A DNA stretch of 64,000 nt from contig OY730476.1 of NCBI GenBank assembly GCA_963422735.1, positions 2,784,001-2,848,000 on the forward strand. Direction: 5' to 3'. The notes beneath the pieces were generated by a model, which had not been told where the DNA came from, did no database searches, and saw only the letters and a list, made by a program, of their open reading frames with translations. Positions within the stretch are counted from its first letter, which is position 1. Every line of letters starts with the position of its first letter. Below, piece by piece: positions 1-64,000 of the stretch. A program made the position numbers and the translations under genes. This stretch comes from Candidatus Latescibacterota bacterium. GTDB lineage: Bacteria > Latescibacterota > UBA2968 > UBA8231.

Positions 1-30
1 AATAATCGCAACTACGAACGTATCCGCTCC

Positions 31-276
31 TTGCCGCGGTACAAGCCCTGTCTGTGGTGCAACGACCCGATGTATTTGCACCGGGGTCATTCCCTGTGCC
101 GGGATAGCATGGGTTGCGCCTACGTCGAGGCCGCGCCGGCCTACGCCTCAGCCTTGACGCTGCGGTGGGACGTCGCCTCGCGCACCGCGAGCGGGGTCTG
201 CTACCGCGTCGAGGCGCACGAGCACCACCGACTGCGCAAATGGTACGATCAACAGCGGCTGCGAAGCAACGCATGA
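31..276 (+). CDS. Small hypothetical phage protein
   Basis: ORF ends in an ATGA overlap with the next gene; CxxC near the N-terminus. Confidence 0.4.
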   Translation: MPRYKPCLWCNDPMYLHRGHSLCRDSMGCAYVEAAPAYASALTLRWDVASRTASGVCYRVEAHEHHRLRKWYDQQRLRSNA

Positions 277-914
277 GGATTCTGTGCAATGGGGCGTATG
301 CCCCCATCATGGCGTTGGCTCGCCATTCCGACTATGCGTCTCGACTGGGATGGCTGAACACGCCGCGCACAAAACTTTGTTGGAGCCGGTTGTTGGCTTC
401 GTCTTTGCCCATCGCCGCCGATAACTCGGCCTATTCGGCATGGTGTCCGCGGCGGTTTAGGCATTTTGTCCGGTCGATTCCCGAAGGCCGGCTTTTGTGG
501 TTGGCCGTGCCCGATGTGGTCGGCTCATCTGCCGGCACACAGGCGCGGTTCGACTACTGGTATCCTCAACTGAGTCAGCACCCACTGGCCTACGTAGCAC
601 AAGACCACAGCGAAAGCGATGCCACCATCCCCTGGAATTTAATCGTCGCCCTCTTTATTGGGGGGAGTACGCAATGGAAGTGATCCCAAGCGGTGTACGA
701 TCTCATCCAAGAAGCCAAAAGGCGCGACAAGATCGTACACATGGGACGCGTTAACAGCCATCGGCGACTGACATGGGCTTATCGCTGTGGATGTGATTCC
801 GTCGATGGGACCGGGTTCTCTCAATTTTCTCGCAACCATCTCAAGGCCGGGGTCGAGCATCTACTCTCCTTAGAAAGGCAACAGTCCCTGTTCCCCCCTA
901 GGAGGAGAGCATGA
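273..914 (+). pseudogene. TGT/DpdA-like (base-exchange TIM-barrel) phage protein interrupted by in-frame TGA at 681-683
   Basis: Motifs ADNSAY, VPDVVG, FIGGSTQWK*SQ, VHMGRVN, DSVDGT. ORFs 273-683 and 693-914 are in the same frame, separated only by TGA plus 3 codons. Confidence 0.65.
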
Positions 915-1003
915 AGAAATTCAAAGAGGTGTTGTCGATTCTCTTTCTGCTGTACAGCCTAGTCGTCATCGCCCATCATCTGGCGCGTTTCCTGTCCCCG
1001 TGA
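911..1003 (+). CDS. 30-aa single-TM peptide (MKKFKEVLSILFLLYSLVVIAHHLARFLSP); copy at 29740-29832
   Basis: GGAGGAG RBS, ATGA overlap, hydrophobic stretch. Confidence 0.4.
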   Translation: MKKFKEVLSILFLLYSLVVIAHHLARFLSP

Positions 1004-1048
1004 GACGCTGCTAGATGATGGACAGGATGACTGTCTCCACTGGGGCTG

Positions 1049-2023
1049 CTACGCGCTCCGCAGGATGAGCCGCTTGGCGAAGCGGACGGTCTCGGCGATC
1101 CCTCCCTCTAGCGACACCTTGGGCTCGTAGCCCAAGAGCGTCCGGGCACAGGTCAGGTCGGGGCAGCGTCGCTTGGGAGCATCCTCGTGTGGGTTAGGTT
1201 CATGTTCGATCCTGCTCTTGGACTGGGTGATACGTAGGACGGACTCGGCCACATCGAGGATCGTATGTTCTGCATCGTTGCCGATGTTGATGGGCTTTAC
1301 TATGGGCGAGCGCAGTAGGGCGAGTATACCGGCCACTATGTCGGATACATAGCACGGGCTGCGCGTCTGCCGACCGTCTCCCTGCACGGTCAGGGGCCAA
1401 CCGTGCAGGGCCTGCTCAACGAAGGTGGGCATCATGCGGCCGTCGTCCGACTTCATGCGAGGCCCGTAGGCGTTGAAGATGCGGACGATGCGGGTGTCCA
1501 GCCCATGCTTGCGATGGTAGGTCATCGTCAGTGCTTCGGCATATCGCTTGGCCTCGGCATAGACGCCCCGGACGCTGGTATGATCGATGTTGCCAGTGTA
1601 GGTCTCTGGCTGAGGATGAACCAGCGGGTCGCCGTACACCTCGCTGGTAGAGGCCATCAGGAAGGTAGCCCCCTCGTACCGGGCTAGTTCGAGGGCCGCT
1701 TTGGTACCTTGGGCTCCAGCTTCCAGTATCTCCATCGCCATCGACTCTACGAGCGTCGGCGTGGAAGGGCTGGCCAGATGAAGCACATAGTCGATAGAGC
1801 CAGACCCAACCTCTTTCATTAGTCTCGCCAGCAGGTGTTCTCCCTTCGACACGTTGGTCTGCAAGAACCGGAACGACGGGTTGTCCCACAGCAAATGGGA
1901 CAGGTTGTCGCCAGTGGATGTCAGGAGGCTGTCGAGGGCTATCACCTCATGCCTCTCAGCTAAAAGGGCGTCGCATAGGTGCGACCCTAAGAACCCGGCA
2001 CCGCCGGTGATGATTGTCCTCAT
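1049..2023 (-). CDS. NAD-dependent epimerase/dehydratase, UDP-glucuronate decarboxylase (UXS)-like SDR
   Basis: TGGAGFLGSHL, HLASP, ASTSEVYGDP, YxxAKR, RIFNAYGPRM, QTRSxCYVSD. Confidence 0.9.
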   Translation of the reverse strand: MRTIITGGAGFLGSHLCDALLAERHEVIALDSLLTSTGDNLSHLLWDNPSFRFLQTNVSKGEHLLARLMKEVGSGSIDYVLHLASPSTPTLVESMAMEILEAGAQGTKAALELARYEGATFLMASTSEVYGDPLVHPQPETYTGNIDHTSVRGVYAEAKRYAEALTMTYHRKHGLDTRIVRIFNAYGPRMKSDDGRMMPTFVEQALHGWPLTVQGDGRQTRSPCYVSDIVAGILALLRSPIVKPINIGNDAEHTILDVAESVLRITQSKSRIEHEPNPHEDAPKRRCPDLTCARTLLGYEPKVSLEGGIAETVRFAKRLILRSA

Positions 2024-2033
2024 GTGTCCTGTG

Positions 2034-2372
2034 CTAGTATGTCCTCTTGTAATGGGCCAGCAGTCGCTCGCGCCGGGCCAGCAACTTCTCTAGGGCGTTC
2101 ACGGCCTCGATGTCGCCTTGGGCCACCTTGGGCTGTATACTAGTCAGGGCCTCGTTGATGCGGGCTAGGTCGATGGCCCGTTGCACTTTCTGTTCGTCGA
2201 ACCGCATACCTGCCTCGGCGATCAGTTCCTCGGCGACGACCTCGGCGTCGACTTTCAGCACCTTGACGGACGTGCGGATGCCCTGCCGCTTCATCGCCTC
2301 GGCGATCTGTCTCATGGAGTAGCCTCGTATGATACAATCCTTGACGTAGGCTTGTCGCTCCGCTGCTTTCAT
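2034..2372 (-). CDS. HTH protein, terminase-small-subunit-like
   Basis: GYSMRQIAEAM HTH; C-terminal GDIEAVNALEKLLARRERLL typical of TerS-like proteins; ATGA overlap with the upstream gene. Confidence 0.55.
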   Translation of the reverse strand: MKAAERQAYVKDCIIRGYSMRQIAEAMKRQGIRTSVKVLKVDAEVVAEELIAEAGMRFDEQKVQRAIDLARINEALTSIQPKVAQGDIEAVNALEKLLARRERLLAHYKRTY

Positions 2373-3163
2373 TGCAGTCGTGGGTTGATCCGGTTCACTG
2401 CTATGTTGCAGGAGCGACCCGTCAGTCCAATGGCATGAGCCGCAGCGGACCGCTTGAAGGACACGGCCCGGCCCCATTTGACCTTGAGCCGTTCTTCGCC
2501 CTGATGGTACTCGTCCCCCGACACCAGCCCGGTGTTGCCGCCCTTATTCCCTGAGTCCAATGCACACGTGAACAGGACGCGCTGGTCGTACAGCATAGCC
2601 CGATCCTCGCGCAGTATCTCCAAGAAATGATCTACGTCCTCGCGGCCTCCGTCCGGGTAGTGCTGTAAGACCTTGGCGTTGCCCCGTATTATTCGGAGCC
2701 CACCGCCCATGGTACCCACCGCCTTGAAGGGTTTTACGATATTGTCTGTCGAGCCGAAGATCCATGCGGTGGGCATGTCGCCGCAGCCCCCCCACGTCAG
2801 GTCGAGGTCTTGCAGGACCCGCACCATGTTCTCGATGTAGTTCAGGGTCTCTGTGGGGCTGGCACTCAGGCAATTGTTGCCGTCGGCCATGATCTCGACC
2901 CCCTGCAGGTCGTCATCGACAAAGGCCAGCGCGTCCTCGCTAAAATCCTCTTTCATCTTATTCATCACGCCGGCGTATCCATGGACGGGTACATGGGTGG
3001 CCAGTAGGTCGTCTGGCACCGCGGACGCATAGTCGTCGCGCTCGCGCTCATCCACATACCAAGTGGCCGTGGGCAGCAGCTCGCGTACGGATGGCACGTT
3101 CTCTGATCGCTTGCGCGACGGTATGATGAGGCGATAGTCCAGCGTCGGGTCCGGCGTCAGCAT
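2369..3163 (-). CDS. GT-A glycosyltransferase, GREB1-like / TET-associated (TAGT) family
   Basis: IIPSRKR, VDERERDDY, FVDDDL (DxD), REDVDHF, NKGGN, LKVKWG. Confidence 0.75.
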   Translation of the reverse strand: MLTPDPTLDYRLIIPSRKRSENVPSVRELLPTATWYVDERERDDYASAVPDDLLATHVPVHGYAGVMNKMKEDFSEDALAFVDDDLQGVEIMADGNNCLSASPTETLNYIENMVRVLQDLDLTWGGCGDMPTAWIFGSTDNIVKPFKAVGTMGGGLRIIRGNAKVLQHYPDGGREDVDHFLEILREDRAMLYDQRVLFTCALDSGNKGGNTGLVSGDEYHQGEERLKVKWGRAVSFKRSAAAHAIGLTGRSCNIAVNRINPRLQ

Positions 3164-3825
3164 AGCAGGTTCAGCAGCTCTTTTCCGTGGATCGCCCGCA
3201 TGACGGGCGTGTTGGGGCGATAGGTCGGTACACTCAGACCCACCGCCTCGCACAGGGCGCGGTACTCGCGCCGGTTGGCCGACTGAATGACCAGAAAGTC
3301 GTAGTGCTCCCCGGTCTTCAGCTCCAGATCTCTTTCTGCATCGGTCTTGCTGTGGAGTCCGCCATCCTCGCTCGCCGTTGGGGGTGCATGCTGCTTGATA
3401 TGCTCTTGGATATCTTCCAAGATCGGATTGCTTTGAATGCTTCGGCCAATGCGTTCAACTATGCGCTGAAGCTTGTCCTTGGAGAAGCGAGCTGTGTCAC
3501 GGGTAGCGTCCAGCGTGGCCAGCAGCAGGTCGGCCTCCGCCTCGTTCAGGTCGGTCGTCAGCACGGGCACGTCGGCCTCGGGGTCGAGGTTGGCCCGCAG
3601 GTGGCCGTCGAGGATGCGCCAGCCGTCGCCGTGCGGATAGACCAAGATCGCTTGGGCCCAGCCTATCTGCTCTATTAGTTGGCGCACCTGCTCGACCTGT
3701 CGGCCGGGATGGAGGCGTATGTTGTCCGGGTGGGGTGCCAAGCTCTTGGCCGGCACGGTCATCAGGCCCGTGATTCGATTGGGCCAATCTGCTGTAAAAT
3801 CGTCTGGGCTTCGATGAATCTCCAC
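3157..3825 (-). CDS. ParB/Srx N-terminal domain protein B
   Basis: LAPHPDNIRLH, ILDGHLR, EADLLLATLD. Confidence 0.8.
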   Translation of the reverse strand: MEIHRSPDDFTADWPNRITGLMTVPAKSLAPHPDNIRLHPGRQVEQVRQLIEQIGWAQAILVYPHGDGWRILDGHLRANLDPEADVPVLTTDLNEAEADLLLATLDATRDTARFSKDKLQRIVERIGRSIQSNPILEDIQEHIKQHAPPTASEDGGLHSKTDAERDLELKTGEHYDFLVIQSANRREYRALCEAVGLSVPTYRPNTPVMRAIHGKELLNLLC

Positions 3826-4403
3826 CTTTTATTTCCCTTTCGGTCGATGTTCAGTATCTCGGATAGCTTCGTCGTGGTGCTCACGTCGGAAACGAAGACG
3901 ATCACCACATCGTCGTAGATGCCCTCGTAGTCCGCAATGGTGTCGCGCTGGTTGCGTTCCTTGGCTGACTCTGAGATGGGCTTGGTTGGCACGGGCGGAG
4001 GCTCGGCCTTGCGTCCAATGTCTGCTATGAGCCGACGCAGGGAGGCGTTGGGTCCGTCCACCCTCGGCAACAGCCGCTGCCAGGCGTCCAAGTCGACGTC
4101 CACATGGAGGCCGCTGGCGTCCAGCGTGGCCAGCAGCAGGTCGGCCTCCGCCTCGTTCAGGTCGGTCGTCAGCACGGGCACGTCGGCCTCGGGGTCGAGG
4201 TTGGCCCGCAGGTGGCCGTCGAGGATGCGCCAGCCGTCGCCGTGCGGATAGACCAAGATCGGCTTGACCCAGCCCACCTCGTCCATCAGGCCGCGCACCT
4301 GCTCGACCTGATGGGGTGGATGGAGGCGTATGTTGTCCGGGTGGGGTGCCAAGCTCTTGGCCGGCACGGTCGTCAGGCCCGTGATTCGATTCTTGAGGTC
4401 CAC
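3762..4403 (-). CDS. ParB/Srx N-terminal domain protein A
   Basis: Same ParB domain; DNA 4117-4391 nearly identical to 3506-3780; different C-terminus. Confidence 0.8.
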   Translation of the reverse strand: MDLKNRITGLTTVPAKSLAPHPDNIRLHPPHQVEQVRGLMDEVGWVKPILVYPHGDGWRILDGHLRANLDPEADVPVLTTDLNEAEADLLLATLDASGLHVDVDLDAWQRLLPRVDGPNASLRRLIADIGRKAEPPPVPTKPISESAKERNQRDTIADYEGIYDDVVIVFVSDVSTTTKLSEILNIDRKGNKRWRFIEAQTILQQIGPIESRA

Positions 4404-5116
4404 TCTTGTCCCCAGGGCGTTGACGAGGAGGACAGCTTGAGCATCTGCACCGTGCTAGCCATCCCGATGTTGTATAGGGCGTCCAGTATGCCGAGTCCAG
4501 GGAGCCACTCCCACTGCTGCTGGTCGTAAGGCCATGAGGTGAACCGGGAGCACCTCAGGTCTAGGCCCGCTTGCTGAAACACGAATGGGTTGAGGTAGTC
4601 TTTGGCTCCCGACCCGCTCAGGTAGGTCGATCCGCCTACGGCTTGTACGGCATCCACCAGTCGCTCGTTGGGGCTGTCGCGGAGCGGTTCGCCTAAGTTC
4701 GAGGAACGCACGATCTCCAAGCTCAGGCCCATGCACTCAGCCATGTGGATAATCAGTCCCGTGTTCAGGTCGGCCAGCCGGGATCTCTTGAGGAGGCCGT
4801 AGGCCAACGGGCGGTAGAAGGGTGCTTTGCCATAGCAGGCTTGCAGGGTGCGCCGGTGCTTGTTGTCCCATCCATCCCGCACGATCTCCACATCGCGGAT
4901 CGCTTGGAGCCTGCGTCCGCGGGTGCGTACCGGCACGGTCAGCCATTGCGGTTCGCCATGCGTCCCCCGGATAAGTACGCGGTTGGTGTAGTTGTTCTTG
5001 CTGTACTGTATGTCGTCCAAAAGCACCAACACATCCGACTGAAAGACTTTTTGCCAGAAGCCGATCCACGGCAGGTACGTTGGCTCGTGACAGCAAACCA
5101 CTTTTTGCAGGCTCAT
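4373..5116 (-). CDS. WbqC-like family protein
   Basis: HEPTYLPWIGFWQK, DDIQY, NRxxI, WLTVPV, YGKAPF, YLSGSGAKDY, GILDALYN. Confidence 0.9.
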   Translation of the reverse strand: MSLQKVVCCHEPTYLPWIGFWQKVFQSDVLVLLDDIQYSKNNYTNRVLIRGTHGEPQWLTVPVRTRGRRLQAIRDVEIVRDGWDNKHRRTLQACYGKAPFYRPLAYGLLKRSRLADLNTGLIIHMAECMGLSLEIVRSSNLGEPLRDSPNERLVDAVQAVGGSTYLSGSGAKDYLNPFVFQQAGLDLRCSRFTSWPYDQQQWEWLPGLGILDALYNIGMASTVQMLKLSSSSTPWGQEWTSRIESRA

Positions 5117-5141
5117 GGGTACGAATTCGCCTAGTCTCTTA

Positions 5142-5169
5142 ACTCCCGATAATATCCCTTATAGGGAGT
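5142..5169. other. dif/Xer-like 11-6-11 inverted-repeat recombination site ACTCCCGATAA-TATCCC-TTATAGGGAGT
   Basis: 11-bp arms (1 mismatch) with ATAA/TTAT inner ends and a 6-bp spacer. A perfect arm ACTCCCTATAA at 33360-33370 marks the element/host junction. Confidence 0.6.
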
Positions 5170-5175
5170 GCCAGC

Positions 5176-6312
5176 TCATCGGTATAGTCCGGTGATGGCA
5201 TCCACCACGCGGGACACATCATCATCGCTCATACCCGGGTGAATGGGCAGGTTGACCAGCATGCGGTAGACTTTTCGTGCATTGTGAAAATCGAAGGCAG
5301 CAGGACCCAATAGGCGGCGGTAGTAGGGTTGCATGTTTAGCGGCTTCCACAAGACGCCAGCCCCGATATGAAGGGTTTTCAGTCTATTCAGCACATCAGC
5401 GCGGGTGACGTCCGAGCGAGGGTTGATCCTGAGCGGATAGAGATGCCACGCATGGCGTCTGTGGTCTACCATTTCCGGTATGTACAGGTCGTGGATGTCC
5501 CTGAACGCACTGTTGTAGCACTGGGCTATGTGCGTCCTGTGCTCGATGGAGGCGTCCAGCCGACGGAGTTGGTGAATACCCAGCGCGGCCTGCAGGTCTG
5601 TCATGTTGTACTTGTAGCCCAGTTCCTCCACGTCGTAATCCCAGTTATGCTCGCGGGACCATGTCCTGCCGTGCATAGACAGCCTGCGCACCCGATCAAT
5701 TTTCTCCTTGTCCCCTGATGCTATCATGCCGCCGTCCCCCGTCGTCATGGACTTGGTGGCATAGAAGCTGAAGCATGTGAAGTCGCTGCCTAGGCCTCCT
5801 ACCCTCCTCCCTTCATACTCGGCCCCGACCGCATGGGCGGCGTCCTCAATGACCGCTAGCTGGTGTTTGTCGGCCATCTTGAGGATGGCGTCCATGCTGC
5901 ACACTTGGCCCCCGTAATGCATGACGATGATCGCCTTGGTTCGGTAGCTGATCTGCTGCTCAATATGCCTTGCGCTGATGTTCAAGGTGTGGAAGTTGCA
6001 GTCGACGAAGACGGGCGTGGCTCCGACATAGCGCACGGCGTGAGCCGTGGCGGCAAAGGTCAGGACCGGCACGATCACCTCGTCGCCGGGGCCGACCCCC
6101 GAGGCCAGCAGGGACAGGTGCAGGGCGGCTGTCCCTGAGCTGACGCCGACGATGTAGTCGGCTTGACAGTAGGCTGCAAACGCCTGCTCGAACTGCTCCG
6201 TCTTCGGACCTCTGGTGATCCAGCCCGACTCCAGCACGTCGATCAACTCTTGCTTTTCCTCGGGGCCGAAGGATGGAGGGGCGAAAGGAATGGGTCGGGT
6301 GCTGTGCTGCAT
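5176..6312 (-). CDS. DegT/DnrJ/EryC1/StrS PLP aminotransferase
   Basis: SSGTAALHL, GPGDEVI, EDAAHA, FSFYATKSMTTGDGGM, GYKYNMTD. Confidence 0.95.
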   Translation of the reverse strand: MQHSTRPIPFAPPSFGPEEKQELIDVLESGWITRGPKTEQFEQAFAAYCQADYIVGVSSGTAALHLSLLASGVGPGDEVIVPVLTFAATAHAVRYVGATPVFVDCNFHTLNISARHIEQQISYRTKAIIVMHYGGQVCSMDAILKMADKHQLAVIEDAAHAVGAEYEGRRVGGLGSDFTCFSFYATKSMTTGDGGMIASGDKEKIDRVRRLSMHGRTWSREHNWDYDVEELGYKYNMTDLQAALGIHQLRRLDASIEHRTHIAQCYNSAFRDIHDLYIPEMVDHRRHAWHLYPLRINPRSDVTRADVLNRLKTLHIGAGVLWKPLNMQPYYRRLLGPAAFDFHNARKVYRMLVNLPIHPGMSDDDVSRVVDAITGLYR

Positions 6313-6348
6313 GGATGTAAGGTAGGCCGCTTCGCTTGTACCGTCAAT

Positions 6349-6588
6349 ATACACACACTAATGGGTGTTATTTTTAGTCGATTTAGTCGTCCTTCCTTTT
6401 CAGTTCAAAAAAGACCCAATCGTCGTAAGAGGCCGCAAACGGCCTTTTCTGGCTAGTTTAGTCCGATCTTATATCCATACATACCTAGTACTAAGGAAGA
6501 CGATTTCAATATCTAGGCCCGCTCTCGCCCTTTTCCACAGCCTCAGACGATTCCCCTTCCCCTACGCCTTTCGGGCACAGGCTGTCTC
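6349..6588. repeat. ~240-bp non-coding direct repeat, copy 1 (copy 2 at 11774-11998)
   Basis: Near-identical sequence with one 15-bp indel; AT-rich; contains hairpin aggccg-caaa-cggcct. Confidence 0.9.
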
Positions 6589-6695
6589 AGTGTCTCCCAG
6601 AGGCACACAAAGAAGCAGCCAAAAAGACCTACACAAAGAGGTGTAATTCTCCATTGGGAGAAGTAGGATATGCACTATAGGGTGTAGTTTATAAT

Positions 6696-6755
6696 GATAA
6701 AATTATATCATTTTACACTTGACCTTGTATTGGTATTTCGTACGTTGAGGGTATG
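6696..6755 (+). promoter_or_regulatory. Repeated sigma70-like phage promoter, copy 1
   Basis: TTGACC-N16-TACGTT-N6-ATG; related copies at 8179-8223 and 25430-25490. Confidence 0.55.
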
Positions 6756-6785
6756 ATAACCACCACCACAAGGAAGGACGAGAGC

Positions 6786-7430
6786 ATGAGCGGTATTACT
6801 TTTCACGGGGAGAAGCCGGATGATCGCCTGTATCGCCTCGGCCCCCAAGCCTTGCGCGACATCGAGATCTTGGCCATCTGCGTAAGGGATTCGAGCAAGG
6901 CCGAATACATTCTCGACAAGCACTCGAAAGAGTCGCTTGTCGACATGGACTTGAGTAAGATTATGAAGTTGGGCGTTCCCAAGTCCAAGGCCCAGGTGCT
7001 AGTGGCCGCGTTTGAGTTGGCGCGGCGCGGCCTGGGCAAGGGCTTGGGTATCAAGCCCGCCATCACTTCCCCTAGCGATGGGGTAGCGCAGCTTCAGGGC
7101 ATAGCGGACCATCAGCGCGAGCACTTCGTCTGCTTGTACCTGAATGCCCGCAACCAAGTCATTCACAAGGAGGTCGTCTCCATCGGCAGCCTGTCGGCGG
7201 CCATCGTCCACCCGCGGGAGGTCTTCCGCGAGGGCGTTGTTCGGAGCGCGGCTAGCGTGATCTTGGCACACAACCATCCGTCCGGCGACGTGTCGCCGAG
7301 TCAGGACGACATCAACCTGACGCGGCGCTTGGTGCAGGCCGGCGAAATCATGGGCATTGACGTGCTCGACCACCTCATCATTGGCAGCGACGACTTCCTC
7401 AGCATGAAAGAGAGAGGATTGATGTCATGA
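6786..7430 (+). CDS. radC: RadC (JAB/MPN domain) protein
   Basis: REHF, GSLSAAIVHPREVF, AHNHPSGDVSPSQDD, LDHLII. Confidence 0.92.
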   Translation: MSGITFHGEKPDDRLYRLGPQALRDIEILAICVRDSSKAEYILDKHSKESLVDMDLSKIMKLGVPKSKAQVLVAAFELARRGLGKGLGIKPAITSPSDGVAQLQGIADHQREHFVCLYLNARNQVIHKEVVSIGSLSAAIVHPREVFREGVVRSAASVILAHNHPSGDVSPSQDDINLTRRLVQAGEIMGIDVLDHLIIGSDDFLSMKERGLMS

Positions 7431-7467
7431 ATATCAATCACTCCAGACAATGAGGAGCGTCTGAGGC

Positions 7468-8169
7468 ATGGAGCAACTGACGCTGTTTGAGCGCGGTAGG
7501 CCCCACCCAGCCAAGTACTCGGCCGGTGTGATTGTCGATGCGTTTGCTCGCCTGATCCCGGCCCCTGCGCTGGTGCTAGACCCTTTTGGTGGCGTGGGCG
7601 GCATCCACCATCTACGCAAGCTCGGCGAGTACCGCACGGTAGCCGTCGAGATAGAGCGCGAATGGGCGATGGCCTCCCCCGGGCACACCGTGCAGGGTGA
7701 CTCCACCTGCCTGCCTTTTGCGGACGACACGTTTGACGCCGTGGCGACCAGCCCAGCCTACGGCAACCGTATGGCCGACTCCAATCCGCCGTCTCCCAAG
7801 AATGCCAATTTTGTTGCCCGAAAATATCAGTTCTTGCTGGGCCGCAAGATGCACCCTAACAATGGATCCTCTATGCACTTTGGAGTGCCCTACCGGAAAC
7901 TCCATACTGAGGTCTGGCGGGAGGTCCGGCGGGTACTGCGGCCCGGTGGTGTGCTGCTGTTGAACATGAAAGACCATATCCGTCGTGGAGTTCCGCAGCC
8001 AGTTGTCGCTTGGCACTGCACTACCCTGAGCGGCTTGGGGGGGTTCCACATGGACACGATCTGGGGACTCTCGACGCCAGGAATTCCGATTGATAAGTGG
8101 CAGCGCAACGCTAAGAAAGAGCGATGCGGTGACGGGGAATTGGTGGTGAGGTTCTTTCTTAACAAATAA
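7468..8169 (+). CDS. Orphan amino (N4-C/N6-A) DNA methyltransferase
   Basis: LDPFGGVG SAM-binding motif, TSPAY catalytic motif, RVLRPGG. Confidence 0.75.
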   Translation: MEQLTLFERGRPHPAKYSAGVIVDAFARLIPAPALVLDPFGGVGGIHHLRKLGEYRTVAVEIEREWAMASPGHTVQGDSTCLPFADDTFDAVATSPAYGNRMADSNPPSPKNANFVARKYQFLLGRKMHPNNGSSMHFGVPYRKLHTEVWREVRRVLRPGGVLLLNMKDHIRRGVPQPVVAWHCTTLSGLGGFHMDTIWGLSTPGIPIDKWQRNAKKERCGDGELVVRFFLNK

Positions 8170-8178
8170 TTTTACCAT

Positions 8179-8223
8179 TTTTACACTTGACATACGGATG
8201 ATGCTTCGTACGTTGCGGGTATG
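8179..8223 (+). promoter_or_regulatory. Repeated promoter, copy 2
   Basis: TTGACA-N16-TACGTT-N6-ATG. Confidence 0.55.
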
Positions 8224-8247
8224 TTAACCACCACAAGGGGGTAAAAG

Positions 8248-8454
8248 ATGAAAGATCGCACCCGAGACTTTTTGGTCGGCTACTTGCAGACGATGCCGGA
8301 CTGCGTGGCCAAGGCGGCCCTAGAGGACGCCTTGGCTATGGGTAGCATCTGCTACTTCGGCCACCTGATCGCCGACCTGATGGCCGGCGAGTACATCACG
8401 GTCCATCGGGCCAGCAGCCTGCTCGACCTGATCGCCACTGGGGAGGGCTATTAG
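8248..8454 (+). CDS. Hypothetical phage protein
   Basis: AAGGGGG RBS; start of a closely packed operon. Confidence 0.55.
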   Translation: MKDRTRDFLVGYLQTMPDCVAKAALEDALAMGSICYFGHLIADLMAGEYITVHRASSLLDLIATGEGY

Positions 8455-8455
8455 G

Positions 8456-8743
8456 ATGAGCCCACAAGCCGCAGCCGAGATTTTGAGGTTGACCGCCTTG
8501 GATGGCAATCTGGGAACCGATGCCGCTAAGGCGATTGATGCCGCCTTTTGCAAGTACCCAACGTGGCCCGAGTTCAGCATGGCCGCTTGGTCAAACCTAG
8601 TCGGCGAAGTGGCCCGATGCGCTTCCTATTTACCCACCGGCAATGCCGAAGCGTGGGCTTGGGTGGCTCGCCAAGCTTTGGAACTGTCCCTAGCGCACTC
8701 GCCCATGAACAACGATGGGCACTTTTGGCAAAGTGACAGGTAG
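8456..8743 (+). CDS. Hypothetical phage protein
   Basis: GGAGGG RBS; tight spacing. Confidence 0.55.
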   Translation: MSPQAAAEILRLTALDGNLGTDAAKAIDAAFCKYPTWPEFSMAAWSNLVGEVARCASYLPTGNAEAWAWVARQALELSLAHSPMNNDGHFWQSDR

Positions 8744-8749
8744 GGTGAT

Positions 8750-9847
8750 ATGACACTCGCCGAGCGCATAAAGGAGATCGTGGGAGATCGCGGCTTCCGC
8801 TGGTCGCGCTCCTACGAGCACCAGTACAAGCAGATGCCCAGCCAGTGGCGGTCCAAGCTGCGGTCAATGGGCTTGATCGCCCGGCTGGATGACGACGAGG
8901 CCGTCCGGTCGGACGTGGTGGTCGAGGCCATCGGGCTGTCCGACGAGGACGACCTGCTTCGGGCTATAGCCGACCGCGAGCGGCTGCTGTCTGAGGACCA
9001 CGAGGAGATGCCGATGGACTACACGGACGACGAGGCCGCCTTTGGCTCGCTGGAGGTGCATCCGGCCCTTGCCTGCCTGCCGGTTGGCATGGATCTGACG
9101 GACTCGATCGAGGCCGATGGCCTAGCCCAGCCCATTGTCTTGGACGCTCAGATTCGCATCGTCGATGGTCGCTCACGGTTGGCCGCTTGCTTGGCGACAC
9201 AGACGCCCGTGCGATGGGTCTCCTTGGCTGACATTGCGCCGGGCATGGACCCGAGCGTGTATGTGATCATGTCCAACTGCGGTCCCCGGCGGTCGCTGAC
9301 AGCCAAAGAGAAGGCGGTCGCTGTCGCTCGCATCGTGCGCTCCGTGCGCAGCGCACAGGTCGTCTCTTTGGCGCGAGCGAGCGAGGTCAACAGGATGTAT
9401 GTCGAGTACGCCTTGAGCATCATGCGAAGCGATGAGGCAGACCTCATCGCCGCCCTCGACAGCGACTCGACGCCGCTCTACAAGCTGTACCACGAGCTGC
9501 GTGAACGCATCCGCCAGCGGGAGCAAGCCCGCGCCGACAAGCTGCTCGATGCGTGGATGAAGATCTACCAGCCCCATATCCCGATGGACCGCTGGCTGCC
9601 TGCCAGAGGCCAGTCCACCACGGACACCCTCTCGGCGACGGGCTTGTGCTTGTGGCGCAAGGCCGAGGAGGATAGGCCGTCGGGGTACGGGGAGTTGGTA
9701 GTCGGAGACGTGGAGCTGGCCGAGGCAGATAGGCCGTTGGAGGTCCCACTGGAGGAGTGGCCCCGCGACGCACTAATACAAGAAGTTCGCCATCTCCGGG
9801 CCCTTTTGGACTCGGCGGGCATCCCCCACCATCATCACAAGGAGTAG
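8750..9847 (+). CDS. ParB-like domain protein
   Basis: VHPAL, SIEADGLAQPIVL, IVDGRSRLAAC, SNxxxRRSLT. Confidence 0.7.
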   Translation: MTLAERIKEIVGDRGFRWSRSYEHQYKQMPSQWRSKLRSMGLIARLDDDEAVRSDVVVEAIGLSDEDDLLRAIADRERLLSEDHEEMPMDYTDDEAAFGSLEVHPALACLPVGMDLTDSIEADGLAQPIVLDAQIRIVDGRSRLAACLATQTPVRWVSLADIAPGMDPSVYVIMSNCGPRRSLTAKEKAVAVARIVRSVRSAQVVSLARASEVNRMYVEYALSIMRSDEADLIAALDSDSTPLYKLYHELRERIRQREQARADKLLDAWMKIYQPHIPMDRWLPARGQSTTDTLSATGLCLWRKAEEDRPSGYGELVVGDVELAEADRPLEVPLEEWPRDALIQEVRHLRALLDSAGIPHHHHKE

Positions 9848-9853
9848 AAAGTC

Positions 9854-10135
9854 GTGAACGAAATCCCTAGGGGCAAGAAAGACATCCGGGTGGGGCGATC
9901 CAAGCCTGGCCGCTACGACAAGTCCCAGTGGGGAGGCTTTCGCCGCCTCGCTTGCGCGGTGATCATCCGTGCGGTCTTTGACCTGAGCAACGAGCAGGAG
10001 CGGGCCTCGGCTCGTTGCTTCTTGTTGGACGACTGCAACCCGTGGGCTGAGGCCAGCGAGATCGCCGACATCCACGAGCGGCTAGCGGCCATCGTCCGCG
10101 AGAGCGACCTACTACTAGAGAGGGATGAGACATGA
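9854..10135 (+). CDS. Small phage protein (RRLACAVIIRAVFDL family)
   Basis: AAGGAG RBS; similar to host ORF 43661-43909. Confidence 0.6.
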   Translation: MNEIPRGKKDIRVGRSKPGRYDKSQWGGFRRLACAVIIRAVFDLSNEQERASARCFLLDDCNPWAEASEIADIHERLAAIVRESDLLLERDET

Positions 10136-10752
10136 AGATCGGTTCGCACTACGACGTCCCGCAGGTACGGGCCATCTGGCGGGCCACCGTCCCGCGCTGG
10201 CTGCCGGTGCTCGGCCCGCTGCACATGGACGAGGAGTTGAATTTTGCTCATTGGCATTGGCACATCGATCAGCGGTTTCTGCCGACCCCCATCTACCGCC
10301 AGTGCCTTAGCGAGACGAACCCCCCATCTCCCCATTACTTATACAACTTTCCGATCATGGTAGGCCTCGTTGTTCCTCTCGGCCGTCGCACCGTCAACGA
10401 CGAGACGGGCTACATCGTCGGCGTCAATCCCAAGTGGCATTCGGCGGAGTATGAGCGCACCGTCTCCGACTATCTGCGGTCGCTCCCGCGGGAGACTTGG
10501 CTCCGCGTGAGCCGTATGACCTACAAGAGGCCCTTCGAGCGCTGCGAAGCTCACGCCTCGCTGCGGTCAAAGCTGGCAGTCACCCACCGCGGTGCGACGC
10601 TTAACCTGCGTCGCACCGTTTGCCCACACCGAGGCGCAGACCTGTCCGGCATCGAGCCGGTGGACGGCGTGATCACCTGCCCACTGCACGGAATGCAGTT
10701 CTGCGCTCGAACCGGAAAGGCAATCCACCCAACCACAGGAAGGAGGGCATGA
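10132..10752 (+). CDS. Protein with C-terminal Rieske [2Fe-2S] domain
   Basis: CPHRGADL...ITCPLHGMQF (CxH...CxxH). Confidence 0.8.
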   Translation: MKIGSHYDVPQVRAIWRATVPRWLPVLGPLHMDEELNFAHWHWHIDQRFLPTPIYRQCLSETNPPSPHYLYNFPIMVGLVVPLGRRTVNDETGYIVGVNPKWHSAEYERTVSDYLRSLPRETWLRVSRMTYKRPFERCEAHASLRSKLAVTHRGATLNLRRTVCPHRGADLSGIEPVDGVITCPLHGMQFCARTGKAIHPTTGRRA

Positions 10753-10853
10753 AGAACGAGTATCATTTGCGGCATGCCCCAAGAGGTCGCTCAAGCGATT
10801 GCCGACCGCGGCACAATCGTTGTCGAGTTCCTGTAAGGGGGCTAGTTATGGGC

Positions 10854-10898
10854 GAAAGCCCCCGGATATGGAGATGGTTCCGTCCGGGGGCTTTCTTT
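10854..10898. terminator. Intrinsic (probably bidirectional) terminator
   Basis: gaaagcccccgga...tccgggggctttc followed by T-run, between convergent genes. Confidence 0.7.
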
Positions 10899-10952
10899 GA
10901 TCCGATGAGTGCGGACTGGCTCAAGGCCGGCCCGCCTCGGGATCGTTATGTC

Positions 10953-11204
10953 TCAGTTGGATAAAAATCTAGATACGAATATAGGGTAGAGAAGTACAAT
11001 GTTAATGCCAAGCGACACGAAAAGGGAGAGACCCAAGCAGCGTCTATTGCTTCGGAGTCGCCTCTCCAGCTTATTGAATGATTCCAGCAGGATGACCAAT
11101 CCCTTCGATGACGACTTAGGCGTCGCAGGGTCCAAGCTGCGGATGCGTTCAAACTGATCGACTTTGCAACGGATGTTGCGGCGTTCCCCTTTTGGCTTTG
11201 TCAT
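10953..11204 (-). CDS. Hypothetical protein with C-terminal TM helix
   Basis: GAGGGGAG RBS; LGLSLFVSLGINIVLL. Confidence 0.5.
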   Translation of the reverse strand: MTKPKGERRNIRCKVDQFERIRSLDPATPKSSSKGLVILLESFNKLERRLRSNRRCLGLSLFVSLGINIVLLYPIFVSRFLSN

Positions 11205-11224
11205 CGTACTCCCCTCTTTCGGAG

Positions 11225-11680
11225 TTAGGTCCTTTTCTTTTTTAAGTGGTATCGGCTCTTTTGCCACTCGCTGGCCTTGCGTCCACAGTCCTCGCACAGC
11301 CGCCGGTTGGGCCTAGCCGGACGAGCACAGCGAATGCACTTACCCGTCGCAGCGCGAAGATTGTATCGCTGACCATGATCCCTCTTAGTTAGCTTCGAGC
11401 ACGCGGCACACAGCGTGGAGCCCTCCAGCCTCGGGCGGTTGCACCGACCGCACCGACCGCTAGACAGGCGCACCCTACGCCGTTTCCTATGATTAGCCAA
11501 GCACGCCTCGCATCGACCGCCTCTACCCTTGCCACCTCTACAATCCTTGCCGCATTCGAAGCATTTGCCCGACGCGACGCGCTTCCGATACCATTCTCGC
11601 CGCTTAGCCAAGCACATCTCGCATCGGATACGATCCGGTCTCTTGACTTCGTTGCCACAACTACACCTTTTCTTACTCAT
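11225..11680 (-). CDS. Cys-rich, basic multi-zinc-ribbon protein
   Basis: Repeated CxxC pairs (GKCFECG, GRCGRC, GKCIRC). Confidence 0.6.
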   Translation of the reverse strand: MSKKRCSCGNEVKRPDRIRCEMCLAKRREWYRKRVASGKCFECGKDCRGGKGRGGRCEACLANHRKRRRVRLSSGRCGRCNRPRLEGSTLCAACSKLTKRDHGQRYNLRAATGKCIRCARPARPNRRLCEDCGRKASEWQKSRYHLKKKRT

Positions 11681-11773
11681 ACAGGCTACCCCTTTTTGAA
11701 TACTTGTCAAGGTAGGGTGATGCAGTCTTTGTGTCAAGTGTATTTTTAGGGTGCGTCGATGGCTACGGACGAC

Positions 11774-11998
11774 ATACACACACTAATAGGTGTTATTTTT
11801 AGTCGATCTATTCGTCCTTCCTTTTCAGTTCAAAAAAGACCCAATCGTCGTAAGAGGCCGCAAACGGCCTTTTCTCGCTAGTTTAGTCCGATCTTATATC
11901 CATACATACCTAGTACTAAGGAAGACGTCCGCTCTCGCCCTTTTCAACAGCCTAAGACGATTCCCCTTCCCCTACTCCTTTCGGGCACAGGCTGTCTC
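11774..11998. repeat. Non-coding direct repeat, copy 2
   Basis: Matches 6349-6588. Confidence 0.9.
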
Positions 11999-12127
11999 TC
12001 CTTCTTCACGTTGGTGTTTCCGATCCTCCATCTGCTAGGCTCCAGTGCGCCCCATTGAACCAGGCCACCAGCGAGTAGCGCATCCCCGGTGTCTGCTCAG
12101 GCGCGAAGTGCGCCTAGCATTAGCTGG

Positions 12128-12502
12128 TCACTTTCTCTCCCCTATATCCCATATAGCCAGCTTATCGCCGGGGAAGGTTAGGCGGCCATTATTAATCCCG
12201 TAGGATACTTCGCCATCCTCGGGCTCAATGCCGATGTAATCCCAAGGGTACGTGTGATAGACCCACTCCCCTTTTGACAGCACAGTCGCCGTCAACCCTA
12301 GGCGCGACCAGTAGAGTAGGCCGGGGCGGTCATACATGCAGCGTGTCCCATTAGCTACGCCTTTGGCTACAAAAGACAGTCGTATGGCAGGGCCTGATTC
12401 GGTAGTAACTTCTTCGGGGGCGATAAGGGCCTGATCCTTAGAGCAAGCACCTAGGCCTAGTACAGCGACTAGGATGGCGCAGATGATGCATCGGTAAAAC
12501 AT
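12128..12502 (-). CDS. Lipoprotein
   Basis: GGAGG RBS; signal peptide ending in lipobox LGAC. Confidence 0.65.
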   Translation of the reverse strand: MFYRCIICAILVAVLGLGACSKDQALIAPEEVTTESGPAIRLSFVAKGVANGTRCMYDRPGLLYWSRLGLTATVLSKGEWVYHTYPWDYIGIEPEDGEVSYGINNGRLTFPGDKLAIWDIGERK

Positions 12503-12645
12503 GGATTACCTCCACACTAGAACCAAAGGAATTAGGGTTGTCAATTGGCAATTATAATCATTGCCAGAAGAAAAATAAAGGGAAGGGTAAGAGGCGGCCT
12601 GTACTTAGGGACGACAAGTGCCCCTTCGTGCATGCCCGCGTTCCT

Positions 12646-12963
12646 TTAGGATGAGGGTTTCGGTCGCAGCGTATCTAATTGCGCTACGATCGACTCGAGG
12701 ATCTCGCACTGCGCCGACAGACGCTCCAAGCCGATAATCAGCCCAATCGGGCCGAGCTCTTTGCGCGTCGCCTCGCATTGGTGCTCAAGGTTGTTGTAGA
12801 GTCCGCTCAGGTGCTGGTGAAGCTGAGCCAGCGCGTCGTCGTCGCCCTGCTGGCCGAGCAAGCCCTGGAGGCTTTCGAGGGCATCGGCCTCCTCTTGAGG
12901 GGTTGTGGCCGCGCCCAACGTTGCGGCGGCACCGACGATTTGCTCTTTGTCATTCGGGTTCAT
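12646..12963 (-). CDS. Hypothetical phage protein
   Basis: GAGGAG RBS; ATGA overlap. Confidence 0.5.
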   Translation of the reverse strand: MNPNDKEQIVGAAATLGAATTPQEEADALESLQGLLGQQGDDDALAQLHQHLSGLYNNLEHQCEATRKELGPIGLIIGLERLSAQCEILESIVAQLDTLRPKPSS

Positions 12964-13163
12964 TGTACAATCTCCTCGACGGCCTCTCGCCATCCGTCCG
13001 GGGGGCTGTCGCCGGAGTCGGACCACTCAATGAGCCGACAGGCTTCGGCACAGACCAACAAGTGCTCGCCCAAGGCCCGGCGCAAGGGGTCGCCTTCTTC
13101 GGTCAACTGTTCACCGAGCCTGCGCACCGCCTGATATTGATACTCCCAACTTCCGCCACTCAT
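12960..13163 (-). CDS. Hypothetical phage protein (MSGGSWEY...)
   Basis: GGAGGAG RBS; ATGA overlaps on both sides. Confidence 0.55.
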   Translation of the reverse strand: MSGGSWEYQYQAVRRLGEQLTEEGDPLRRALGEHLLVCAEACRLIEWSDSGDSPPDGWREAVEEIVQ

Positions 13164-13456
13164 TCGGCCGGCTCCTCCGCGGTGGCAAGTTCGTCCAGTG
13201 CGGTCTGCAAGGGAGTGGTCGTATCGAGGAGGGCTTGCCTTTCGAGCTGGCCGCGCTCGACCTCCTCCCGTGCGTTCTTCGCACAGCAGGTGAAACATTC
13301 GGCTTTCTGCGGGTTGGTGTCTTTGGCCGCGGCGGCCTTCTTAGTCCAAAAATCAGCCTCCTCCTCTTTCTCTTGGATATAGTTCGTCCAAGTTTGGACT
13401 AACTCGTTTTGTTGAGTCAGTGCCCCTTGCAGTCGTTGCTGAATAGATTGAGACAT
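13160..13456 (-). CDS. Hypothetical coiled-coil protein
   Basis: AAGGGAG RBS; downstream of the fibre gene. Confidence 0.55.
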   Translation of the reverse strand: MSQSIQQRLQGALTQQNELVQTWTNYIQEKEEEADFWTKKAAAAKDTNPQKAECFTCCAKNAREEVERGQLERQALLDTTTPLQTALDELATAEEPAE

Positions 13457-13495
13457 GATCGTCTCCCTTCTGGGGGTAAACGTTGAGATAGTTGA

Positions 13496-14662
<1,167 letters not shown>

Positions 14663-17600
14663 TCAAGCCTTTCCGTAGTAGGGCCCGGCCACATCGTCGT
14701 CATTAACGTAGGCGACGCGCACTTGGTACTCCGTTTCGGGCTGCAACCCCCAGATGATATATGTACCATGAGTATCTTTTGGCAGGAACGCTTCCGACAT
14801 AGGCACAAAAGGCGAGGTGGCCAAGCCCCACTGTATGCGAGTGCGATAGATGCTCGATGGGTCAAAGATCACGCGCAGGCTCGTATCGCCAGCCGCCACC
14901 ACCCTGACCGCCGCGGGCGCATCGGGCACCGGCGACACCGGGGCCGCCTGAGTCGTTGCGCTACGCGAGCGAGCGTCCGAGAGTGGACTGCTCTGTACTC
15001 GGTAGCGCAACTGAACCACGTACGCCGTGTTCGGCTCCAACCCTCGGATGATGTAGGGGCCGTCGCCCAGCCCCGCGGCGATGCCGACCCGCCGGTCGAA
15101 GCCACCCCCACTGGCGGCGGTACCCCACTCGACCTGAGCGGTCAGACCGTACGTGGACGGCAGGGTGAACCGCACCGCGATCGTCGTGTCGGTGCAGTCG
15201 GCGGCGTCGATGGCGGGAAACTCCGTCGCCGTAGGCAGGCCGGGCGCGGTAGCCTTAGCCGGCGGCGGCGATGCCACATAGATGGCAAAATCCTCCTCGA
15301 TGGACTGATCGCCCTTACTGGCTCGCCACGTGATTCTAAACAACCCTTCCTTGATCGGCGTCCCCGTGATGCGCCCTGTCGTCGTTTCGCTTAGGGCCAA
15401 GCCCGCCGGCAGGCTCCCGTAGAGGATGCCATAGGTAATATCGTCTTGGTCGCCCTTAACCAACGGGAGCTGAAACGGAGTCGTGGTATCGACCGTTTCG
15501 CCTTGTGTCAGCGAGGGAATATGTCGAGTGCCGAAGACCAAAGGCGGCGGCGTGGCAGGGGCCGGCGACGGCGTGAAGCGGATGTACCGGTCCGTGTCTC
15601 TTAGGTAGTAGTCCCCGGCGACGCCAGCGGGATTGCGATGGCGGACGGTAACGCGATATTCGACCCCCGGCTGCAGGTTCGAGATGATATATTCCTGCCC
15701 GTAGGATACCGCGTTGCCCGCCGGGTGCCACTGGGCACCTTCGAGATACTCCCACTCCAGTTCGGTAAAAAAGTCGCCGCTGGACGTCCAGTGGATCGTC
15801 GCCGAGGTGGGGGTGCGCTCATTTCGGGGTACGCGGACGCCTTCGGGTGCTGGCGGCGCAGGCACCGGAGCTTGGTATCGATCGACGATCTGTGCAGGAT
15901 ACCAGTTGGTTGCCAGCGCGGCGTCGGGCGACCACGTGCGCAGCAGCAGCCAGACGGCCGGCTGCTGCGCGGTGGCAGCCGGCGGCTGCACATGGGCCGG
16001 GCGACCGTCGAGGGTCGGCCGGAAGTGCTCGTTGGTTTTCTCCCCATCGGTCTGGTCTGCTATCGTCGGATAGGGGTCGGACGGGCCTGTCCAGTAGGCC
16101 CGCTGCGGACGCTGGACCACCGGCGCAGGATGAACCGTCAGCGTCCGGTCCATCTCAGCCGATTGTGCCCCGTCGATGGCCTGCCACACCAGAGAGTAGT
16201 CGCCCACACGCGTCGGCGTCCCCGTGATGCACCCCGCGGTGGTCTTACTCAAGGTCAGACCTGCAGGCAGGCTCCCATACAGGATCGAATACGCCTTGAC
16301 GTCGTCTAAGGCGGCGACCGTCGGCAGTTGCAAGGGGTTGGACGTGTCGATGGGCTGACCGACCACCAAGCGTGGGAGATGCTCGGTAGATACGTCGAAT
16401 CGGATAGTAGCCGGGGTCGGCTTGGTCTTCGCCGAGCGCGAGCGAGCGTCTGAGAGCGGACTGCCCTGTACCCGGTAGCGCAACTGGACGACGTACGCCG
16501 TGTTCGGCTCCAGCCCTCGGATGATGTAGGGGCCATCGCCCAGCCCCGCGGCGATACCAACCCGCCGGTCGAAGCCACCCCCGCTGGCGGCGGTACCCCA
16601 CTCGACCTGAGCGGTCAGACCGTACGTGGACGGCAGGGTGAACCGCACCGCGATCGTCGTGTCGGTGCAGTCGGCGGCGTCGAGGGCGGGAAACTCCGTC
16701 GCCGTAGGCAGGCCGGGCGCGGCCGGGGCCGGCGTAGGCTCCGTCGCCTTGCTCAGCACTAGGTCGCCGCTGGCCGTGCCGAAAAAGTTGCGGTAGCGCA
16801 CCTTGATCGGGTACGTCTTCCCTCCATCCAATCCCCTGATCACGTAGGTGCTGTATATGCCCGAGGCGATGCCGTGCCGCGTGTAGTTCCCGCTCTCGGG
16901 GTAGCCCCACTCGACTTCGGCGTAATGGCCCCCCATCAGCCCGGTGATAGCCACACTGATGGTGTTGTGCGTCGCGGTCAGGACGATCTCGGAGGACTGC
17001 GGGTCGGCGGGGGCGGGCAAAGAGGACGGATCGCCGGCGACGAGAGTTAGGCCATCCCGCTCCACTTGTACGGGCGTCGAGGCGGTCCACAGGGTGTAGG
17101 TCTGTGGACTAGTGCCTGTCAGTTTGCGCTCAATGCGCCAGATTATGGGGTGGTCCCTGGTGGGCGCGGGCAAGCTCCGCGCCCACCCCGTCGGCGTGTA
17201 GTTAGGGTCGAGGTGCGGCATGGACTGCACGGCCTCTGGAACAGTCGGTAGAGTGTCCGTGCCGATCTGGTAGGCGTATTGGACGACGGTGGTGGGTAAC
17301 GGGTAGATCGTCCCGGTCGCTGCTTTCGACTCATTGCCGGTCGTGTCGACATGCTTGATCGCATAGGTGCGCATAGCCGGCGTCTCGCTTATGCCGTCGG
17401 CTGGCAGTATGACGATCTCATTGGCCGATGTCTTGTAGGGGGTCGCAGTCGATCCATCCACAGCGTCTGTGATTAGGGTATGGTCGTAGTCGTCCTCTGT
17501 TGGGTCTGTCCACGTCAGCCGGTATCCGCCGGCCAACTCGGAGACGGACACCCCCGCGGGCGCAGCAGGCGCAGCAGTATCTTTGGTGGAGACGGCAGCC

Positions 17601-19624
17601 GTCGCCTCGTCGGTCCACGGCGAGACCCCCCTTTCTTTATCTGCTAATCGAGCTTGCCAGTACACGTCCACCAGCGGCTCGACAGCCAGCCGACCTTCTC
17701 CTGTTGTTCCCAAATCGTGTTGCGTTGATGGGTACGTGCCCGAGACGGTGGTCCAGCGTAGCTGTAGCGTGGTGCCGACCACCGTCTCCCAGGAGACATG
17801 GAGTATTGAGAACGGCTCGCCGTTGAGAAGTTGGTCTTCGCGCTTGACCGTTATGTCCTCGGCGTCTATGGCGACGGCAGCCGATTCGGTCTTCACGGGC
17901 TTTTGGCCGTACTCCGTGAATGCGCTTGCCTCGGCTACATCATGGTCCGAGGCCGCCAGTGCCTCGCGCAGGTACAGACGGATAGGCCCCTTGGTGTGCT
18001 CGATGCCCTCTAGGATGAAGGTCTTGTCCGTCCACCCCATGTCCGAAGCAGTCAGCTTTACTGGATGCCCGGGCACCAGCGCGGCAGTAGCAGGGGTGTA
18101 TGGCAGCAGGACCTTGCAGGTCAGGCGCTGGGCCAGTGCCTTAGCCTCGACATGCGTCCAGTGCTGTGCTTGGTAGTAGTCTGTCATCAGGGTGCTGGGA
18201 CGCAACTGCTCGATGCGCTCGATACCGTCTATAAATTTGAGCTCGTTGTTGACGACCACCGGCAGCTCGGCCTTGTTGTCCTCGGCTTGAGCGCAGGCCT
18301 CCAGCGATAGGCGCACCGTGTTGAACCGCTTGCCGGCTGGCACGGTCTCGACCTCTTCGATGTGCAAGCCATCGTCGTAGCCGTAGGACACCGCTGGGCG
18401 GTCCAGTAAGGTCGAGCCGGGGCGCAGGTAGACCTTGTCGCCTGACAGCGCGATATAGCCATGCCAGAGATATTCGATGGACCGGAGCAGGTGCAAGGGG
18501 TCGTCGCTGCTCCGCACGACGCCGCTCCAAGCATACGGCTGGATCGTTATGGTTTGGGTTTGACTTCGGCTACGGTGAGACCGAGGGCGCGAGCGACTAG
18601 GTAGGGTAATCGTTCTCGGCGTCCTGTCGCCGATAGAGATTTCTTTTGTTGCGGCGCACGCAGTCCGCGCACTGGCCAAGTCTGTCTCGTCAATGGCGTT
18701 AGCCGGAAAACCCAGTCGCTCGGTCAGCAGCCATACGGCGATGTCCGCCGAGTTCGTACTGCCCGGTATTCCATTTACGGCAATGCCGTCCACCTCAAAA
18801 GACAAAGACGGTACGCTGGTCGGATACGGCTTGTGAACCGTGTTGTACGTGTTCGATTCGTTGAAGTTTTCGTATGATGTCCGCTTTCTAAGTTTTTTGG
18901 GTTGTTCGTAATTGATTGAATTATCCCTCCCCAAACCACTTGCGGATATATCGATGGCGATGTGTGCCCAAGAGACGCCTTTGAGTTGGTGGCTCTTGGT
19001 CCACTCTTGTTCGCCTTCTTCCAGCTCGGTCATCTGGAAAATGCCTTGCCCTCGCCCTCTTTTAGTACGATCGGACTCGGACATGGGCACATGGCGCGTT
19101 AGTTGCTGGAGGTCGTAGCCCTCGGCACCGTCGGCTTTAAAGTTTAGGTAGGCGCGAATACCTCCAGCCCACGGCGAGTTGCCGTCTTTGTTGCTTACCG
19201 GTTCCCACCAGCCTTTTGATTGGTATTCGAGCTTGACGCGTTCGCCATCGACCCATATGTAGGTGTTGCCTTTGGGGTCTGGTGTCTTGAGCGATTCCTC
19301 ACTCAAGACGATGGCCAAGTCGACGCGATTCTTCCGCCTCGTAGCTTGAAAAGCGTAGACGATCTGGCCGCCCACTCTCACCCCCTTACCTATCACCCAT
19401 TGCCTTTCAACTGAGGCGGCCATCTCGGCCTGAACCGGGACGGGCCGCCCTTGCGTAGTAGCCCTCTTCGGCGGCGTAGAGAGTGCGCTGAGGACACCCA
19501 AACCGAAGGTCATGAGGGCTCCAGCCGGCGTTACCGCCCCAGCCGCGTAGGCCGCACCTAACAGGCCCCCCTGCAGGCCCAGCCCGCGAGCTTCGTCTCC
19601 GGTGATGTTGTCTAAGGGTACCAT
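14663..19624 (-). CDS. Tail tip / central fibre protein (lambda J-like N-terminus) with fibronectin-III and Ig-like domains
   Basis: VIGKGVRVGGQIVY, HQLKGVSW, PSLSFEVDG; FnIII GLEPNTAYVVQLR; Ig-like GSLPAGLTLS..GxITGTP; internal duplication 14964-15249 / 16437-16722. Confidence 0.8.
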   Translation of the reverse strand: MVPLDNITGDEARGLGLQGGLLGAAYAAGAVTPAGALMTFGLGVLSALSTPPKRATTQGRPVPVQAEMAASVERQWVIGKGVRVGGQIVYAFQATRRKNRVDLAIVLSEESLKTPDPKGNTYIWVDGERVKLEYQSKGWWEPVSNKDGNSPWAGGIRAYLNFKADGAEGYDLQQLTRHVPMSESDRTKRGRGQGIFQMTELEEGEQEWTKSHQLKGVSWAHIAIDISASGLGRDNSINYEQPKKLRKRTSYENFNESNTYNTVHKPYPTSVPSLSFEVDGIAVNGIPGSTNSADIAVWLLTERLGFPANAIDETDLASARTACAATKEISIGDRTPRTITLPSRSRPRSHRSRSQTQTITIQPYAWSGVVRSSDDPLHLLRSIEYLWHGYIALSGDKVYLRPGSTLLDRPAVSYGYDDGLHIEEVETVPAGKRFNTVRLSLEACAQAEDNKAELPVVVNNELKFIDGIERIEQLRPSTLMTDYYQAQHWTHVEAKALAQRLTCKVLLPYTPATAALVPGHPVKLTASDMGWTDKTFILEGIEHTKGPIRLYLREALAASDHDVAEASAFTEYGQKPVKTESAAVAIDAEDITVKREDQLLNGEPFSILHVSWETVVGTTLQLRWTTVSGTYPSTQHDLGTTGEGRLAVEPLVDVYWQARLADKERGVSPWTDEATAAVSTKDTAAPAAPAGVSVSELAGGYRLTWTDPTEDDYDHTLITDAVDGSTATPYKTSANEIVILPADGISETPAMRTYAIKHVDTTGNESKAATGTIYPLPTTVVQYAYQIGTDTLPTVPEAVQSMPHLDPNYTPTGWARSLPAPTRDHPIIWRIERKLTGTSPQTYTLWTASTPVQVERDGLTLVAGDPSSLPAPADPQSSEIVLTATHNTISVAITGLMGGHYAEVEWGYPESGNYTRHGIASGIYSTYVIRGLDGGKTYPIKVRYRNFFGTASGDLVLSKATEPTPAPAAPGLPTATEFPALDAADCTDTTIAVRFTLPSTYGLTAQVEWGTAASGGGFDRRVGIAAGLGDGPYIIRGLEPNTAYVVQLRYRVQGSPLSDARSRSAKTKPTPATIRFDVSTEHLPRLVVGQPIDTSNPLQLPTVAALDDVKAYSILYGSLPAGLTLSKTTAGCITGTPTRVGDYSLVWQAIDGAQSAEMDRTLTVHPAPVVQRPQRAYWTGPSDPYPTIADQTDGEKTNEHFRPTLDGRPAHVQPPAATAQQPAVWLLLRTWSPDAALATNWYPAQIVDRYQAPVPAPPAPEGVRVPRNERTPTSATIHWTSSGDFFTELEWEYLEGAQWHPAGNAVSYGQEYIISNLQPGVEYRVTVRHRNPAGVAGDYYLRDTDRYIRFTPSPAPATPPPLVFGTRHIPSLTQGETVDTTTPFQLPLVKGDQDDITYGILYGSLPAGLALSETTTGRITGTPIKEGLFRITWRASKGDQSIEEDFAIYVASPPPAKATAPGLPTATEFPAIDAADCTDTTIAVRFTLPSTYGLTAQVEWGTAASGGGFDRRVGIAAGLGDGPYIIRGLEPNTAYVVQLRYRVQSSPLSDARSRSATTQAAPVSPVPDAPAAVRVVAAGDTSLRVIFDPSSIYRTRIQWGLATSPFVPMSEAFLPKDTHGTYIIWGLQPETEYQVRVAYVNDDDVAGPYYGKA

Positions 19625-19627
19625 GCT

Positions 19628-20131
19628 CTATTTAGGGGGATAATATATTCCCATACCTTTATATCCACCTGTTGCTAGTTGCGCCGCATACTGCCAGCCC
19701 ATGTCCTCATGGTGTCGCTTGAGCTGAGCCTGGTGGTCCCAGCGTTCTGCCGACGTGTTTTCATGGAGCCACCAGATCAAATGCTTGAGCTCGCCAACCG
19801 TAACCCCATTCTGCTGCACGAGGCGCGAGACCATGCCGGCGTATAACCATCGTCGGTTCCAGCCGTTCCCAGTGTCTTCCAGCATCTGTATGCGCCCTAT
19901 GGCAGCACCCGGATTTTGCGATCGGGGCACAGCTATCTCGAATGGGATGGCCGTCGGGATGCGAAGACCCGAGTTCAGTCGCATCTTGCCGATCATTATG
20001 AGCTTCTTGGCTGTGTAGGTGAAGCCACCGTAGATCAGGTCGTGCTCGCCGGTCCACGCTCGCCAGACGCCGGCCTGACCGGATACGATAGAGCGGGATG
20101 CGCTGCCTAGCTCAATGGTGTATGCCTGCAT
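19628..20131 (-). CDS. Minor tail protein
   Basis: Position in tail operon; WTGEHDLIYGG and RWDHQAQLKRHHEDMGW typical of siphovirus tail-tip genes. Confidence 0.6.
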   Translation of the reverse strand: MQAYTIELGSASRSIVSGQAGVWRAWTGEHDLIYGGFTYTAKKLIMIGKMRLNSGLRIPTAIPFEIAVPRSQNPGAAIGRIQMLEDTGNGWNRRWLYAGMVSRLVQQNGVTVGELKHLIWWLHENTSAERWDHQAQLKRHHEDMGWQYAAQLATGGYKGMGIYYPPK

Positions 20132-20166
20132 CTAAGATTTGTTCGACGATAAAGTTTTATCACACA

Positions 20167-20760
20167 TCAAACCACTTCTTCGATCACCAGCGTCCAAGGA
20201 CCCATGTAGTCTGGCAGATAGACATTTTCGATGGGACGGATTACTCGGGCACGTATCTTGGTCGCTGGGGACAGCGCATCTTCCGCACCCAGTCTTAGAT
20301 TGGGCACGATGGTGATCTGGTCGGATGAGTTGCCCTCGACCACTTTGACCACGGACACCAGCCGGTTTGCTATGTTGGCATAGTGCCCCGCTTTGGCGTT
20401 GTGTTTTTTTAGAACGCCGGACAGCGTGAGCATTCCGTCTGTCGTAGTTGCTTTGCTGGTGTACGTCCCGCTCCATGATGGGCTATCGGGCTCGAAGGTT
20501 GGGAGTGGCAGGTTGATGTCGGCATGGTTGCTCTGACCTTGCAACGCATGAAGCCAAGCGGCGATGGCCCTCGCTCTGTCTCCGTTTTTCTGTATCGGAA
20601 TACGTATCCCGCCTTCAAACCGGTAGTACTGGTTGCCGCGCTCGTAGGTGTATCGCTGTCCTGTCACGGGGCTTACGTAGGCCGACTGGCCCGGTGTGGC
20701 TAGTCGCAGGTTGTAACGGTCTGGCGTCGCGCTCAGTGTGATAGTGGTTAGCTTTGCCAT
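20167..20760 (-). CDS. Distal tail (Dit-like) protein
   Basis: Immediately after tape measure; SPVTG motif; C-terminal LVIEEV. Confidence 0.55.
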   Translation of the reverse strand: MAKLTTITLSATPDRYNLRLATPGQSAYVSPVTGQRYTYERGNQYYRFEGGIRIPIQKNGDRARAIAAWLHALQGQSNHADINLPLPTFEPDSPSWSGTYTSKATTTDGMLTLSGVLKKHNAKAGHYANIANRLVSVVKVVEGNSSDQITIVPNLRLGAEDALSPATKIRARVIRPIENVYLPDYMGPWTLVIEEVV

Positions 20761-20762
20761 GG

Positions 20763-23572
20763 TTATGCGTATTCGCGTTGGGACGATGACGAATGATATA
20801 TTGGTGCTGATAAGTTGAGGCCCTCGGCTGCTTCCTGCACTCCTCCCCCGAAGTCTAGCTTCCCAGTGTCGATGAAGTCATATACTTGACCCAATAGGTT
20901 GTCAGTCACGCGGCGCATCGCTAGCTGAGATAGGCTTCTGGCCAAGTCCTGGACGACCTCGGACAGGCTACTGAAGCCTTGGGTGGCCTTCAGTAGAGTG
21001 TCGGCCAAGATGTCGGCGGTGCCCTTGAGCGTGTCGCGCCATTCCTGCGTCCGCTCGTCGGTCAGACGTATGCCGTCGGCCACTCCGCGCAGCTCTGCTA
21101 GTCGGGCCTGTATTATGTTCGTCTGATCTTGTTCTGGTTGGGAGAGGTCTCGTCCTTTTGCCTGACCCATTATTTCATGCAGTTCGGCTTGCAGATCGTT
21201 GATCTGCTCGTTAACCTCGGAAGCTTGGAGCCGTAGTTGCGCTGTTACGGGCACTTCGAGCGGTACGGCTTCGACTGGCATTGCGTCCAACCAATCATCT
21301 CTATCTAATAATTCCACGGCGTCTTGTATCAGTTTGTCCCGTTGCTGCTTCAGCTCTGGGGATAGCCCTTGTATTTCGCCTGTTTGAGCCTGTTCATTTC
21401 GCAGATTTGCGATATCGTCCTGAACATGACGTAGACGATCTAGCAAGGCTTGCACCTGATTTTCATCTTCAGTTGCCCCTTCAAAAGCTGTTGTGTCCGT
21501 CACCCCTGCGGCGGATAGCGTTTCTATCAGTTCGTCCTTGTTCGCTTGTATGGTTTCGGCTTGCTGTTGTAGGATATCTTGTAGTTGTCCGATCTGCACT
21601 GCGAAGTTTGTCAAGGGAGACACCCCCGACAGGTCGGCCAGTCCCAGCCTGTTGGTAGCCCGATCGACATCCTGCTGACGGCTAATATCGCTGAGCAGAT
21701 CGGCAGCGGACATCGCAGATTCTTTCGCTACTTTAGTCCTATTCGTCCACTCTTCCGTATCAAATTCCAGCACCGCCGCGGCGTCTTGTATCAGCTTGTG
21801 CAGTTGCTTCTTCTGCTCTGCGCTTGGCGCGGTTTCCTTATAGTCCCCTCTCAAATTTTTGAGATAGTCCCTCAACGGAGAAAGGCGACCTAGCAAGGCT
21901 TGTAACTGACCTTGCTCTTCAGCTACAGCCTGTTCAAAAGCGGTTGTATCCACCTTGGATTCGACTAGCTTTCCTCTCAGTTCGTCGCTGACCCTTTTCT
22001 GGTCGTCTAAGCGCTGTTGTATGACCTGTCGTAGGCTCTCGGCCTGTAGTGCGTAGTCTGTCTTCGAGGGTACCCCCGGCGGCTTGTACAGTCCCAGATC
22101 GCTGATAGCCTGATCGGTGGACTCGCGAAGCGAATATTGCTGAGTAGTTCAGTAGCGGGAACTGGGCCTGGTTGGGCGACCCTCTCGTTCAGTTCCCGCG
22201 CAAGCTCAGGGCTTATTACGACCGCTCTCTGAAAATTCAGTGCTCTACTCGGAGATACTTGTGCTTTCTCGCCACCTTTAAGGTCTGCTGCATTTATCCC
22301 TTGGGTTTTTATCCATTCTTCTAATTGCTCTTGGGTGTTGTTGGCCCGCATTGTGTATTCTGGCTTGGGGAACAAAGGCGGTTGTCCTGTCGGCCCGTGC
22401 GGTTGTCCTGTCGGCTCGTCCTCGCTCATAAGGAGGTCTTTAAGCCAAGCCGCTCCGGCGAAACCGCCAGCACCCTGTAACGCCTTACGACCAAATTTTC
22501 CTAATTCTCCTATGTTCCCGCTTTTACTAGATACTTTTGACGCTTTGTATGCATTGTAGGCCCATTTGCCAACACGAATGACCCTTCCAATACCGTGGTA
22601 GCTAGCCACGGCTAACAGTATGACGGCTAACAGTATGTCGGTTACAAAGTCTACCACTTGACGGCCTCGTTCCTCAGCCTCTCTTGGCGTACCTCCAAGT
22701 CCTGCGGGCGTCAGTTGCCCCAGCTTGCCAATGATCTCGACCACTCGGTCGAGGGCCCCCTTAAAGCCTGCCTCCAGTATAGGGGCCGCCTCGCGCAGCT
22801 TCGTCAGCATGTTCGATATGGGATCTTCTAGGTCGCCAAAGACGCGGAGCATGGACGTTTTGAACTCCATGGCGGTGGCGTGATATTCGCCTCGGACGCG
22901 TGCCAAGCCCTCTATCTGCTCGGCTTTCGCCTTCCGCTCGTCCGCCCTAAAAGCAGCCAGTCGTTGCTCGAAATCTGGTCGCGTGGCCGCAGCCAGAAGA
23001 GCTTTGGCGTCTTCCTCGCCGAAGATGGGGCGAGCGATGGCCTCGCGGCGACCCACATCCTCCATGGCGGCCAGCCGTTGCAGCATCTCGTCAAGCAGGT
23101 CTGTGGTGGGCCGTATCTTGCCTTGGGCGTCTTCGAGTTGTAGCCCGATCTCGCGGAAGAACTGGCCGCGCTCGGCGTCCGGCTCGACCCATGCCTCTCC
23201 TACGGACTCCACAAACGTCAGGATGGCTTCGGATACGTTATCGAGGTCGGCAGCGAAGACTTTGGCGTAGGCCTGCACATCATTGAGGGAGATGCGGCCT
23301 CGCACACTGAGAAGCTGTAGCTCCTCCCCGAGCATGGCCGCTTCGCGGGCGGCGGCCCCCAGCGAGAAGACCGCGGCACCAGCCGCCACCGAGCTCCACT
23401 GCTTCAGCGACTGGATGCCCTGCCGCACCCGGTCGTTGTACTGCTGTATGGCCCGCTGGTTGCGGCGCAGTTGTCGTCGCTGTTTCTCCAGCTCTGCGGC
23501 GGTGCGGCGCGACCCCTGTACGAACTGGGCGTAGCGAGCCTTTATGTTGGCAACCACTTCTGGGACAGCCAC
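20763..23572 (-). pseudogene. Tape measure protein, split by a frameshift near 22140
   Basis: Helical Ala/Gln/Glu-rich ORFs 22007-23572 and 20763-21953; the second frame stays open upstream to ~22148 (QQYSLRESTDQ...KVDTT). Confidence 0.75.
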
Positions 23573-23574
23573 GC

Positions 23575-23814
23575 TTAGCCTTGTTCCTTTCGATACGACC
23601 CGTAGAGGGCCGCTAGGTTACGCAGCCCTTCTATGCGCTTCTCTGGGTCGTTTTCCTCGTCGTCTTCGGGTTCTGATGTCTTAAGGAAAGCAGCCGCTAC
23701 CAGTGGGAAGGATGGGTAGCGAGCCAGATGACGCAGCCAGCCCTGGTACTCAACGTTGGGGAGCGCGTTGACTTGGGCTAGCGTGAGACCGAGGGCGCGA
23801 GCGACTAGGTAGGG
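23575..23814 (-). CDS. Tail assembly chaperone gpT-like extension (-1 frame of the upstream gene)
   Basis: PYLVARALGLTLAQVNALPNVEYQGWLR...; no own start; ends 2 nt before the tape measure start. Confidence 0.7.
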   Translation of the reverse strand, partial: PYLVARALGLTLAQVNALPNVEYQGWLRHLARYPSFPLVAAAFLKTSEPEDDEENDPEKRIEGLRNLAALYGSYRKEQG

Positions 23815-24167
23815 TCGTCGTTCTCGTCGTCCTCCTTCTGGTTACTCCGCTTGGGGCCGAAGCAGACCTCGCTGCACTTTTTAACCAGCGGGCCGTCCGC
23901 CCCACCCGTGCGCTGTATCAAGGCCCACGCCTGCTCGTCGCTCAGCTCGACCGCCGCCGCGACCCGAACGGTCTCGACGATGATGCCGTTTGTTCGGGCA
24001 CCAGCCTCTGGTGCTTCGCTGTCCAGTGCTTCCCACTGGCTCAGGATGCGGTCCGCTTCGGACTTGGACGGGTAGCGCAAGGGGATGGGTACGCCCTCGG
24101 CGGTCTCGTAGGGCGGCGGCTGCGACTCGATCAGGGCGATCAATTCTTGAGTAGGTGTTTCTTTCAT
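23805..24167 (-). CDS. Tail assembly chaperone gpG-like
   Basis: Between tail tube and tape measure; AAGGAG RBS; acidic end ...DDENDDPT. Confidence 0.7.
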   Translation of the reverse strand: MKETPTQELIALIESQPPPYETAEGVPIPLRYPSKSEADRILSQWEALDSEAPEAGARTNGIIVETVRVAAAVELSDEQAWALIQRTGGADGPLVKKCSEVCFGPKRSNQKEDDENDDPT

Positions 24168-24175
24168 GGGACTCC

Positions 24176-24826
24176 TTATCCGCCAATGACGGGCAGTGCG
24201 ACGTGCGTTATGGGTTGGATGCCGATCGTGATGGAAGTACTGTCTTCGCTGAACGACGGCACGATAGGCCCCGTGATGACCGCATTGAAGGACCACGTCA
24301 TGGACGGCACCAGGACCTTGTAGTTGCTTGTGGCGCTGACGTCGCTTGCTGGTTTCTCGACCTTTATCGTCTTCCCGTCCACCTCGATGATAGGGTGGTA
24401 CTTAGACTTCGCCTTGATGACGGCTCCGACGAATGCTTCTCCGTGGTCGCCATTGGGGCCTGATGAGTCCGCGAAGGTACACTCCCCACTGCTCGAGATG
24501 GCGATCGTTGCCCCTTGGGTGCTTAGTGCCGAGAAGAGCTCGACGGCCTTCGTAACGATCTTGATGCTTTTTAACTTGCCGTCGATCCAGCTATCATACA
24601 TCTCGCTCCACACATCCAGCGCGAAGGACGGGTTGAAATCCGCACTATAGCTGGGAATGTCGCCGGACGTTGTTATGACCTGCACCCCGTCGAAGTCGCG
24701 GATATTGCTGACGTTGCGCTCGCCGCCGGACGACGTCAGAGACCGTAGGCCGGGCACACGTACCCCCCCTACTTTGAAGTCCATGTGCGCGGTCGGGATG
24801 GTGGCTGGGGACAGTTTCTTGGCCAT
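24176..24826 (-). CDS. Major tail (tube) protein
   Basis: Position, size and beta-rich composition (GLRSLTSSGGER..., TWSFNAVIT). Confidence 0.65.
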   Translation of the reverse strand: MAKKLSPATIPTAHMDFKVGGVRVPGLRSLTSSGGERNVSNIRDFDGVQVITTSGDIPSYSADFNPSFALDVWSEMYDSWIDGKLKSIKIVTKAVELFSALSTQGATIAISSSGECTFADSSGPNGDHGEAFVGAVIKAKSKYHPIIEVDGKTIKVEKPASDVSATSNYKVLVPSMTWSFNAVITGPIVPSFSEDSTSITIGIQPITHVALPVIGG

Positions 24827-24836
24827 TGTTTTTTCT

Positions 24837-25316
24837 CTATCCGATAAGGCTGCGCGTGGCAGCCGAGTTCGTGCGACCGAGGTCGTCTATCGCCTTGGCC
24901 ATGCTACGACATAGGGCGTCTTCGATGGCTTCGACCGTCACATTCGATTGCAAAGCCTTCTCGACAAAGCGATTGGCGCGGATGCGCCCAGTGCGGCCTC
25001 CGCTTTTCTTGCGCCGCCGCGGCACCGTGCCCAGCGTCTGAAGGTGCGTGTGCGGGGCACCGACCAGCAGGCCGATGCGTCGCTCGCCAGCCACCTGCAC
25101 CCGCTGGCTCCGGCCCGTCTTGTCTGCCTTGCCACGCAGCCGCCGACGAAGCAGGCCGGTGCGCACGGGTGCGCCGTGCCGCGCTTCCTTAGCGGCAGCA
25201 CGAGCCACCCGCACACCCGCTTGGCCGTATGCGTGATCCGCAAAGCGCGGGGTGTCCAGCTCGTTCAGCAGACCGATCAGTTCCTCTAGGCCTAGCAGTT
25301 CGAGGTCAAGTTCCAT
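24837..25316 (-). CDS. HK97 gp10-like tail component
   Basis: LLGLEEL, APVRTGLLRR, HLQTLGT, RIRANRFVEKA. Confidence 0.75.
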   Translation of the reverse strand: MELDLELLGLEELIGLLNELDTPRFADHAYGQAGVRVARAAAKEARHGAPVRTGLLRRRLRGKADKTGRSQRVQVAGERRIGLLVGAPHTHLQTLGTVPRRRKKSGGRTGRIRANRFVEKALQSNVTVEAIEDALCRSMAKAIDDLGRTNSAATRSLIG

Positions 25317-25429
25317 CGTGTCGCCTGTGATTGGGGAGTACTAGGAATAATCAGGAAAACTGTCTTTTTTGGCAAGGTGTCCCAAGTCGTCAGCAGCTTA
25401 GCTGAGGACCGCCAATCTTTTTGTCTCGG

Positions 25430-25490
25430 TGATAAAATTCTATCATTTTATACTGGATGATACGGAGGTGCTTCGTAGGTTGTAGGTATG
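25430..25490 (+). promoter_or_regulatory. Repeated promoter, copy 3 (degenerate)
   Basis: gataaaattctatcattttatact...gcttcgTAGGTTgtaggtATG aligns with copies 1 and 2. Confidence 0.45.
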
Positions 25491-25631
25491 GAAACCAACG
25501 GCGGCAAATGGATCAGGCCAGACAAGCGGTTGGCCAGTGTCCCCCGACCCGTGGCGCGACGAGGCCCGACAGGCCGACACGGAGGCCGCCAATCCTCCAT
25601 CCCTTTTTCCACCCCAGAAGGAGTCAGATCC

Positions 25632-26276
25632 ATGAAAACTTGCTTGGTCGTTGGGGCGCACCCCGACGACATGGAGCTCGGATGCTGCGCCACCGTCCTC
25701 AACTTGATCGAGCGGGAGTGGGATGTGTGGTCGTTGGCCTTGGCGGACAACACGTTGACAGTCGTCGGTCAGGGCTTCGATGACTGTCATTTTCAGGCGG
25801 AGCGGCAGGAGGCCGCTCAGGTGCTGGGCATCCCGCAGGATCGCTTGCTGACGCACCGCTTCCCGGTGCGCGACTTCCCAGCACACCGGCAGGATATTCT
25901 GGAGCACCTATACAAGATGGTGCGCGACATGGAGCCAGAGATGGTTTTGTGTCCCTCGTCCACCGACATCAATCAGGATCACTTGGTCGTCTATGAGGAG
26001 ACCGTCCGGGCCTGCACGGGCATACCCTGCTCGATATTTGGGTACTACCTGCCGTGGAACAACCGGCAGGTTGGCCTCACCTTCTTCTCCTCTTTCACCG
26101 AGAAGTACATGTCCTTGAAGGAGGAGGCGCTGGCTTGCTATCGCTCCCAGGCCCACCGGCCATACATGCGGCCCGGGGCCGCCCGGGCTTTTGCGCAAAC
26201 GATGGGCACGTGCAGCTATGTCCTCCCGTTGGCCGAGCCGTTGGAGCCCATCCGGTGCATGTTGAGTGCATCATAG
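25632..26276 (+). CDS. PIG-L / LmbE family deacetylase
   Basis: GAHPDDMELG, RQDIL, DINQDH, K..AL.CYRSQ. Confidence 0.9.
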   Translation: MKTCLVVGAHPDDMELGCCATVLNLIEREWDVWSLALADNTLTVVGQGFDDCHFQAERQEAAQVLGIPQDRLLTHRFPVRDFPAHRQDILEHLYKMVRDMEPEMVLCPSSTDINQDHLVVYEETVRACTGIPCSIFGYYLPWNNRQVGLTFFSSFTEKYMSLKEEALACYRSQAHRPYMRPGAARAFAQTMGTCSYVLPLAEPLEPIRCMLSAS

Positions 26277-26360
26277 GGATCGCCTTGAACGCGTCGCCCG
26301 GAGGTACGCCAGCAACCGCGATGCCGCCGCGGCCTTGGGCATTCATCCGAGCAGCCGATG
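26266..26360 (+). pseudogene. Remnant of a small HTH protein
   Basis: RDRLERVARRYASNRDAAAALGIHPSS resembles the first half of an HTH and then degenerates. Confidence 0.3.
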
Positions 26361-26416
26361 CCTAGTTTCAGGCTTGCCCTTGCCAAGAGGGTGCTATCAT
26401 TGTTACATTATTAAGC

Positions 26417-27043
26417 ATGATGCACACGATAGCACTTGTTTCTCAGAAAGGCGGTAGCGGCAAGACGACGCTGGCGGTGGCCCTCGCGGTTGCGCACGAG
26501 CTGGCGGGCGGTTCTTCGGTGGTGATCGATCTAGACCCGCAAGGGTCGGCGGGGGTGTGGAGCGATCTTCGGGGCGACCTTACACCGGTAGTAGTAGCGG
26601 CTCACCCGCCTAGGCTAGCACGGTCGCTCAATGCAGCCCGTACCGCGGGGGCGTCGCTAGCGGTGATCGACATGGCCCCTCGGGAAGCGGGCGGTGCGGT
26701 AGAAGCAGCCCGGTGTTCGGATTTGGTACTGGTGCCGTGCCGGCCGTCGGCGGTGGACTTGGCAGCCATCCCAGCCAGCCTAGCCGTGGCCCAGCTGGCG
26801 GAGACGGCGGTGGCCGTGGTACTGAACGCGGTTCCTCCCCGCGGGGATTTGGCGGCGCAAGCAGTGGAAGCCGTTCAAGGCTTCGGGGCGATAGCGACTC
26901 CAGTGACGATCGGGACGCGGGTGGCGCATGTTAGGGCGTTCACATCTGGGAGGACAGCCCAAGAGACCGAACCCCGCTCCGTGGCGGCTGCCGAGGTTGA
27001 AGCCCTGTACCAATGGATTTTCACGAAAGACTGGAGACTATGA
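26417..27043 (+). CDS. parA: ParA family (short, plasmid-type) ATPase
   Basis: SQKGGSGKTT, IDLDPQGS, VID, VLVPCRPS. Confidence 0.9.
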   Translation: MMHTIALVSQKGGSGKTTLAVALAVAHELAGGSSVVIDLDPQGSAGVWSDLRGDLTPVVVAAHPPRLARSLNAARTAGASLAVIDMAPREAGGAVEAARCSDLVLVPCRPSAVDLAAIPASLAVAQLAETAVAVVLNAVPPRGDLAAQAVEAVQGFGAIATPVTIGTRVAHVRAFTSGRTAQETEPRSVAAAEVEALYQWIFTKDWRL

Positions 27044-27264
27044 AGAAGCAGACGACGCTTGCGGACGCCATGCAGCGGGCCACGAGCGAGCCGAAGACGA
27101 CGTCAAGGGTCGCCCCGTCCCGGCGCGGTAAGAAGGCCGTGGTCCTATACGTCGAACCGGAGCTGGCGAAGCGGCTAAAGGTGCTCGCAGCCGAGAACGA
27201 GACGACCATCCATGCTCTCGGCTTGAAAGCCCTTGACCTCTTGTTTGAGCAACTGGAGGTATGA
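27040..27264 (+). CDS. Ribbon-helix-helix partition partner (ParG-like)
   Basis: PSRRGKKAVVLYV...KRLKVLAAE...ALDLLF; ATGA overlap with parA. Confidence 0.75.
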   Translation: MKKQTTLADAMQRATSEPKTTSRVAPSRRGKKAVVLYVEPELAKRLKVLAAENETTIHALGLKALDLLFEQLEV

Positions 27265-27357
27265 TAAAAGATGCATCATAATGTGCATGGTATCATATAG
27301 CCAAAAGGAGTCTCTCCGTAAGATGTGTTTTGCTCCGAAAACTATCGGACTCGACCC

Positions 27358-28452
27358 ATGTCCCAGCTAAAATACCTGACCGTCCGCGGCTTCAAGTCCA
27401 TCCGCACGCTCGAAGATTTCGAGTTGCGGCCATTGAATGTGCTGCTCGGCGCCAACGGGGCTGGCAAGAGCAACTTCATCGGTCTGTTCCGCATGCTGGC
27501 CGAGTTGACCGAACAGCGCCTGCAACGATTCGTCGTCGAGCAGGACGGCCCGGACGCGCTGCTGTTCGGCGGACGCAGGCAAACGGCCAGTCTGGATGCG
27601 GAATTCGTCTTCGGGAGAAACGGCTACGGCTTCTCCCTCGTGCCGGCAGGCAACGGCCTGATCTTCGATCGGGAGGAGACGGTTTTTTTCGATGATTTAC
27701 GTCCAAAGGTAGAACACGCGCTGGGGAGCGGCCATCGGGAAGCGCTTCTGCCGGACAGGGTCGACGACGACACCTTCGCCTCGTATGTCCTGCCAGCCAT
27801 TCAAGGCTGGCGCATCTATCACCTTCACGATACCAGCGCATCAGCGCCCGCGCGGCAGGCATCGGCAGTGCGGGACAACCTTCGCTTGAAGCCGGACGCG
27901 GGGAATCTGGCACCGTTCCTGCGTCGTCTGCGGGAACGGCATGCGGCGCACTATCAACGCATTGTTCGCACTGTGCGCTTGGTCGCGCCTTTCTTTGGAG
28001 ACGTTGTCTACCGCAAGGAACCGGGGGAGCGTATTGAACTCGAGTGGTCGGAAACGAACGACCCGGATACTGTGCGCGGCCCGCGCCAGCTCTCCGACGG
28101 CACCCTGCGCTTCATCTGCCTGATGACGCTGCTTCTGCAACCGGCCCATCTGCAACCGGATACCATCCTCATCGACGAACCCGAGCTCGGGCTGCATCCT
28201 TACGCGCTGGCTGTGCTCGGCGCCCTGCTGCGGCAGGCCAGCGAAACGAAGCAGCTCATCGTCGCCACGCAATCGGTGGAACTGGTCCACGAGTTGGCAC
28301 CGGAGGATGTGGTGGTGGTCGATCGCGAAAACGGCACGTCCGTGTTCGAACGGCTGGATTCGGAACGCTTGGGCGAATGGCTGAAGGACTACGCGCTGGG
28401 CGATCTGTGGAAGATGAATATCCTCGGCGGGAGGCCAAGGCGCGATGGTTGA
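27358..28452 (+). CDS. AAA_21 / ABC-type ATPase
   Basis: GFKSI, GANGAGKSN, LSDGTLRF, IDEPELGLHP, ATQS. Confidence 0.9.
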   Translation: MSQLKYLTVRGFKSIRTLEDFELRPLNVLLGANGAGKSNFIGLFRMLAELTEQRLQRFVVEQDGPDALLFGGRRQTASLDAEFVFGRNGYGFSLVPAGNGLIFDREETVFFDDLRPKVEHALGSGHREALLPDRVDDDTFASYVLPAIQGWRIYHLHDTSASAPARQASAVRDNLRLKPDAGNLAPFLRRLRERHAAHYQRIVRTVRLVAPFFGDVVYRKEPGERIELEWSETNDPDTVRGPRQLSDGTLRFICLMTLLLQPAHLQPDTILIDEPELGLHPYALAVLGALLRQASETKQLIVATQSVELVHELAPEDVVVVDRENGTSVFERLDSERLGEWLKDYALGDLWKMNILGGRPRRDG

Positions 28453-29134
28453 GGTAATCGTCGTCTGCGAAGGCCGGGCCGAGGAGACCTTTGTGCGTGA
28501 GGTGCTAGGCGCAGAGCTTGCGCACCGGAGTGTGTTTCTCCAGCCGCGATTGATGACGACCTCCCCGGGGCATCGCGGCGGTGCGCTCAGCCGCGACAGG
28601 GTCGTGCGCTATCTGTGTACTACGTTGCGAGAACGCCGGGATGTCTATGTCACCACGCTGTTCGATCTGTACGGCTTGCCTAGCGGTTTTCCTGGACAAG
28701 GCAGCTCCGACGGAAAGGCCGACCCCATCGAACGCGCGGCATCCATCGAGCAGGACTTGCATGAAATCGTGGTGCAGAGCGCCAAATGCCGACCAGACCG
28801 ATTTCTGCCCCACATTCAGCCCCACGAGTTCGAATCCCTTCTCTTTTCCGACGTCGCACAATTCGCGGAAGTAGAACCGGACTGGCAGTCCTTCTTGGGC
28901 GTATTGCGGAACGTCCAACAAACGGCCCCAAGCCCGGAACACATCAACGACGGTCAGGATACGCACCCTTCGGCTCGCTTAAGGCAAGTGTTGGGCGCTT
29001 CATACCAAAAAGTATTGCACGGCGCCGCCGTATCGGCCCAAATCGGCCTCGAACGCATTCGTGCCGAGTGCCGTCATTTCAGAGAATGGCTGACCCGGTT
29101 GGAAGAACTCCCTCCGCTGCGCGAGGACAACTAG
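28445..29134 (+). CDS. DUF4276-like (TOPRIM-fold) protein
   Basis: VCEGRAEETF, DLYGLP, HEFESLLF, PEHINDG..HPSARL, YQKVLHG, C.HF..W. Confidence 0.85.
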   Translation: MVEVIVVCEGRAEETFVREVLGAELAHRSVFLQPRLMTTSPGHRGGALSRDRVVRYLCTTLRERRDVYVTTLFDLYGLPSGFPGQGSSDGKADPIERAASIEQDLHEIVVQSAKCRPDRFLPHIQPHEFESLLFSDVAQFAEVEPDWQSFLGVLRNVQQTAPSPEHINDGQDTHPSARLRQVLGASYQKVLHGAAVSAQIGLERIRAECRHFREWLTRLEELPPLREDN

Positions 29135-29136
29135 CT

Positions 29137-29226
29137 ATGCCATCAATTTCAGAATCCGTTGTGGAGGAAGCGGCCCTGAACTGGTTCCGCGCCTTGGGCT
29201 ACACGCTGCTTGCGGGCACGGACACG
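29137..29226 (+). pseudogene. N-terminal stub of type I restriction endonuclease HsdR
   Basis: MPSISESVVEEAALNWFRALGY, then similarity is lost. Confidence 0.55.
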
Positions 29227-29282
29227 GCGAAACGCCGCCGTCTATCCGGGCGATTTCGTGTGTGCCGACTCGCTCCATCCGG

Positions 29283-29555
29283 CCCGTCTCGCTGGCCGAC
29301 TTCGACTTGGTTTGGGCGTCGCCGCTCGGCTACGTTACAACGAGGCGGCCCTGCGGCGGCGGCACGCCATCCCGATCTAATCCCCCAGACCCGCGCCCTG
29401 TTGGCTCCCCATCCGTTCACGATCATCGAGAATGTGCCCCGTGCGCCGATTCGTGCCGACGTGGTGTTGACCGGGCCGATGGTATTACTATCCGCGTCGC
29501 CGCGCTGGGCTTCCGGGTAAGGTGCCTATCAAGGAGGCGCGGGCGGTGAAAGGTG
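29283..29555 (+). pseudogene. Remnant of phage-type DNA cytosine-5 methyltransferase
   Basis: FDLVWASP, frameshift, then HPDLIPQTRALL...IIENVPRAP...LTGPM; catalytic PC missing. Confidence 0.6.
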
Positions 29556-29877
29556 CGATGACGCACTGCGGGGTTCACTGGAACTGTCGGCGGACGAGGT
29601 GGGTTTCAATAGGCTCCCCTGGCCGAAGCAAGGGGCGACACAACCAATCTCAATTTTCTCGCAACCATCTCAAGGCCGGGGTCGAGCATCTACTCTCCTT
29701 AGAAAGGCAACAGTCCCTGTTCCCCCCTAGGGAGAGAGCATGAAGAAATTCAAAGAGGTGTTGTCGATTCTCTTTCTGCTGTACAGCCTAGTCGTCATCG
29801 CCCATCATCTGGCGCGTTTCCTGTCCCCGTGAGACGCGGCTAGATGCTGGACAGGATGACTGTCTCCACTGGGGCTG

Positions 29878-30852
29878 CTACGCGCTCCGCAGGATGCGCC
29901 GCTTGGCGAAGCGGACGGTCTCGGCGATCCCTCCCTCTAGCGACACCTTGGGCTCGTAGCCCAAGAGCGTCCGGGCACAGGTCAGGTCGGGGCAGCGTCG
30001 CTTGGGAGCATCCTCGTGTGGGTTAGGTTCATGTTCGATCCTGCTCTTGGACTGGGTGATACGTAGGACGGACTCGGCCACATCGAGGATCGTATGTTCT
30101 GCATCGTTGCCGATGTTGATGGGCTTTACTATGGGCGAGCGCAGTAGGGCGAGTATGCCGGCCACTATGTCGGATACATAGCACGGGCTGCGCGTCTGCC
30201 GGCCGTTGCCCTGCACGGTCAGGGGCCAACCGTGCAGGGCCTGCTCAACGAAGGTGGGCATCATGCGGCCGTCGTCCGACTTCATGCGAGGCCCGTAGGC
30301 GTTGAAGATGCGGACGATGCGGGTGTCCAGCCCATGCTTGCGATGGTAGGTCATCGTCAGTGCCTCGGCATATCGCTTGGCCTCGGCATAGACGCCCCGG
30401 ACGCTGGTATGATCGATGTTGCCAGTGTAGGTCTCTGGCTGAGGATGAACCAGCGGGTCGCCGTACACCTCGCTGGTAGAGGCCATCAGGAAGGTAGCCC
30501 CCTCGTACCGGGCTAGTTCGAGGGCCGCTTTGGTGCCTTGGGCTCCAGCTTCCAGTATCTCCATCGCCATCGACTCTACGAGCGTCGGCGTGGAAGGACT
30601 GGCCAGATGAAGCACATAGTCGATAGAGCCAGACCCAACCTCTTTCATTAGTCTCGCCAGCAGGTGTTCTCCCTTCGACACGTTGGTCTGCAAGAACCGG
30701 AACGACGGGTTGTCCCACAGCAAGTGGGACAGGTTGTCGCCAGTGGATGTCAGGAGGCTGTCGAGGGCTATCACTTCATGCCTCTCAGCTAAAAGGGCGT
30801 CGCATAGGTGCGACCCTAAGAACCCGGCACCGCCGGTGATGATTGTCCTCAT
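29878..30852 (-). CDS. UXS-like SDR, copy 2
   Basis: 2 aa differences from 1049-2023. Confidence 0.9.
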   Translation of the reverse strand: MRTIITGGAGFLGSHLCDALLAERHEVIALDSLLTSTGDNLSHLLWDNPSFRFLQTNVSKGEHLLARLMKEVGSGSIDYVLHLASPSTPTLVESMAMEILEAGAQGTKAALELARYEGATFLMASTSEVYGDPLVHPQPETYTGNIDHTSVRGVYAEAKRYAEALTMTYHRKHGLDTRIVRIFNAYGPRMKSDDGRMMPTFVEQALHGWPLTVQGNGRQTRSPCYVSDIVAGILALLRSPIVKPINIGNDAEHTILDVAESVLRITQSKSRIEHEPNPHEDAPKRRCPDLTCARTLLGYEPKVSLEGGIAETVRFAKRRILRSA

Positions 30853-30862
30853 GTGTCCTGTG

Positions 30863-31201
30863 CTAGTATGTCCTCTTGTAATGGGCCAGCAGTCGCTCGC
30901 GCCGGGCCAGCAACTTCTCTAGGGCGTTCACGGCCTCGATGTCGCCTTGGGCCACCTTGGGCTGTATACTAGTCAGGGCCTCGTTGATGCGGGCTAGGTC
31001 GATGGCCCGTTGCACTTTCTGTTCGTCGAACCGCATACCTGCCTCGGCGATCAGTTCCTCGGCGACGACCTCGGCGTCGACTTTCAGCACCTTGACGGAC
31101 GTGCGGATGCCCTGCCGCTTCATCGCCTCGGCGATCTGTCTCATGGAGTAGCCTCGTATGATACAATCCTTGACGTAGGCTTGTCGCTCCGCTGCTTTCA
31201 T
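30863..31201 (-). CDS. TerS-like HTH protein, copy 2
   Basis: Protein identical to 2034-2372. Confidence 0.55.
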   Translation of the reverse strand: MKAAERQAYVKDCIIRGYSMRQIAEAMKRQGIRTSVKVLKVDAEVVAEELIAEAGMRFDEQKVQRAIDLARINEALTSIQPKVAQGDIEAVNALEKLLARRERLLAHYKRTY

Positions 31202-31992
31202 TGCAGTCGTGGGTTGATCCGGTTCACTGCTATGTTGCAGGAGCGACCCGTCAGTCCAATGGCATGAGCCGCAGCGGACCGCTTGAAGGACACGGCCCGG
31301 CCCCATTTGACCTTGAGCCGTTCTTCGCCCTGATGGTACTCGTCCCCCGACACCAGCCCGGTGTTGCCGCCCTTATTCCCTGAGTCCAATGCACACGTGA
31401 ACAGGACGCGCTGGTCGTACAGCATAGCCCGATCCTCGCGCAGTATCTCCAAGAAATGATCTACGTCCTCGCGGCCTCCGTCCGGGTAGTGCTGTAAGAC
31501 CTTGGCGTTGCCCCGTATTATTCGGAGCCCACCGCCCATGGTACCCACCGCCTTGAAGGGTTTTACGATATTGTCTGTCGAGCCGAAGATCCATGCGGTG
31601 GGCATGTCGCCGCAGCCCCCCCACGTCAGGTCGAGGTCTTGCAAGACCCGCACCATGTTCTCGATGTAGTTCAGGGTCTCTGTGGGGCTGGCACTCAGGC
31701 AATTGTTGCCGTCGGCCATGATCTCGATCCCCTGCAGGTCGTCATCGACAAAGGCCAGCGCGTCCTCGCTAAAATCCTCTTTCATCTTATTCATCACGCC
31801 GGCGTATCCATGGACGGGGACATGGGTGGCCAGTAGGTCGTCTGGCACCGCGGACGCATAGTCGTCGCGCTCGCGCTCATCCACATACCAAGTGGCCGTG
31901 GGCAGCAGCTCGCGTACGGATGGCACGTTCTCTGATCGCTTGCGCGACGGTATGATGAGGCGATAGTCCAGCGTCGGGTCCGGCGTCAGCAT
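31198..31992 (-). CDS. GREB1/TAGT-like glycosyltransferase, copy 2
   Basis: 1 aa difference from copy 1. Confidence 0.75.
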   Translation of the reverse strand: MLTPDPTLDYRLIIPSRKRSENVPSVRELLPTATWYVDERERDDYASAVPDDLLATHVPVHGYAGVMNKMKEDFSEDALAFVDDDLQGIEIMADGNNCLSASPTETLNYIENMVRVLQDLDLTWGGCGDMPTAWIFGSTDNIVKPFKAVGTMGGGLRIIRGNAKVLQHYPDGGREDVDHFLEILREDRAMLYDQRVLFTCALDSGNKGGNTGLVSGDEYHQGEERLKVKWGRAVSFKRSAAAHAIGLTGRSCNIAVNRINPRLQ

Positions 31993-32621
31993 AGCAGGTT
32001 CAGCAGCTCTTTTCCGTGGATCGCCCGCATGACGGGCGTGTTGGGGCGATAGGTCGGTACACTCAGACCCACCGCCTCGCACAGGGCGCGGTACTCGCGC
32101 CGGTTGGCCGACTGAATGACCAGAAAGTCGTAGTGCTCCCCGGTCTTCAGCTCCAGATCTCTTTCTGCATCGGTCTTGCTGTGGAGTCCGCCATCCTCGC
32201 TCGCCGTTGGGGGTGCATGCTGCTTGATATGCTCTTGGATATCTTCCAAGATCGGATTGCTTTGAATGCTTCGGCCAATGCGTTCAACTATGCGCTGAAG
32301 CTTGTCCTTGGAGAAGCGAGCTGTGTCACGGGTAGCGTCCAGCGTGGCCAGCAGCAGGTCGGCCTCCGCCTCGTTCAGGTCAGTCGTCAGCACGGGCACG
32401 TCGGCCTCGGGGTCGAGGTTGGCCCGCAGGTGGCCGTCGAGGATGCGCCAGCCGTCGCCGTGCGGATAGACCAAGATCGCTTGGGCCCAGCCTATCTGCT
32501 CTATTAGTTGGCGCACCTGCTCGACCTGTCGGCCGGGATGGAGGCGTATGTTGTCCGGGTGGGGTGCCAAGCTCTTGGCCGGCACGGTCGTCAGGCCCGT
32601 GATTCGATTCTTGAGGTCCAC
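31986..32621 (-). CDS. Hybrid ParB-domain protein (N-terminus of A, body of B)
   Basis: MDLKNRITGLTT (A) followed by HPGRQVEQVRQLIEQ (B). Confidence 0.85.
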   Translation of the reverse strand: MDLKNRITGLTTVPAKSLAPHPDNIRLHPGRQVEQVRQLIEQIGWAQAILVYPHGDGWRILDGHLRANLDPEADVPVLTTDLNEAEADLLLATLDATRDTARFSKDKLQRIVERIGRSIQSNPILEDIQEHIKQHAPPTASEDGGLHSKTDAERDLELKTGEHYDFLVIQSANRREYRALCEAVGLSVPTYRPNTPVMRAIHGKELLNLLC

Positions 32622-33334
32622 TCTTGTCCCCAGGGCGTTGACGAGGAGGACCGCTTGAGCATCTGCACCGTGCTAGCCATCCCGATGTTGTATAGGGCGT
32701 CCAGTATGCCGAGTCCAGGGAGCCACTCCCGCTGCTGCTGGTCGTAAGGCCATGAGGTGAACCGGGAGCACCTCAGGTCTAGGCCCGCTTGCTGAAACAC
32801 GAATGGGTTGAGGTAGTCTTTGGCTCCCGACCCGCTCAGGTAGGTCGATCCGCCTACGGCCTGTACGGCATCCACCAGTCGCTCATTGGGGCTGTCGCGG
32901 AGCGGTTCGCCTAAGTTCGAGGAACGCACGATCTCCAATTTCAGGCCCATGCCCTCAGCCATGTGGATAATCAGCCCCGTGTTCAGGTCGGCCAGCCGGG
33001 ATCTCTTGAGGAGGCCGTAGGCCAACGGGCGGTAGAAGGGTGCTTTGCCATAGCAGACTTGCAGGGTGCGCCGGTGCTTGTTGTCCCATCCATCCCGCAC
33101 GATCTCCACATCGCGGATCGCTTGGAGCCTGCGTCCGCGGGTGCGTACCGGCACGGTCAGCCATTGCGGTTCGCCATGCGTCCCCCGGATACGCACGCGG
33201 TTGGTGTAGCTGTTCTTGCTGTACTGTATGTCGTCCAAAAGCACCAACACATCCGACTGAAAGACTTTTTGCCAGAAGCCGATCCACGGCAGGTACGTTG
33301 GCTCGTGACAGCAAACCACTTTTTGCAGGCTCAT
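32591..33334 (-). CDS. WbqC-like protein, copy 2
   Basis: 7 aa differences from copy 1. Confidence 0.9.
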   Translation of the reverse strand: MSLQKVVCCHEPTYLPWIGFWQKVFQSDVLVLLDDIQYSKNSYTNRVRIRGTHGEPQWLTVPVRTRGRRLQAIRDVEIVRDGWDNKHRRTLQVCYGKAPFYRPLAYGLLKRSRLADLNTGLIIHMAEGMGLKLEIVRSSNLGEPLRDSPNERLVDAVQAVGGSTYLSGSGAKDYLNPFVFQQAGLDLRCSRFTSWPYDQQQREWLPGLGILDALYNIGMASTVQMLKRSSSSTPWGQEWTSRIESRA

Positions 33335-33417
33335 GGGTACGAATTCGCCTAGTCTCTTAACTCCCTATAACGGGCATTGATACCTCCTTAATCGTTTGAT
33401 CTACTTACATTTAGAGC

Positions 33418-34698
33418 CTATTGACCGCGCAGGTATTCGTCTGGTTTGGCCGCATTGGGCGGCCAGTACCCGTCCCGTGATTGACGCCATTGCGCGCCGC
33501 ACAGGCCGCTGATCACGCTCCACTCGGACGGACTGGGGTCCGGGTCAGGGTGGAAGAGAAAGCGCTGGGCACCGGCGGCCTCCGAGGCTTTGAGAATACC
33601 GGCCAAGTCGCGGGCTGGCATGGCGTCGCCGGCGTGCGGAGAGCGGCCGGTGGACACCCAGAAGATGGTTTTATCCACGTCTTTGATGGCCTCTAGTGCG
33701 CGCCGCGTTTCGCTGTACACGACTTCGGCGAAGAACTCATCGGAAAAACCCATCTCCATGTCCAGCAGCGACTCGACATTGGGCAGGCGCAGGCCGAACA
33801 GCGATTCGACCAGCAGGAAGCAGTCGGCCTCAGTCAGGGAAGGGTTCCACTCGGCGAACTTTTGCACCCAGCGAGCAATAGTGCCGTACAGGCCGTCGAA
33901 GCCGCGATGCCAGTAGTAGTGCTTGGGAAAGATATAGTCAAAGTACGGCGGCATCTGCTGGTAATCTTGGCCGGTCAGAGAAGAGAAAGTGGTGATGCGC
34001 GGAATGCCGCCCAGTTCGACGTAGCGGTTCACGCCGTCCAAGTCGGCGCGGGCCCGCTCCCAAGAACGCCGCGATCTTTCCCGCCGGGCCCGCAGCCAGT
34101 AGAGGGCGTCTTCGTTGATATCAAAGAGATTCAGGCCGGCCAAAGTGCCGCCCGGGGCCCAATAGCGCACGAGGTCCGGGGTGAGGTTGTGGAAACGCTG
34201 ACGCATATGGGCAATGCCGCGCTCCAGCCGGTCGATGGCAAAGCCCAAGTTGGCGAACTCGAGGCGCTCGCCGTCGCGCAAATCAAAGAGTTCGCCGCCG
34301 TGGTGCCAAGCCAGTTCGTAGTGGTTTTCGCCGGGCCCGTCGATGATCACCCCATCGACCTGTGGATAGCAATTTATCAAGCTCTGCACGTGGGCGGTGG
34401 TGCCGCTGTCGAATACCATGATATGCCAGCCGCGCCCGGCGGCGTCCTCCAGCATAGCGCTTAGTCCCCGCTCCTTTTCCAGATTGCGGCGTCCTTCCTC
34501 GGGCATTTTCAGCCCCAAGTCGGCGTAGGCTTTGGGATCTTGGGGAAACGCGGGGATTTGGCCGCCGTCGTCCTCTGTAAAAAACATGCGCCCTACCACA
34601 ATGCCGCGCACTCCGCCATCTTCCCAAGCGTCGAAGATATGCTTGTAGTTGGCCATGTAGCGTTCGAGCGGATTGAAAACGAAAATCCAGCATTTCAT
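33418..34698 (-). CDS. Hypothetical host protein (possible TIM-barrel)
   Basis: Long ORF with AGGAG RBS; no recognisable family motif. Confidence 0.7.
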   Translation of the reverse strand: MKCWIFVFNPLERYMANYKHIFDAWEDGGVRGIVVGRMFFTEDDGGQIPAFPQDPKAYADLGLKMPEEGRRNLEKERGLSAMLEDAAGRGWHIMVFDSGTTAHVQSLINCYPQVDGVIIDGPGENHYELAWHHGGELFDLRDGERLEFANLGFAIDRLERGIAHMRQRFHNLTPDLVRYWAPGGTLAGLNLFDINEDALYWLRARRERSRRSWERARADLDGVNRYVELGGIPRITTFSSLTGQDYQQMPPYFDYIFPKHYYWHRGFDGLYGTIARWVQKFAEWNPSLTEADCFLLVESLFGLRLPNVESLLDMEMGFSDEFFAEVVYSETRRALEAIKDVDKTIFWVSTGRSPHAGDAMPARDLAGILKASEAAGAQRFLFHPDPDPSPSEWSVISGLCGAQWRQSRDGYWPPNAAKPDEYLRGQ

Positions 34699-34739
34699 CG
34701 TCCAATCTCCTAAGTTCACGGGTTTGCAACTTGACTTCC

Positions 34740-35552
34740 CTATCTCGGTTTGTAAAGCCGAGACCCCTTATCTTCCCCCTGGTATTTCGGCGGCGTAATC
34801 ACCGCCTGCTGCGCCTTTGTCAACTCGGCGTAGAAATCCGGCGGGGTATAATCCCCCATCAGCGATTCGGCCTGGACACCGTGGTTATAGCGCAAGATCA
34901 CTGAGCGCCGCTGGTGTTTGGCCGTCCACGGCAGGGCCCCGTGCATCAGCGTCTCGACAAAAAGTATCGCATCGCCAGCTTTGGCCGGGATCTGCACGAT
35001 GCGATCTTGGTGCGCCTCGTAAAGCCGAATCTCGTCCGGGCAGGGATAGTTGGCCTTATGGCTGCCGGGCAGACAGGCAAAACCCCCATCCTCCGGCCCT
35101 ACATCCGCCAACTGCACGGCGATATTGGTCATCCCGCAAAACATCCGGCCATTGCGGTAGAGGAAACCCCGCGAGCGGTCGAGCGGCTCGCCTCCCTCGT
35201 GGAACCAGAAGCCTTCGGCCCCTTCATCCATCGCGATGATCCCCAAGCCCTCTAGGCGAAAACCCGGTCCTAGCAATTCTTCCAGATAAGGCTTGAACCT
35301 CGCATGGGCGATCATCGCCCGGAACGGATCGCAATGCGGTTTGTCCCACGTCAGCATCCCGCCCAAATCGCCGCGTCCCTGTGTGCCCTTGAGCGTCTCC
35401 GACTCGTGGGCCAAGTCATTGGCACGAATGCCGATTTGATGGGCGTGGTGGTCAATCGCCGCATTGGCCACCGCCACTTCCTCCGGCGAAAGTGCACCCT
35501 CGATCACCAGATAGCCGTGTACTTCAAAGAGATACTTTTCCGCTTCGTCCAT
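34740..35552 (-). CDS. Phytanoyl-CoA dioxygenase (PhyH) family
   Basis: KYLFEVHGYLV, LADVGPEDGGFACLPGSHK, AGDAILF..HG..W, RRS. Confidence 0.9.
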   Translation of the reverse strand: MDEAEKYLFEVHGYLVIEGALSPEEVAVANAAIDHHAHQIGIRANDLAHESETLKGTQGRGDLGGMLTWDKPHCDPFRAMIAHARFKPYLEELLGPGFRLEGLGIIAMDEGAEGFWFHEGGEPLDRSRGFLYRNGRMFCGMTNIAVQLADVGPEDGGFACLPGSHKANYPCPDEIRLYEAHQDRIVQIPAKAGDAILFVETLMHGALPWTAKHQRRSVILRYNHGVQAESLMGDYTPPDFYAELTKAQQAVITPPKYQGEDKGSRLYKPR

Positions 35553-35643
35553 AGTCTTCCTGCTTCTCTTTACACCTTATGGAATGTTGACACACACAAG
35601 GTCCATCCGTCAGCCCATACGGCGCAAATACTACGCCGCCCAG

Positions 35644-36699
35644 TCAAGCGGGCAGCACCTCGCGCAAGACCCGCAGGTAATTCCCGCCGCAGATCTTGCT
35701 CGTATCCTCCTCGGTGAATCCCGCATCCAGCAAGCCCTCTACCACCCAAGGCAACACCGCACTGTTGAAGTGGGTGCCGATCCCTACGCCATCCACCCCC
35801 ATCACATCAACGGCGTAGCGCACCTGCACCAAGGTCTCCTCCAACTGTTCTGGCGCGACCGCCCGATAGGGCGCGTCCCCCGGCGGCCGGGTGATCGGCG
35901 GCGGGATCCCCAACATGCCTCCGCGCTCGGCCAACGCCCGCATAACCTCGTCGGGTGCCGCCCTGAGATCGCCGACCAATGCCCGCGGATTCGAGTGCGA
36001 GTCGGCCACCGGCTTTGTCGATACTTCGATGATATCGAGGGCGCAGGGGTCATTGCTATGGGCTAGGTCAATAAGGATTCCGGTCGCGTTCATCTCCGCA
36101 ATCATCCGCACCCCCAACTCGGTCATCCGCCCGCCCGAACGGGTCTCATTGGAGGCGTCCCAACCCAACTCGCGGGTCGCTTGGCCCAGGGTGATCATCC
36201 GCAGCCCGAGGCGGGCGAACATCCGCAGGATGCCAGGGCTGTCGCCAAACCAGTCGCTGCGATTGGCCCCCATCAATACCGCGACCTTGCCCGCCGCCTG
36301 CGCAGCATCCAAGTCCCGGGCGGTCCGCACTAGCATCACCTGCTCGGGATGGGCTTCGACGTTTAGCAAAAAACGGTCGAGCACCCCCAGCACCAATTGG
36401 GTCGGATTCTTGATCGCCAGACTCAGGAACATATCCTCGCCGCCGCGGCCCGGACGCCATTCCGACTCTTGGCGCCACAGTGGTTTGTAGTTGTCGTCGT
36501 AGTAGGCCGCTCCCCCCTTGCACATCACCACCCCCACCCCCCATTCGGCAAACTTGGGAAAGTCCCCGCGGCAACTGCTCGCGTCTTTTTTGCCCAGATC
36601 AATATCGTCGATCGCGAAACGGGGATGGGTCAGGTTTAACCCCAGCGCATCGCATACTGGATGCGGCCAAATGCGTCCGGAGGGCAATCTCATTGTCAT
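35644..36699 (-). CDS. Membrane dipeptidase (M19)-like amidohydrolase
   Basis: LGLRMITL, G.MTELG, IDLAH, SHSNPRAL, VGIGT, KICGGNYLRV. Confidence 0.85.
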   Translation of the reverse strand: MTMRLPSGRIWPHPVCDALGLNLTHPRFAIDDIDLGKKDASSCRGDFPKFAEWGVGVVMCKGGAAYYDDNYKPLWRQESEWRPGRGGEDMFLSLAIKNPTQLVLGVLDRFLLNVEAHPEQVMLVRTARDLDAAQAAGKVAVLMGANRSDWFGDSPGILRMFARLGLRMITLGQATRELGWDASNETRSGGRMTELGVRMIAEMNATGILIDLAHSNDPCALDIIEVSTKPVADSHSNPRALVGDLRAAPDEVMRALAERGGMLGIPPPITRPPGDAPYRAVAPEQLEETLVQVRYAVDVMGVDGVGIGTHFNSAVLPWVVEGLLDAGFTEEDTSKICGGNYLRVLREVLPA

Positions 36700-36700
36700 C

Positions 36701-37477
36701 TTATTCACCGAGAGCTTGGTCAAAATCCCGGCGGCAAGCGGCCAAAATCTGCGCCAAGGCAAAATCGCCGCCATAAGCCAGCATCTGCGCCCCTTGTGCG
36801 CGGTATTTGGCCAGCAACTCGGGCGTACCGGCGGGTATCCCCCAGGCTTTGCCGTGTTTTTTCGCCGCCCCCGCGACTTTGGCGACGGCCTGATCGAGAT
36901 CGACATCCCCCTCGGCCAAACCGAGCCGCAGCCCCAAGTCCGCCGGGCCGACGAAGAGCCCATCCACCCCCTCGACCACCGCGATCTCGTCGACATTGGC
37001 CAGTGCTTGCGGGGTTTCGATCTGCAAGACGACGAAGGTCTCGCGATTGGCGTCGTCGATATAGGTACTGCCCTCATGCCATACGTCGAGACCGAAATCG
37101 CCGTCCAAACCCGCCCCGTCCAAACCGCGATTGCCCAAGGGTGGGTACTTCACCGCCGCGACGATTTGGCGCGCCAAGGCCGCAGTGGAAACCAGCGGCA
37201 TCATCAGACCGGTCGCCCCGTCCTCGAGATAGCGGTAGAGACGGGTGCGCTCAAGCGTCGGGGCCCGCAACATGCAATCGATATCGCAGGCGCGACATAA
37301 GGCCAAGAGGCCCTGGACCTCGCGCTGATCCATCGCCCGGTGCTCCAAATCGAGCCAGATGCCGTCATAGCCGTTGTGGGCGGCATAGCGCACGAAGAAC
37401 GGCAGATAATGCCCTAGGGCACAAATGCGGGCACACCGCCCTGTGCGTACTTTGTCCAAGACTTTGCTCTTTCTCAT
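36701..37477 (-). CDS. HpcH/HpaI aldolase family
   Basis: WLDLEH, KYPPLGNRG, QIET, LFVGPADL. Confidence 0.92.
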   Translation of the reverse strand: MRKSKVLDKVRTGRCARICALGHYLPFFVRYAAHNGYDGIWLDLEHRAMDQREVQGLLALCRACDIDCMLRAPTLERTRLYRYLEDGATGLMMPLVSTAALARQIVAAVKYPPLGNRGLDGAGLDGDFGLDVWHEGSTYIDDANRETFVVLQIETPQALANVDEIAVVEGVDGLFVGPADLGLRLGLAEGDVDLDQAVAKVAGAAKKHGKAWGIPAGTPELLAKYRAQGAQMLAYGGDFALAQILAACRRDFDQALGE

Positions 37478-37547
37478 ATTCCCCGCTTTGTCCATTGTCG
37501 ATCTACTCCTCCTTGCATCGTATGGAATGTTAATTGTCCGCTGGCCC

Positions 37548-37911
37548 TTACTCACGACGCTCCCAAATCTCCACGGAGCCATCCTCGTCGTCGACCAGCG
37601 TCAGACGGTTTCCTCTCAGGGTATATTCCTCAGAGATAGTCCGAACTTCACCCCCGATCGGGTCAAAAACCGTTACGAGTCTGTCGCCGACGATCTCCCA
37701 TGATCCCGAGACGCGATCTCAATTCCTTCCACTTCAATCGACAGCCTGAAGGTGCCGTCTGCACGTAAGACCCAGACCAGTTCGCCGTCTTCCGAATCCG
37801 TCGCTGAGACTAGAACCCAAGTGCCGACGAGATCGTCCCCGGGTGCTGTGGGGGAGTCGCCGCATGCCAAGAAGAGGCCGGAGGAAGTATAGCTACAGTC
37901 AGATATTTCAT
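37548..37911 (-). pseudogene. Lipocalin-like lipoprotein with two frameshifts
   Basis: MKYLTVAIL / GLFLACGDS..LVGTWVL / SGSWEIVGDRL..YTLRGNRLTL..WERRE, read across two frame changes. Confidence 0.6.
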
Positions 37912-37949
37912 CGGAATGTTGGTTCTCCCTTCAGTTAAGGCAATCTATA

Positions 37950-39182
37950 CTATCGCAAATACGCCTGCTCCACCTTCGCAAACGCCTCGGCAATATCCGC
38001 CACTTCCCGCGCGGAAAAATTCTCGTGGATCGACATGATGAAGTGGCTCTCAACCGAGGCGACGGCGTTGGGACAGGCAAACTGTGCATTGCGGTCTCCC
38101 CCATACGCCGGCAATCCCCACGGGTAGTCGCTGTTAGGAAAGACCTGCCGCTCCCTAAACCAGATCATCTCGGAGGTGATATAGCGATACGAGGCTGTCA
38201 CCGGAATGCCCTCGGCAGCCACGGCCCGGGCAAAGCCGTCTTTATCGACCCGGAGCTTGGCTGCCTCTACGTGGAAGCGCATAAACCAGTACACCCCCTC
38301 CGACTCAGCCACCTGCCATCCCAATCGCACCGCCTCGCGCTCGGCAATAGCCTCGGCAATCTGCGCCGCTACCCGACGCCGCTTGGCGATCATCGCATCG
38401 AGCTTTCTTAGCTGCACCCGCCCAATGGCGGCCGACAGGTCGTTGCCGTTGAGGTTGAGCCCGGCGCGCAGGTTGGAGGTTGCATCTGTATTAAAAGGCT
38501 TGCCCCGGTCGGCAAAGCGCTTGGCCTCCCAGCAGAGTTCTTCGTCGCGGGTAAAAACCACTCCGCCCTGCGGGCCTGTCGCGTGGTGCTTGCCGCTCAT
38601 GGTCGAAAAGGCCGCCACCGTGCCCAACGATCCCGCTAGCTGTCCCTTGTAGCGCGTCCCGTGGGCCTGGGCGCAATCCTCGATGACCGGGATGCCGCGC
38701 TCCTCGGCTAGTGCCAAAATTGGCGTCATATCCGCTGGTTCGCCGGCAATATGGGCCACGACAATGGCGCGGGTGTGGGGCGTTAGCACCGCCTCAATCT
38801 GCTCCGCACCCGCGTTGAACGATCCCGGCGCGGCATCGGCGACCACCGGCACTTGGCACAACAGAGCCGCGGGCATCGCTCCACCCGGATCCGTAATCGG
38901 CGGGATCACTACCTCGCCAGCCGCTTCTAGCTTTAGGGCCCCCAATGCCGCGTAGAGCGCTGTGGTACCCGAATTGACCAAATCGGCGTAGCCGCCCCCT
39001 ATAAAGGCGGCAAACTCCCGCTCATAGGCCAATTCCTCTGGGCCGCTGTAGCCGATTGCATCGCCGCTCTCCATTGCCGCGGAGAACAGCCGCAGCGCGG
39101 CTTGGCGCTCCTCAGCCCCAAAGAGGTGCCGCTGGGGAAATGGCGTCTCGCGGACCTTGGCCCCCCCGTCTATTGCCAACAT
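37950..39182 (-). CDS. DegT/DnrJ/EryC1/StrS aminotransferase (host)
   Basis: LAIDGG, NSGTTAL, EDCAQAHG, FSTMSGKH. Confidence 0.92.
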   Translation of the reverse strand: MLAIDGGAKVRETPFPQRHLFGAEERQAALRLFSAAMESGDAIGYSGPEELAYEREFAAFIGGGYADLVNSGTTALYAALGALKLEAAGEVVIPPITDPGGAMPAALLCQVPVVADAAPGSFNAGAEQIEAVLTPHTRAIVVAHIAGEPADMTPILALAEERGIPVIEDCAQAHGTRYKGQLAGSLGTVAAFSTMSGKHHATGPQGGVVFTRDEELCWEAKRFADRGKPFNTDATSNLRAGLNLNGNDLSAAIGRVQLRKLDAMIAKRRRVAAQIAEAIAEREAVRLGWQVAESEGVYWFMRFHVEAAKLRVDKDGFARAVAAEGIPVTASYRYITSEMIWFRERQVFPNSDYPWGLPAYGGDRNAQFACPNAVASVESHFIMSIHENFSAREVADIAEAFAKVEQAYLR

Positions 39183-39243
39183 AGCGTTTGCTTTCCTTCC
39201 TCGACGGTGTGCCACTGGCGCTAGCCAGAGCCACCAGTAATTT

Positions 39244-39332
39244 AGAAGCGGTCTGGAAATTCCGGGTGCGCCCCGAGCGCCTGTCTTGCCTAAAGGCCGG
39301 GTGAAGCAGGCGCGACAGGCCGCGAGGGGTTT
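39244..39332. repeat. Truncated MITE-like element (related to 48694-48826)
   Basis: agaagcggtctggaaattccgggtgcgcc...gcgcgacaggcc.cgaggggttt. Confidence 0.75.
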
Positions 39333-39397
39333 AAGCAAGATCGCACCTCTCGCCGCCTATCTATAATAGTACACCTCAATAGTACACCTCTACTGAT

Positions 39398-40669
39398 TTG
39401 CACAAAAGACACGACCCCTACTCCAGCCTGCGCGTCCCGCTCTTCCGACGTTATCTCATCGCCTCCGCGCTGGTGCGGATGGGTACGGCCGCCCAGGGCT
39501 TGGCCATCGGTTGGGAGGTGTACGACCGCACCGGCCAAGCACTCTCCCTCGGCATGGTCGGCCTCGTCCAAGCCATCCCCATGCTGCTGTTGACCCTGCC
39601 CGCCGGGTATCTAGCCGACGTCTTTGATCGCCGCAAGCTGATGATGCTCAGCTTGGCTGGCGCGACGCTCGCTTCGCTGGGCTTGGCCGTCTTTAGCTGG
39701 TACCAGATGCCGATCCACTCGATGTACTTGTTGCTCTTTTTGGATTCGTCCTTCCTCCGCCTAGGCTGGCCCGCACAACGGGCCATTGCGCCCCTGTTGG
39801 TCCCGGACGCGCTCTTTGAAAACGCCGCCAAGTGGTCAACCAGCCTGCAGCAGATCACCGGCATCGCCGGGCCGGCCATCGGCGGTTTTGTCATCGCCTT
39901 CAATCTCCAAGCCGCCTACCTCCTCAGTGCCGTCTCCTCTGCGGCCTTCATCCTCTTCCTCAGCACCATGGTCTTGCCTCCCGCCCCGCGCATCCAAGGG
40001 GGCAATATGTTCGCCCAGATCGCCGTTGGGTTGCGCTTCGTCCGCGAGCAGCCGCTCCTACTCGGCGCAATCTCGCTCGATCTCTTCGCCGTACTCCTAG
40101 GCGGCGCAGTGTACCTCTTGCCCATCTTCGCCCGCGAGATCATCGACCTCGGCCCCGTCGGCCTCGCACCCGAAGCCGCGCTCGGCTGGCTGCGTGCAGC
40201 CCCCGCCATCGGCGCCAGCATCACCGCCTTGGCCATCGCCCATTTGCCACCGACTCGCCGCACCGGCAAGACCTTGCTCTGGTGCGTGGCCGGCTTTGGC
40301 GCGGCGACCATTCTCTTTGGCCTCTCGCAAAACTTCTGGTTCTCGCTGCTGATGCTGGCGTTGATCGGTGCCTTTGACAACGTCAGCATGGTCATCCGCC
40401 GCGTCATCTCGCAGATGGGCACTCCCAACCAGATGCGGGGCCGGGTCCAAGCCGTCTCCGCCATCTTCGTCGGTGCTTCCAACGAGATCGGCGGCTTTGA
40501 ATCCGGGCTGGTGGCCCAGCTCTTCAACCCAGTCTTCTCCGTCGTCAGCGGTGGCATTGGCACGTTGCTCGTCGTCGCCGCTTGGACCGGCCTTTTTCCC
40601 TCGCTGAGAAACTTGGGCAGCCTCGCGTCGCTGACAGCCCCGCGCTCGACACCCAACCAGCGGGAATGA
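39398..40669 (+). CDS. MFS transporter
   Basis: GYLADVFDRRKL; multiple TM helices; DLFAVLLGGA. Confidence 0.92.
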   Translation: MHKRHDPYSSLRVPLFRRYLIASALVRMGTAAQGLAIGWEVYDRTGQALSLGMVGLVQAIPMLLLTLPAGYLADVFDRRKLMMLSLAGATLASLGLAVFSWYQMPIHSMYLLLFLDSSFLRLGWPAQRAIAPLLVPDALFENAAKWSTSLQQITGIAGPAIGGFVIAFNLQAAYLLSAVSSAAFILFLSTMVLPPAPRIQGGNMFAQIAVGLRFVREQPLLLGAISLDLFAVLLGGAVYLLPIFAREIIDLGPVGLAPEAALGWLRAAPAIGASITALAIAHLPPTRRTGKTLLWCVAGFGAATILFGLSQNFWFSLLMLALIGAFDNVSMVIRRVISQMGTPNQMRGRVQAVSAIFVGASNEIGGFESGLVAQLFNPVFSVVSGGIGTLLVVAAWTGLFPSLRNLGSLASLTAPRSTPNQRE

Positions 40670-40903
40670 GAGACCGATGCTCTGCGCCACTCTGAGTTAC
40701 GTATTCGCCGGAGCACCGAGGCCCTCAGTTCCCGTCTGAACGCTTCGAGACCCAGCAGACCTTGGGAGGGACACCGACTAGCCCGCGACCTAGTATCTGG
40801 TATCACCGCATCTCCCACCCGGCCCAAATGACTTGCGCCTCGTAGCCCAAGCAAATAGTATAGACCGCGACCCCGCAGACGCCGCAAAACACAGGGAAGG
40901 GAC

Positions 40904-41638
40904 ATGAAGAAAAAACTTTTCATCACCGGCGCCGCCGGCAAGGTCGGGTCCGGCCTGCGCCGTCACCTCAAAGACCGCTACGACTTTCGCCTGCTCTTCC
41001 ACCGCAATATCCCCCCGGTCGAACCAAACGACGAGATCGTGGTCTCCGATCTCGCCAACTTCGAGAACATGGTCGAGGCATGCGAAGGTATAGACACTAT
41101 CGTCCACCTCGGCATCGCCATCGTCCAGCGGGGTTATCCGCGTACGCGCTACAACCAGATGATCATGGAGACCAATATCCAAGGCACCTACAACATCTTT
41201 GAGGCCGCCCGCATCAACAAGGTCCCGGTCGTCGTCTTTGCCAGCACCAATCACGTAACGGGCTTCTACGAGAAAGAAGGCATCTACACCACCCCCGATA
41301 TGCCGATCCGCCCCGACAGCATGTACGGCGTCAGTAAGGCCTTCGGCGAAGCACTCGGCCGCTTTTACTACGACGAGTACGGCATCTCCACCTACTGCCT
41401 CCGCATCGCCAACTATCCCGACACCGAGGAAGTCAACAGCACCTATCCTCCCGGCGAAAACCGCTGGCTCAGTGCCCGCGATGTCTCCGAGCTAACCGCC
41501 TGCTGCATCGAGGCCCCCCGGCCCCAATTCGGCATCTTCTACGGAGTTTCACAGGGCGCGGACAAAAAGTGGGACCTCGCCAACGCCAAAGAACTCGTCG
41601 GCTGGGAGCCCCAAGACCGCGGTGCGCCCTCGCCGTGA
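40904..41638 (+). CDS. NAD-dependent SDR (uronate dehydrogenase-like)
   Basis: TGAAGKVG, ASTNH, RPDSMYGVSK. Confidence 0.88.
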   Translation: MKKKLFITGAAGKVGSGLRRHLKDRYDFRLLFHRNIPPVEPNDEIVVSDLANFENMVEACEGIDTIVHLGIAIVQRGYPRTRYNQMIMETNIQGTYNIFEAARINKVPVVVFASTNHVTGFYEKEGIYTTPDMPIRPDSMYGVSKAFGEALGRFYYDEYGISTYCLRIANYPDTEEVNSTYPPGENRWLSARDVSELTACCIEAPRPQFGIFYGVSQGADKKWDLANAKELVGWEPQDRGAPSP

Positions 41639-42285
41639 CCAACGTGGCCCACTTGGGCGGCGGCTACGCAGAGTCCGCACCCGACCCCGGCCCTACCATA
41701 GCAGCTCTCCTGCAAGCCGCTCGCCCCGGCAGCCCGTCTTCCCGCCTCGTGGTCTTGGGCGGGCCGCCCGGGGTCGGCAAAACCGCCATCGCCCAAGCCC
41801 TCCTCGCGCTCTGCCCAAACACCTTTCTCCTCGACAAAGACCAAACGGCCGCTGGTTTTATCCTCGAAGCGGGCGCACTGCGGGGCGACGCGCCCTCCAC
41901 GGCCTACGGCACTCAGCACTACTGGCAAAAGCTCCGTCCCCTCGAATATGCCAGCACCCTCTCCGCAGCTTGCGCTAACCTCGTCGGCACCCGCCAACTT
42001 CTTCTCGTCGGCGGCTTTGGCCCCGAGCTAGGCGCGGATGCCCTCTGGGAGGGTCTAGCTGCAAACATAGCCCCAGCCGCCCTCCGCGTCCTCCACCTCG
42101 ATCCACCGCCCCTAGACATTTGGCGCGCCCGCATGGCCAGCCGCGGCTCCCGCACCGACGCTCCCTATTTTGCCAATCTCGCGCGAGCCCTCGGCAGTCT
42201 TCCCGTCTGGGCCGGTGCCGTCCGCATCCCGACAGACGGCCCCCTGCACGCGGTCGTCCAACGCGCCCTCAACGCCCTCAGCTAA
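41635..42285 (+). CDS. P-loop kinase (AAA_33-like)
   Basis: GGPPGVGKT, LLDKD. Confidence 0.75.
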   Translation: MTNVAHLGGGYAESAPDPGPTIAALLQAARPGSPSSRLVVLGGPPGVGKTAIAQALLALCPNTFLLDKDQTAAGFILEAGALRGDAPSTAYGTQHYWQKLRPLEYASTLSAACANLVGTRQLLLVGGFGPELGADALWEGLAANIAPAALRVLHLDPPPLDIWRARMASRGSRTDAPYFANLARALGSLPVWAGAVRIPTDGPLHAVVQRALNALS

Positions 42286-42351
42286 AGGCACGAGGGTTGT
42301 GTGCATCAAGGTTGACTTTTCTCGGTTTTTCCCTTTATCTTTTGGGATGTT

Positions 42352-43608
42352 ATGTTAATCGTCCACAGTGCCTTAGGCTACTGCGTTCTCCTTGTTATAG
42401 CCTATCTCAGCGGCCGCCGCACCCGCTCCATTCCCTGGAAAACCATCGGTATGGCCACGGTGCTCCAGCTCCTGCTGGCCGCCATCCTGCTGCAACCAGC
42501 CATCCGCTCGCTGGTGTTTGGTCTCGCCAGCGACTTGACGACCCTACTCAAAAGAACCGCACTCACCGCCAATGAGTCGCTGCTGTTTAGCGGCATGAGC
42601 GCAGAGTCGTTCGTCCGCGAGCACGGGCCAGTAGTCGCCCTCGAAATCGCGGCAATTCTCATCTTTGTGGCCTCGCTTTCGCGTGTGCTCTACCACTACC
42701 GGCTCCTCCCTTGGGTCATCGCCCGGCTCAGCCGGTTCATGCAGAAGTCAATGGGCGTCAGCTCCGCCGAGAGCGTCGGAATGACCGCCAATCTCTTTCT
42801 CGGCATGACCGAAGCCCCGCTCCTGATCCGCCCCTACGTGGCCCGCCTCACCGAAAGCGAGCTGCTGTGCCTGATGATCGGCGGCATGGCCACCATCGCC
42901 GGCACCGTGATGACCATCTACGCGACCATGCTCGGAGCGATCCACCCGGATATTGCCGGGCACCTCTTCGTCGCTTCGCTGATCAGCGCACCGGCTGCCA
43001 TCGCCGTATCCAAGCTCATGATCCCAGAAACGGCACGGGCGGAAACGGCACAAGAGAAGGCGGAACTGCCCCCTAGGGACACCCTCAATGGCCTCGACGC
43101 GGCCGCCCGCGGCGCGGCCGAGGGCATGCACTTGGTGCTCAACGTCCTCGCCATGCTCATCGCCTTTCTCGGACTAGTCGCCTTGGTCAACTATGGCCTG
43201 AGCTATCTCGACGCCCTGTTCAACGGCACGCCAAGTAGCTGGAGCTTGCAAACCATAGCCGGCGTCCTCTTCCACCCCCTGACGTGGTTGATGGGTATCC
43301 CTTGGGAGGAAGCGCGGCTCGTCGGCGAGCTCATGGGCCTGAAAACCATTCTCAACGAATTCGTCGCGTACCTAGCACTCGCCCAGCAGATGGAAGGCAA
43401 CGCCGCCTTGAGCACGCGCTCGTTCATCATCGCCACGTACGCCCTATGCGGCTTTGCCAATTTTGGCTCCGTAGCTATTATGATCGGCGGCATCGGCGGC
43501 ATCGCGCCCGAGCGGCGCGGCGACTTGGCGCGCTTGGGGCTGCGCTCGCTGGTGGGCGGTACGCTCGCGACCATGGCGACCGGCTGCGTGATTGGGCTAT
43601 ACCTGTGA
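42352..43608 (+). CDS. Concentrative nucleoside transporter (NupC/CNT)
   Basis: GMTEAPLLIRPY, ATIAG, NEFVAY, YALCGFANFGS. Confidence 0.93.
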   Translation: MLIVHSALGYCVLLVIAYLSGRRTRSIPWKTIGMATVLQLLLAAILLQPAIRSLVFGLASDLTTLLKRTALTANESLLFSGMSAESFVREHGPVVALEIAAILIFVASLSRVLYHYRLLPWVIARLSRFMQKSMGVSSAESVGMTANLFLGMTEAPLLIRPYVARLTESELLCLMIGGMATIAGTVMTIYATMLGAIHPDIAGHLFVASLISAPAAIAVSKLMIPETARAETAQEKAELPPRDTLNGLDAAARGAAEGMHLVLNVLAMLIAFLGLVALVNYGLSYLDALFNGTPSSWSLQTIAGVLFHPLTWLMGIPWEEARLVGELMGLKTILNEFVAYLALAQQMEGNAALSTRSFIIATYALCGFANFGSVAIMIGGIGGIAPERRGDLARLGLRSLVGGTLATMATGCVIGLYL

Positions 43609-43660
43609 AACGCAGTGACACTTCGGGCGTCATACACTAGCTAGCTAAAGCGGGAAGCAG

Positions 43661-43909
43661 ATGAAGAGAAAAAAGACGACCTATCGCGCCCGGTTTGACG
43701 GACACCGGCGGCTCGCTGCCGCGGTCATCATCCAAGCCGTCAAAGACGTGCAGACCGCGGATTGCAATCAAGAGCGGCAGACGGCTATCGACTTCCTCAC
43801 CGGGGACATGTGGCCCTTTTCCGATGTGCTCGACCTGCCTTTAGACGGTCGCGCCCTCTGCGAGTACCTACGCACTATGGAGATCGCTTCCACCGAACCC
43901 CTTGGCTGA
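43661..43909 (+). CDS. Small hypothetical protein, phage-like
   Basis: RRLAAAVIIQAVKD, similar to 9854-10135. Confidence 0.6.
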   Translation: MKRKKTTYRARFDGHRRLAAAVIIQAVKDVQTADCNQERQTAIDFLTGDMWPFSDVLDLPLDGRALCEYLRTMEIASTEPLG

Positions 43910-43963
43910 CCTTCGGCAGAAGCGGTATTTCCCGTGGCGCATCTAACCCGGAGACGACCCCTC

Positions 43964-44776
43964 ATGGAACTTTCGCCCGCGCAGATTCGCTTCTTCGAGA
44001 CTTTCGGCTACCTCTACTTCCCGCGGCTTTTTGCCCCCGACGAGATCGCCTGGATCACCGAGGAGTTTGAGATCTCCATCCAAGCCTACGGCAACGGTGC
44101 TCAACACGACGGCACCAAGCGCACCATGTTCGGCGGCCCCATCGAGCACCGCGAGCGGCTTTGCACCCTCATAGACGACGAGCGCATCGTCGGGATCTGC
44201 AACGGCGTCCTCGGCGCGAACTTCAACTACGCCAGCGGCGACGGCAACTACTACAGCGGCGATACCGGCTGGCACCCCGATGGCAATTGGGGCCAGCTTT
44301 TCTCGGTCAAAATCGCCTTCTACTTAGACGACCTGACCCGCGACACGGGCTGCCTGTGCATACTGCCCGGCAGCCACCACCCCAACCACTTCGTCCGCGC
44401 CGAGGGCCTTGACCTCAACAAGTCTATGGAGCTGTTCGGCGTCGAGCCGCGCGATGTCCCCGGCAACCTCGCGCTCGAGACAACCCCCGGCGACCTCGTC
44501 ATCTTCAACCACGACCTCTATCACGCCTCCTTCGGCGGCGACCAGCGGCGGCGCATGTTTACCATGAACCTCACCCGTCCCTGCACCAACTATGCAGACC
44601 AAGCCACCCTCAAAGACTATCTCCGCCAGCACTCTCCCGGCGGCTACCAAGTCGTCACCGGCGGCGGCATGTTCTATCCCACCATGCTCGATACCGCCAG
44701 CCCAGAGCGCATGGTTCATCTGCGCCAATGCGCCGAAGTCCACGACGAGATCTTCCCAGAATTAGCGCGGCATTGA
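43964..44776 (+). CDS. Phytanoyl-CoA dioxygenase (PhyH) family
   Basis: FFETFGYL, WHPD, YLDDL, LPGSH, PGDLVIFNH..HAS, RR. Confidence 0.9.
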   Translation: MELSPAQIRFFETFGYLYFPRLFAPDEIAWITEEFEISIQAYGNGAQHDGTKRTMFGGPIEHRERLCTLIDDERIVGICNGVLGANFNYASGDGNYYSGDTGWHPDGNWGQLFSVKIAFYLDDLTRDTGCLCILPGSHHPNHFVRAEGLDLNKSMELFGVEPRDVPGNLALETTPGDLVIFNHDLYHASFGGDQRRRMFTMNLTRPCTNYADQATLKDYLRQHSPGGYQVVTGGGMFYPTMLDTASPERMVHLRQCAEVHDEIFPELARH

Positions 44777-44807
44777 CGGCCAGCCCACTCGTGTAGATAT
44801 TTTCTAC

Positions 44808-44883
<76 letters not shown>

Positions 44884-44889
44884 TCTTTG

Positions 44890-44926
44890 CCGAGGGGGTG
44901 CGGATGCCGTTTCCGCATCCCCTTTG
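44890..44926 (+). terminator. Hairpin/terminator after tRNA
   Basis: ggggtgcgga...tccgcatcccc followed by ttt. Confidence 0.5.
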
Positions 44927-45037
44927 GTTGCGGATTCGCGCCTTCCCATCGCCCTGCCTCATCCTTGACATTTCGCAGTTCAAAGCATAAAATAGCCTCT
45001 CGTTTCAGCCGCCTTAGCACCTCCCATTCCCATCGCC

Positions 45038-45853
45038 ATGGCCGACTCCATAGCCAAACTGGAAAAAGCATTCCGACGCGATCCGGATTCCCCGCGCTTT
45101 GCTCGCCTCGCCGATCTCTATCTCAAGCGCGGGCGCATCGAGCGAGCCCTCGAGCTTTGCCAAAAGGGCTGTGCGAATTTTCCCGATTACGCCACTGGCT
45201 TTATCGTCCTCAGCAAGTGCTATGAGAAACGGGGGGCCTTGGAAGAAGCGCGCGAGGCCATGGGGCAAGCCCTGCGACTCGACCCGGAAAACCCCGGCGG
45301 GTACAAGCGCCTCGCCCACCTCTTTGAGCAACTCGGCGTCGCGCCGCTGGCCTTGAAAAGCCTACGCCAAGCCGCATACCTCGATCCTTTCGATGCCTCT
45401 CTAGCAGAGCGAATCGACCGCTTCAGCAGCCGAACCCGCCAAGACGCGCCCGCGCCCGAAGCCGAAGAGTTTGTCGCCAGCACGCTCCCGGAAGCCCTCG
45501 AAGCCGAAACTCCTCAGCCCCAAGCCCTGCCGCCTCGGTCGCCAGAAGACCACGAGGACCTGTACGGCGACACCAACGACAGCGAATTGCTCCGCCTCTT
45601 GCAGGAGATCGAAGAAGAGAAAGCCGCCGAACCGGTGCCCGCACCTGAGGAGCCGCCCACCCCGGCCAACAGCGAGCCGAGCGCACCGAAACGCAAGCGC
45701 ATCGCCACCATGACGCTGGCCGAGATCTACACCACTCAGGGCTTGACCCAGAAGGCGATAGAAACGTATCGCGAGCTCCTCGAACAGGAGCCGACCAACA
45801 TCATCATCCGCAGCAAGCTAACTTCGCTACAAAAAGACAGCAACGCACACTAA
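45038..45853 (+). CDS. Tetratricopeptide repeat protein
   Basis: FARLADLY, ALRLDPEN, TMTLAEIYTTQG. Confidence 0.85.
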   Translation: MADSIAKLEKAFRRDPDSPRFARLADLYLKRGRIERALELCQKGCANFPDYATGFIVLSKCYEKRGALEEAREAMGQALRLDPENPGGYKRLAHLFEQLGVAPLALKSLRQAAYLDPFDASLAERIDRFSSRTRQDAPAPEAEEFVASTLPEALEAETPQPQALPPRSPEDHEDLYGDTNDSELLRLLQEIEEEKAAEPVPAPEEPPTPANSEPSAPKRKRIATMTLAEIYTTQGLTQKAIETYRELLEQEPTNIIIRSKLTSLQKDSNAH

Positions 45854-45863
45854 CGGGAGCGAT

Positions 45864-46421
45864 ATGGCAGACACCACGGATTTTAGAAACGGTTTTACTA
45901 TGTCTCTCGACGGTGCGATCTTCTCCATCGTCGAGTTTCAGCACGTCAAACCGGGCAAGGGCAGTGCCTTCGTGCGCACCAAGCTCAAAAATACCAAGAC
46001 AGGTGCCGTGCTCGACCGCACCTTCCGCTCGGGCGACAAGGTCGAAGCAGTCCGGCTCGAAAGGCACCAGATGCAATATCTATATTCCGACCAAGGACTG
46101 TACTACTTCATGGACTTGGACACCTACGATCATATCCCGGTGTCCGCAGAGATCGTCGGCGCGGCAAGTAACCTCCTCAAAGAAGGCGAGAACGCTTTCC
46201 TCCTCATAGCAGGCGAGGAGGTCGTCGCCGTTGACCTACCCAACTTCGTCTCCCTTGCCGTCTCCCACACCGAACCGGGCGTCAAGGGCGACACCGCCAC
46301 CGGCGCGGTCAAGCCAGCCACCTTAGAGACCGGCTACGTGGTACAAGTGCCACTCTTTATCAATAGAGGCGATCGGCTCAAGGTCGATACCCGCACTGGC
46401 GAATACGTAGAGCGCGTTTGA
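45864..46421 (+). CDS. efp: Elongation factor P
   Basis: QHVKPGKG, PGVKGDTA, VDTRTGEYVER. Confidence 0.98.
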   Translation: MADTTDFRNGFTMSLDGAIFSIVEFQHVKPGKGSAFVRTKLKNTKTGAVLDRTFRSGDKVEAVRLERHQMQYLYSDQGLYYFMDLDTYDHIPVSAEIVGAASNLLKEGENAFLLIAGEEVVAVDLPNFVSLAVSHTEPGVKGDTATGAVKPATLETGYVVQVPLFINRGDRLKVDTRTGEYVERV

Positions 46422-46439
46422 GAAAGGACGACACCTCCT

Positions 46440-46892
46440 GTGAACGAAGGCAAGCTGCGCAAACTGCTAGAGCTTTTCCACGATAGCGACATAGAAGAGT
46501 TAGAGATCCAACACAGCTTCTGGCACGGTACGCGCATCCGCCTGGCCCGCAACCGTGCGCCCTCACCAGTGGCACCCGCCGCGCTAGCGCCCATCGCGCC
46601 CACGCCCACTGAACCCACTGAGCCAGCGCCTACCGAAAAAACCGACGACGGTCTGCACGAGGTGCTCTCGCCCATGGTCGGCACGTTTTACCGGGCTGCC
46701 TCGCCCGAGGCCGACCTCTTTGTGCGCGAGGGGCAGCGCGTCGAAAGCGGCCAGACCCTCTGCATCATCGAAGCCATGAAGATCATGAACGAGATTCCAG
46801 CGGATATCCAAGGCGAAGTAGTCGAGATCCTCGTCGGCGACGCCCAGCCCGTTGAGTACAATCAAGCCCTGTTCAAAATTCGCCCCAGCTAA
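46440..46892 (+). CDS. accB: Biotin carboxyl carrier protein
   Basis: [17 protein letters not shown]. Confidence 0.96.
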
Positions 46893-46899
46893 GACGGCT

Positions 46900-48246
46900 G
46901 TGTTCGAGAAAGTCCTCATCGCCGATCGCGGCGAAATCGCGTTGCGCGTCATCCGCGCCTGCCAAGAGATGGGCATCGCGACGGTAGCCGTCCACTCCCT
47001 TGCCGACACCCACTCCCTGCACGTGTCCTTTGCCGACGAGGACGTCTGCATCGGGCCGGCTGCCGGCAAGGACAGCTACCGCAACATTGTCAATATCATC
47101 AGCGCCGCCGAACTGACTAACGCCGACGCGATCCACCCCGGCTATGGCCCCTTGGCCGAAAACGCCGATTTCTCCGAGATCTGCGCCGATTGCGGGATCC
47201 AGTTTATCGGCCCGCCGACCGCGTCCATCCGCAAGATGGGTGACAAGGCCGTCGCCCGCCACACTATGCAGGAGGCCGGCGTGCCCATAGTGCCGGGCAG
47301 CGAGGGCGCACTTCAATCGCTGGACGACACCCGTCAATGGGCGGAAAAGATCGGCTTCCCGCTGCGTCTCAAGGCCGCTGCTGGCGGCGGCGGGCGCGGT
47401 ATGCGGGTCGTCCGCAGCATGGATGAATTAGAAGAAGCCTATCAGATGGCGCGCCGCGAAGCACGCACTGCCTTTACCAGCGACGCAGTGTACATGGAAC
47501 GCTCCATCGAAGAGTCGCGCCACATCGAAATCCAAGTTCTCGGCGACCAGCACGGGCACCTCGTCCATCTCGGCGAGCGCGAATGTTCCATCCAGCGTCG
47601 GCACCAGAAGCTCTTGGAAGAAAGCCCCTCGCCAGTAGTCGACGCCGACTTGCGCCAACGGCTCGGCGAGTCCGCCCTCGCCGCCGCAGCGGCCGTCGGC
47701 TACTACAGCGCGGGCACCATTGAGTTCCTCGTCGGTTCAGACCACAACTTCTACTTCATGGAGATGAATACCCGCATCCAAGTCGAACACCCGGTCACCG
47801 AGATGGTCACCGGCATCGACTTAGTCGGGGAACAGATCCGCATCGCGGCTGGCGAATCCCTGAGCTTTGGCCAAGAGGACATCCAGCTCAAAGGGCATGC
47901 CATTGAATGCCGGATCAACGCCGAGGATCCCGCGCGAAACTTCATCCCCTCTTCGGGCATCATCGAGGCCCTCCACCTGCCGGGCGGACCCGGCGTCCGC
48001 ATCGACAGCCACATCTATCAAGGCTACGAGATTCCTCCGTACTACGACTCCCTGCTGGCCAAGGTCATCGCCTACGGCCCCGACCGCCAAGGTGCCATAG
48101 CGCGGATGCGTCGAGTCTTAAGCGAATGCACCATAGAAGGCGTAGCCACCACTCTGCCCTTTCACCAAACCCTACTCACCGAACCCGACTTTATCGCCGG
48201 GCAGTTCGACACCAACTACGTAGCCAACGCGGAGCGGCCGTCTTAA
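46900..48246 (+). CDS. accC: Biotin carboxylase
   Basis: [36 protein letters not shown]. Confidence 0.97.
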
Positions 48247-48265
48247 ACAAGCACGAGAGGCGTTT

Positions 48266-48658
48266 ATGAGCCAGACCCAGATCCCCGAACACTTGCTCTA
48301 CTCGGAAAGCCACGAATGGCTTCTACTAGAAAGCGGCATCGCCACCATCGGCGTTACGGATTTTGCACAAACCGAGTTGGGAGACATAGTATTCGCCGAG
48401 TTGCCCGAGGTGGGCGAACACCTCGAAAGGGGCGAAACCTTCGGCACGCTCGAGGCGGTTAAGACCGTCGCCGACCTCATCGCCCCGACTTCCGGCGAGA
48501 TGCTAGAAGTCAACGACAGTCTCGCAGAAGGGGCCGAACAGATCAACGAAGACCCTTATGGCGGCGGTTGGCTGCTCAAGATCCGCATCGACGACTCTGC
48601 GGACTTGGAGTACTTACTCAGTGCCCAAGATTACGCCGACCTGCTCGCCAACCACTAA
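48266..48658 (+). CDS. gcvH: Glycine cleavage system H protein
   Basis: HEW, GVTDFAQ, EAVK, NEDPYGGGW. Confidence 0.96.
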   Translation: MSQTQIPEHLLYSESHEWLLLESGIATIGVTDFAQTELGDIVFAELPEVGEHLERGETFGTLEAVKTVADLIAPTSGEMLEVNDSLAEGAEQINEDPYGGGWLLKIRIDDSADLEYLLSAQDYADLLANH

Positions 48659-48693
48659 CCTTGCACTTGTTCATCACAAGTACGCTTTTTATA

Positions 48694-48826
48694 AGAAGCC
48701 GTCTGAAAATTCCGGGTGCGCCGCGCACTTCGCCGCGCCTGTCCTGCCTAAAGGCAGGGTGAAGCAGGCGCGACAGGCCACGAGGGGTTTGTCGCGCCTA
48801 AAGGAGCGGTGAGGCAGACAGCTTCT
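48694..48826. mobile_element. 133-bp MITE-like element with 12-bp terminal inverted repeats
   Basis: AGAAGCCGTCTG ... CAGACAGCTTCT (1 mismatch); partial copy at 39244. Confidence 0.65.
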
Positions 48827-48934
48827 AAGGAATGCAAATTGTGTCGTGGGAGGGTGAAGCTATATAAAATCCAATCCGAGGGTTGGAACATGCTAGAAAC
48901 GGCTTAAAAGCTTAAATTCAACTAGCTCTACACC

Positions 48935-49450
48935 GTGGATGGACCCTTGCTGGAAAGAACCGTACTAGTCCTCAATCAAAACTACGAGCCCCTGAGCGTC
49001 TGCAGCGTACGCCGGGCCTTGCTGCTGATCTTGCGCGGCAAGGCCGAAGCCGTCGAAAAGATGGGCGAGGTAATCCACTCGATCTCCCAAGACTATCCGG
49101 TGCCCAGCGTCGTCCGCCTCGGGCGCTACATCCGCGCCCCGCGCCGACGGGTCGTGCTTTCCAAGCGCAATATCCTCAAGCGCGATAACCATCAGTGCCA
49201 GTACTGCGGCAGCAAAGACGGCAAGCTGACGGTCGATCACATCGTGCCGCGCACCAAAGGAGGTCAAGGGACTTGGGAAAACCTCGTCTGCGCCTGCTCC
49301 CTGTGCAACAACAAGAAGGGCGAACACCGGCCCGAGCAAGTCGGCCTCGTGCTGCGCACTAACCCCAAGCGCCCCAACAACGTGAGCTTCATCCGCAACT
49401 TCGTCGGCATCGACGATCAGCGCTGGAAACCATATCTTTTTATTGACTAA
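48935..49450 (+). CDS. HNH endonuclease (McrA-like)
   Basis: LVLNQNYEPL, RD..CQYCG, TVDHIVP, NLVCAC..CNNKK. Confidence 0.93.
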   Translation: MDGPLLERTVLVLNQNYEPLSVCSVRRALLLILRGKAEAVEKMGEVIHSISQDYPVPSVVRLGRYIRAPRRRVVLSKRNILKRDNHQCQYCGSKDGKLTVDHIVPRTKGGQGTWENLVCACSLCNNKKGEHRPEQVGLVLRTNPKRPNNVSFIRNFVGIDDQRWKPYLFID

Positions 49451-49463
49451 GGCAGGCGCTCTC

Positions 49464-50246
49464 ATGGAACGCGACGCGATCGAACAAGAAGAATCGGCTC
49501 TCTACGAAGTCAAGCTCGACGTCTTTGAAGGTCCGATGGACCTGTTGCTCTATCTGATACGCAAAGACGAGTTGGACATCTACGACATTCCCATCGCCCA
49601 CATCACCACCCAGTACTTGGGCTTTTTGCAACACATTCACCAGCTCGACATCGAGCAGGCCAGCGACTTCATCCTCATGGCGGCCACCCTGCTGCGGATC
49701 AAGTCGCAGATGATGCTGCCCCGCGAGGAACTCGGTCTCGACGACGACGGCGAAGAAGACCCAAAGGCAGAGTTGGTCCGCCGCCTGCTAGAGTACCAGC
49801 AGTTTAAGGACATCGCCGACTGGTTGGGCGTGCGCAAAGACGAGCGGCGCGACGTGTACCTGCGCCGCCAAGGGCCTGGCGACAGCGTTAAAGAGTCGGC
49901 CCAGTTACGGCCCGTATCGCTCTTCGACCTATTGGTCGTGTACAAGCACGTGCTCGACACTGTGCCCAAAAACCTAGTACACCAAATCGTCGAAGAAGAG
50001 GTCTCGGTCGCCGAGTGCATAGACTATCTGTTGGCGGTGCTCGTGCGCTGCTCGCGCATCAGCTTCATGGACTTGCTCCAAGGCCGCGACCGCCAAGCCC
50101 TAATCGCCACCTTTGTCGGGGTCCTAGAACTGCTCAAATCGCAGCGCGTCCGCGTGCAACAGGCGCGGCCTTTCGACGAGATCTGGATCGAACAATCACC
50201 ACTCCAACCGACCGCAGCGGAGGCTATTCAGACCCGTGACCCATGA
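49464..50246 (+). CDS. scpA: Segregation and condensation protein A
   Basis: FEGPMDLLLYLI, MAATLLRIKS, LVRRLLEY. Confidence 0.95.
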   Translation: MERDAIEQEESALYEVKLDVFEGPMDLLLYLIRKDELDIYDIPIAHITTQYLGFLQHIHQLDIEQASDFILMAATLLRIKSQMMLPREELGLDDDGEEDPKAELVRRLLEYQQFKDIADWLGVRKDERRDVYLRRQGPGDSVKESAQLRPVSLFDLLVVYKHVLDTVPKNLVHQIVEEEVSVAECIDYLLAVLVRCSRISFMDLLQGRDRQALIATFVGVLELLKSQRVRVQQARPFDEIWIEQSPLQPTAAEAIQTRDP

Positions 50247-50892
50247 ACCCACAGCGGCCTCGCGTGACGTCGATCCTGCGAAGGCTCGGGCGATCATTGA
50301 GGCCCTTCTGCTGACGGCGACCGAGCCGGTGACCCCGGGCCGCCTCGTCCACCTGCTCGCCGGGTACAACGGCCGCGATATCCGCGAGGCCATCGACGCG
50401 CTCAACGCCCAGTACGAAGCGGCCGGGCACGGGATCGAAGTCGTCGAACTAGCGGGCGGCTATCAGCTCGCCTCGCGCCAAGAATGCGGACCTTGGCTGC
50501 GCAAGTATCACAAGACCTCGCGCCAAGTGCGCCTCTCGTCGGCGGGCCTCGAAGTCCTCGCCATCGTCGCCTTCAAGCAGCCAGTAACCCGCGTCGAGAT
50601 CGACAACATTCGCGGCGTTAGCTCGGCCAGCGTGTTGCAAACGCTGATGGAACTCAACATGGTCCGCCTCGCCGGCCGCTCCGAGGGCATTGGCAAGCCC
50701 ATGCTCTTTGGCACGACCCGAGAATTTTTGGTCCATTTTGGTCTGAGGGGCTTGGGCGAGTTGCCCAAGCCCAAGGAATTAGAAGAGCTACTCGCCGAAG
50801 GCCAGCAGCCGACCGCAGCCCGCCAGCTCGCCTCCGAGCTGGACGAGTTGCAAAAGCAGGCGGAGGAAGGGGACGAAGGTGAACGTTCCTGA
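50236..50892 (+). CDS. scpB: Segregation and condensation protein B
   Basis: IEALL, LEVLAIVAFKQPVTR, FGTTREFL. Confidence 0.95.
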   Translation: MTHEPTAASRDVDPAKARAIIEALLLTATEPVTPGRLVHLLAGYNGRDIREAIDALNAQYEAAGHGIEVVELAGGYQLASRQECGPWLRKYHKTSRQVRLSSAGLEVLAIVAFKQPVTRVEIDNIRGVSSASVLQTLMELNMVRLAGRSEGIGKPMLFGTTREFLVHFGLRGLGELPKPKELEELLAEGQQPTAARQLASELDELQKQAEEGDEGERS

Positions 50893-51628
50893 GCCGCAAA
50901 TGCGCCTCAATCGCTTCTTGGCCCGCTGCGGCGTGGCCTCGCGCCGCCACAGCGATGCACTGATACAAAGCGGCGCGGTGCGCGTCAACGGCGAGGTCGT
51001 CGCCGAGCCAGGCCGAGTAATCGCCGTGAGTGCCGACCGAGTCGAGTGCCGCGGCCGGATCCTCGCCCTGCCCGGCCAGTATGAATATGTGCTTTTGCAC
51101 AAACCGGTCGGATATCTAGTCACCCGCAGCGACCCACGCGACCGGCCCACGGTCTTTGACCTCTTGCCCGACCTCCACCCAGGCACCGTGCCCGTGGGTC
51201 GTCTCGACCTCGATACAACCGGGCTTTTGCTGCTGACCGACGACGGTGCCCTCGGCCATCGGCTGCTGCACCCGCGCTTTCTCGTCGCCAAACGCTACGA
51301 GGCCATCGTCAGCGGCGACCCGCACGAGGACCAGCTCGGCCGGCTGCGCGAAGGCATCGCACTCGGCGACGGACCCACAGCACCGGCTCAGGTACAAGTC
51401 GAGGATCGCTGGAGTAGCGGTTGGACCAAGCAGGCGCGGCTGACCCTTTGCATTCACGAGGGGCGCAAGCGCCAAGTCCGCCGCATGCTCCGCGCCGTCG
51501 GCTACCCGGTTCGGCAATTGACGCGGGTCGAATTTGCCGGGCTGACTCTCGGCCCGCTCGCCGCCGGCCAGCACCGCCGCCTCAGCCCCGGAGAGGCCCG
51601 TCGCCTCAAAGCCGAGGTCGGCTTGTGA
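50879..51628 (+). CDS. rluB: 23S rRNA pseudouridine synthase (RluB/RsuA family)
   Basis: S4 domain, HKPVG, VGRLD, EGRKRQVRRM. Confidence 0.88.
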   Translation: MNVPEPQMRLNRFLARCGVASRRHSDALIQSGAVRVNGEVVAEPGRVIAVSADRVECRGRILALPGQYEYVLLHKPVGYLVTRSDPRDRPTVFDLLPDLHPGTVPVGRLDLDTTGLLLLTDDGALGHRLLHPRFLVAKRYEAIVSGDPHEDQLGRLREGIALGDGPTAPAQVQVEDRWSSGWTKQARLTLCIHEGRKRQVRRMLRAVGYPVRQLTRVEFAGLTLGPLAAGQHRRLSPGEARRLKAEVGL

Positions 51629-52296
51629 AGCGACGCGGGCTAGTCATCGCCATTGATGGCACCATCGGTACCGGCAAAACAACCACGGCGCGGAGAGTGG
51701 CCCAGCGGCTGGGCTATCGCCACCTCGACACCGGGGCCATGTACCGAGCCGTAACCTTAGCAGCAATCCGTCGTGGGGTGAAACCTGCGGCCGCGGCCGC
51801 GCTGGAGGACCTATTGGCGACCTCGACCATAGATTTGGACTCTGGCCGGGGGCACGTCCTGCTCGACGGACAGGACATAAGCGAAGCCATTCGCCGGCCC
51901 GAGGTCACCCGCCGAGTGGGTGCGTACGCAGACCTGCCTTTGGTGCGCCACTGCTTGGTCGCCCAACAGCAGCGGTTGGGCCAGTGGGGCGGCGTAGTTG
52001 CCGAAGGACGCGACATAGCCGCGGTAGTCTTTCCCGACGCCGAGCTAAAAATCGCCTTGGTGGCCGACCTCGATGAGCGTACCCGGCGGCGGCATCGGGA
52101 ATTGACCGCCAAAGGAGTATGCATCACATTGGAGCAAGTCCGGTCCGATATCCAAACTCGAGATCGGGAGGACGCCGTGCGCGACTACGGAGGTATGAGC
52201 GCAACGGCCGAGATCGTCGAGATCGACACGACGCGCATGACTTTGGAAGACCAAGTCGATTGCGTCGTCGCATTGGCCCGCCAACGCGGAGTCTAA
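51625..52296 (+). CDS. cmk: Cytidylate kinase
   Basis: IAIDG..GTGKTT, LDTGAMYR, AEGRDI. Confidence 0.95.
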   Translation: MKRRGLVIAIDGTIGTGKTTTARRVAQRLGYRHLDTGAMYRAVTLAAIRRGVKPAAAAALEDLLATSTIDLDSGRGHVLLDGQDISEAIRRPEVTRRVGAYADLPLVRHCLVAQQQRLGQWGGVVAEGRDIAAVVFPDAELKIALVADLDERTRRRHRELTAKGVCITLEQVRSDIQTRDREDAVRDYGGMSATAEIVEIDTTRMTLEDQVDCVVALARQRGV

Positions 52297-52388
52297 GTAA
52301 TATCTAACGCTGGCGCGGAAAGGCCGCGCCGGTATCACACCACGCGAAGTGTGTGCTTCGTTTTAACCTTTTTGAGGCTCTGTGCAAC

Positions 52389-54191
52389 ATGACTGAGGAA
52401 ACCACAGTAACAGAAGAGCAACAAGAAGCTCCTGTGTACGGCAACGTCAGCGTCGAGGAGCTGGAAAAGCCCGAGTACGACCAAGCCCAATTCGACGAAT
52501 TCATGGCCCTCTACGAGGAGAGCATCTCCGGCATCAAAGAGGGCCAGATCGTCAAAGGCACGGTCGTCTCAATCGGCCCCAGTGAGGTGATGGTAGATAT
52601 CGGCTTCAAGTCCGAAGGTGCGGTGTCGGTCAAGGAGTTTTCCGACCCCGAGTCCATTGAAAAAGGCCAAAAAATCGAGGTCTTCTTGGAGAACGTAGAA
52701 GACCAAGAGGGCCAAGTCGTGCTCTCCAAGCAGAAGGCCGACTTCATGCGGGTCTGGGATTTGATCAAGGATGCCCACGACACGGGCAACACCGTCGAAG
52801 GCCGGCTGATGCGGCGCATCAAGGGCGGCATCGTCGTCAATCTCTTCGGCGTCGAGGCCTTTCTGCCCGGCTCGCAGATCGACATCCGCCAAGTCAAGAA
52901 CTTCGACCAGTTCATCGGCCACCAGTTCCCCTTCAAGATCATCAAGCTCAACAAAGCGCGGCGCAACATCGTCGTCTCGCGCCGCGCCGTGTTAGAGGAA
53001 GAGCGCGCGAGGATGCGCGAGGATCTCGTCAAGGTGTTGGAGGAAGGCCAGACCCGCGAGGGCGTCGTCAAGAACATCACCGACTTCGGCGCCTTCATCG
53101 ACTTGGGCGGTGTCGATGGCCTCCTTCACATCACCGACATGTCTTGGGGGCGCGTCAACCACCCCTCGGAGTTGGTCTCCATCGGAGACCGCATCAAGGT
53201 GAAGGTGCTCAGCTACGATCGCAAGCGCGAGCGCATCTCCTTGGGACTGAAGCAGCTAACCCCCCATCCGTGGGAGAACATTGAGAAGAAGTACCCGATT
53301 GAGAGCCAAGTTCGCGGCAAGGTGGTCTCCATCACCGACTACGGCGCCTTCGTCGAGCTGGAGGAGGGCATCGAGGGCCTAGTCCACATCTCCGAGATGT
53401 CTTGGACCCAGCACGTGCGCCATCCTTCCAAGCTGGTCAACATCGGCGACATCGTCGAGGTGAAGGTGCTCAAGATCGACAGCGAAAACCAGAAGATCTC
53501 ACTCGGCATGAAGCAAACCGAGGACGATCCGTGGGATACCCTCGACGCCAAGTATCCCCCCGGCACCAAGATCGAAGGCACAGTGTGCAGCCTGACCAAC
53601 TTCGGGGCCTTCGTCGAAATCGAGGAAAACATCGACGGGCTAGTCCACATTTCGGATATGTCTTGGACCAAGCGCATTCGCCAAGCCAGCGAAATGTTCA
53701 AAAAGGGCGACGTGATTCCCGTGGTCGTCTCCGAAATCGACATCAAGCGCCGCCGCATCTCGCTCAGCCACAAGGATGCCTTTGAAAACCCCTGGCCTCG
53801 CTTCGCCGAGCAGTTCGCGGTGGGTGTCGAGAGCCGGGGCACGATCTCGCGGATCCTCGAGCGCGGCGTCGTCGTCTTGCTCGTCGATGAAGTCGATGGG
53901 TTCGTGCCGCTGTCGCATTTGGCCATCGACGGGTTGCAGAGCCCGCGCCAGAGCTTTGCCGAAGGGCGGGAGCTTCCACTAGAGGTCATCGAGTTCGACA
54001 AGAACCAGAAAAAGATCGTGCTCAGCGTACGCGAGTACTTCAAGGACAAAGACCAAGCCGAGTACGAAGCCTACTTAGCCGAGCATCCCGTTCAAGAGGT
54101 CGCTGTCGAGGTCGCCGCCGAGGTCGCCGCCGACAAGGACGACGAAATGGAGAGCTGGGGAGACGCCCACGACGAGCAAGACGCGTCGTAA
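52389..54191 (+). CDS. rpsA: 30S ribosomal protein S1
   Basis: Repeated S1 domains (DFGAFIDLGGVDGLLHITDMSW). Confidence 0.98.
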   Translation: MTEETTVTEEQQEAPVYGNVSVEELEKPEYDQAQFDEFMALYEESISGIKEGQIVKGTVVSIGPSEVMVDIGFKSEGAVSVKEFSDPESIEKGQKIEVFLENVEDQEGQVVLSKQKADFMRVWDLIKDAHDTGNTVEGRLMRRIKGGIVVNLFGVEAFLPGSQIDIRQVKNFDQFIGHQFPFKIIKLNKARRNIVVSRRAVLEEERARMREDLVKVLEEGQTREGVVKNITDFGAFIDLGGVDGLLHITDMSWGRVNHPSELVSIGDRIKVKVLSYDRKRERISLGLKQLTPHPWENIEKKYPIESQVRGKVVSITDYGAFVELEEGIEGLVHISEMSWTQHVRHPSKLVNIGDIVEVKVLKIDSENQKISLGMKQTEDDPWDTLDAKYPPGTKIEGTVCSLTNFGAFVEIEENIDGLVHISDMSWTKRIRQASEMFKKGDVIPVVVSEIDIKRRRISLSHKDAFENPWPRFAEQFAVGVESRGTISRILERGVVVLLVDEVDGFVPLSHLAIDGLQSPRQSFAEGRELPLEVIEFDKNQKKIVLSVREYFKDKDQAEYEAYLAEHPVQEVAVEVAAEVAADKDDEMESWGDAHDEQDAS

Positions 54192-54210
54192 GCCCCGCAG
54201 CAACAACCAA

Positions 54211-54252
54211 GCGCGGTGGGACGAAAGATCGTTCCGCCGCGTTTTTATTTTT
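54211..54252 (+). terminator. Rho-independent terminator after rpsA
   Basis: gcggtgggacga-aaga-tcgttccgccgc followed by a T-tract. Confidence 0.8.
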
Positions 54253-54283
54253 GCCAACCCCAACCCACGAACCCGCCCACACC

Positions 54284-56905
54284 ATGCCATCGAGAACCAA
54301 ACTCACTCCGGCGATGGAGCAGTATATGCACTTTAAGCGTCAGCACCCCGACGCGATTCTCTTCTTCCGCATGGGCGACTTCTACGAGATGTTCTGCGAC
54401 GACGCCAAAGAGGCTGCCCGCTTGCTGGGCCTCACCCTGACCTCGCGCCCGGCCGGCAAATCCGGCGACCTGCCCCTTGCCGGCGTACCCCATCACGCCA
54501 TGGAAGGCTATCTGGCCAAACTCATCCAGCTCGGGCGCAAGGTCGCCATCTGCGAGCAGGTCGAAGATCCCAAAAAGGCCAAGGGCGTGGTCAAGCGCGA
54601 CGTAGTCGAGGTCGTCTCCCCGGGTACGGCACTCTCCGACACCATGCTCGACCAACAGCGCAACAACTTTCTCGTCGGCCTCTGCGCTCACTCCGACCAC
54701 GTCGGCCTCGCCAGCGTCGATTTGTCAACCGGGGACTTCGCGCTCGACGAGATCCCCAGCGGCGACCTCGCCGATGAGTTGGAGAGCCTAGGACCGGCCG
54801 AGCTGCTCATCGCCGAAGGTGCCGACGAACAGTGGGTCGCCACCCTGCAAGACGCCCTGCCGCACGTGGCGCTCAGCCGCCTCGCGGACTGGCACTTCGC
54901 CGCCGATACTGCGTACGAAACCCTCACCAGCCAGCTCCGAGTCCAGACGTTGAAAGGCTTTGGTTGCGAGGACATGGAGGCTGCCATCCGCGCCGGCGGG
55001 GCGACAGTGGCCTATTTGCGCGACAACCAACGCGGTGCGGTCGAGCATATCAACCGCCTCCAGCGCAAGCACCGCGAGCACTTTGCCCTCATTGACGCCA
55101 CGGCCCAGCGCAACCTAGAACTCCTCGCCAATCGCCAAGACGGGAGCCGCGCCAACACCTTACTCGAAATCCTCGACCGCACCCGCACTCCCATGGGTGC
55201 GCGTCTGTTGCGCCAATGGGTGGCCCAGCCACTCAAGGCCCCGCCCTTAATCATCGCCCGCTTAGAAGCCGTTGACGATCTCCTACACCAACGAGAAATC
55301 CGCCGTACCCTCGGCCAATGCCTAGAACAAGTCGGCGACCTAGAGCGGCTGATCGCGCGGATCTGCTGTCTGCGGGCCAACGCACGCGACATGGTGGCCC
55401 TCGCCCGCTCGCTCAACGTCGCGCCTGCCATTGGCACCGCGCTATCCTCGGCACAGAGCGCACTTCTGCAAGAATTATGCTCCAAGGGGCTACCCGACGT
55501 CAGAGCGTTGGTCTCCGAAATCCTCGGTGCCCTAGTCGACGCGCCCCCAGCGACTCTGACCGACGGCGGCCTAATCCGCGACAGCTACCACCCGGATGTT
55601 GATGATCTGCGGCAGATCGCCCGCGGCGGCAAGGACTACATCGCTCGCTTGCAGGCCACCGAGCGCGAGCGCACCGGCATTGCCTCGCTCAAGATCGGCT
55701 ACAACCAAGTCTTTGGTTACTACATTGAAATCAGCAAGGCCAACCTCGACAAAACCCCCGCCGAGTACCATCGCAAACAGACCTTGACCAACGCCGAGCG
55801 CTTCATCACGCCCGAGCTAAAGGAGTACGAGGAAAAGGTTCTGGGGGCCGAGGACCGCCTCAAAGAGCTGGAGAACGAATTGTTCTTAGCTCTGCGCGCC
55901 CGCGCCGCCGGCTGGACACCCCAAGTCCAACAGATCGCCCGCGCCATCGCACGCATCGACGTGCTGTATTCCCTCGCCGAAGTCGCCGAGAGTGAATCGT
56001 ACACCCGACCCCAAGTTGATGACGGCCAGCTAATCGAAATCCGCGACGGCCGCCATCCGGTCGTCGCGCGCCAGATCCGCACGGGCAGCTTCGTGCCCAA
56101 CGATGTGCGCCTCGACGCCAACGGGGCGCAGATCATGCTCATCACCGGCCCGAATATGGCCGGCAAGAGCACCATCATCCGCCAAGTGGGTCTCATCGCG
56201 CTGATGGCGCAGATGGGCAGCTTCGTCCCCGTGCGCCAAGCCACCATCGGCGTCGTCGATCGCATCTTCACCCGCGTGGGCGCGTCCGACAACCTCGCCG
56301 GTGGCGAGAGCACCTTCATGGTAGAGATGCACGAGGCAGCCAATATCCTCAACAACGCCACCAGCCGCAGCTTGCTCCTCATAGACGAGCTTGGCCGCGG
56401 CACTAGCACCTTCGACGGCCTGAGCATTGCCTGGGCCATTGTCGAATACTTGCACCAGCACCGCGAGGTCCACCCGCGCACCCTCTTTGCCACGCACTAC
56501 CACGAGATGACCGAACTCGAAAGCCACCTAGAGCGGGTCGTCAACTTCAACGTTCAGGTGCGCGAAGAGGGCGACCGCGTAGTGTTCCTCCACCGCCTAG
56601 CCCCGGGGTCTGCCGACCAAAGCTATGGTATCAACGTCGCGCAGATGGCCGGGATGCCGACCCAAGTTGTCGTGCGCGCCCAAGAGATTCTCGCCCGCCT
56701 CGAAAAGGACCAGATCGACACCACGGACATCCACCGCCCGGACGCGCCCTCGCCGGTTCCTCGACCTCAGCTCGATCTCTTCCCCGCGCCTGCGGACGCG
56801 CCGTGGGTGGCGGAGTTGCGGAGCATGGACCTCAGCCAGATTACGCCGCTTCAGGCGTTGCTCAAGCTGAACGAATGGAAAGAGAAGATGGAGCGTGGAG
56901 AGTGA
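54284..56905 (+). CDS. mutS: DNA mismatch repair protein MutS
   Basis: FFRMGDFYEMF, TGPNMAGKST, STFMVEM, DELGRGTST, ATHYHE. Confidence 0.98.
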   Translation: MPSRTKLTPAMEQYMHFKRQHPDAILFFRMGDFYEMFCDDAKEAARLLGLTLTSRPAGKSGDLPLAGVPHHAMEGYLAKLIQLGRKVAICEQVEDPKKAKGVVKRDVVEVVSPGTALSDTMLDQQRNNFLVGLCAHSDHVGLASVDLSTGDFALDEIPSGDLADELESLGPAELLIAEGADEQWVATLQDALPHVALSRLADWHFAADTAYETLTSQLRVQTLKGFGCEDMEAAIRAGGATVAYLRDNQRGAVEHINRLQRKHREHFALIDATAQRNLELLANRQDGSRANTLLEILDRTRTPMGARLLRQWVAQPLKAPPLIIARLEAVDDLLHQREIRRTLGQCLEQVGDLERLIARICCLRANARDMVALARSLNVAPAIGTALSSAQSALLQELCSKGLPDVRALVSEILGALVDAPPATLTDGGLIRDSYHPDVDDLRQIARGGKDYIARLQATERERTGIASLKIGYNQVFGYYIEISKANLDKTPAEYHRKQTLTNAERFITPELKEYEEKVLGAEDRLKELENELFLALRARAAGWTPQVQQIARAIARIDVLYSLAEVAESESYTRPQVDDGQLIEIRDGRHPVVARQIRTGSFVPNDVRLDANGAQIMLITGPNMAGKSTIIRQVGLIALMAQMGSFVPVRQATIGVVDRIFTRVGASDNLAGGESTFMVEMHEAANILNNATSRSLLLIDELGRGTSTFDGLSIAWAIVEYLHQHREVHPRTLFATHYHEMTELESHLERVVNFNVQVREEGDRVVFLHRLAPGSADQSYGINVAQMAGMPTQVVVRAQEILARLEKDQIDTTDIHRPDAPSPVPRPQLDLFPAPADAPWVAELRSMDLSQITPLQALLKLNEWKEKMERGE

Positions 56906-56985
56906 TGAAGACGGCTGCCTTGGCCCAGCTAGCTGGAAGAGAGAACGCGATGATCTGGTTTGTCAAGAAGTGATTCTCACGCAGA

Positions 56986-57515
56986 GTGAACCCGCCATCA
57001 AAAGCTAAAAGCGCACCGGCGGACGAGACGGCGACAGACAATGCTAGCCCAACGCCCAGTGAGCAATCGACACCCAGCGAACCGACTGCCAAGCCGGCGG
57101 TACCTGCCCCAGACGAGATCGAAATTCAGCACCGCTTCAACGAACGCCAACGGGAGCTTCTGGATTACCGGGCGAAGTCCATTAACTGGTGGATCACCGC
57201 CACAGCTATATTCCTTATGTCTCTTGGCGTTATCGGAACCATCATTGGTTACATAGGCTTCAGCAGCACTTCATGCATGATCCATTCTGAACGCTGTCCT
57301 CGCGCTTCCCTACACCTTCGTGATGCCCGACACGTACGGCTGCGGCTTTCCGGGAGCGACAAGAAAATGCTCGCGACAGCGGGCTGGAGGTACGCGAACT
57401 GCCGGGGGCAGCCGCAACCCGAGCAGCGGCGCATTTCAACCAGCACAAACGCCTTACGCTCAATGACTGCTTCGCGCTCGCGCTCGCGCAAGACATCTGC
57501 TCACCGGCGACGATC
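56986..57515 (+). pseudogene. Degraded region: membrane-protein N-terminus followed by a PIN-domain remnant
   Basis: TM segment WWITATAIFL..; in shifted frames LTLNDCFALALAQD and LLTGD (PIN motifs). Confidence 0.4.
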
Positions 57516-57801
57516 TCCGAACGAAACGGAATCGAGTATGGGTAACAGATGAGTCGCATCCCCGCGCAAACTGTACGACGCGCTGCGGCTTGCACAATGC
57601 CCTCTGGTGTTTCTGCCAGACGACGAAATTCTGCGCCGCATTAGGCGTATAGCGAGGCTTCTTTAGGAAAATTTTTCAATTGGACGCATACTAAACGTAC
57701 AATCAGCCGCCTCGATATTTACAATTAGCCGATAGCCGATCTCAGAGATCTGATTGTACCCACGCTTTGCCAACGCAGATCGACCTGCTTCCAGTGCCTT
57801 C

Positions 57802-58545
57802 ATGTCCGATAAACAGACACCCGACGACCTGATTTGGGGTCGCCACCCCGTGCTCGAAGCCCTGCGCGCCGAGCACCCCTTGCGCCGCCTGCTCGTCGCC
57901 AAGGGCGCACACGGCCCCGTCATCGACGAAATTTTCGCCCGTGCGCGGCAGGCCCACATTCCCTATGATCTGCGCGACAAGGCACAGCTCGACCGCCTCG
58001 CCGGCCCCCGCCACCAAAGCGTCGTCGCTTACGCGGCGGCCGCGCCGTACGCAGACTTTGACCACGTGCTTGCCCACCTGCCGACCTCGGCCCTGCTCCT
58101 CTTTCTCGACCAAGTACAGGATCCCCACAACCTCGGCGCCATCATCCGCAGCGCCCATGCGCTCGGTGCTCAGGGCGTAGTCGTACCAGCCCGCGAAGCT
58201 GCCGGCCTCTCTCCAGCCGCGCTCAAGGCCGCAGCCGGTGCGGCCCAGCACCTGTCCGTCTGCCGAGTTGACAACCTGCAAAAGGCCCTACAAAAAGCCG
58301 CGGCCTGTGGGCTTTTCATCGCCGGACTCGACGCCCGAGGCGAACAGCCCTTGACGGCCGCGGACTTTGCCCAATCCTGCGCCCTAGTCATTGGCAGCGA
58401 GGGCAAGGGGCTGCGGCGCATGGTGCAGAAGCGCTGCGACGCACTCTTGCACATCCCCATGCAGCGCGAAGCCATCGGCTCGCTCAACGCCTCTGTGGCC
58501 GCCGGCATCGCCCTGTACGAAGTACTGCGCCAGCGCCAGTCATGA
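57802..58545 (+). CDS. rlmB: 23S rRNA Gm2251 methyltransferase (TrmH family)
   Basis: GRHPVLEAL, DPHNLGAIIRS, GSEGKG, SLNASVA. Confidence 0.93.
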   Translation: MSDKQTPDDLIWGRHPVLEALRAEHPLRRLLVAKGAHGPVIDEIFARARQAHIPYDLRDKAQLDRLAGPRHQSVVAYAAAAPYADFDHVLAHLPTSALLLFLDQVQDPHNLGAIIRSAHALGAQGVVVPAREAAGLSPAALKAAAGAAQHLSVCRVDNLQKALQKAAACGLFIAGLDARGEQPLTAADFAQSCALVIGSEGKGLRRMVQKRCDALLHIPMQREAIGSLNASVAAGIALYEVLRQRQS

Positions 58546-60947
58546 TCGGCCTGCTGGTCCTCTGCCTAGCTCTCGCCCATCCGCGAGGCAGCGAGGCGTC
58601 CGAGATCCAACTGCAACAGGCCCGCTCCCTGCTGACCCAAGCCAAAGGCCAAGGTTTTGCATACCAAGCCACCTATATGCACTACTACGAGATCGGCGAC
58701 TCGCTCCTGTTGCAGGGACAGGCCCGCGTCTCGCACAAGGGCGCTCAGCTAGAGGCCGCCGAAATCGTCTTCCGCCGCGCCCTTGACCAAGTCGAAGCGC
58801 GGGCGACCCTCGATTCGAGTGGGCGTGTCGTCGGCCGCCCGGTACTACGCAAAGGCGACCAAACCCTGCGCGGCGAGCGCATCCTCTACGACCTATCCAC
58901 CGAGCAAGGAACCATCCTCAAAGGCAAGATCCACCGCGATAAGGGATTTTACGCCGGACGCTTGATACAGACCCTCAGCGGCACCGAGTTCCGAGTACAC
59001 CAAGGCTCGTACACCACATGCGACGCCGACCCCCCGCACTTTGACTTCTACAGCCCGCGGATCAAGGTCTTAGCCGGCGACATGGCCGTGGCGCGCCCTG
59101 TGTATTTCCGCATCAAAGAGCGGCGGCTGTTGTGGATTCCCTTCTACGTATTCTCGCTGCGTGAAGACCGCCAGACCGGGCTTTTGACGCCGAGTTTTGG
59201 GCAACGCGCCCTTAGATTTGGGGCGCTTCAAAGCGAGTGGGAACTGCGCAACTTGGGCTACTATCTCGCGCCCAACGACTATTGGGACCTATCCCTAGCA
59301 GCCGACCTGCGGCAGCGCTCGGGCTGGCTAGGGCGCGCCCGCCTCAACTACGCCGCACGCTACCGATTTAGAGGGCACGTCAGCACCCAGTTCGAAAACC
59401 GCCAAGAGGGCCGCACGGCCGCGCACAACTGGCGGCTGGAACTCAGGCACAGCCAAGAGCTAGGCCGCGACGCGAGCTTGCGGGCCAACGGCACCTTCCA
59501 GAGCAACAACAGCTTTGCCCAAGACAATAGCGCGAGTCTCCAAGACCGCCTCAACCGCACCCTGCGCTCCAACCTCAGCTACTCTCGGCGGTGGCGCGGC
59601 TCGGGCAACAGCTTCGGCCTGAAAGCAAGCCAAACCAAAAATCTCGACACCGAGACGTTCTCCACCATTCTGCCCGAACTCAGTCTGCGCAAAAGCCGCA
59701 AGCCGATTTGGGGCCGAGCGGGCCAAAGCCGTCAAAGCCGCCAAAACCTCCCCTGGTACAGTCGCATGTACTACGACGGCAACGCCAGCCTGCGCAACAC
59801 TCGGCGCGGTACTCGCACGGACACGACCAGCCAAACCAGCGCTCAAGTAAGCTGGCGCGTCAGCGCGCAGTACCGTCCCTTCTCTTGGTTCAATTTTAGC
59901 CCGGCACTCAACCAAGACTGGCGCGACCAAGATCTGCGCGAGAGCGCAACCCGCAGTCGGCGCAGCGACCGCTTCTCGACCCGCGCGGCCCTGAGCCAGA
60001 CCTTCTACGGGCTTTTCAACCCGTCCATCGGCCCGCTTCAAGCCCTGCGCCACGTGCTCAAACCCAGCATCTCGTTCAACTATCAAGCCTCCCGCGCCGA
60101 CACCGGCGGCGTCTTGGGCTTTGGCGGCGACGGCAGCCGGCTCCAACACCGGCGGACATTGAACTTGCGCCTCGACAACACCTTCTGGGCCAAAATCCTG
60201 CGCGAAGAAGAAGAGCAGAAAGTGCGACTAGTCCAGCTCAATTTCTCTACGGCCTATAAATTTGAGCAAAAGGAAAAGCGGCTAGACGACCTGCAAACGA
60301 CCCTAAGCGTCGAGGCAGGTCGCTACCTGAATTCGCGACTGACTTTGCGCCACAGGTTCTACGACGAGCAGAATCAACTGCATCTATTGGCACCGCGCCG
60401 CAGGCAGCTTGAAGTGCGGACCTCAGCTAGCTGGTCGCGGCGGTCGGGGAAGGCGCGCTCGGACGCCGCCTCCAGCCGCTACGGACAGGGTGATTTTGAC
60501 GCCTCCAGTCGCTACGGACAAAGCAGCTTCGGCACCGCCAGTCCCTACAGCCGAGAATCCTTCGGCTTTGAAAGCGGCCTCATGCACGACATCGACAACC
60601 GCCGTCGCGGCAGCCGCTTCCAGCTCAGCCACTACTTCTCGCACCGCCGCGCCACGACTACTAGCACCATTCGCTCTTGGGTACGGGCTGCGGCCGGCTT
60701 TAACTTGGGGTCGCGCTGGCATTGCAATTATTCGCTCAACTACAATCTACGTGCCCCGAGGACGCGGCTGTTGGCCATCAAGCGCATCACTTACGAACTG
60801 TTGTCCCTGCAAAAGGAATTCCACGACTGGACCGCAACTTTCAACATGCAACCAAGTACCTTCTACAAAAACCGGGCGTTCTTTTTTAAGGTGCAGTTGA
60901 AAGACATTCCGCAACTCAAACTCGAGCGCGGCCAGCGAAGATTCTAA
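58542..60947 (+). CDS. lptD: LPS-assembly protein LptD-like
   Basis: Signal peptide, OstA-like N-terminus, YTTCD..PH, beta-barrel, KEFHDW. Confidence 0.8.
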   Translation: MIGLLVLCLALAHPRGSEASEIQLQQARSLLTQAKGQGFAYQATYMHYYEIGDSLLLQGQARVSHKGAQLEAAEIVFRRALDQVEARATLDSSGRVVGRPVLRKGDQTLRGERILYDLSTEQGTILKGKIHRDKGFYAGRLIQTLSGTEFRVHQGSYTTCDADPPHFDFYSPRIKVLAGDMAVARPVYFRIKERRLLWIPFYVFSLREDRQTGLLTPSFGQRALRFGALQSEWELRNLGYYLAPNDYWDLSLAADLRQRSGWLGRARLNYAARYRFRGHVSTQFENRQEGRTAAHNWRLELRHSQELGRDASLRANGTFQSNNSFAQDNSASLQDRLNRTLRSNLSYSRRWRGSGNSFGLKASQTKNLDTETFSTILPELSLRKSRKPIWGRAGQSRQSRQNLPWYSRMYYDGNASLRNTRRGTRTDTTSQTSAQVSWRVSAQYRPFSWFNFSPALNQDWRDQDLRESATRSRRSDRFSTRAALSQTFYGLFNPSIGPLQALRHVLKPSISFNYQASRADTGGVLGFGGDGSRLQHRRTLNLRLDNTFWAKILREEEEQKVRLVQLNFSTAYKFEQKEKRLDDLQTTLSVEAGRYLNSRLTLRHRFYDEQNQLHLLAPRRRQLEVRTSASWSRRSGKARSDAASSRYGQGDFDASSRYGQSSFGTASPYSRESFGFESGLMHDIDNRRRGSRFQLSHYFSHRRATTTSTIRSWVRAAAGFNLGSRWHCNYSLNYNLRAPRTRLLAIKRITYELLSLQKEFHDWTATFNMQPSTFYKNRAFFFKVQLKDIPQLKLERGQRRF

Positions 60948-60989
60948 GAAGCAGTGGTTAGCCCCCACATCGCGCCCTGGGGGCTGAGT

Positions 60990-61286
60990 GAGCCAACGAC
61001 TCAAGCGGATTGGGTGGGCGGCTCTCGTTCGAGGCGGCCGACATTGACTTCGCGGAAGGCTTCGACGATCTGAACCGGGAGTTGGTGTGGCTCGGCAATG
61101 CAAGCGGCCATCTGCCGCACCCGCTGCATAGACAGCTGCGATGGGAAGCAGTGCGCGATAGGCGGCCGTGCAGCGAGCCTGTCGCCAGCCCAATGGCGTG
61201 AGGGGATAGTCCACAAGGCGATGGGAAAACTCGCCGGTCTGATTGGCGCGGTTTTTGCCGTGGCGCGCCAGCCACACCGCGTTCAT
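60990..61286 (-). pseudogene. Histidine phosphatase family remnant
   Basis: WLARHG, PLTPLGWRQA, then frameshift to FREVNVG and a stop. Confidence 0.65.
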
Positions 61287-62347
61287 CGGTTCAGAATCTC
61301 CAAGACGTGTTCTAGCAGAGGCTGCTCCTCGGCGGCCAGTGCGTCGAGCATCTCGCTCGCCCGCGTGAGCGTGTCAGGCCGTTGATGCGTTTTCCAGCGC
61401 AACAGCACTAAGCGCAAACTGCGCGTCTTGCGCTCGATGGCACCAAAGCGCAGCCCAAGCTGCGCCGCCGGATCGAGATAGCCCCGCGCTTCCATGTACT
61501 GCAACCGCGCCTGCATACCCGTTTTGTGCTCCCACAGGATGCGCCATGAGATGTCGCGATAGGCGGCCGGGTCTTCCAGTTCGCGCCGGAGGAACACATA
61601 GACGTCCCTGCCCCAAAAGCCACCCTCTCGCGGCGCAGCCAACAGCCGGTAACGCTGCGCCGTGTCGGCGGCGAACAGATAGTCGGCCAACTGTTCGGCC
61701 ACTGCACACGGGTCGAAGGTATACCATTGGTCGGGCAAATACTTGTAGAGAAATACTCGCGGGCGATCTTCCATCGACGAAAGAAACCATGCCGGCAGGG
61801 GCCGGCCGGCTTGCGATACCTGCTGCATGTGGCCTTCGCGGGTGAACGAACACGCCCGTTCCATGACGACAAACGGTACGCGAGAGATCGCGTATCCACC
61901 CTGTTGGTCGAAGCCGGACAGCAGCAAGGTCCGTTCCTCGGTATCGTAGCCGGACACGAGCACTTCGTGGATGAAGTGATGCCGCTGATAGTGCGGTCGG
62001 TTGGGCAGATAGAAGAAATCGACATCGGTCTGGACGTAATAGCCGCGGTCAATACACGAGACGATCCATGAGATAATATCCGCGGTAGCCAGCCCTAGCA
62101 GGTGGCGGTCAACGGTCTGGACGTCGAGAAAGGGACAGGTGGAAAAGTAGAGATGGCGCACCTCATGGCGGGTGCAGAAGGGATGGGTGTAGAACTTCAG
62201 CTCTTCGCCGGGGAAATTGAACAGTTGAATGTGGGTGCTGTATAGCCACGGCAGGTAGGTATCCGCTTGGGCGAGGATGGACAGCGGGTACGCATGGAAT
62301 AGATAGGAACGGATCGGCGGCGGATGCAGGGGCAGGGTGTGCTGCAA
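61283..62347 (-). CDS. Hypothetical biosynthetic-cluster protein (BtrH-N / papain-fold-like); start uncertain
   Basis: IDRGYYV..VD.FYLP, HEVLVSGYD, WEHK. Confidence 0.55.
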   Translation of the reverse strand: MQHTLPLHPPPIRSYLFHAYPLSILAQADTYLPWLYSTHIQLFNFPGEELKFYTHPFCTRHEVRHLYFSTCPFLDVQTVDRHLLGLATADIISWIVSCIDRGYYVQTDVDFFYLPNRPHYQRHHFIHEVLVSGYDTEERTLLLSGFDQQGGYAISRVPFVVMERACSFTREGHMQQVSQAGRPLPAWFLSSMEDRPRVFLYKYLPDQWYTFDPCAVAEQLADYLFAADTAQRYRLLAAPREGGFWGRDVYVFLRRELEDPAAYRDISWRILWEHKTGMQARLQYMEARGYLDPAAQLGLRFGAIERKTRSLRLVLLRWKTHQRPDTLTRASEMLDALAAEEQPLLEHVLEILNR

Positions 62348-62351
62348 GGAG

Positions 62352-62609
62352 TCAATCCGCCATCCGCTTGCCGACGACGTATTCAGCCAGCGCATTCACC
62401 GAGCCAAACAGTTCGACGGTCAGTTCGTCGTCTTTGACCGCGATGCCGAAGGCCTCCTCAATGGCGGCGACGATCTCTAAGGTGGCCATCGAATCGAGCT
62501 CCATACCCCCAAACAGGGCCTCGTCGTCGGGGATCTCCGCCGGGTCCACGTCCAATCCAAGGGCAGCGACGATCAGGCCCTTGATCTGCGCTTTTAATTG
62601 CTCGGACAC
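62352..62609 (-). CDS. Acyl carrier protein
   Basis: LDSMATLEIV..IEEAFGI with phosphopantetheine Ser. Confidence 0.9.
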   Translation of the reverse strand: MSEQLKAQIKGLIVAALGLDVDPAEIPDDEALFGGMELDSMATLEIVAAIEEAFGIAVKDDELTVELFGSVNALAEYVVGKRMAD

Positions 62610-64000
62610 GATGCAGACTCCTCGGCAAAATGGTTGACCACCGTATCCACCATCCGCTGTTGGCCTTCCTCTGACAAAATCGACACCGCCGGCAAGCTAA
62701 AACGATCTTCAAGCCGATTTAGGATACGGGCGATTTCTTCCGCGGTCATCGAATCCGCCTTGACGAAAGTGCGGCCGTAAGCAGCGCGGATGTACTTTTT
62801 TTGGTCGCTCATCGCCAAAAGCAGGGTCGGTGCTTTGGCAAGGGCGCGCAGGCTGTTGATGGTGTCTTGGATATACTCGTCGGCGTCAATGCTGTTGACT
62901 ACGAGGATACACGCATCCGGCTTGGTGCCCAGCAGAAAGGCCGTCGAGGTCAAAGAATGGGTGCGGTGTTCATGCACATCGTAGGGAATAGTGCCCGACT
63001 GCGAGCCGACCACGATGAGATCGGGCTGCTTCTGCTGGCTGAGTTGCCGCAGTTTGTAATCCAGATAGGGGACGTAGTATTGCAACGGCAGCGACACATT
63101 AGGGGCGTATCCCATAGGGAAGGCCCCGTCCATGCCAAACAGTGCCGCATGGTGCTCGGTGCCGATCTGACCGACTCTGTAACCGAGGTGCAAAAGGTGG
63201 CGGCGCAGGATCAGTTGCAAGGTGAACTTGCCCTGTTGGGCACTCGTGCCAAACACGCCCAACACTGGCACATCAACCGGACCATAGGCCGGCTCGGCTT
63301 GGAGGGCTTGCTGCACGTCGTCGGACGCGACCGAGGGATACGTCAGATGTAGCCCCTTCTTCCGGGCAAGATCGTATAGGTCGCCATACTCGTCTTGGGG
63401 CACGGCGAGGAAACTGAAAACATGGCAGTTGTGCTCCAAGGCGGTCTCAATGGATGTACGCAGCACGTCTTGCTTGCCAATCCGCCCTAACTGATCGACA
63501 TAGCCAAGGATGAGCGTATCCGCTTCCTCAAGGACCGAAGCGAGCCGAGGCCGAATGCGTACCCCGATGGCGGGTAGGCCAAGTACCGTGCCCGCATCTT
63601 GGCCTACCAGCCCCTTGCCCACCGGATCGGCAATACCCGCAATCTCAAAGGCGAGCAAATCTCGCGCCCGGACCAGCGCATGCATTTCCTTGTTGAACGG
63701 GTAGAGTGCCGCCTTCTGAATCCAAGTGAAGTCCGAGGATGGAGCGCAAGGAAGAGACACAGTCGTCGGACGCGGGCGCTCACGCTGGATTAGTTCCGGC
63801 GTCCCTTCTAGTGCGTTGGCCTGCAACAAATCGCGCACCTGTTCCAGCGGCGCACCCGGATGCGCTTGGCGAATCATGGCGACCACGCCAGTGACGTGCG
63901 GCGCGGCGAAGCTAGTGCCCGACATCATCAGATACGGCGGATCACTCCAGCAAACCCGTTGGGCATCGCCACGGGCGACGCATTCGATCTCGTGCCCCGG
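62594..64000 (-). CDS. S8 subtilase fused to a DUF1611-like P-loop domain (5' end outside window)
   Basis: GTSFAAPHVTG; GTSAQQGKFTLQ; VGSQSG; frame open to the window edge. Confidence 0.8.
   Translation of the reverse strand, partial: PGHEIECVARGDAQRVCWSDPPYLMMSGTSFAAPHVTGVVAMIRQAHPGAPLEQVRDLLQANALEGTPELIQRERPRPTTVSLPCAPSSDFTWIQKAALYPFNKEMHALVRARDLLAFEIAGIADPVGKGLVGQDAGTVLGLPAIGVRIRPRLASVLEEADTLILGYVDQLGRIGKQDVLRTSIETALEHNCHVFSFLAVPQDEYGDLYDLARKKGLHLTYPSVASDDVQQALQAEPAYGPVDVPVLGVFGTSAQQGKFTLQLILRRHLLHLGYRVGQIGTEHHAALFGMDGAFPMGYAPNVSLPLQYYVPYLDYKLRQLSQQKQPDLIVVGSQSGTIPYDVHEHRTHSLTSTAFLLGTKPDACILVVNSIDADEYIQDTINSLRALAKAPTLLLAMSDQKKYIRAAYGRTFVKADSMTAEEIARILNRLEDRFSLPAVSILSEEGQQRMVDTVVNHFAEESASCPSN

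Follow-up and report, generated by a model that had tools for sequence, protein, structure and literature searches.

The closest described systems to the locus analysed here are the phage clusters that pair a 5mYOX (TET/JBP) enzyme with a glycosyltransferase (Burke 2021, PMC8256090; Pyle 2023, 10.1101/2023.12.21.572611). As described there, these clusters encode GT-A enzymes with an R...DDD...ED motif, have ParB, terminase and NAD-dependent epimerase/dehydratase genes among their neighbours and draw their sugars from nucleotide-sugar pools. Our locus resembles them in these respects but its module has neither a 5mYOX nor ThyS. O'Toole 2026 (PMC13229309) describes phage T-dioxygenases that depend on ParB. 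The ParB-like protein of these systems is short, combines an NTP-binding-type domain at the N-terminus with a conserved C-terminal domain, lacks an HTH and has its gene beside that of the DNA-modifying enzyme which it serves; such proteins are reported to activate DNA base-modifying enzymes on double-stranded DNA. Here a similar protein adjoins a glycosyltransferase and not a dioxygenase, and the activation known there is a candidate function. The T2/T6 beta-glucosyl-HMC-alpha-glucosyltransferase, of the TAGT family, uses as substrate a group already on DNA, and the T-even enzyme requires glucosyl-5hmC made before replication (PMC13390438), whereas nothing like a glucosyl-5hmC supply was seen in our locus. 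Phage nucleotide-sugar synthesis for DNA arabinosylation (PMC13326640) likewise provides a phage-made donor for a DNA glycosyltransferase, but the sugar, the enzymes and the acceptor are different, the acceptor there being 5-hydroxycytosine made at the nucleotide level. The main texts of PMC8256090, 10.1101/2023.12.21.572611 and PMC13229309 make no mention of PIG-L, WbqC or a DegT aminotransferase, and neither 'deacetylase' nor 'aminotransferase' occurs in the main text of 10.1101/2023.12.21.572611 or in PMC13229309.

In the window (the whole stretch of 64,000 nucleotides that was analysed, from a Candidatus Latescibacterota bacterium), all eight genes of the locus lie where a preliminary description had placed them. 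A DpdA-like gene of the phrog_15826 family (273-914, plus strand) is followed on the minus strand by genes for a UXS-like SDR of the UDP-glucuronate decarboxylase type (1049-2023; PF01370, E 6e-46), an HTH-like protein of 112 residues (2034-2372; sole match phrog_645, E 1.2e-6), a TAGT/JGT-like GT-A glycosyltransferase (GT, 2369-3163), ParB-like protein 1 directly upstream of the GT (3157-3762), its tandem paralogue ParB-like protein 2, which has a diverged C-terminal domain (3762-4403), a WbqC-family protein (4373-5116; PF08889, E 1.6e-53, 182 bits) and an ArnB-like DegT sugar aminotransferase (5176-6354; PF01041, E 6e-127). The minus-strand genes are tightly packed and translationally coupled: the HTH start overlaps the GT stop (ATGA), the ParB1/GT and ParB2/ParB1 junctions read ATGCTGA and TGATG, WbqC overlaps ParB2, and gaps of 10 and 59 nt separate HTH from SDR and DegT from WbqC, respectively. 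A PIG-L/LmbE-family de-N-acetylase gene lies 4-5 kb away from the operon in element B (25488-26276, plus strand; PF02585, E 8.8e-15), with a second copy upstream of the window (L001:15312-16037). The HTH-like protein had been called TerS-like. Its position and size agree with that label but its sequence gives no match to support it, since the protein matches nothing in Pfam or the PDB and BLASTP does not align it with the HTH/Sf6-terminase-like gene of viral locus L091.

The host element of this module is a phage-derived, decayed and partly duplicated (tandem) prophage. The block SDR-HTH-GT-ParB-WbqC is present in two copies, at 819-5152 (A) and 29648-33370 (B), which are 97-99% identical; 819-3780 aligns with 29648-32609 at 99.4% and 4117-5152 with 32335-33370 at 97.0%. 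Copy B, also on the minus strand, consists of the SDR (29878-30852), the HTH-like protein (30863-31201, identical to copy A), the GT (31198-31992, with 3 nucleotide and 1 amino acid differences), a single chimeric ParB-like gene that is ParB2-like at the N-terminus and ParB1-like in the remainder (31986-32621) and WbqC (32591-33334). We place the prophage end just past WbqC copy B because the next gene (33418-34719), which has a match in all 31 genomes of the genus, is a host gene. The block duplication, together with the pseudogene state of the DpdA-like gene and the phage-wide recurrence of the module (see below), had been missed in the preliminary description. Portal and capsid genes were not found in the tandem prophage, TerL and an MgsA_C-like gene remain in element A only, and with the head genes gone the glycosylation system is probably idle now. 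It is distinctly unlikely, though, that the whole region is an inactive relic whose genes are intact only through recent duplication. Such a relic would account for these losses, for the absence of DegT, the MgsA_C-like gene and TerL from copy B, for the broken DpdA-like gene and for the 7 non-synonymous against 4 synonymous codon differences between the WbqC copies. However, every ORF of the block is open in both copies, the 10 nucleotide differences between the SDR copies affect 8 codons synonymously and 2 non-synonymously, and the identical sequence is present in sequencing runs from 8 studies.

The GT belongs among the TAGT/JGT-like DNA glycosyltransferases and is of the soluble GT-A type. 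Its best PHROG family is that of the T2/T6 enzyme (phrog_842, E 1.6e-9), it has homologues in 265 library clusters (E <= 0.001), and Pfam TAGT (PF20691) is matched by 70 of 80 aligned homologues, the GT itself staying under threshold at E 0.01. The AlphaFold model has a GT-A fold (mean pLDDT 90.8). Its best viral structural matches (TM 0.65-0.81) are TAGT-domain proteins and beta-glucosyl-HMC-alpha-glucosyltransferase, including the Klebsiella phage PKO111 member, whereas solved GT2-type enzymes reach a TM of only 0.37-0.56, which bears out the earlier view that this is a TAGT-like enzyme and not an ordinary O-antigen GT2. The conserved residues R19, D83-D85 and E175-D176 fit the R...DDD...EDY/F motif reported for phage DNA GT-A enzymes (bioRxiv 10.1101/2023.12.21.572611). 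The ParB-like assignment comes from PHROGs only (phrog_620, E 2e-8). ParB-like protein 1 has no HTH; it consists of a ParB/Srx N-domain followed by a C-terminal domain that is conserved. Structure prediction hints at a complex between this protein and the GT: the median ipSAE over 3 runs is 0.58, against 0.00 for the best of 3 controls, the partner pLDDT is at least 75 and the runs agree in at least 50% of contacts. Of 157 solved complexes 116 pass the mark applied, as do 2 of 215 mismatches; 18 of these solved complexes and both mismatches lie at ipSAE <= 0.60. ParB as an activator of the GT is plausible because there is a reported precedent for a ParB-like protein activating a DNA-modifying enzyme (PMC13229309).

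A ParB-like gene and the GT, usually joined by an MgsA_C-like gene, recur together in phages as a module that adjoins terminase genes. Of 20 loci seeded with the GT, 19 have the ParB-like gene directly upstream of it and the remaining one starts at the GT itself; 16 of the 20 encode an MgsA_C-like protein, and a large terminase gene lies downstream in 9 of 15 loci scanned and in L029. A prophage of the same phylum shows the order ParB-GT-MazG-PIG-L-TerL-portal. No recognisable TET/JBP or ThyA-type hydroxymethylase accompanies the recurrent module. As had been noted before, no TET/JBP is visible here, Tet_JBP (PF12851) having no match in the whole genome. It also has none in five related phage records (two with terminal repeats), in a search whose controls stayed below the cut-off; divergent phage 5mYOXs are reported to escape Pfam (PMC13229309). 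ThyA (PF00303) is likewise absent from the five records. That no hydroxymethyl-pyrimidine source was found would suit a target other than DNA, the GT, PIG-L and WbqC glycosylating either a phage or packaging protein (O-GlcNAc-like) or a small molecule, with ParB as partner or substrate. GREB1, a eukaryotic TAGT relative, is reported to glycosylate protein (PMC7968844), a point that we counted, with the Pfam shortfall of the GT itself, against a DNA glycosyltransferase. Orphan phage GT-A contigs are also common. The logic of a GT, a PIG-L and a third enzyme is moreover that of small-molecule thiol synthesis. We nevertheless consider a non-DNA target unlikely given the strict pairing with a ParB-like gene, the ability of such proteins to activate base-modifying enzymes on DNA, and closest structural relatives that are DNA-acting enzymes or TAGT proteins.

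In the Arn pathway for L-Ara4N (ArnA/ArnB/ArnC/ArnD), a UDP-GlcA decarboxylase-type SDR and the ArnB aminotransferase are combined with a GT-A transferase and then a de-N-acylase working after transfer. The present genes resemble this series in the SDR with an ArnB-like DegT, the GT-A enzyme and a candidate post-transfer de-N-acylase, but a formyltransferase and a lipid carrier are missing from them. The closest solved relatives are human UXS1 for the SDR (E 2e-71, next family 7e-31), which is thus nearer UXS1 than ArnA, and ArnB for DegT (E 7e-78), although DegT scores below the NCBIfam equivalog cut-offs, ArnB's included; the UXS/ArnB logic proposed earlier holds. The earlier grouping of PIG-L with WbqC and the GT is also upheld by their co-occurrence elsewhere. 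Among 71 WbqC-seeded viral loci, 7 contain the GT (5 lineages by GT identity), all with a ParB-like gene, and 64 do not. Four of the five such loci that were scanned with Pfam encode PIG-L, in each case immediately adjoining WbqC. The gene order is PIG-L-WbqC-ParB-GT-MgsA_C in L076 and L091, ParB-PIG-L-WbqC-GT in L075 and WbqC-PIG-L-WbqC in L087; in these four WbqC and PIG-L adjoin, or stand between, ParB and GT. In L082 the distance from the GT to WbqC, which lies downstream, is ~2.6 kb. Across these five, G+C content ranges from 27 to 51%. The sugar genes might instead be lysogenic-conversion cargo that alters a host surface glycan and has nothing to do with the ParB-GT pair. None of the 20 GT-seeded loci has SDR, DegT or WbqC, and one has PIG-L. 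WbqC-PIG-L-DegT clusters are common in chromosomes of the phylum, where WbqC is found in 88 of 168 genomes; of 30 chromosomal WbqC genes, 21 have DegT and 22 have PIG-L within 1.5 kb, with 16 having both and 3 having neither. In addition, WbqC is present in 28 of 30 other genomes of the genus, whereas the genome analysed here has it only in the two prophage copies. Against such cargo, which we hold to be improbable, stand the viral arrangements above, the position of the sugar genes on both sides of ParB-GT-HTH and coupled to them, and the absence from the operon, by Pfam scan, of a flippase, a polymerase or a membrane GT.

According to the preliminary description, the DpdA-like enzyme could install a base that serves as the acceptor. 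The gene is a nonsense pseudogene: its in-frame TGA (682-684), an ordinary stop codon in this genome, is premature, 42 of 42 aligned homologues reading through the position with a consensus Leu, and contigs of sequencing runs X1 and X4 show no variant. It is the genome's sole copy, only its final ~95 bp being left beside copy B, and lies on the strand opposite to the operon within a variable cargo stretch. The gene is missing from all 20 GT-seeded loci and all five whole phage records; the GT has no tblastn match in any of 50,697 phage records, 27 of which contain the DpdA-like family, and in two phages examined the DpdA-like gene stands alone, with no que genes or GTs. The 'DpdA-like' label is a third-party annotation of homologues, those of actinophages being called 'DpdA-like tRNA-guanine transglycosylase', and among Atlas clusters with a Pfam name the closest is DUF6610, reported as the family of DpdA4 (PMC10516641). 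The host encodes QueC and Tgt, and hhalign pairs HMGRVN...DSVDG with MGVG...VDMFD of the host Tgt, but at a probability of 1.2%, and no HMM or PDB search links the protein to TGT. The gene is probably outside the glycosylation module, and a transglycosylase that swaps a modified base into DNA for the GT to glycosylate is very improbable.

In mycothiol, bacillithiol and GPI synthesis, a GT step is followed by a PIG-L-type deacetylase and then by N-substitution. The reading that we favour, to which we give about an even chance, is that the GT acts on DNA with the help of ParB and transfers an amino sugar that PIG-L and WbqC then tailor in the same three-step order. The core is the ParB-like protein and the GT; the former may bring the latter to double-stranded phage DNA, or activate it there, at about the time of replication or packaging. 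The GT would move an N-acetyl or amino sugar onto DNA (for example by GlcNAc transfer), PIG-L would take off the N-acetyl group and WbqC may modify the freed amine by N-substitution; the N-glycylation suggested earlier for WbqC is a candidate activity. The donor branch added here could convert UDP-glucuronate through the UXS-like SDR to a UDP-4-keto-pentose and, through the ArnB-like DegT, to a UDP-4-amino-pentose resembling Ara4N. The lack of a recognisable handle-making enzyme, the frequent absence of tailoring genes from GT loci and of the GT from viral WbqC loci, the distance of PIG-L from the operon and the defective state of the prophage were counted against this explanation. If DNA is the acceptor in this manner, it would carry bulky cationic sugars and host nucleases would be blocked.

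The block of minus-strand genes at 819-5152 (copy A) encodes an SDR, an HTH protein, a TAGT/JGT-like glycosyltransferase (GT, 2369-3163), ParB-like proteins and WbqC. The locus represents a genuine type of phage module that recurs elsewhere. Its simplest reading is a glycosyltransferase assisted by ParB, combined with tailoring of an amino sugar and probably directed at DNA. Profile searches with Pfam, PHROGs and NCBIfam recovered all eight genes of the preliminary description, each in its place and in the family proposed for it. The genes from WbqC through SDR are translationally coupled, and the DegT gene (5176-6354) lies 59 nt upstream. A second copy of the block (copy B, 29648-33370) has one chimeric ParB gene and is without DegT, the rest being intact. 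Relative to copy A, its SDR gene carries 8 synonymous and 2 non-synonymous codon changes, its GT gene 2 and 1, and its WbqC gene 4 and 7, while the HTH genes are identical. In copy A the ParB pair arose by tandem duplication (3506-3780 and 4117-4391, 93% identity over 276 bp), and the chimeric gene of copy B (31986-32621) looks as if it had recombined between them. The label 'TerS-like' given earlier to the HTH protein was not supported, as the protein has no Pfam or PDB match and hits phrog_645 only; TerL lies about 7 kb off, on the far side of an inverted block. None of the sequencing runs containing this sequence is labelled as RNA. Contigs of run X9 cover the block; that X9 is RNA is a guess, and this coverage therefore has no bearing on expression.

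The module is held by a prophage that is largely dead. On the complete 4.95-Mb chromosome, where the window occupies bases 2784001-2848000, phage-derived DNA makes up the left 33.4 kb of the window and about 22 kb upstream of it. This stretch contains tape-measure, neck and tail-fibre-like genes, ParA, DNA methylases and a large terminase; searches of it turned up neither portal nor capsid nor integrase genes. Part of the region has been duplicated in tandem, giving two elements, A and B. With positions upstream of the window given as negative coordinates, the tail genes at -15740..-9120 of element A recur at 18895..25536 of element B (97% identity), PIG-L and ParA at -4702..-2921 recur at 25537..27319 (99%), and the block recurs in two segments, 819..3780 as 29648..32609 (99.4%) and 4117..5152 as 32335..33370 (97%). 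TerL (L001:12045-13889, in the DNA upstream of the window) and an MgsA_C-like gene (L001:14791-15396) are kept only in the left element A. Read with the GT forward, element A runs GT, HTH, SDR, then an inverted block of DpdA-like pseudogene, compact C5-methylase, SspD/PAPS-reductase-like gene, ParA, PIG-L and MgsA_C-like gene, then TerL; it keeps the GT-to-terminase layout of related phage loci. The SspD-like gene (L001:17078-17947) matches PADLOC SspD at E 1e-15. In element B, the slot of the SspD-like, C5-methylase and DpdA-like genes is taken by a candidate defence pair (27325-29134), HEC-01A (E 6.5e-137) and HEC-01B (E 8.6e-71), corresponding to AAA_21 and DUF4276.

On its right side the prophage is bounded by a host gene (33418-34719), to which 31 of 31 genomes in the genus have a match. 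This 433-aa gene was for that reason rejected as a missing pathway member, and the PhyH gene at 34740-35552, which lies beyond it, was dropped as another. The latter belongs to a host island (34740-44776) of two PhyH dioxygenases, an M19 dipeptidase, a second DegT (462 aa), an MFS transporter, an epimerase and a nucleoside transporter, with the appearance of a small cluster for sugar or nucleoside metabolites. From about 45000 onward the window carries housekeeping genes (EF-P, AccB/C, GcvH, ScpA/B, Cmk, S1, MutS and LptD). A third related fragment elsewhere in the genome (L003, genome 3419429-3423799) is 94% identical to window positions 1-215 and continues into a 3.5-kb insert coding for two unknown proteins and a helicase, with an integrase at L003:14423-15634. 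Other features of the phage-derived part are a collagen-repeat tail-fibre-like gene (13496-14590) with internal tandem repeats of about 156 bp at 13758-14306, and a gene for a 1653-aa FN3/He_PIG protein (14663-19624) with an internal 286-bp repeat (14964-15249 and 16437-16722). An intergenic 240-bp repeat (6349-6588 and 11774-11998, 91% identity) is probably one of the 'repeated promoters' of the preliminary description. The only redox-type domain of the element is a Rieske [2Fe-2S] domain (PF00355, E 1.8e-8) at the C-terminus of the product of the phage gene 10132-10752, the N-terminal part of which is without a known family.

The assignment of the GT was decided by its homologues and by its predicted fold. 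The GT itself did not match Pfam TAGT (PF20691) at E 0.01 and a PDB sequence search gave chance-level matches only; of its 80 aligned homologues, 70 match PF20691, the best at E 5.5e-14. With the GT as query, an exhaustive HMMER search reached 265 representative clusters at E <= 0.001, most of them near 250 aa in length. A word-indexed homologue search returned just 2 GT and 5 ParB relatives, and a search of genome contigs one weak GT locus, L006, which was left out of the counts. AlphaFold gave a confident GT-A model when supplied with the homologue alignment (pLDDT 90.8, against 30 from single-sequence input). This model matched solved structures in the PDB only loosely, the hits being generic GT-A/GT2-type enzymes (TM 0.37-0.56), whereas its top matches among the viral models of BFVD were TAGT-domain proteins and a beta-glucosyl-HMC-alpha-glucosyltransferase (TM 0.65-0.81). 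The PHROGs assignment, phrog_842, agrees with these viral matches. The conserved residues R19, D83-D85, E175-D176 and D178 agree with the R...DDD...EDY/F signature that 10.1101/2023.12.21.572611 gives for the DNA GT-A enzymes of phages and for trypanosome JGT, the patterns being compared without direct alignment. By its predicted fold and its homologues the GT is nearest to TAGT and DNA-acting enzymes and therefore does not group with ordinary O-antigen GT2s, in keeping with what had been proposed from the sequence.

We then consider the neighbourhood of this enzyme in other phages, using 19 IMG/VR loci from the closer subset of the GT alignment plus one prophage of the same phylum (near-duplicates within the set being L015=L016, L023=L024=L025 and L009~L010). 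The gene immediately upstream of the GT codes for a homologue of the window's ParB-like protein in 19 of these 20 GT-seeded loci, and the twentieth begins at the GT. An MgsA_C-like protein (about 200 aa, phrog_16866) is found near the GT in 16 of 20, and a large terminase downstream in 9 of the 15 that were Pfam-scanned, as well as in the same-phylum prophage (L029). Near some module relatives we also observed Mom-family and MT-A70 genes (L007:8603-9157 and L007:4607-5287), Amidoligase_2 (L015, L018 and L023) and GGACT (L023).

The ParB-like proteins, of about 200-220 aa, have an N-domain of the ParB/Srx type, a block at the C-terminus that is conserved, and no HTH; the alignment shows two conserved blocks. 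Their family assignment comes from PHROG ParB families and from ParB_N matches in the homologues of the viral loci L076 and L091; Pfam ParB_N did not match the window's own ParB-like proteins. The architecture is similar to that of the 5mYOX-activating ParBs described in PMC13229309. According to the same paper, however, the modification-enzyme-associated ParB adjoins 5mYOX, whereas the ParB-like gene here adjoins the GT in a genome with no Tet_JBP match. Since the adjacency of ParB and GT is strict, the prior for a complex between them is favourable. Structure predictions lend weak support to such a complex: the ipSAE was 0.58 (median of 3 runs; best control 0.00), in the range of 0.60 or under where only 18 of 157 solved complexes, plus both passing mismatches, reached the mark that 116 of the 157 and 2 of 215 mismatches reached in all. 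Partner pLDDT was at least 75 and the runs agreed in at least 50% of contacts.

Both tailoring genes belong clearly to their families, WbqC scoring 182.2 bits against PF08889 (cut-off 21.3) and PIG-L 55.8 bits against PF02585 (cut-off 28.2). For WbqC, a PDB sequence search gave chance-level matches only, an Atlas search returned nothing outside its own family, and no paper addressing its biochemistry was found among the titles and abstracts searched. WbqC occurs in 88 of 168 genomes of the phylum. Of 30 chromosomal WbqC genes examined, 21 have DegT and 22 have PIG-L within 1.5 kb; 16 have the two together and 3 have neither. The source genome has no WbqC other than the two prophage copies; a chromosomal WbqC is present in 28 of 30 further genomes from the genus. 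Searching viral contigs with a WbqC alignment gave 71 loci (a single WbqC sequence matched none), in which HMM or phmmer searches detected DegT in 38, PIG-L in 30, SDR in 23, ParB-like proteins in 8, GT in 7 and MgsA_C-like proteins in 6. All seven GT-bearing loci have a ParB-like gene; they represent five lineages by GT identity, and five of them were Pfam-scanned. The gene order is PIG-L-WbqC-ParB-GT-MgsA_C-HTH in L076 and L091, ParB-PIG-L-WbqC-GT in L075 (27% G+C), and GNAT, ParB-GT-MgsA_C, then WbqC in L082, while L087 contains ParB, WbqC-PIG-L-WbqC, MgsA_C, an epimerase and GT. The same-phylum prophage has the order ParB-GT-MazG-PIG-L-TerL-portal. The link between PIG-L, WbqC and GT is thus independently supported by chromosomal clusters, GT-bearing viral loci and this prophage. 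WbqC, DegT and SDR were absent from the 20 GT-seeded loci and PIG-L was present in only one, which makes the tailoring genes an optional addition to a ParB-GT core.

On the donor side, the best solved relative of the SDR is human UDP-glucuronate decarboxylase (UXS1, E 2e-71 versus 7e-31 for the next family), and its scores against ArnA models (1e-15 to 7e-16) fall far below the cut-off. The best solved relative of DegT is ArnB (E 7e-78); against NCBIfam it reached 320 bits for ArnB (cut-off 631) and 359.5 for PseC (cut-off 423.5), and stayed below every equivalog cut-off. Family knowledge suggests that SDR and DegT would together convert a UDP-4-keto-pentose into a UDP-4-amino-pentose. A formyltransferase is absent.

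The preliminary description had found no TET/JBP gene in the window, and this extends to the whole genome, where Pfam Tet_JBP had 0 matches with the controls below cut-off too. Tet_JBP was likewise found in none of five whole related phage records, of which two have terminal repeats (controls again below cut-off), nor in the neighbour proteins scanned, 131 from the GT-seeded and 57 from the WbqC-seeded loci. ThyA was missing from the five records, and no maker of 5hmC or 5hmU (5mYOX or ThyA homologue) occurred among the same neighbour proteins. The authors of PMC13229309 state that divergent phage enzymes are missed by Pfam. A compact C5-cytosine methylase of 231 aa is encoded upstream of the window (L001:18314-19009), its motifs I, IV, VI and X seemingly kept as judged by eye; with this gene near the GT and no TET found, the element combines a 5mC writer without TET and a TAGT-like GT.

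It had been proposed instead that the DpdA-like enzyme (273-914, plus strand) could install the acceptor base. The family has more than 1000 proteins of about 205 aa, mostly viral, and actinophage annotators name members of it 'DpdA-like tRNA-guanine transglycosylase' in database records. Among its Atlas structural neighbours there is no common Pfam family; DUF6610, the family of DpdA4 according to PMC10516641, is on 20% of one cluster. None of 43 members matches the TGT profile PF01702 at E 1, and HMM and PDB sequence searches gave no link to DpdA or TGT, the PDB matches being at chance level. Besides DUF6610, the one pointer towards TGT is a non-significant hhalign overlay of the catalytic-motif region (probability 1.2%). 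More tellingly, the gene is a pseudogene: its codon 137 is TGA at a position where Leu is the consensus of the family, and contigs of two runs, each from a different study, show the same TGA. A sense reading of TGA was rejected, TGA being the stop codon of EF-P, MutS and the block genes. The DpdA-like gene is present once in the genome, copy B keeping just its last 95 bp or so. Family members lie beside the GT in 0 of 20 loci and 0 of 5 whole phage records, and the phage collection, with its 27 DpdA-like records, yielded no GT homologue. The element contains no 7-deazaguanine synthesis genes, the QueC genes of the genome lying only at 1.82 and 2.94 Mb and Tgt at 4.25 Mb. An installing role for the DpdA-like protein is the least likely answer for the acceptor.

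A more specific version of the amino-sugar module reading, which we regard as unlikely, is that PIG-L-WbqC-ParB-GT-MgsA_C-like constitutes a conserved phage system that would decorate DNA with a de-N-acetylated, N-substituted amino sugar and need no prior hydroxymethylation, the ParB-like protein serving as GT loader and the present locus making its own 4-amino-pentose donor. If true, it would mean a new acceptor chemistry. We found no description of PIG-L, WbqC or DegT beside phage TAGT-like GTs in the literature searched; Iyer 2013 (NAR 41:7635) and preprint supplements, which lay outside that search, may bear on this. Nor did the literature searched, mostly as titles and abstracts, describe a phage system of PIG-L/LmbE, ParB and GT.

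About two thirds of phage GT contigs are without a known base-priming enzyme and unexplained. This locus and its relatives form a recurrent and testable subset, with a ParB-like protein, a TAGT-like GT and often MgsA_C-like, PIG-L and WbqC proteins. If the module acts on DNA, amino sugars would join the known DNA decorations, modification-type ParB proteins would have a second client after the T-dioxygenases, and the WbqC family would gain its first functional context. On the practical side, such modifications matter for restriction and CRISPR evasion and for sequencing.

Follow-up and report, generated by a model that had tools for sequence, protein, structure and literature searches.

The closest described counterparts of the locus reported here are the sites of Xer and related tyrosine recombinases, and the accounts given below are those in the relevant passages of each paper. 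The 11-6-11 dif sites are cleaved at the extremities of the spacer (PMC8371274; likewise PMC5357621), and the IMEXs described so far target a chromosomal dif with XerC-side homology (PMC5357621). XafT relaxes the XerD arm, yet still acts at dif1 (PMC9226527). In vivo, Cre recombines sites whose spacers do not match and sites in which one arm has been randomised, and it has an endogenous substrate in loxB (PMC2018622). Plasmid prophages commonly carry ParA-Ib/RHH pairs and Xer-family recombinases; partition-type genes are no proof of a plasmid life style (PMC8026635). Finally, Tn1549 has 11-bp imperfect inverted repeats, a variable crossover region of 5-7 nt and a TTTT-n6-AAAA target (PMC5871717), and a 6-bp footprint is left by SEs and Tn554 (PMC10214605).

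We analyzed a 64,000-nucleotide stretch of a Candidatus Latescibacterota contig, hereafter the window, and examined the 11-6-11 site that a preliminary description had placed between wbqC and degT. The site was present as described: its arms pair at 10 of 11 positions around a 6-bp spacer, and it lies in a 59-bp gap between two genes that are both on the minus strand. Two 11-bp arms, a 6-bp centre and ATAA/TTAT inner ends, the layout of a dif site, were all present. The site is the sole example of an ATAA-n6-TTAT core across the 64 kb, where shuffling predicts 0.18 per window. In the shuffled 64 kb, 0.9 11-6-11 inverted repeats pairing at 10 or more of 11 positions were expected, so the palindrome alone is unremarkable. 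No further copies of the arms were found in the window at up to 1 mismatch besides those at 5142-5169 and 33360, and three 13-of-17 look-alikes, at 6669, 12145 and 38641, were near chance (about 1.6 expected by our own estimate).

Features of the window and of the junctions discussed in the text.
Feature	Coordinates	Strand	Remarks
Complete 11-6-11 site	5142-5169	.	Left arm 5142-5152, spacer 5153-5158, right arm 5159-5169
wbqC-like gene	4373-5116	-	Left of the site
degT-family aminotransferase, 378 aa	5176-6312	-	Right of the site
Repeat copy A	819-5152	+	Epimerase, 147-aa phage protein, glycosyltransferase-like gene, two ParB-like genes, wbqC
Repeat copy B	29648-33370	+	97-99% identity to A; phrog_15826-family gene cut at the left end
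Single perfect arm ending copy B	33360-33370	+	Exact reverse complement of 5159-5169 (11/11)
Defective tailed-phage segment, 28,212 bp	5159-33370	.	Bounded by two perfect 11-bp inverted repeats
ParA (208 aa) and ribbon-helix-helix protein, type Ib partition pair	26417-27264	+	NF041546
Foreign 6-bp spacer and degenerate partner half-site	33371-33387	+	TT at 6-bp distance
37-nt stub	33371-33407	-	Shine-Dalgarno 33389-33382, ATG 33377-33375; not in relatives
Conserved host gene, 426 aa, no Pfam family	33418-34698	-	Orthologues 93-95% aa in 21 loci

Other kinds of site were considered at this position. An intrinsic terminator, an alternative named in the preliminary description, was rejected on finding 0 stem-loops with a T run in 4900-6900, and a promoter was rejected in the absence of any promoter match there; the predicted fold at the site was unremarkable (z -1.26). 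The crossover of a serine integrase falls at the palindrome centre, and a telomere resolvase requires a centre that is itself palindromic, so both were rejected on anatomy. A lambda-type attP/attB pair was rejected as well, the overlap between the core inverted repeats not being identical (the spacers at 5142 and 33360 differ). The site region gave one match only to the phage collection, at E=4. A search with Rfam over the DNA returned tRNA only, and the tRNA-Lys(CTT) at 44808-44883 (+) lies in the host part, away from the element border.

Self-comparison of the window revealed a direct repeat of about 3.7 kb (819-3780 and 4117-5152 against 29648-33370, at 99.4% and 96.9% identity) whose end coincides with the arm/spacer border. 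Identity between the copies ceases at the final base of the arm, as had been claimed, and the following four bases are all mismatched. The complete site, which lies between two co-oriented phage genes, is the join of repeat copy A with the degT end of the phage segment, and where copy B ends the change from arm to unrelated DNA falls exactly on the arm/spacer border. Since the terminal arm is the exact reverse complement of the right arm of the site, the segment between them has perfect 11-bp terminal inverted repeats. The chance that one breakpoint falls on the arm/spacer border is 0.02%; allowing ten breakpoints raises it to 0.2%, and allowing in addition any inverted repeat pairing at 10 or more of 11 positions with a spacer of 5-8 bp raises it to 1.4%. 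It is this coincidence, and not the palindrome itself, that carries weight.

The coincidence also bears on another reading, in which the gap between degT and wbqC contains an operator or hairpin and the junction is an illegitimate deletion or fusion at, or provoked by, this palindrome. About one such palindrome per 64 kb is expected by chance, the region has several other non-native joints (29647/8 and the 611-bp deletion in copy B), and the stub past the arm is unexplained, all of which would suit this reading. Given the exact border coincidence (0.2-1.4%), the likeness of the arms to XerC arms and the lack of a terminator or promoter match, however, we hold it to be quite doubtful.

We compared the two copies of the repeat gene by gene. 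The four genes that they share differ by 14 synonymous and 10 non-synonymous changes, against a neutral expectation of 0.295 synonymous (P=0.003), and wbqC holds 7 of the 10 amino-acid replacements. By this synonymous excess, the copies diverged as functioning genomes under purifying selection, and they are thus two related phage genomes joined at the site. Copy B is the deleted copy, because it starts inside a gene that is full-length in A and because its two ParB-like paralogues have been fused by the 611-bp deletion; around copy A, the same phage context extends leftwards beyond the repeat. Counting cluster members, a measure blind to identical or broken copies, gave one member each, on one contig, for DegT and for a 1653-aa tail protein, and two for the repeated glycosyltransferase-like protein. 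These counts speak against a simple tandem of two whole prophages, and what lies upstream is probably less than a complete second copy of the element. The same comparison makes it very improbable that the arrangement is an assembly artefact, in which variants from different strains, or a phage present as a free circle, were stitched into the chromosomal sequence. The source contig is probably metagenome-assembled, as judged from its relatives, which would leave room for such an error, but the copies differ by dozens of substitutions with a synonymous bias and by a clean deletion between paralogues, and both lie on one 4.95-Mb contig.

To the right of copy B, the preliminary description had the sequence switching to host DNA exactly at the border, and this did not hold. 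We retrieved 76 loci with the conserved host gene (from the best 80 of 121 confirmed matches; best 95% aa identity), 21 of which are close relatives, mostly labelled Ca. Latescibacterota, with 93-95% aa and 89-94% nt identity. In 21 of the 21, homology to the conserved host DNA stops at 33410-33418. The host border thus lies 40-48 bp beyond the arm, and the arm ends the phage repeat, not exactly at the host border. BLASTN with 1-33359 gave 0 matches across the 76 loci, and the site was also absent from them. Four arm matches at up to 1 mismatch were found in 1.4 Mb of loci. One of these, in a single relative of the 21 (L002), lies just past the host gene inside a host hairpin and is a weak lead; the hairpin (11306-11372) is long and imperfect (z -2.1), and the 10/11 arm match within it occurs in L002 alone.

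The 37 nt between the arm and the host border have a strong Shine-Dalgarno sequence and an ATG whose minus-strand frame enters the arm and is closed by a stop after six codons. We found no significant match to 33371-33407 within 300 nt of the empty site in any of the 21 relatives (lowest shuffle fraction 0.05). The stub resembles the beginning of an accessory gene that was interrupted, and the arm would have been joined into it at a variable spot. As for the interrupted gene itself, no frame beginning M-P-V-I was seen at the empty site among the 164 M-P starts of 1919 SD-preceded frames of the 76 loci, among the matches listed. In copy B, wbqC now follows the captured start codon at a distance of 41 bp. 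Taken as a partner half-site, the DNA beyond the arm matches the element arm at 2 of 11 positions (5 of 11 with a 7-bp spacer) and published dif arms at 2-3 of 11, the TT at 6-bp distance being the only part kept; the frequency of TT in the host part is 0.039. The two spacers, that of the complete site and that at the 33360 junction (n = 2), share 0 of 3 bases next to the cut.

The empty site has varied neighbours. After the host gene, 14 of the 21 relatives have a spermidine-synthase-domain gene (13 found by clustering and one more, broken, in L004), and the remainder have a DUF6785 gene (4), an oxidoreductase (1), an FGE-sulfatase-domain gene (1) or an Ssp defence island (1). In the last, L034, an Ssp phosphorothioation island (SspC, SspD) follows straight after the same host gene at 5170-15155, which marks the spot as a site for foreign DNA.

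We compared the arms with the dif table of PMC3025954 (rows of supplement 2 and text passages), in which Latescibacterota are not among the phyla. The Firmicutes left arm named in the preliminary description occurs there 29 times, and this Staphylococcus/Listeria arm matches the arm at 33360 at 10 of 11 positions (T variant); the Solibacter left arm matches the arm at 5142 equally well, at 10 of 11 (G variant), and the Gemmatimonas arm matches the element arms at 7-8 of 11. Both element arms are thus 9-10/11 to published XerC-side dif arms, and because both T (Staphylococcus) and G (Solibacter) find a match, the sole difference between the window's arms is natural XerC-arm variation. The outer arm letters of the window occur in no row of that table. 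The XerD core TTATGT is in neither arm, TTATAG and TTATCG standing in its place (6/11 to the XerD side), while the core TATGT occurs 617 times in the table of PMC3025954. With XerC-like arms and no XerD core, the site is thus an XerC-arm/XerC-arm palindrome. Unlike a conserved host site, moreover, it sits in phage DNA, and no conserved ATAA-n6-TTAT dif was found within 10 kb of the empty site in the relatives.

These results bear on whether a host Xer system (XerC alone or XerCD) acts on a phage dif-mimic, in the manner of an IMEX, at a pseudo-dif near the terminus. In keeping with this, the arms resemble XerC-side arms as described and no recombinase is visible in the window. On the host side that is retained, 4-fold sites show a strong strand skew (0.01 vs -0.43 by gene direction), and in the relatives this skew is weak or reversed beyond the insertion point, over the 10 kb that are visible, as might be the case near a terminus; for GC skew of the whole sequence across the empty site, gene direction is a confounder. 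A dif-like 28-mer is also present in the 3' end of the nearby DUF6785 gene in 18 of 21 relatives (L004, 13678-13705), at 44-97 nt from the host stop in four lineages. Its best haplotype scores up to 18/22 against published dif arms (shuffle P about 0.002), though the best is only 14-15 in most of the nearest relatives of the window, and it matches the element's own arms at 12-14/22. Aligned globally with the window's junction it gave P 0.04 in the nearest relative (L019) and 0.19-0.77 in the other 17. Going by these alignments, the 28-mer is not what lies at the junction, and we retain it as a lead.

Several observations run against host Xer use. The XerD arm is on neither side, and the partner is 2-3/11 to dif. 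The 28-mer is coding, is without a XerD core, is missing in 3 of 21 relatives and is not at the window's junction (P 0.04-0.77, 18 loci), and there is no polarity in GGGNAGGG counts. Homology at the cut is 0 of 3, whereas VGJ, TLC and GGI sites target dif and retain XerC-side homology, as described in passages of PMC5357621. We regard host Xer use as unlikely. Of the proposal that the element uses a Xer-type enzyme, then, the Xer anatomy, the XerC-like arms and a rearrangement junction at the predicted cleavage position stood; the IMEX-like use of a host dif did not, with TTATGT lacking, the partner degenerate, nothing shared at the cut, no conserved ATAA-n6-TTAT dif within 10 kb of the empty site in relatives, and a host border 40-48 bp past the arm.

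Set beside the known systems, the site shares with XerCD/dif and archaeal XerA/dif the 11-6-11 layout, the ATAA/TTAT inner ends, a junction at the spacer edge and XerC-like arms, and differs from them in being without a XerD arm, near-perfectly symmetric, within a phage operon and joined to a non-dif partner. With the IMEXs (CTX, VGJ, TLC, GGI, EludIMEX-1) it shares a dif-like site on the element and a tandem arrangement, and no integrase is seen in the window, from which the element, itself deleted, extends past base 1; unlike them, the element is a tailed phage with no chromosomal dif target and no XerC-side homology (0/3). P1 Cre/loxP and loxB, together with the Xer-family resolvases of plasmid prophages, offer a symmetric site for one enzyme and a degenerate chromosomal partner, as here, and phage partition genes, for which the window has a candidate in the pair of its accessory block; but loxP is 13-8-13 where this site is 11-6-11, and here no enzyme is seen and any plasmid state is putative.

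The region 1-33370 is phage-derived, with neck, tape-measure, tail and fibre families and with ParB-like, methylase and sugar-nucleotide genes. Family searches (Pfam on 69, 8, 87 and 4 frames, PHROGs on 38, NCBIfam on 30) detected no capsid, portal, large terminase or recombinase, in agreement with the earlier statement that no integrase is visible in the window, and a recombinase catalytic motif was present in 0 of 267 stop-to-stop frames of at least 100 aa. Because head and large-terminase genes are missing as well, and the element continues past base 1, the missing integrase is weak evidence for a host enzyme. WbqC, ParA and DegT had distant matches only (<47%) in the phage collection. The ParA scored E 3.7e-47 and 160.5 bits against NF041546, under the 180-bit cut-off, and its ParA-Ib/RHH pair, in an accessory block beside defence genes, may stem from a plasmid.

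Several further features of the segment were observed. The ATPase and DUF4276 pair at 27361-29134 (+) corresponds to the PADLOC models HEC-01A and HEC-01B (E 1e-136 and 9e-71), and from there to the copy-B junction run short gene fragments with no family match, which we take to resemble the start of a type I restriction subunit and a DNA methylase. A phrog_15826-family gene at 273-914 (+) is broken up by a single in-frame TGA (681-683), which points either to decay or to read-through. The 147-aa protein at 2034-2477 (-) is similar to unnamed viral clusters and has no large subunit after it; it may resemble a small terminase subunit. A sugar-nucleotide set (1049-6312 and 25632-26276), consisting of an epimerase, WbqC, DegT, a PIG-L deacetylase and a glycosyltransferase-like gene, possibly serves DNA or virion modification. 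Among the tail genes, the tape-measure region at 20763-23572 (-) is in two frames of 521 and 396 aa, the first of which alone matches tape-measure families; the 1653-aa tail protein (14663-19624, -), with fibronectin-III and Ig-like repeats, had no relative but itself among 7998 candidates scored, and next after it comes a collagen-repeat fibre at 13496-14590.

There are also repeats. A 240-bp non-coding direct repeat (90%) lies at 6349-6588 upstream of degT and at 11774-11998 upstream of a zinc-ribbon gene, and another repeat, which looks like a promoter, is found ahead of plus-strand genes at 6711, 8179 and 25446; these could be repeated phage promoters that enable cassette exchange. Short dispersed direct repeats occur in the host DNA (39244-39332/48694-48790) and in the tail region (18560-18625/23768-23833).

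The terminal inverted repeats would also suit a dedicated tyrosine integrase that acts independently of homology, like those of Tn1549/Tn916, SEs or Tn554. Integration at AA-n6-TT-like targets would be the normal route, the arms would be the terminal inverted repeats, and the 6-bp spacer would be coupling sequence or a footprint from an earlier target. The locus shares with these elements the 11-bp terminal inverted repeats and a non-conserved 6-bp spacer (n = 2 here), in line with the repeats and crossover of Tn1549 and with the footprint of SEs and Tn554; the window's spacers differ, and TT follows at 6 bp. In contrast to them, the cargo is a tailed phage, the arms are Xer-like, no int/xis or SE core genes were found, and the genes at the two ends are wbqC and degT. 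Neither an integrase of this sort nor a helper gene is near either end, whereas SE int genes sit at one end (PMC10214605), no conjugation genes were seen, and only two spacers are available. We therefore think such an integrase rather unlikely.

We consider it likely that a tyrosine recombinase, of one kind or another, used the site. The reading that we tentatively favour, at a probability of about 0.42, is that the palindrome is the core site of a phage-encoded Xer/Cre-like resolvase and was joined off target without spacer homology. That unrelated DNA, and not the site of the host itself, lies joined to the arm suggests off-target action of a phage recombinase, and since the arms are alike, one homomeric recombinase probably binds both. 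Counted in favor of this were the border coincidence, the symmetric and XerC-like arms, the lack of a terminator or notable fold, the divergence of the repeat copies, the tolerance of Cre for unmatched spacers, the ParA-Ib/RHH pair and the Ssp island at the same spot. Counted against it were the lack of a recombinase in the window, the far (left) junction, for which a 23-letter pattern of the right arm and degT flank had 0 matches among GTDB genomes with the window's own context excluded, the lack of a relative with the element, the possible plasmid origin of the ParA/RHH pair, the cluster-member counts and the many breakpoints of the region. Homology of 0/3 next to the cut is also unusual for ordinary Xer/Cre strand exchange. 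From its sequence, then, 5142-5169 appears to work like a Xer/Cre core site and, by the tests run, does not appear to be a dif site or a member of the IMEXs; this is on the strength of one junction only.

If the favored resolvase reading is correct, the enzyme would most likely be a Xer-like resolvase encoded by a phage able to replicate as a plasmid, and the normal role of the site would be dimer resolution. The enzyme would have cut the top strand after 33370 and attached it, with no use of spacer homology, to a pseudo-site that is one-sided and sits within the opening codons of an accessory gene; this target would be a hot spot for foreign DNA. Replication or repair may have completed the joint (compare loxP x loxB). 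A related phage genome would then have been added in tandem, via the site or by homologous recombination, and with mismatched spacers the array could not have excised cleanly and would have decayed.

A bolder possibility is that a tailed Latescibacterota phage routinely integrates through a symmetric XerC-arm/XerC-arm site where the spacers have no homology and the target offers hardly any half-site, the work being done by a single Xer-type enzyme, which could be the phage's own or else host XerC acting without XerD. We think this improbable, though not extremely so. Were it true, the phage would behave as a tyrosine transposon able to land in gene starts and pile up in tandem, and its sugar-modification operon would come to lie behind a ribosome-binding site captured in this way. 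Word searches of a partial literature collection returned no report of the element or of such a site in Latescibacterota phages.

Phage tyrosine integrases normally require matching overlap sequences, and elements that exploit Xer go to dif. A tailed phage joined at a Xer-like site to a target that does not match would tie the integration of phages to the homology-independent route of Tn1549 and SEs, would explain a prophage end that lacks direct repeats and would be missed by repeat-based prophage finders, and might lead to a recombinase that is less demanding of its target. If this was only an off-target act of a plasmid-phage resolvase, it would be a loxB-type event in nature, modest in interest, from a phylum on which few studies exist.
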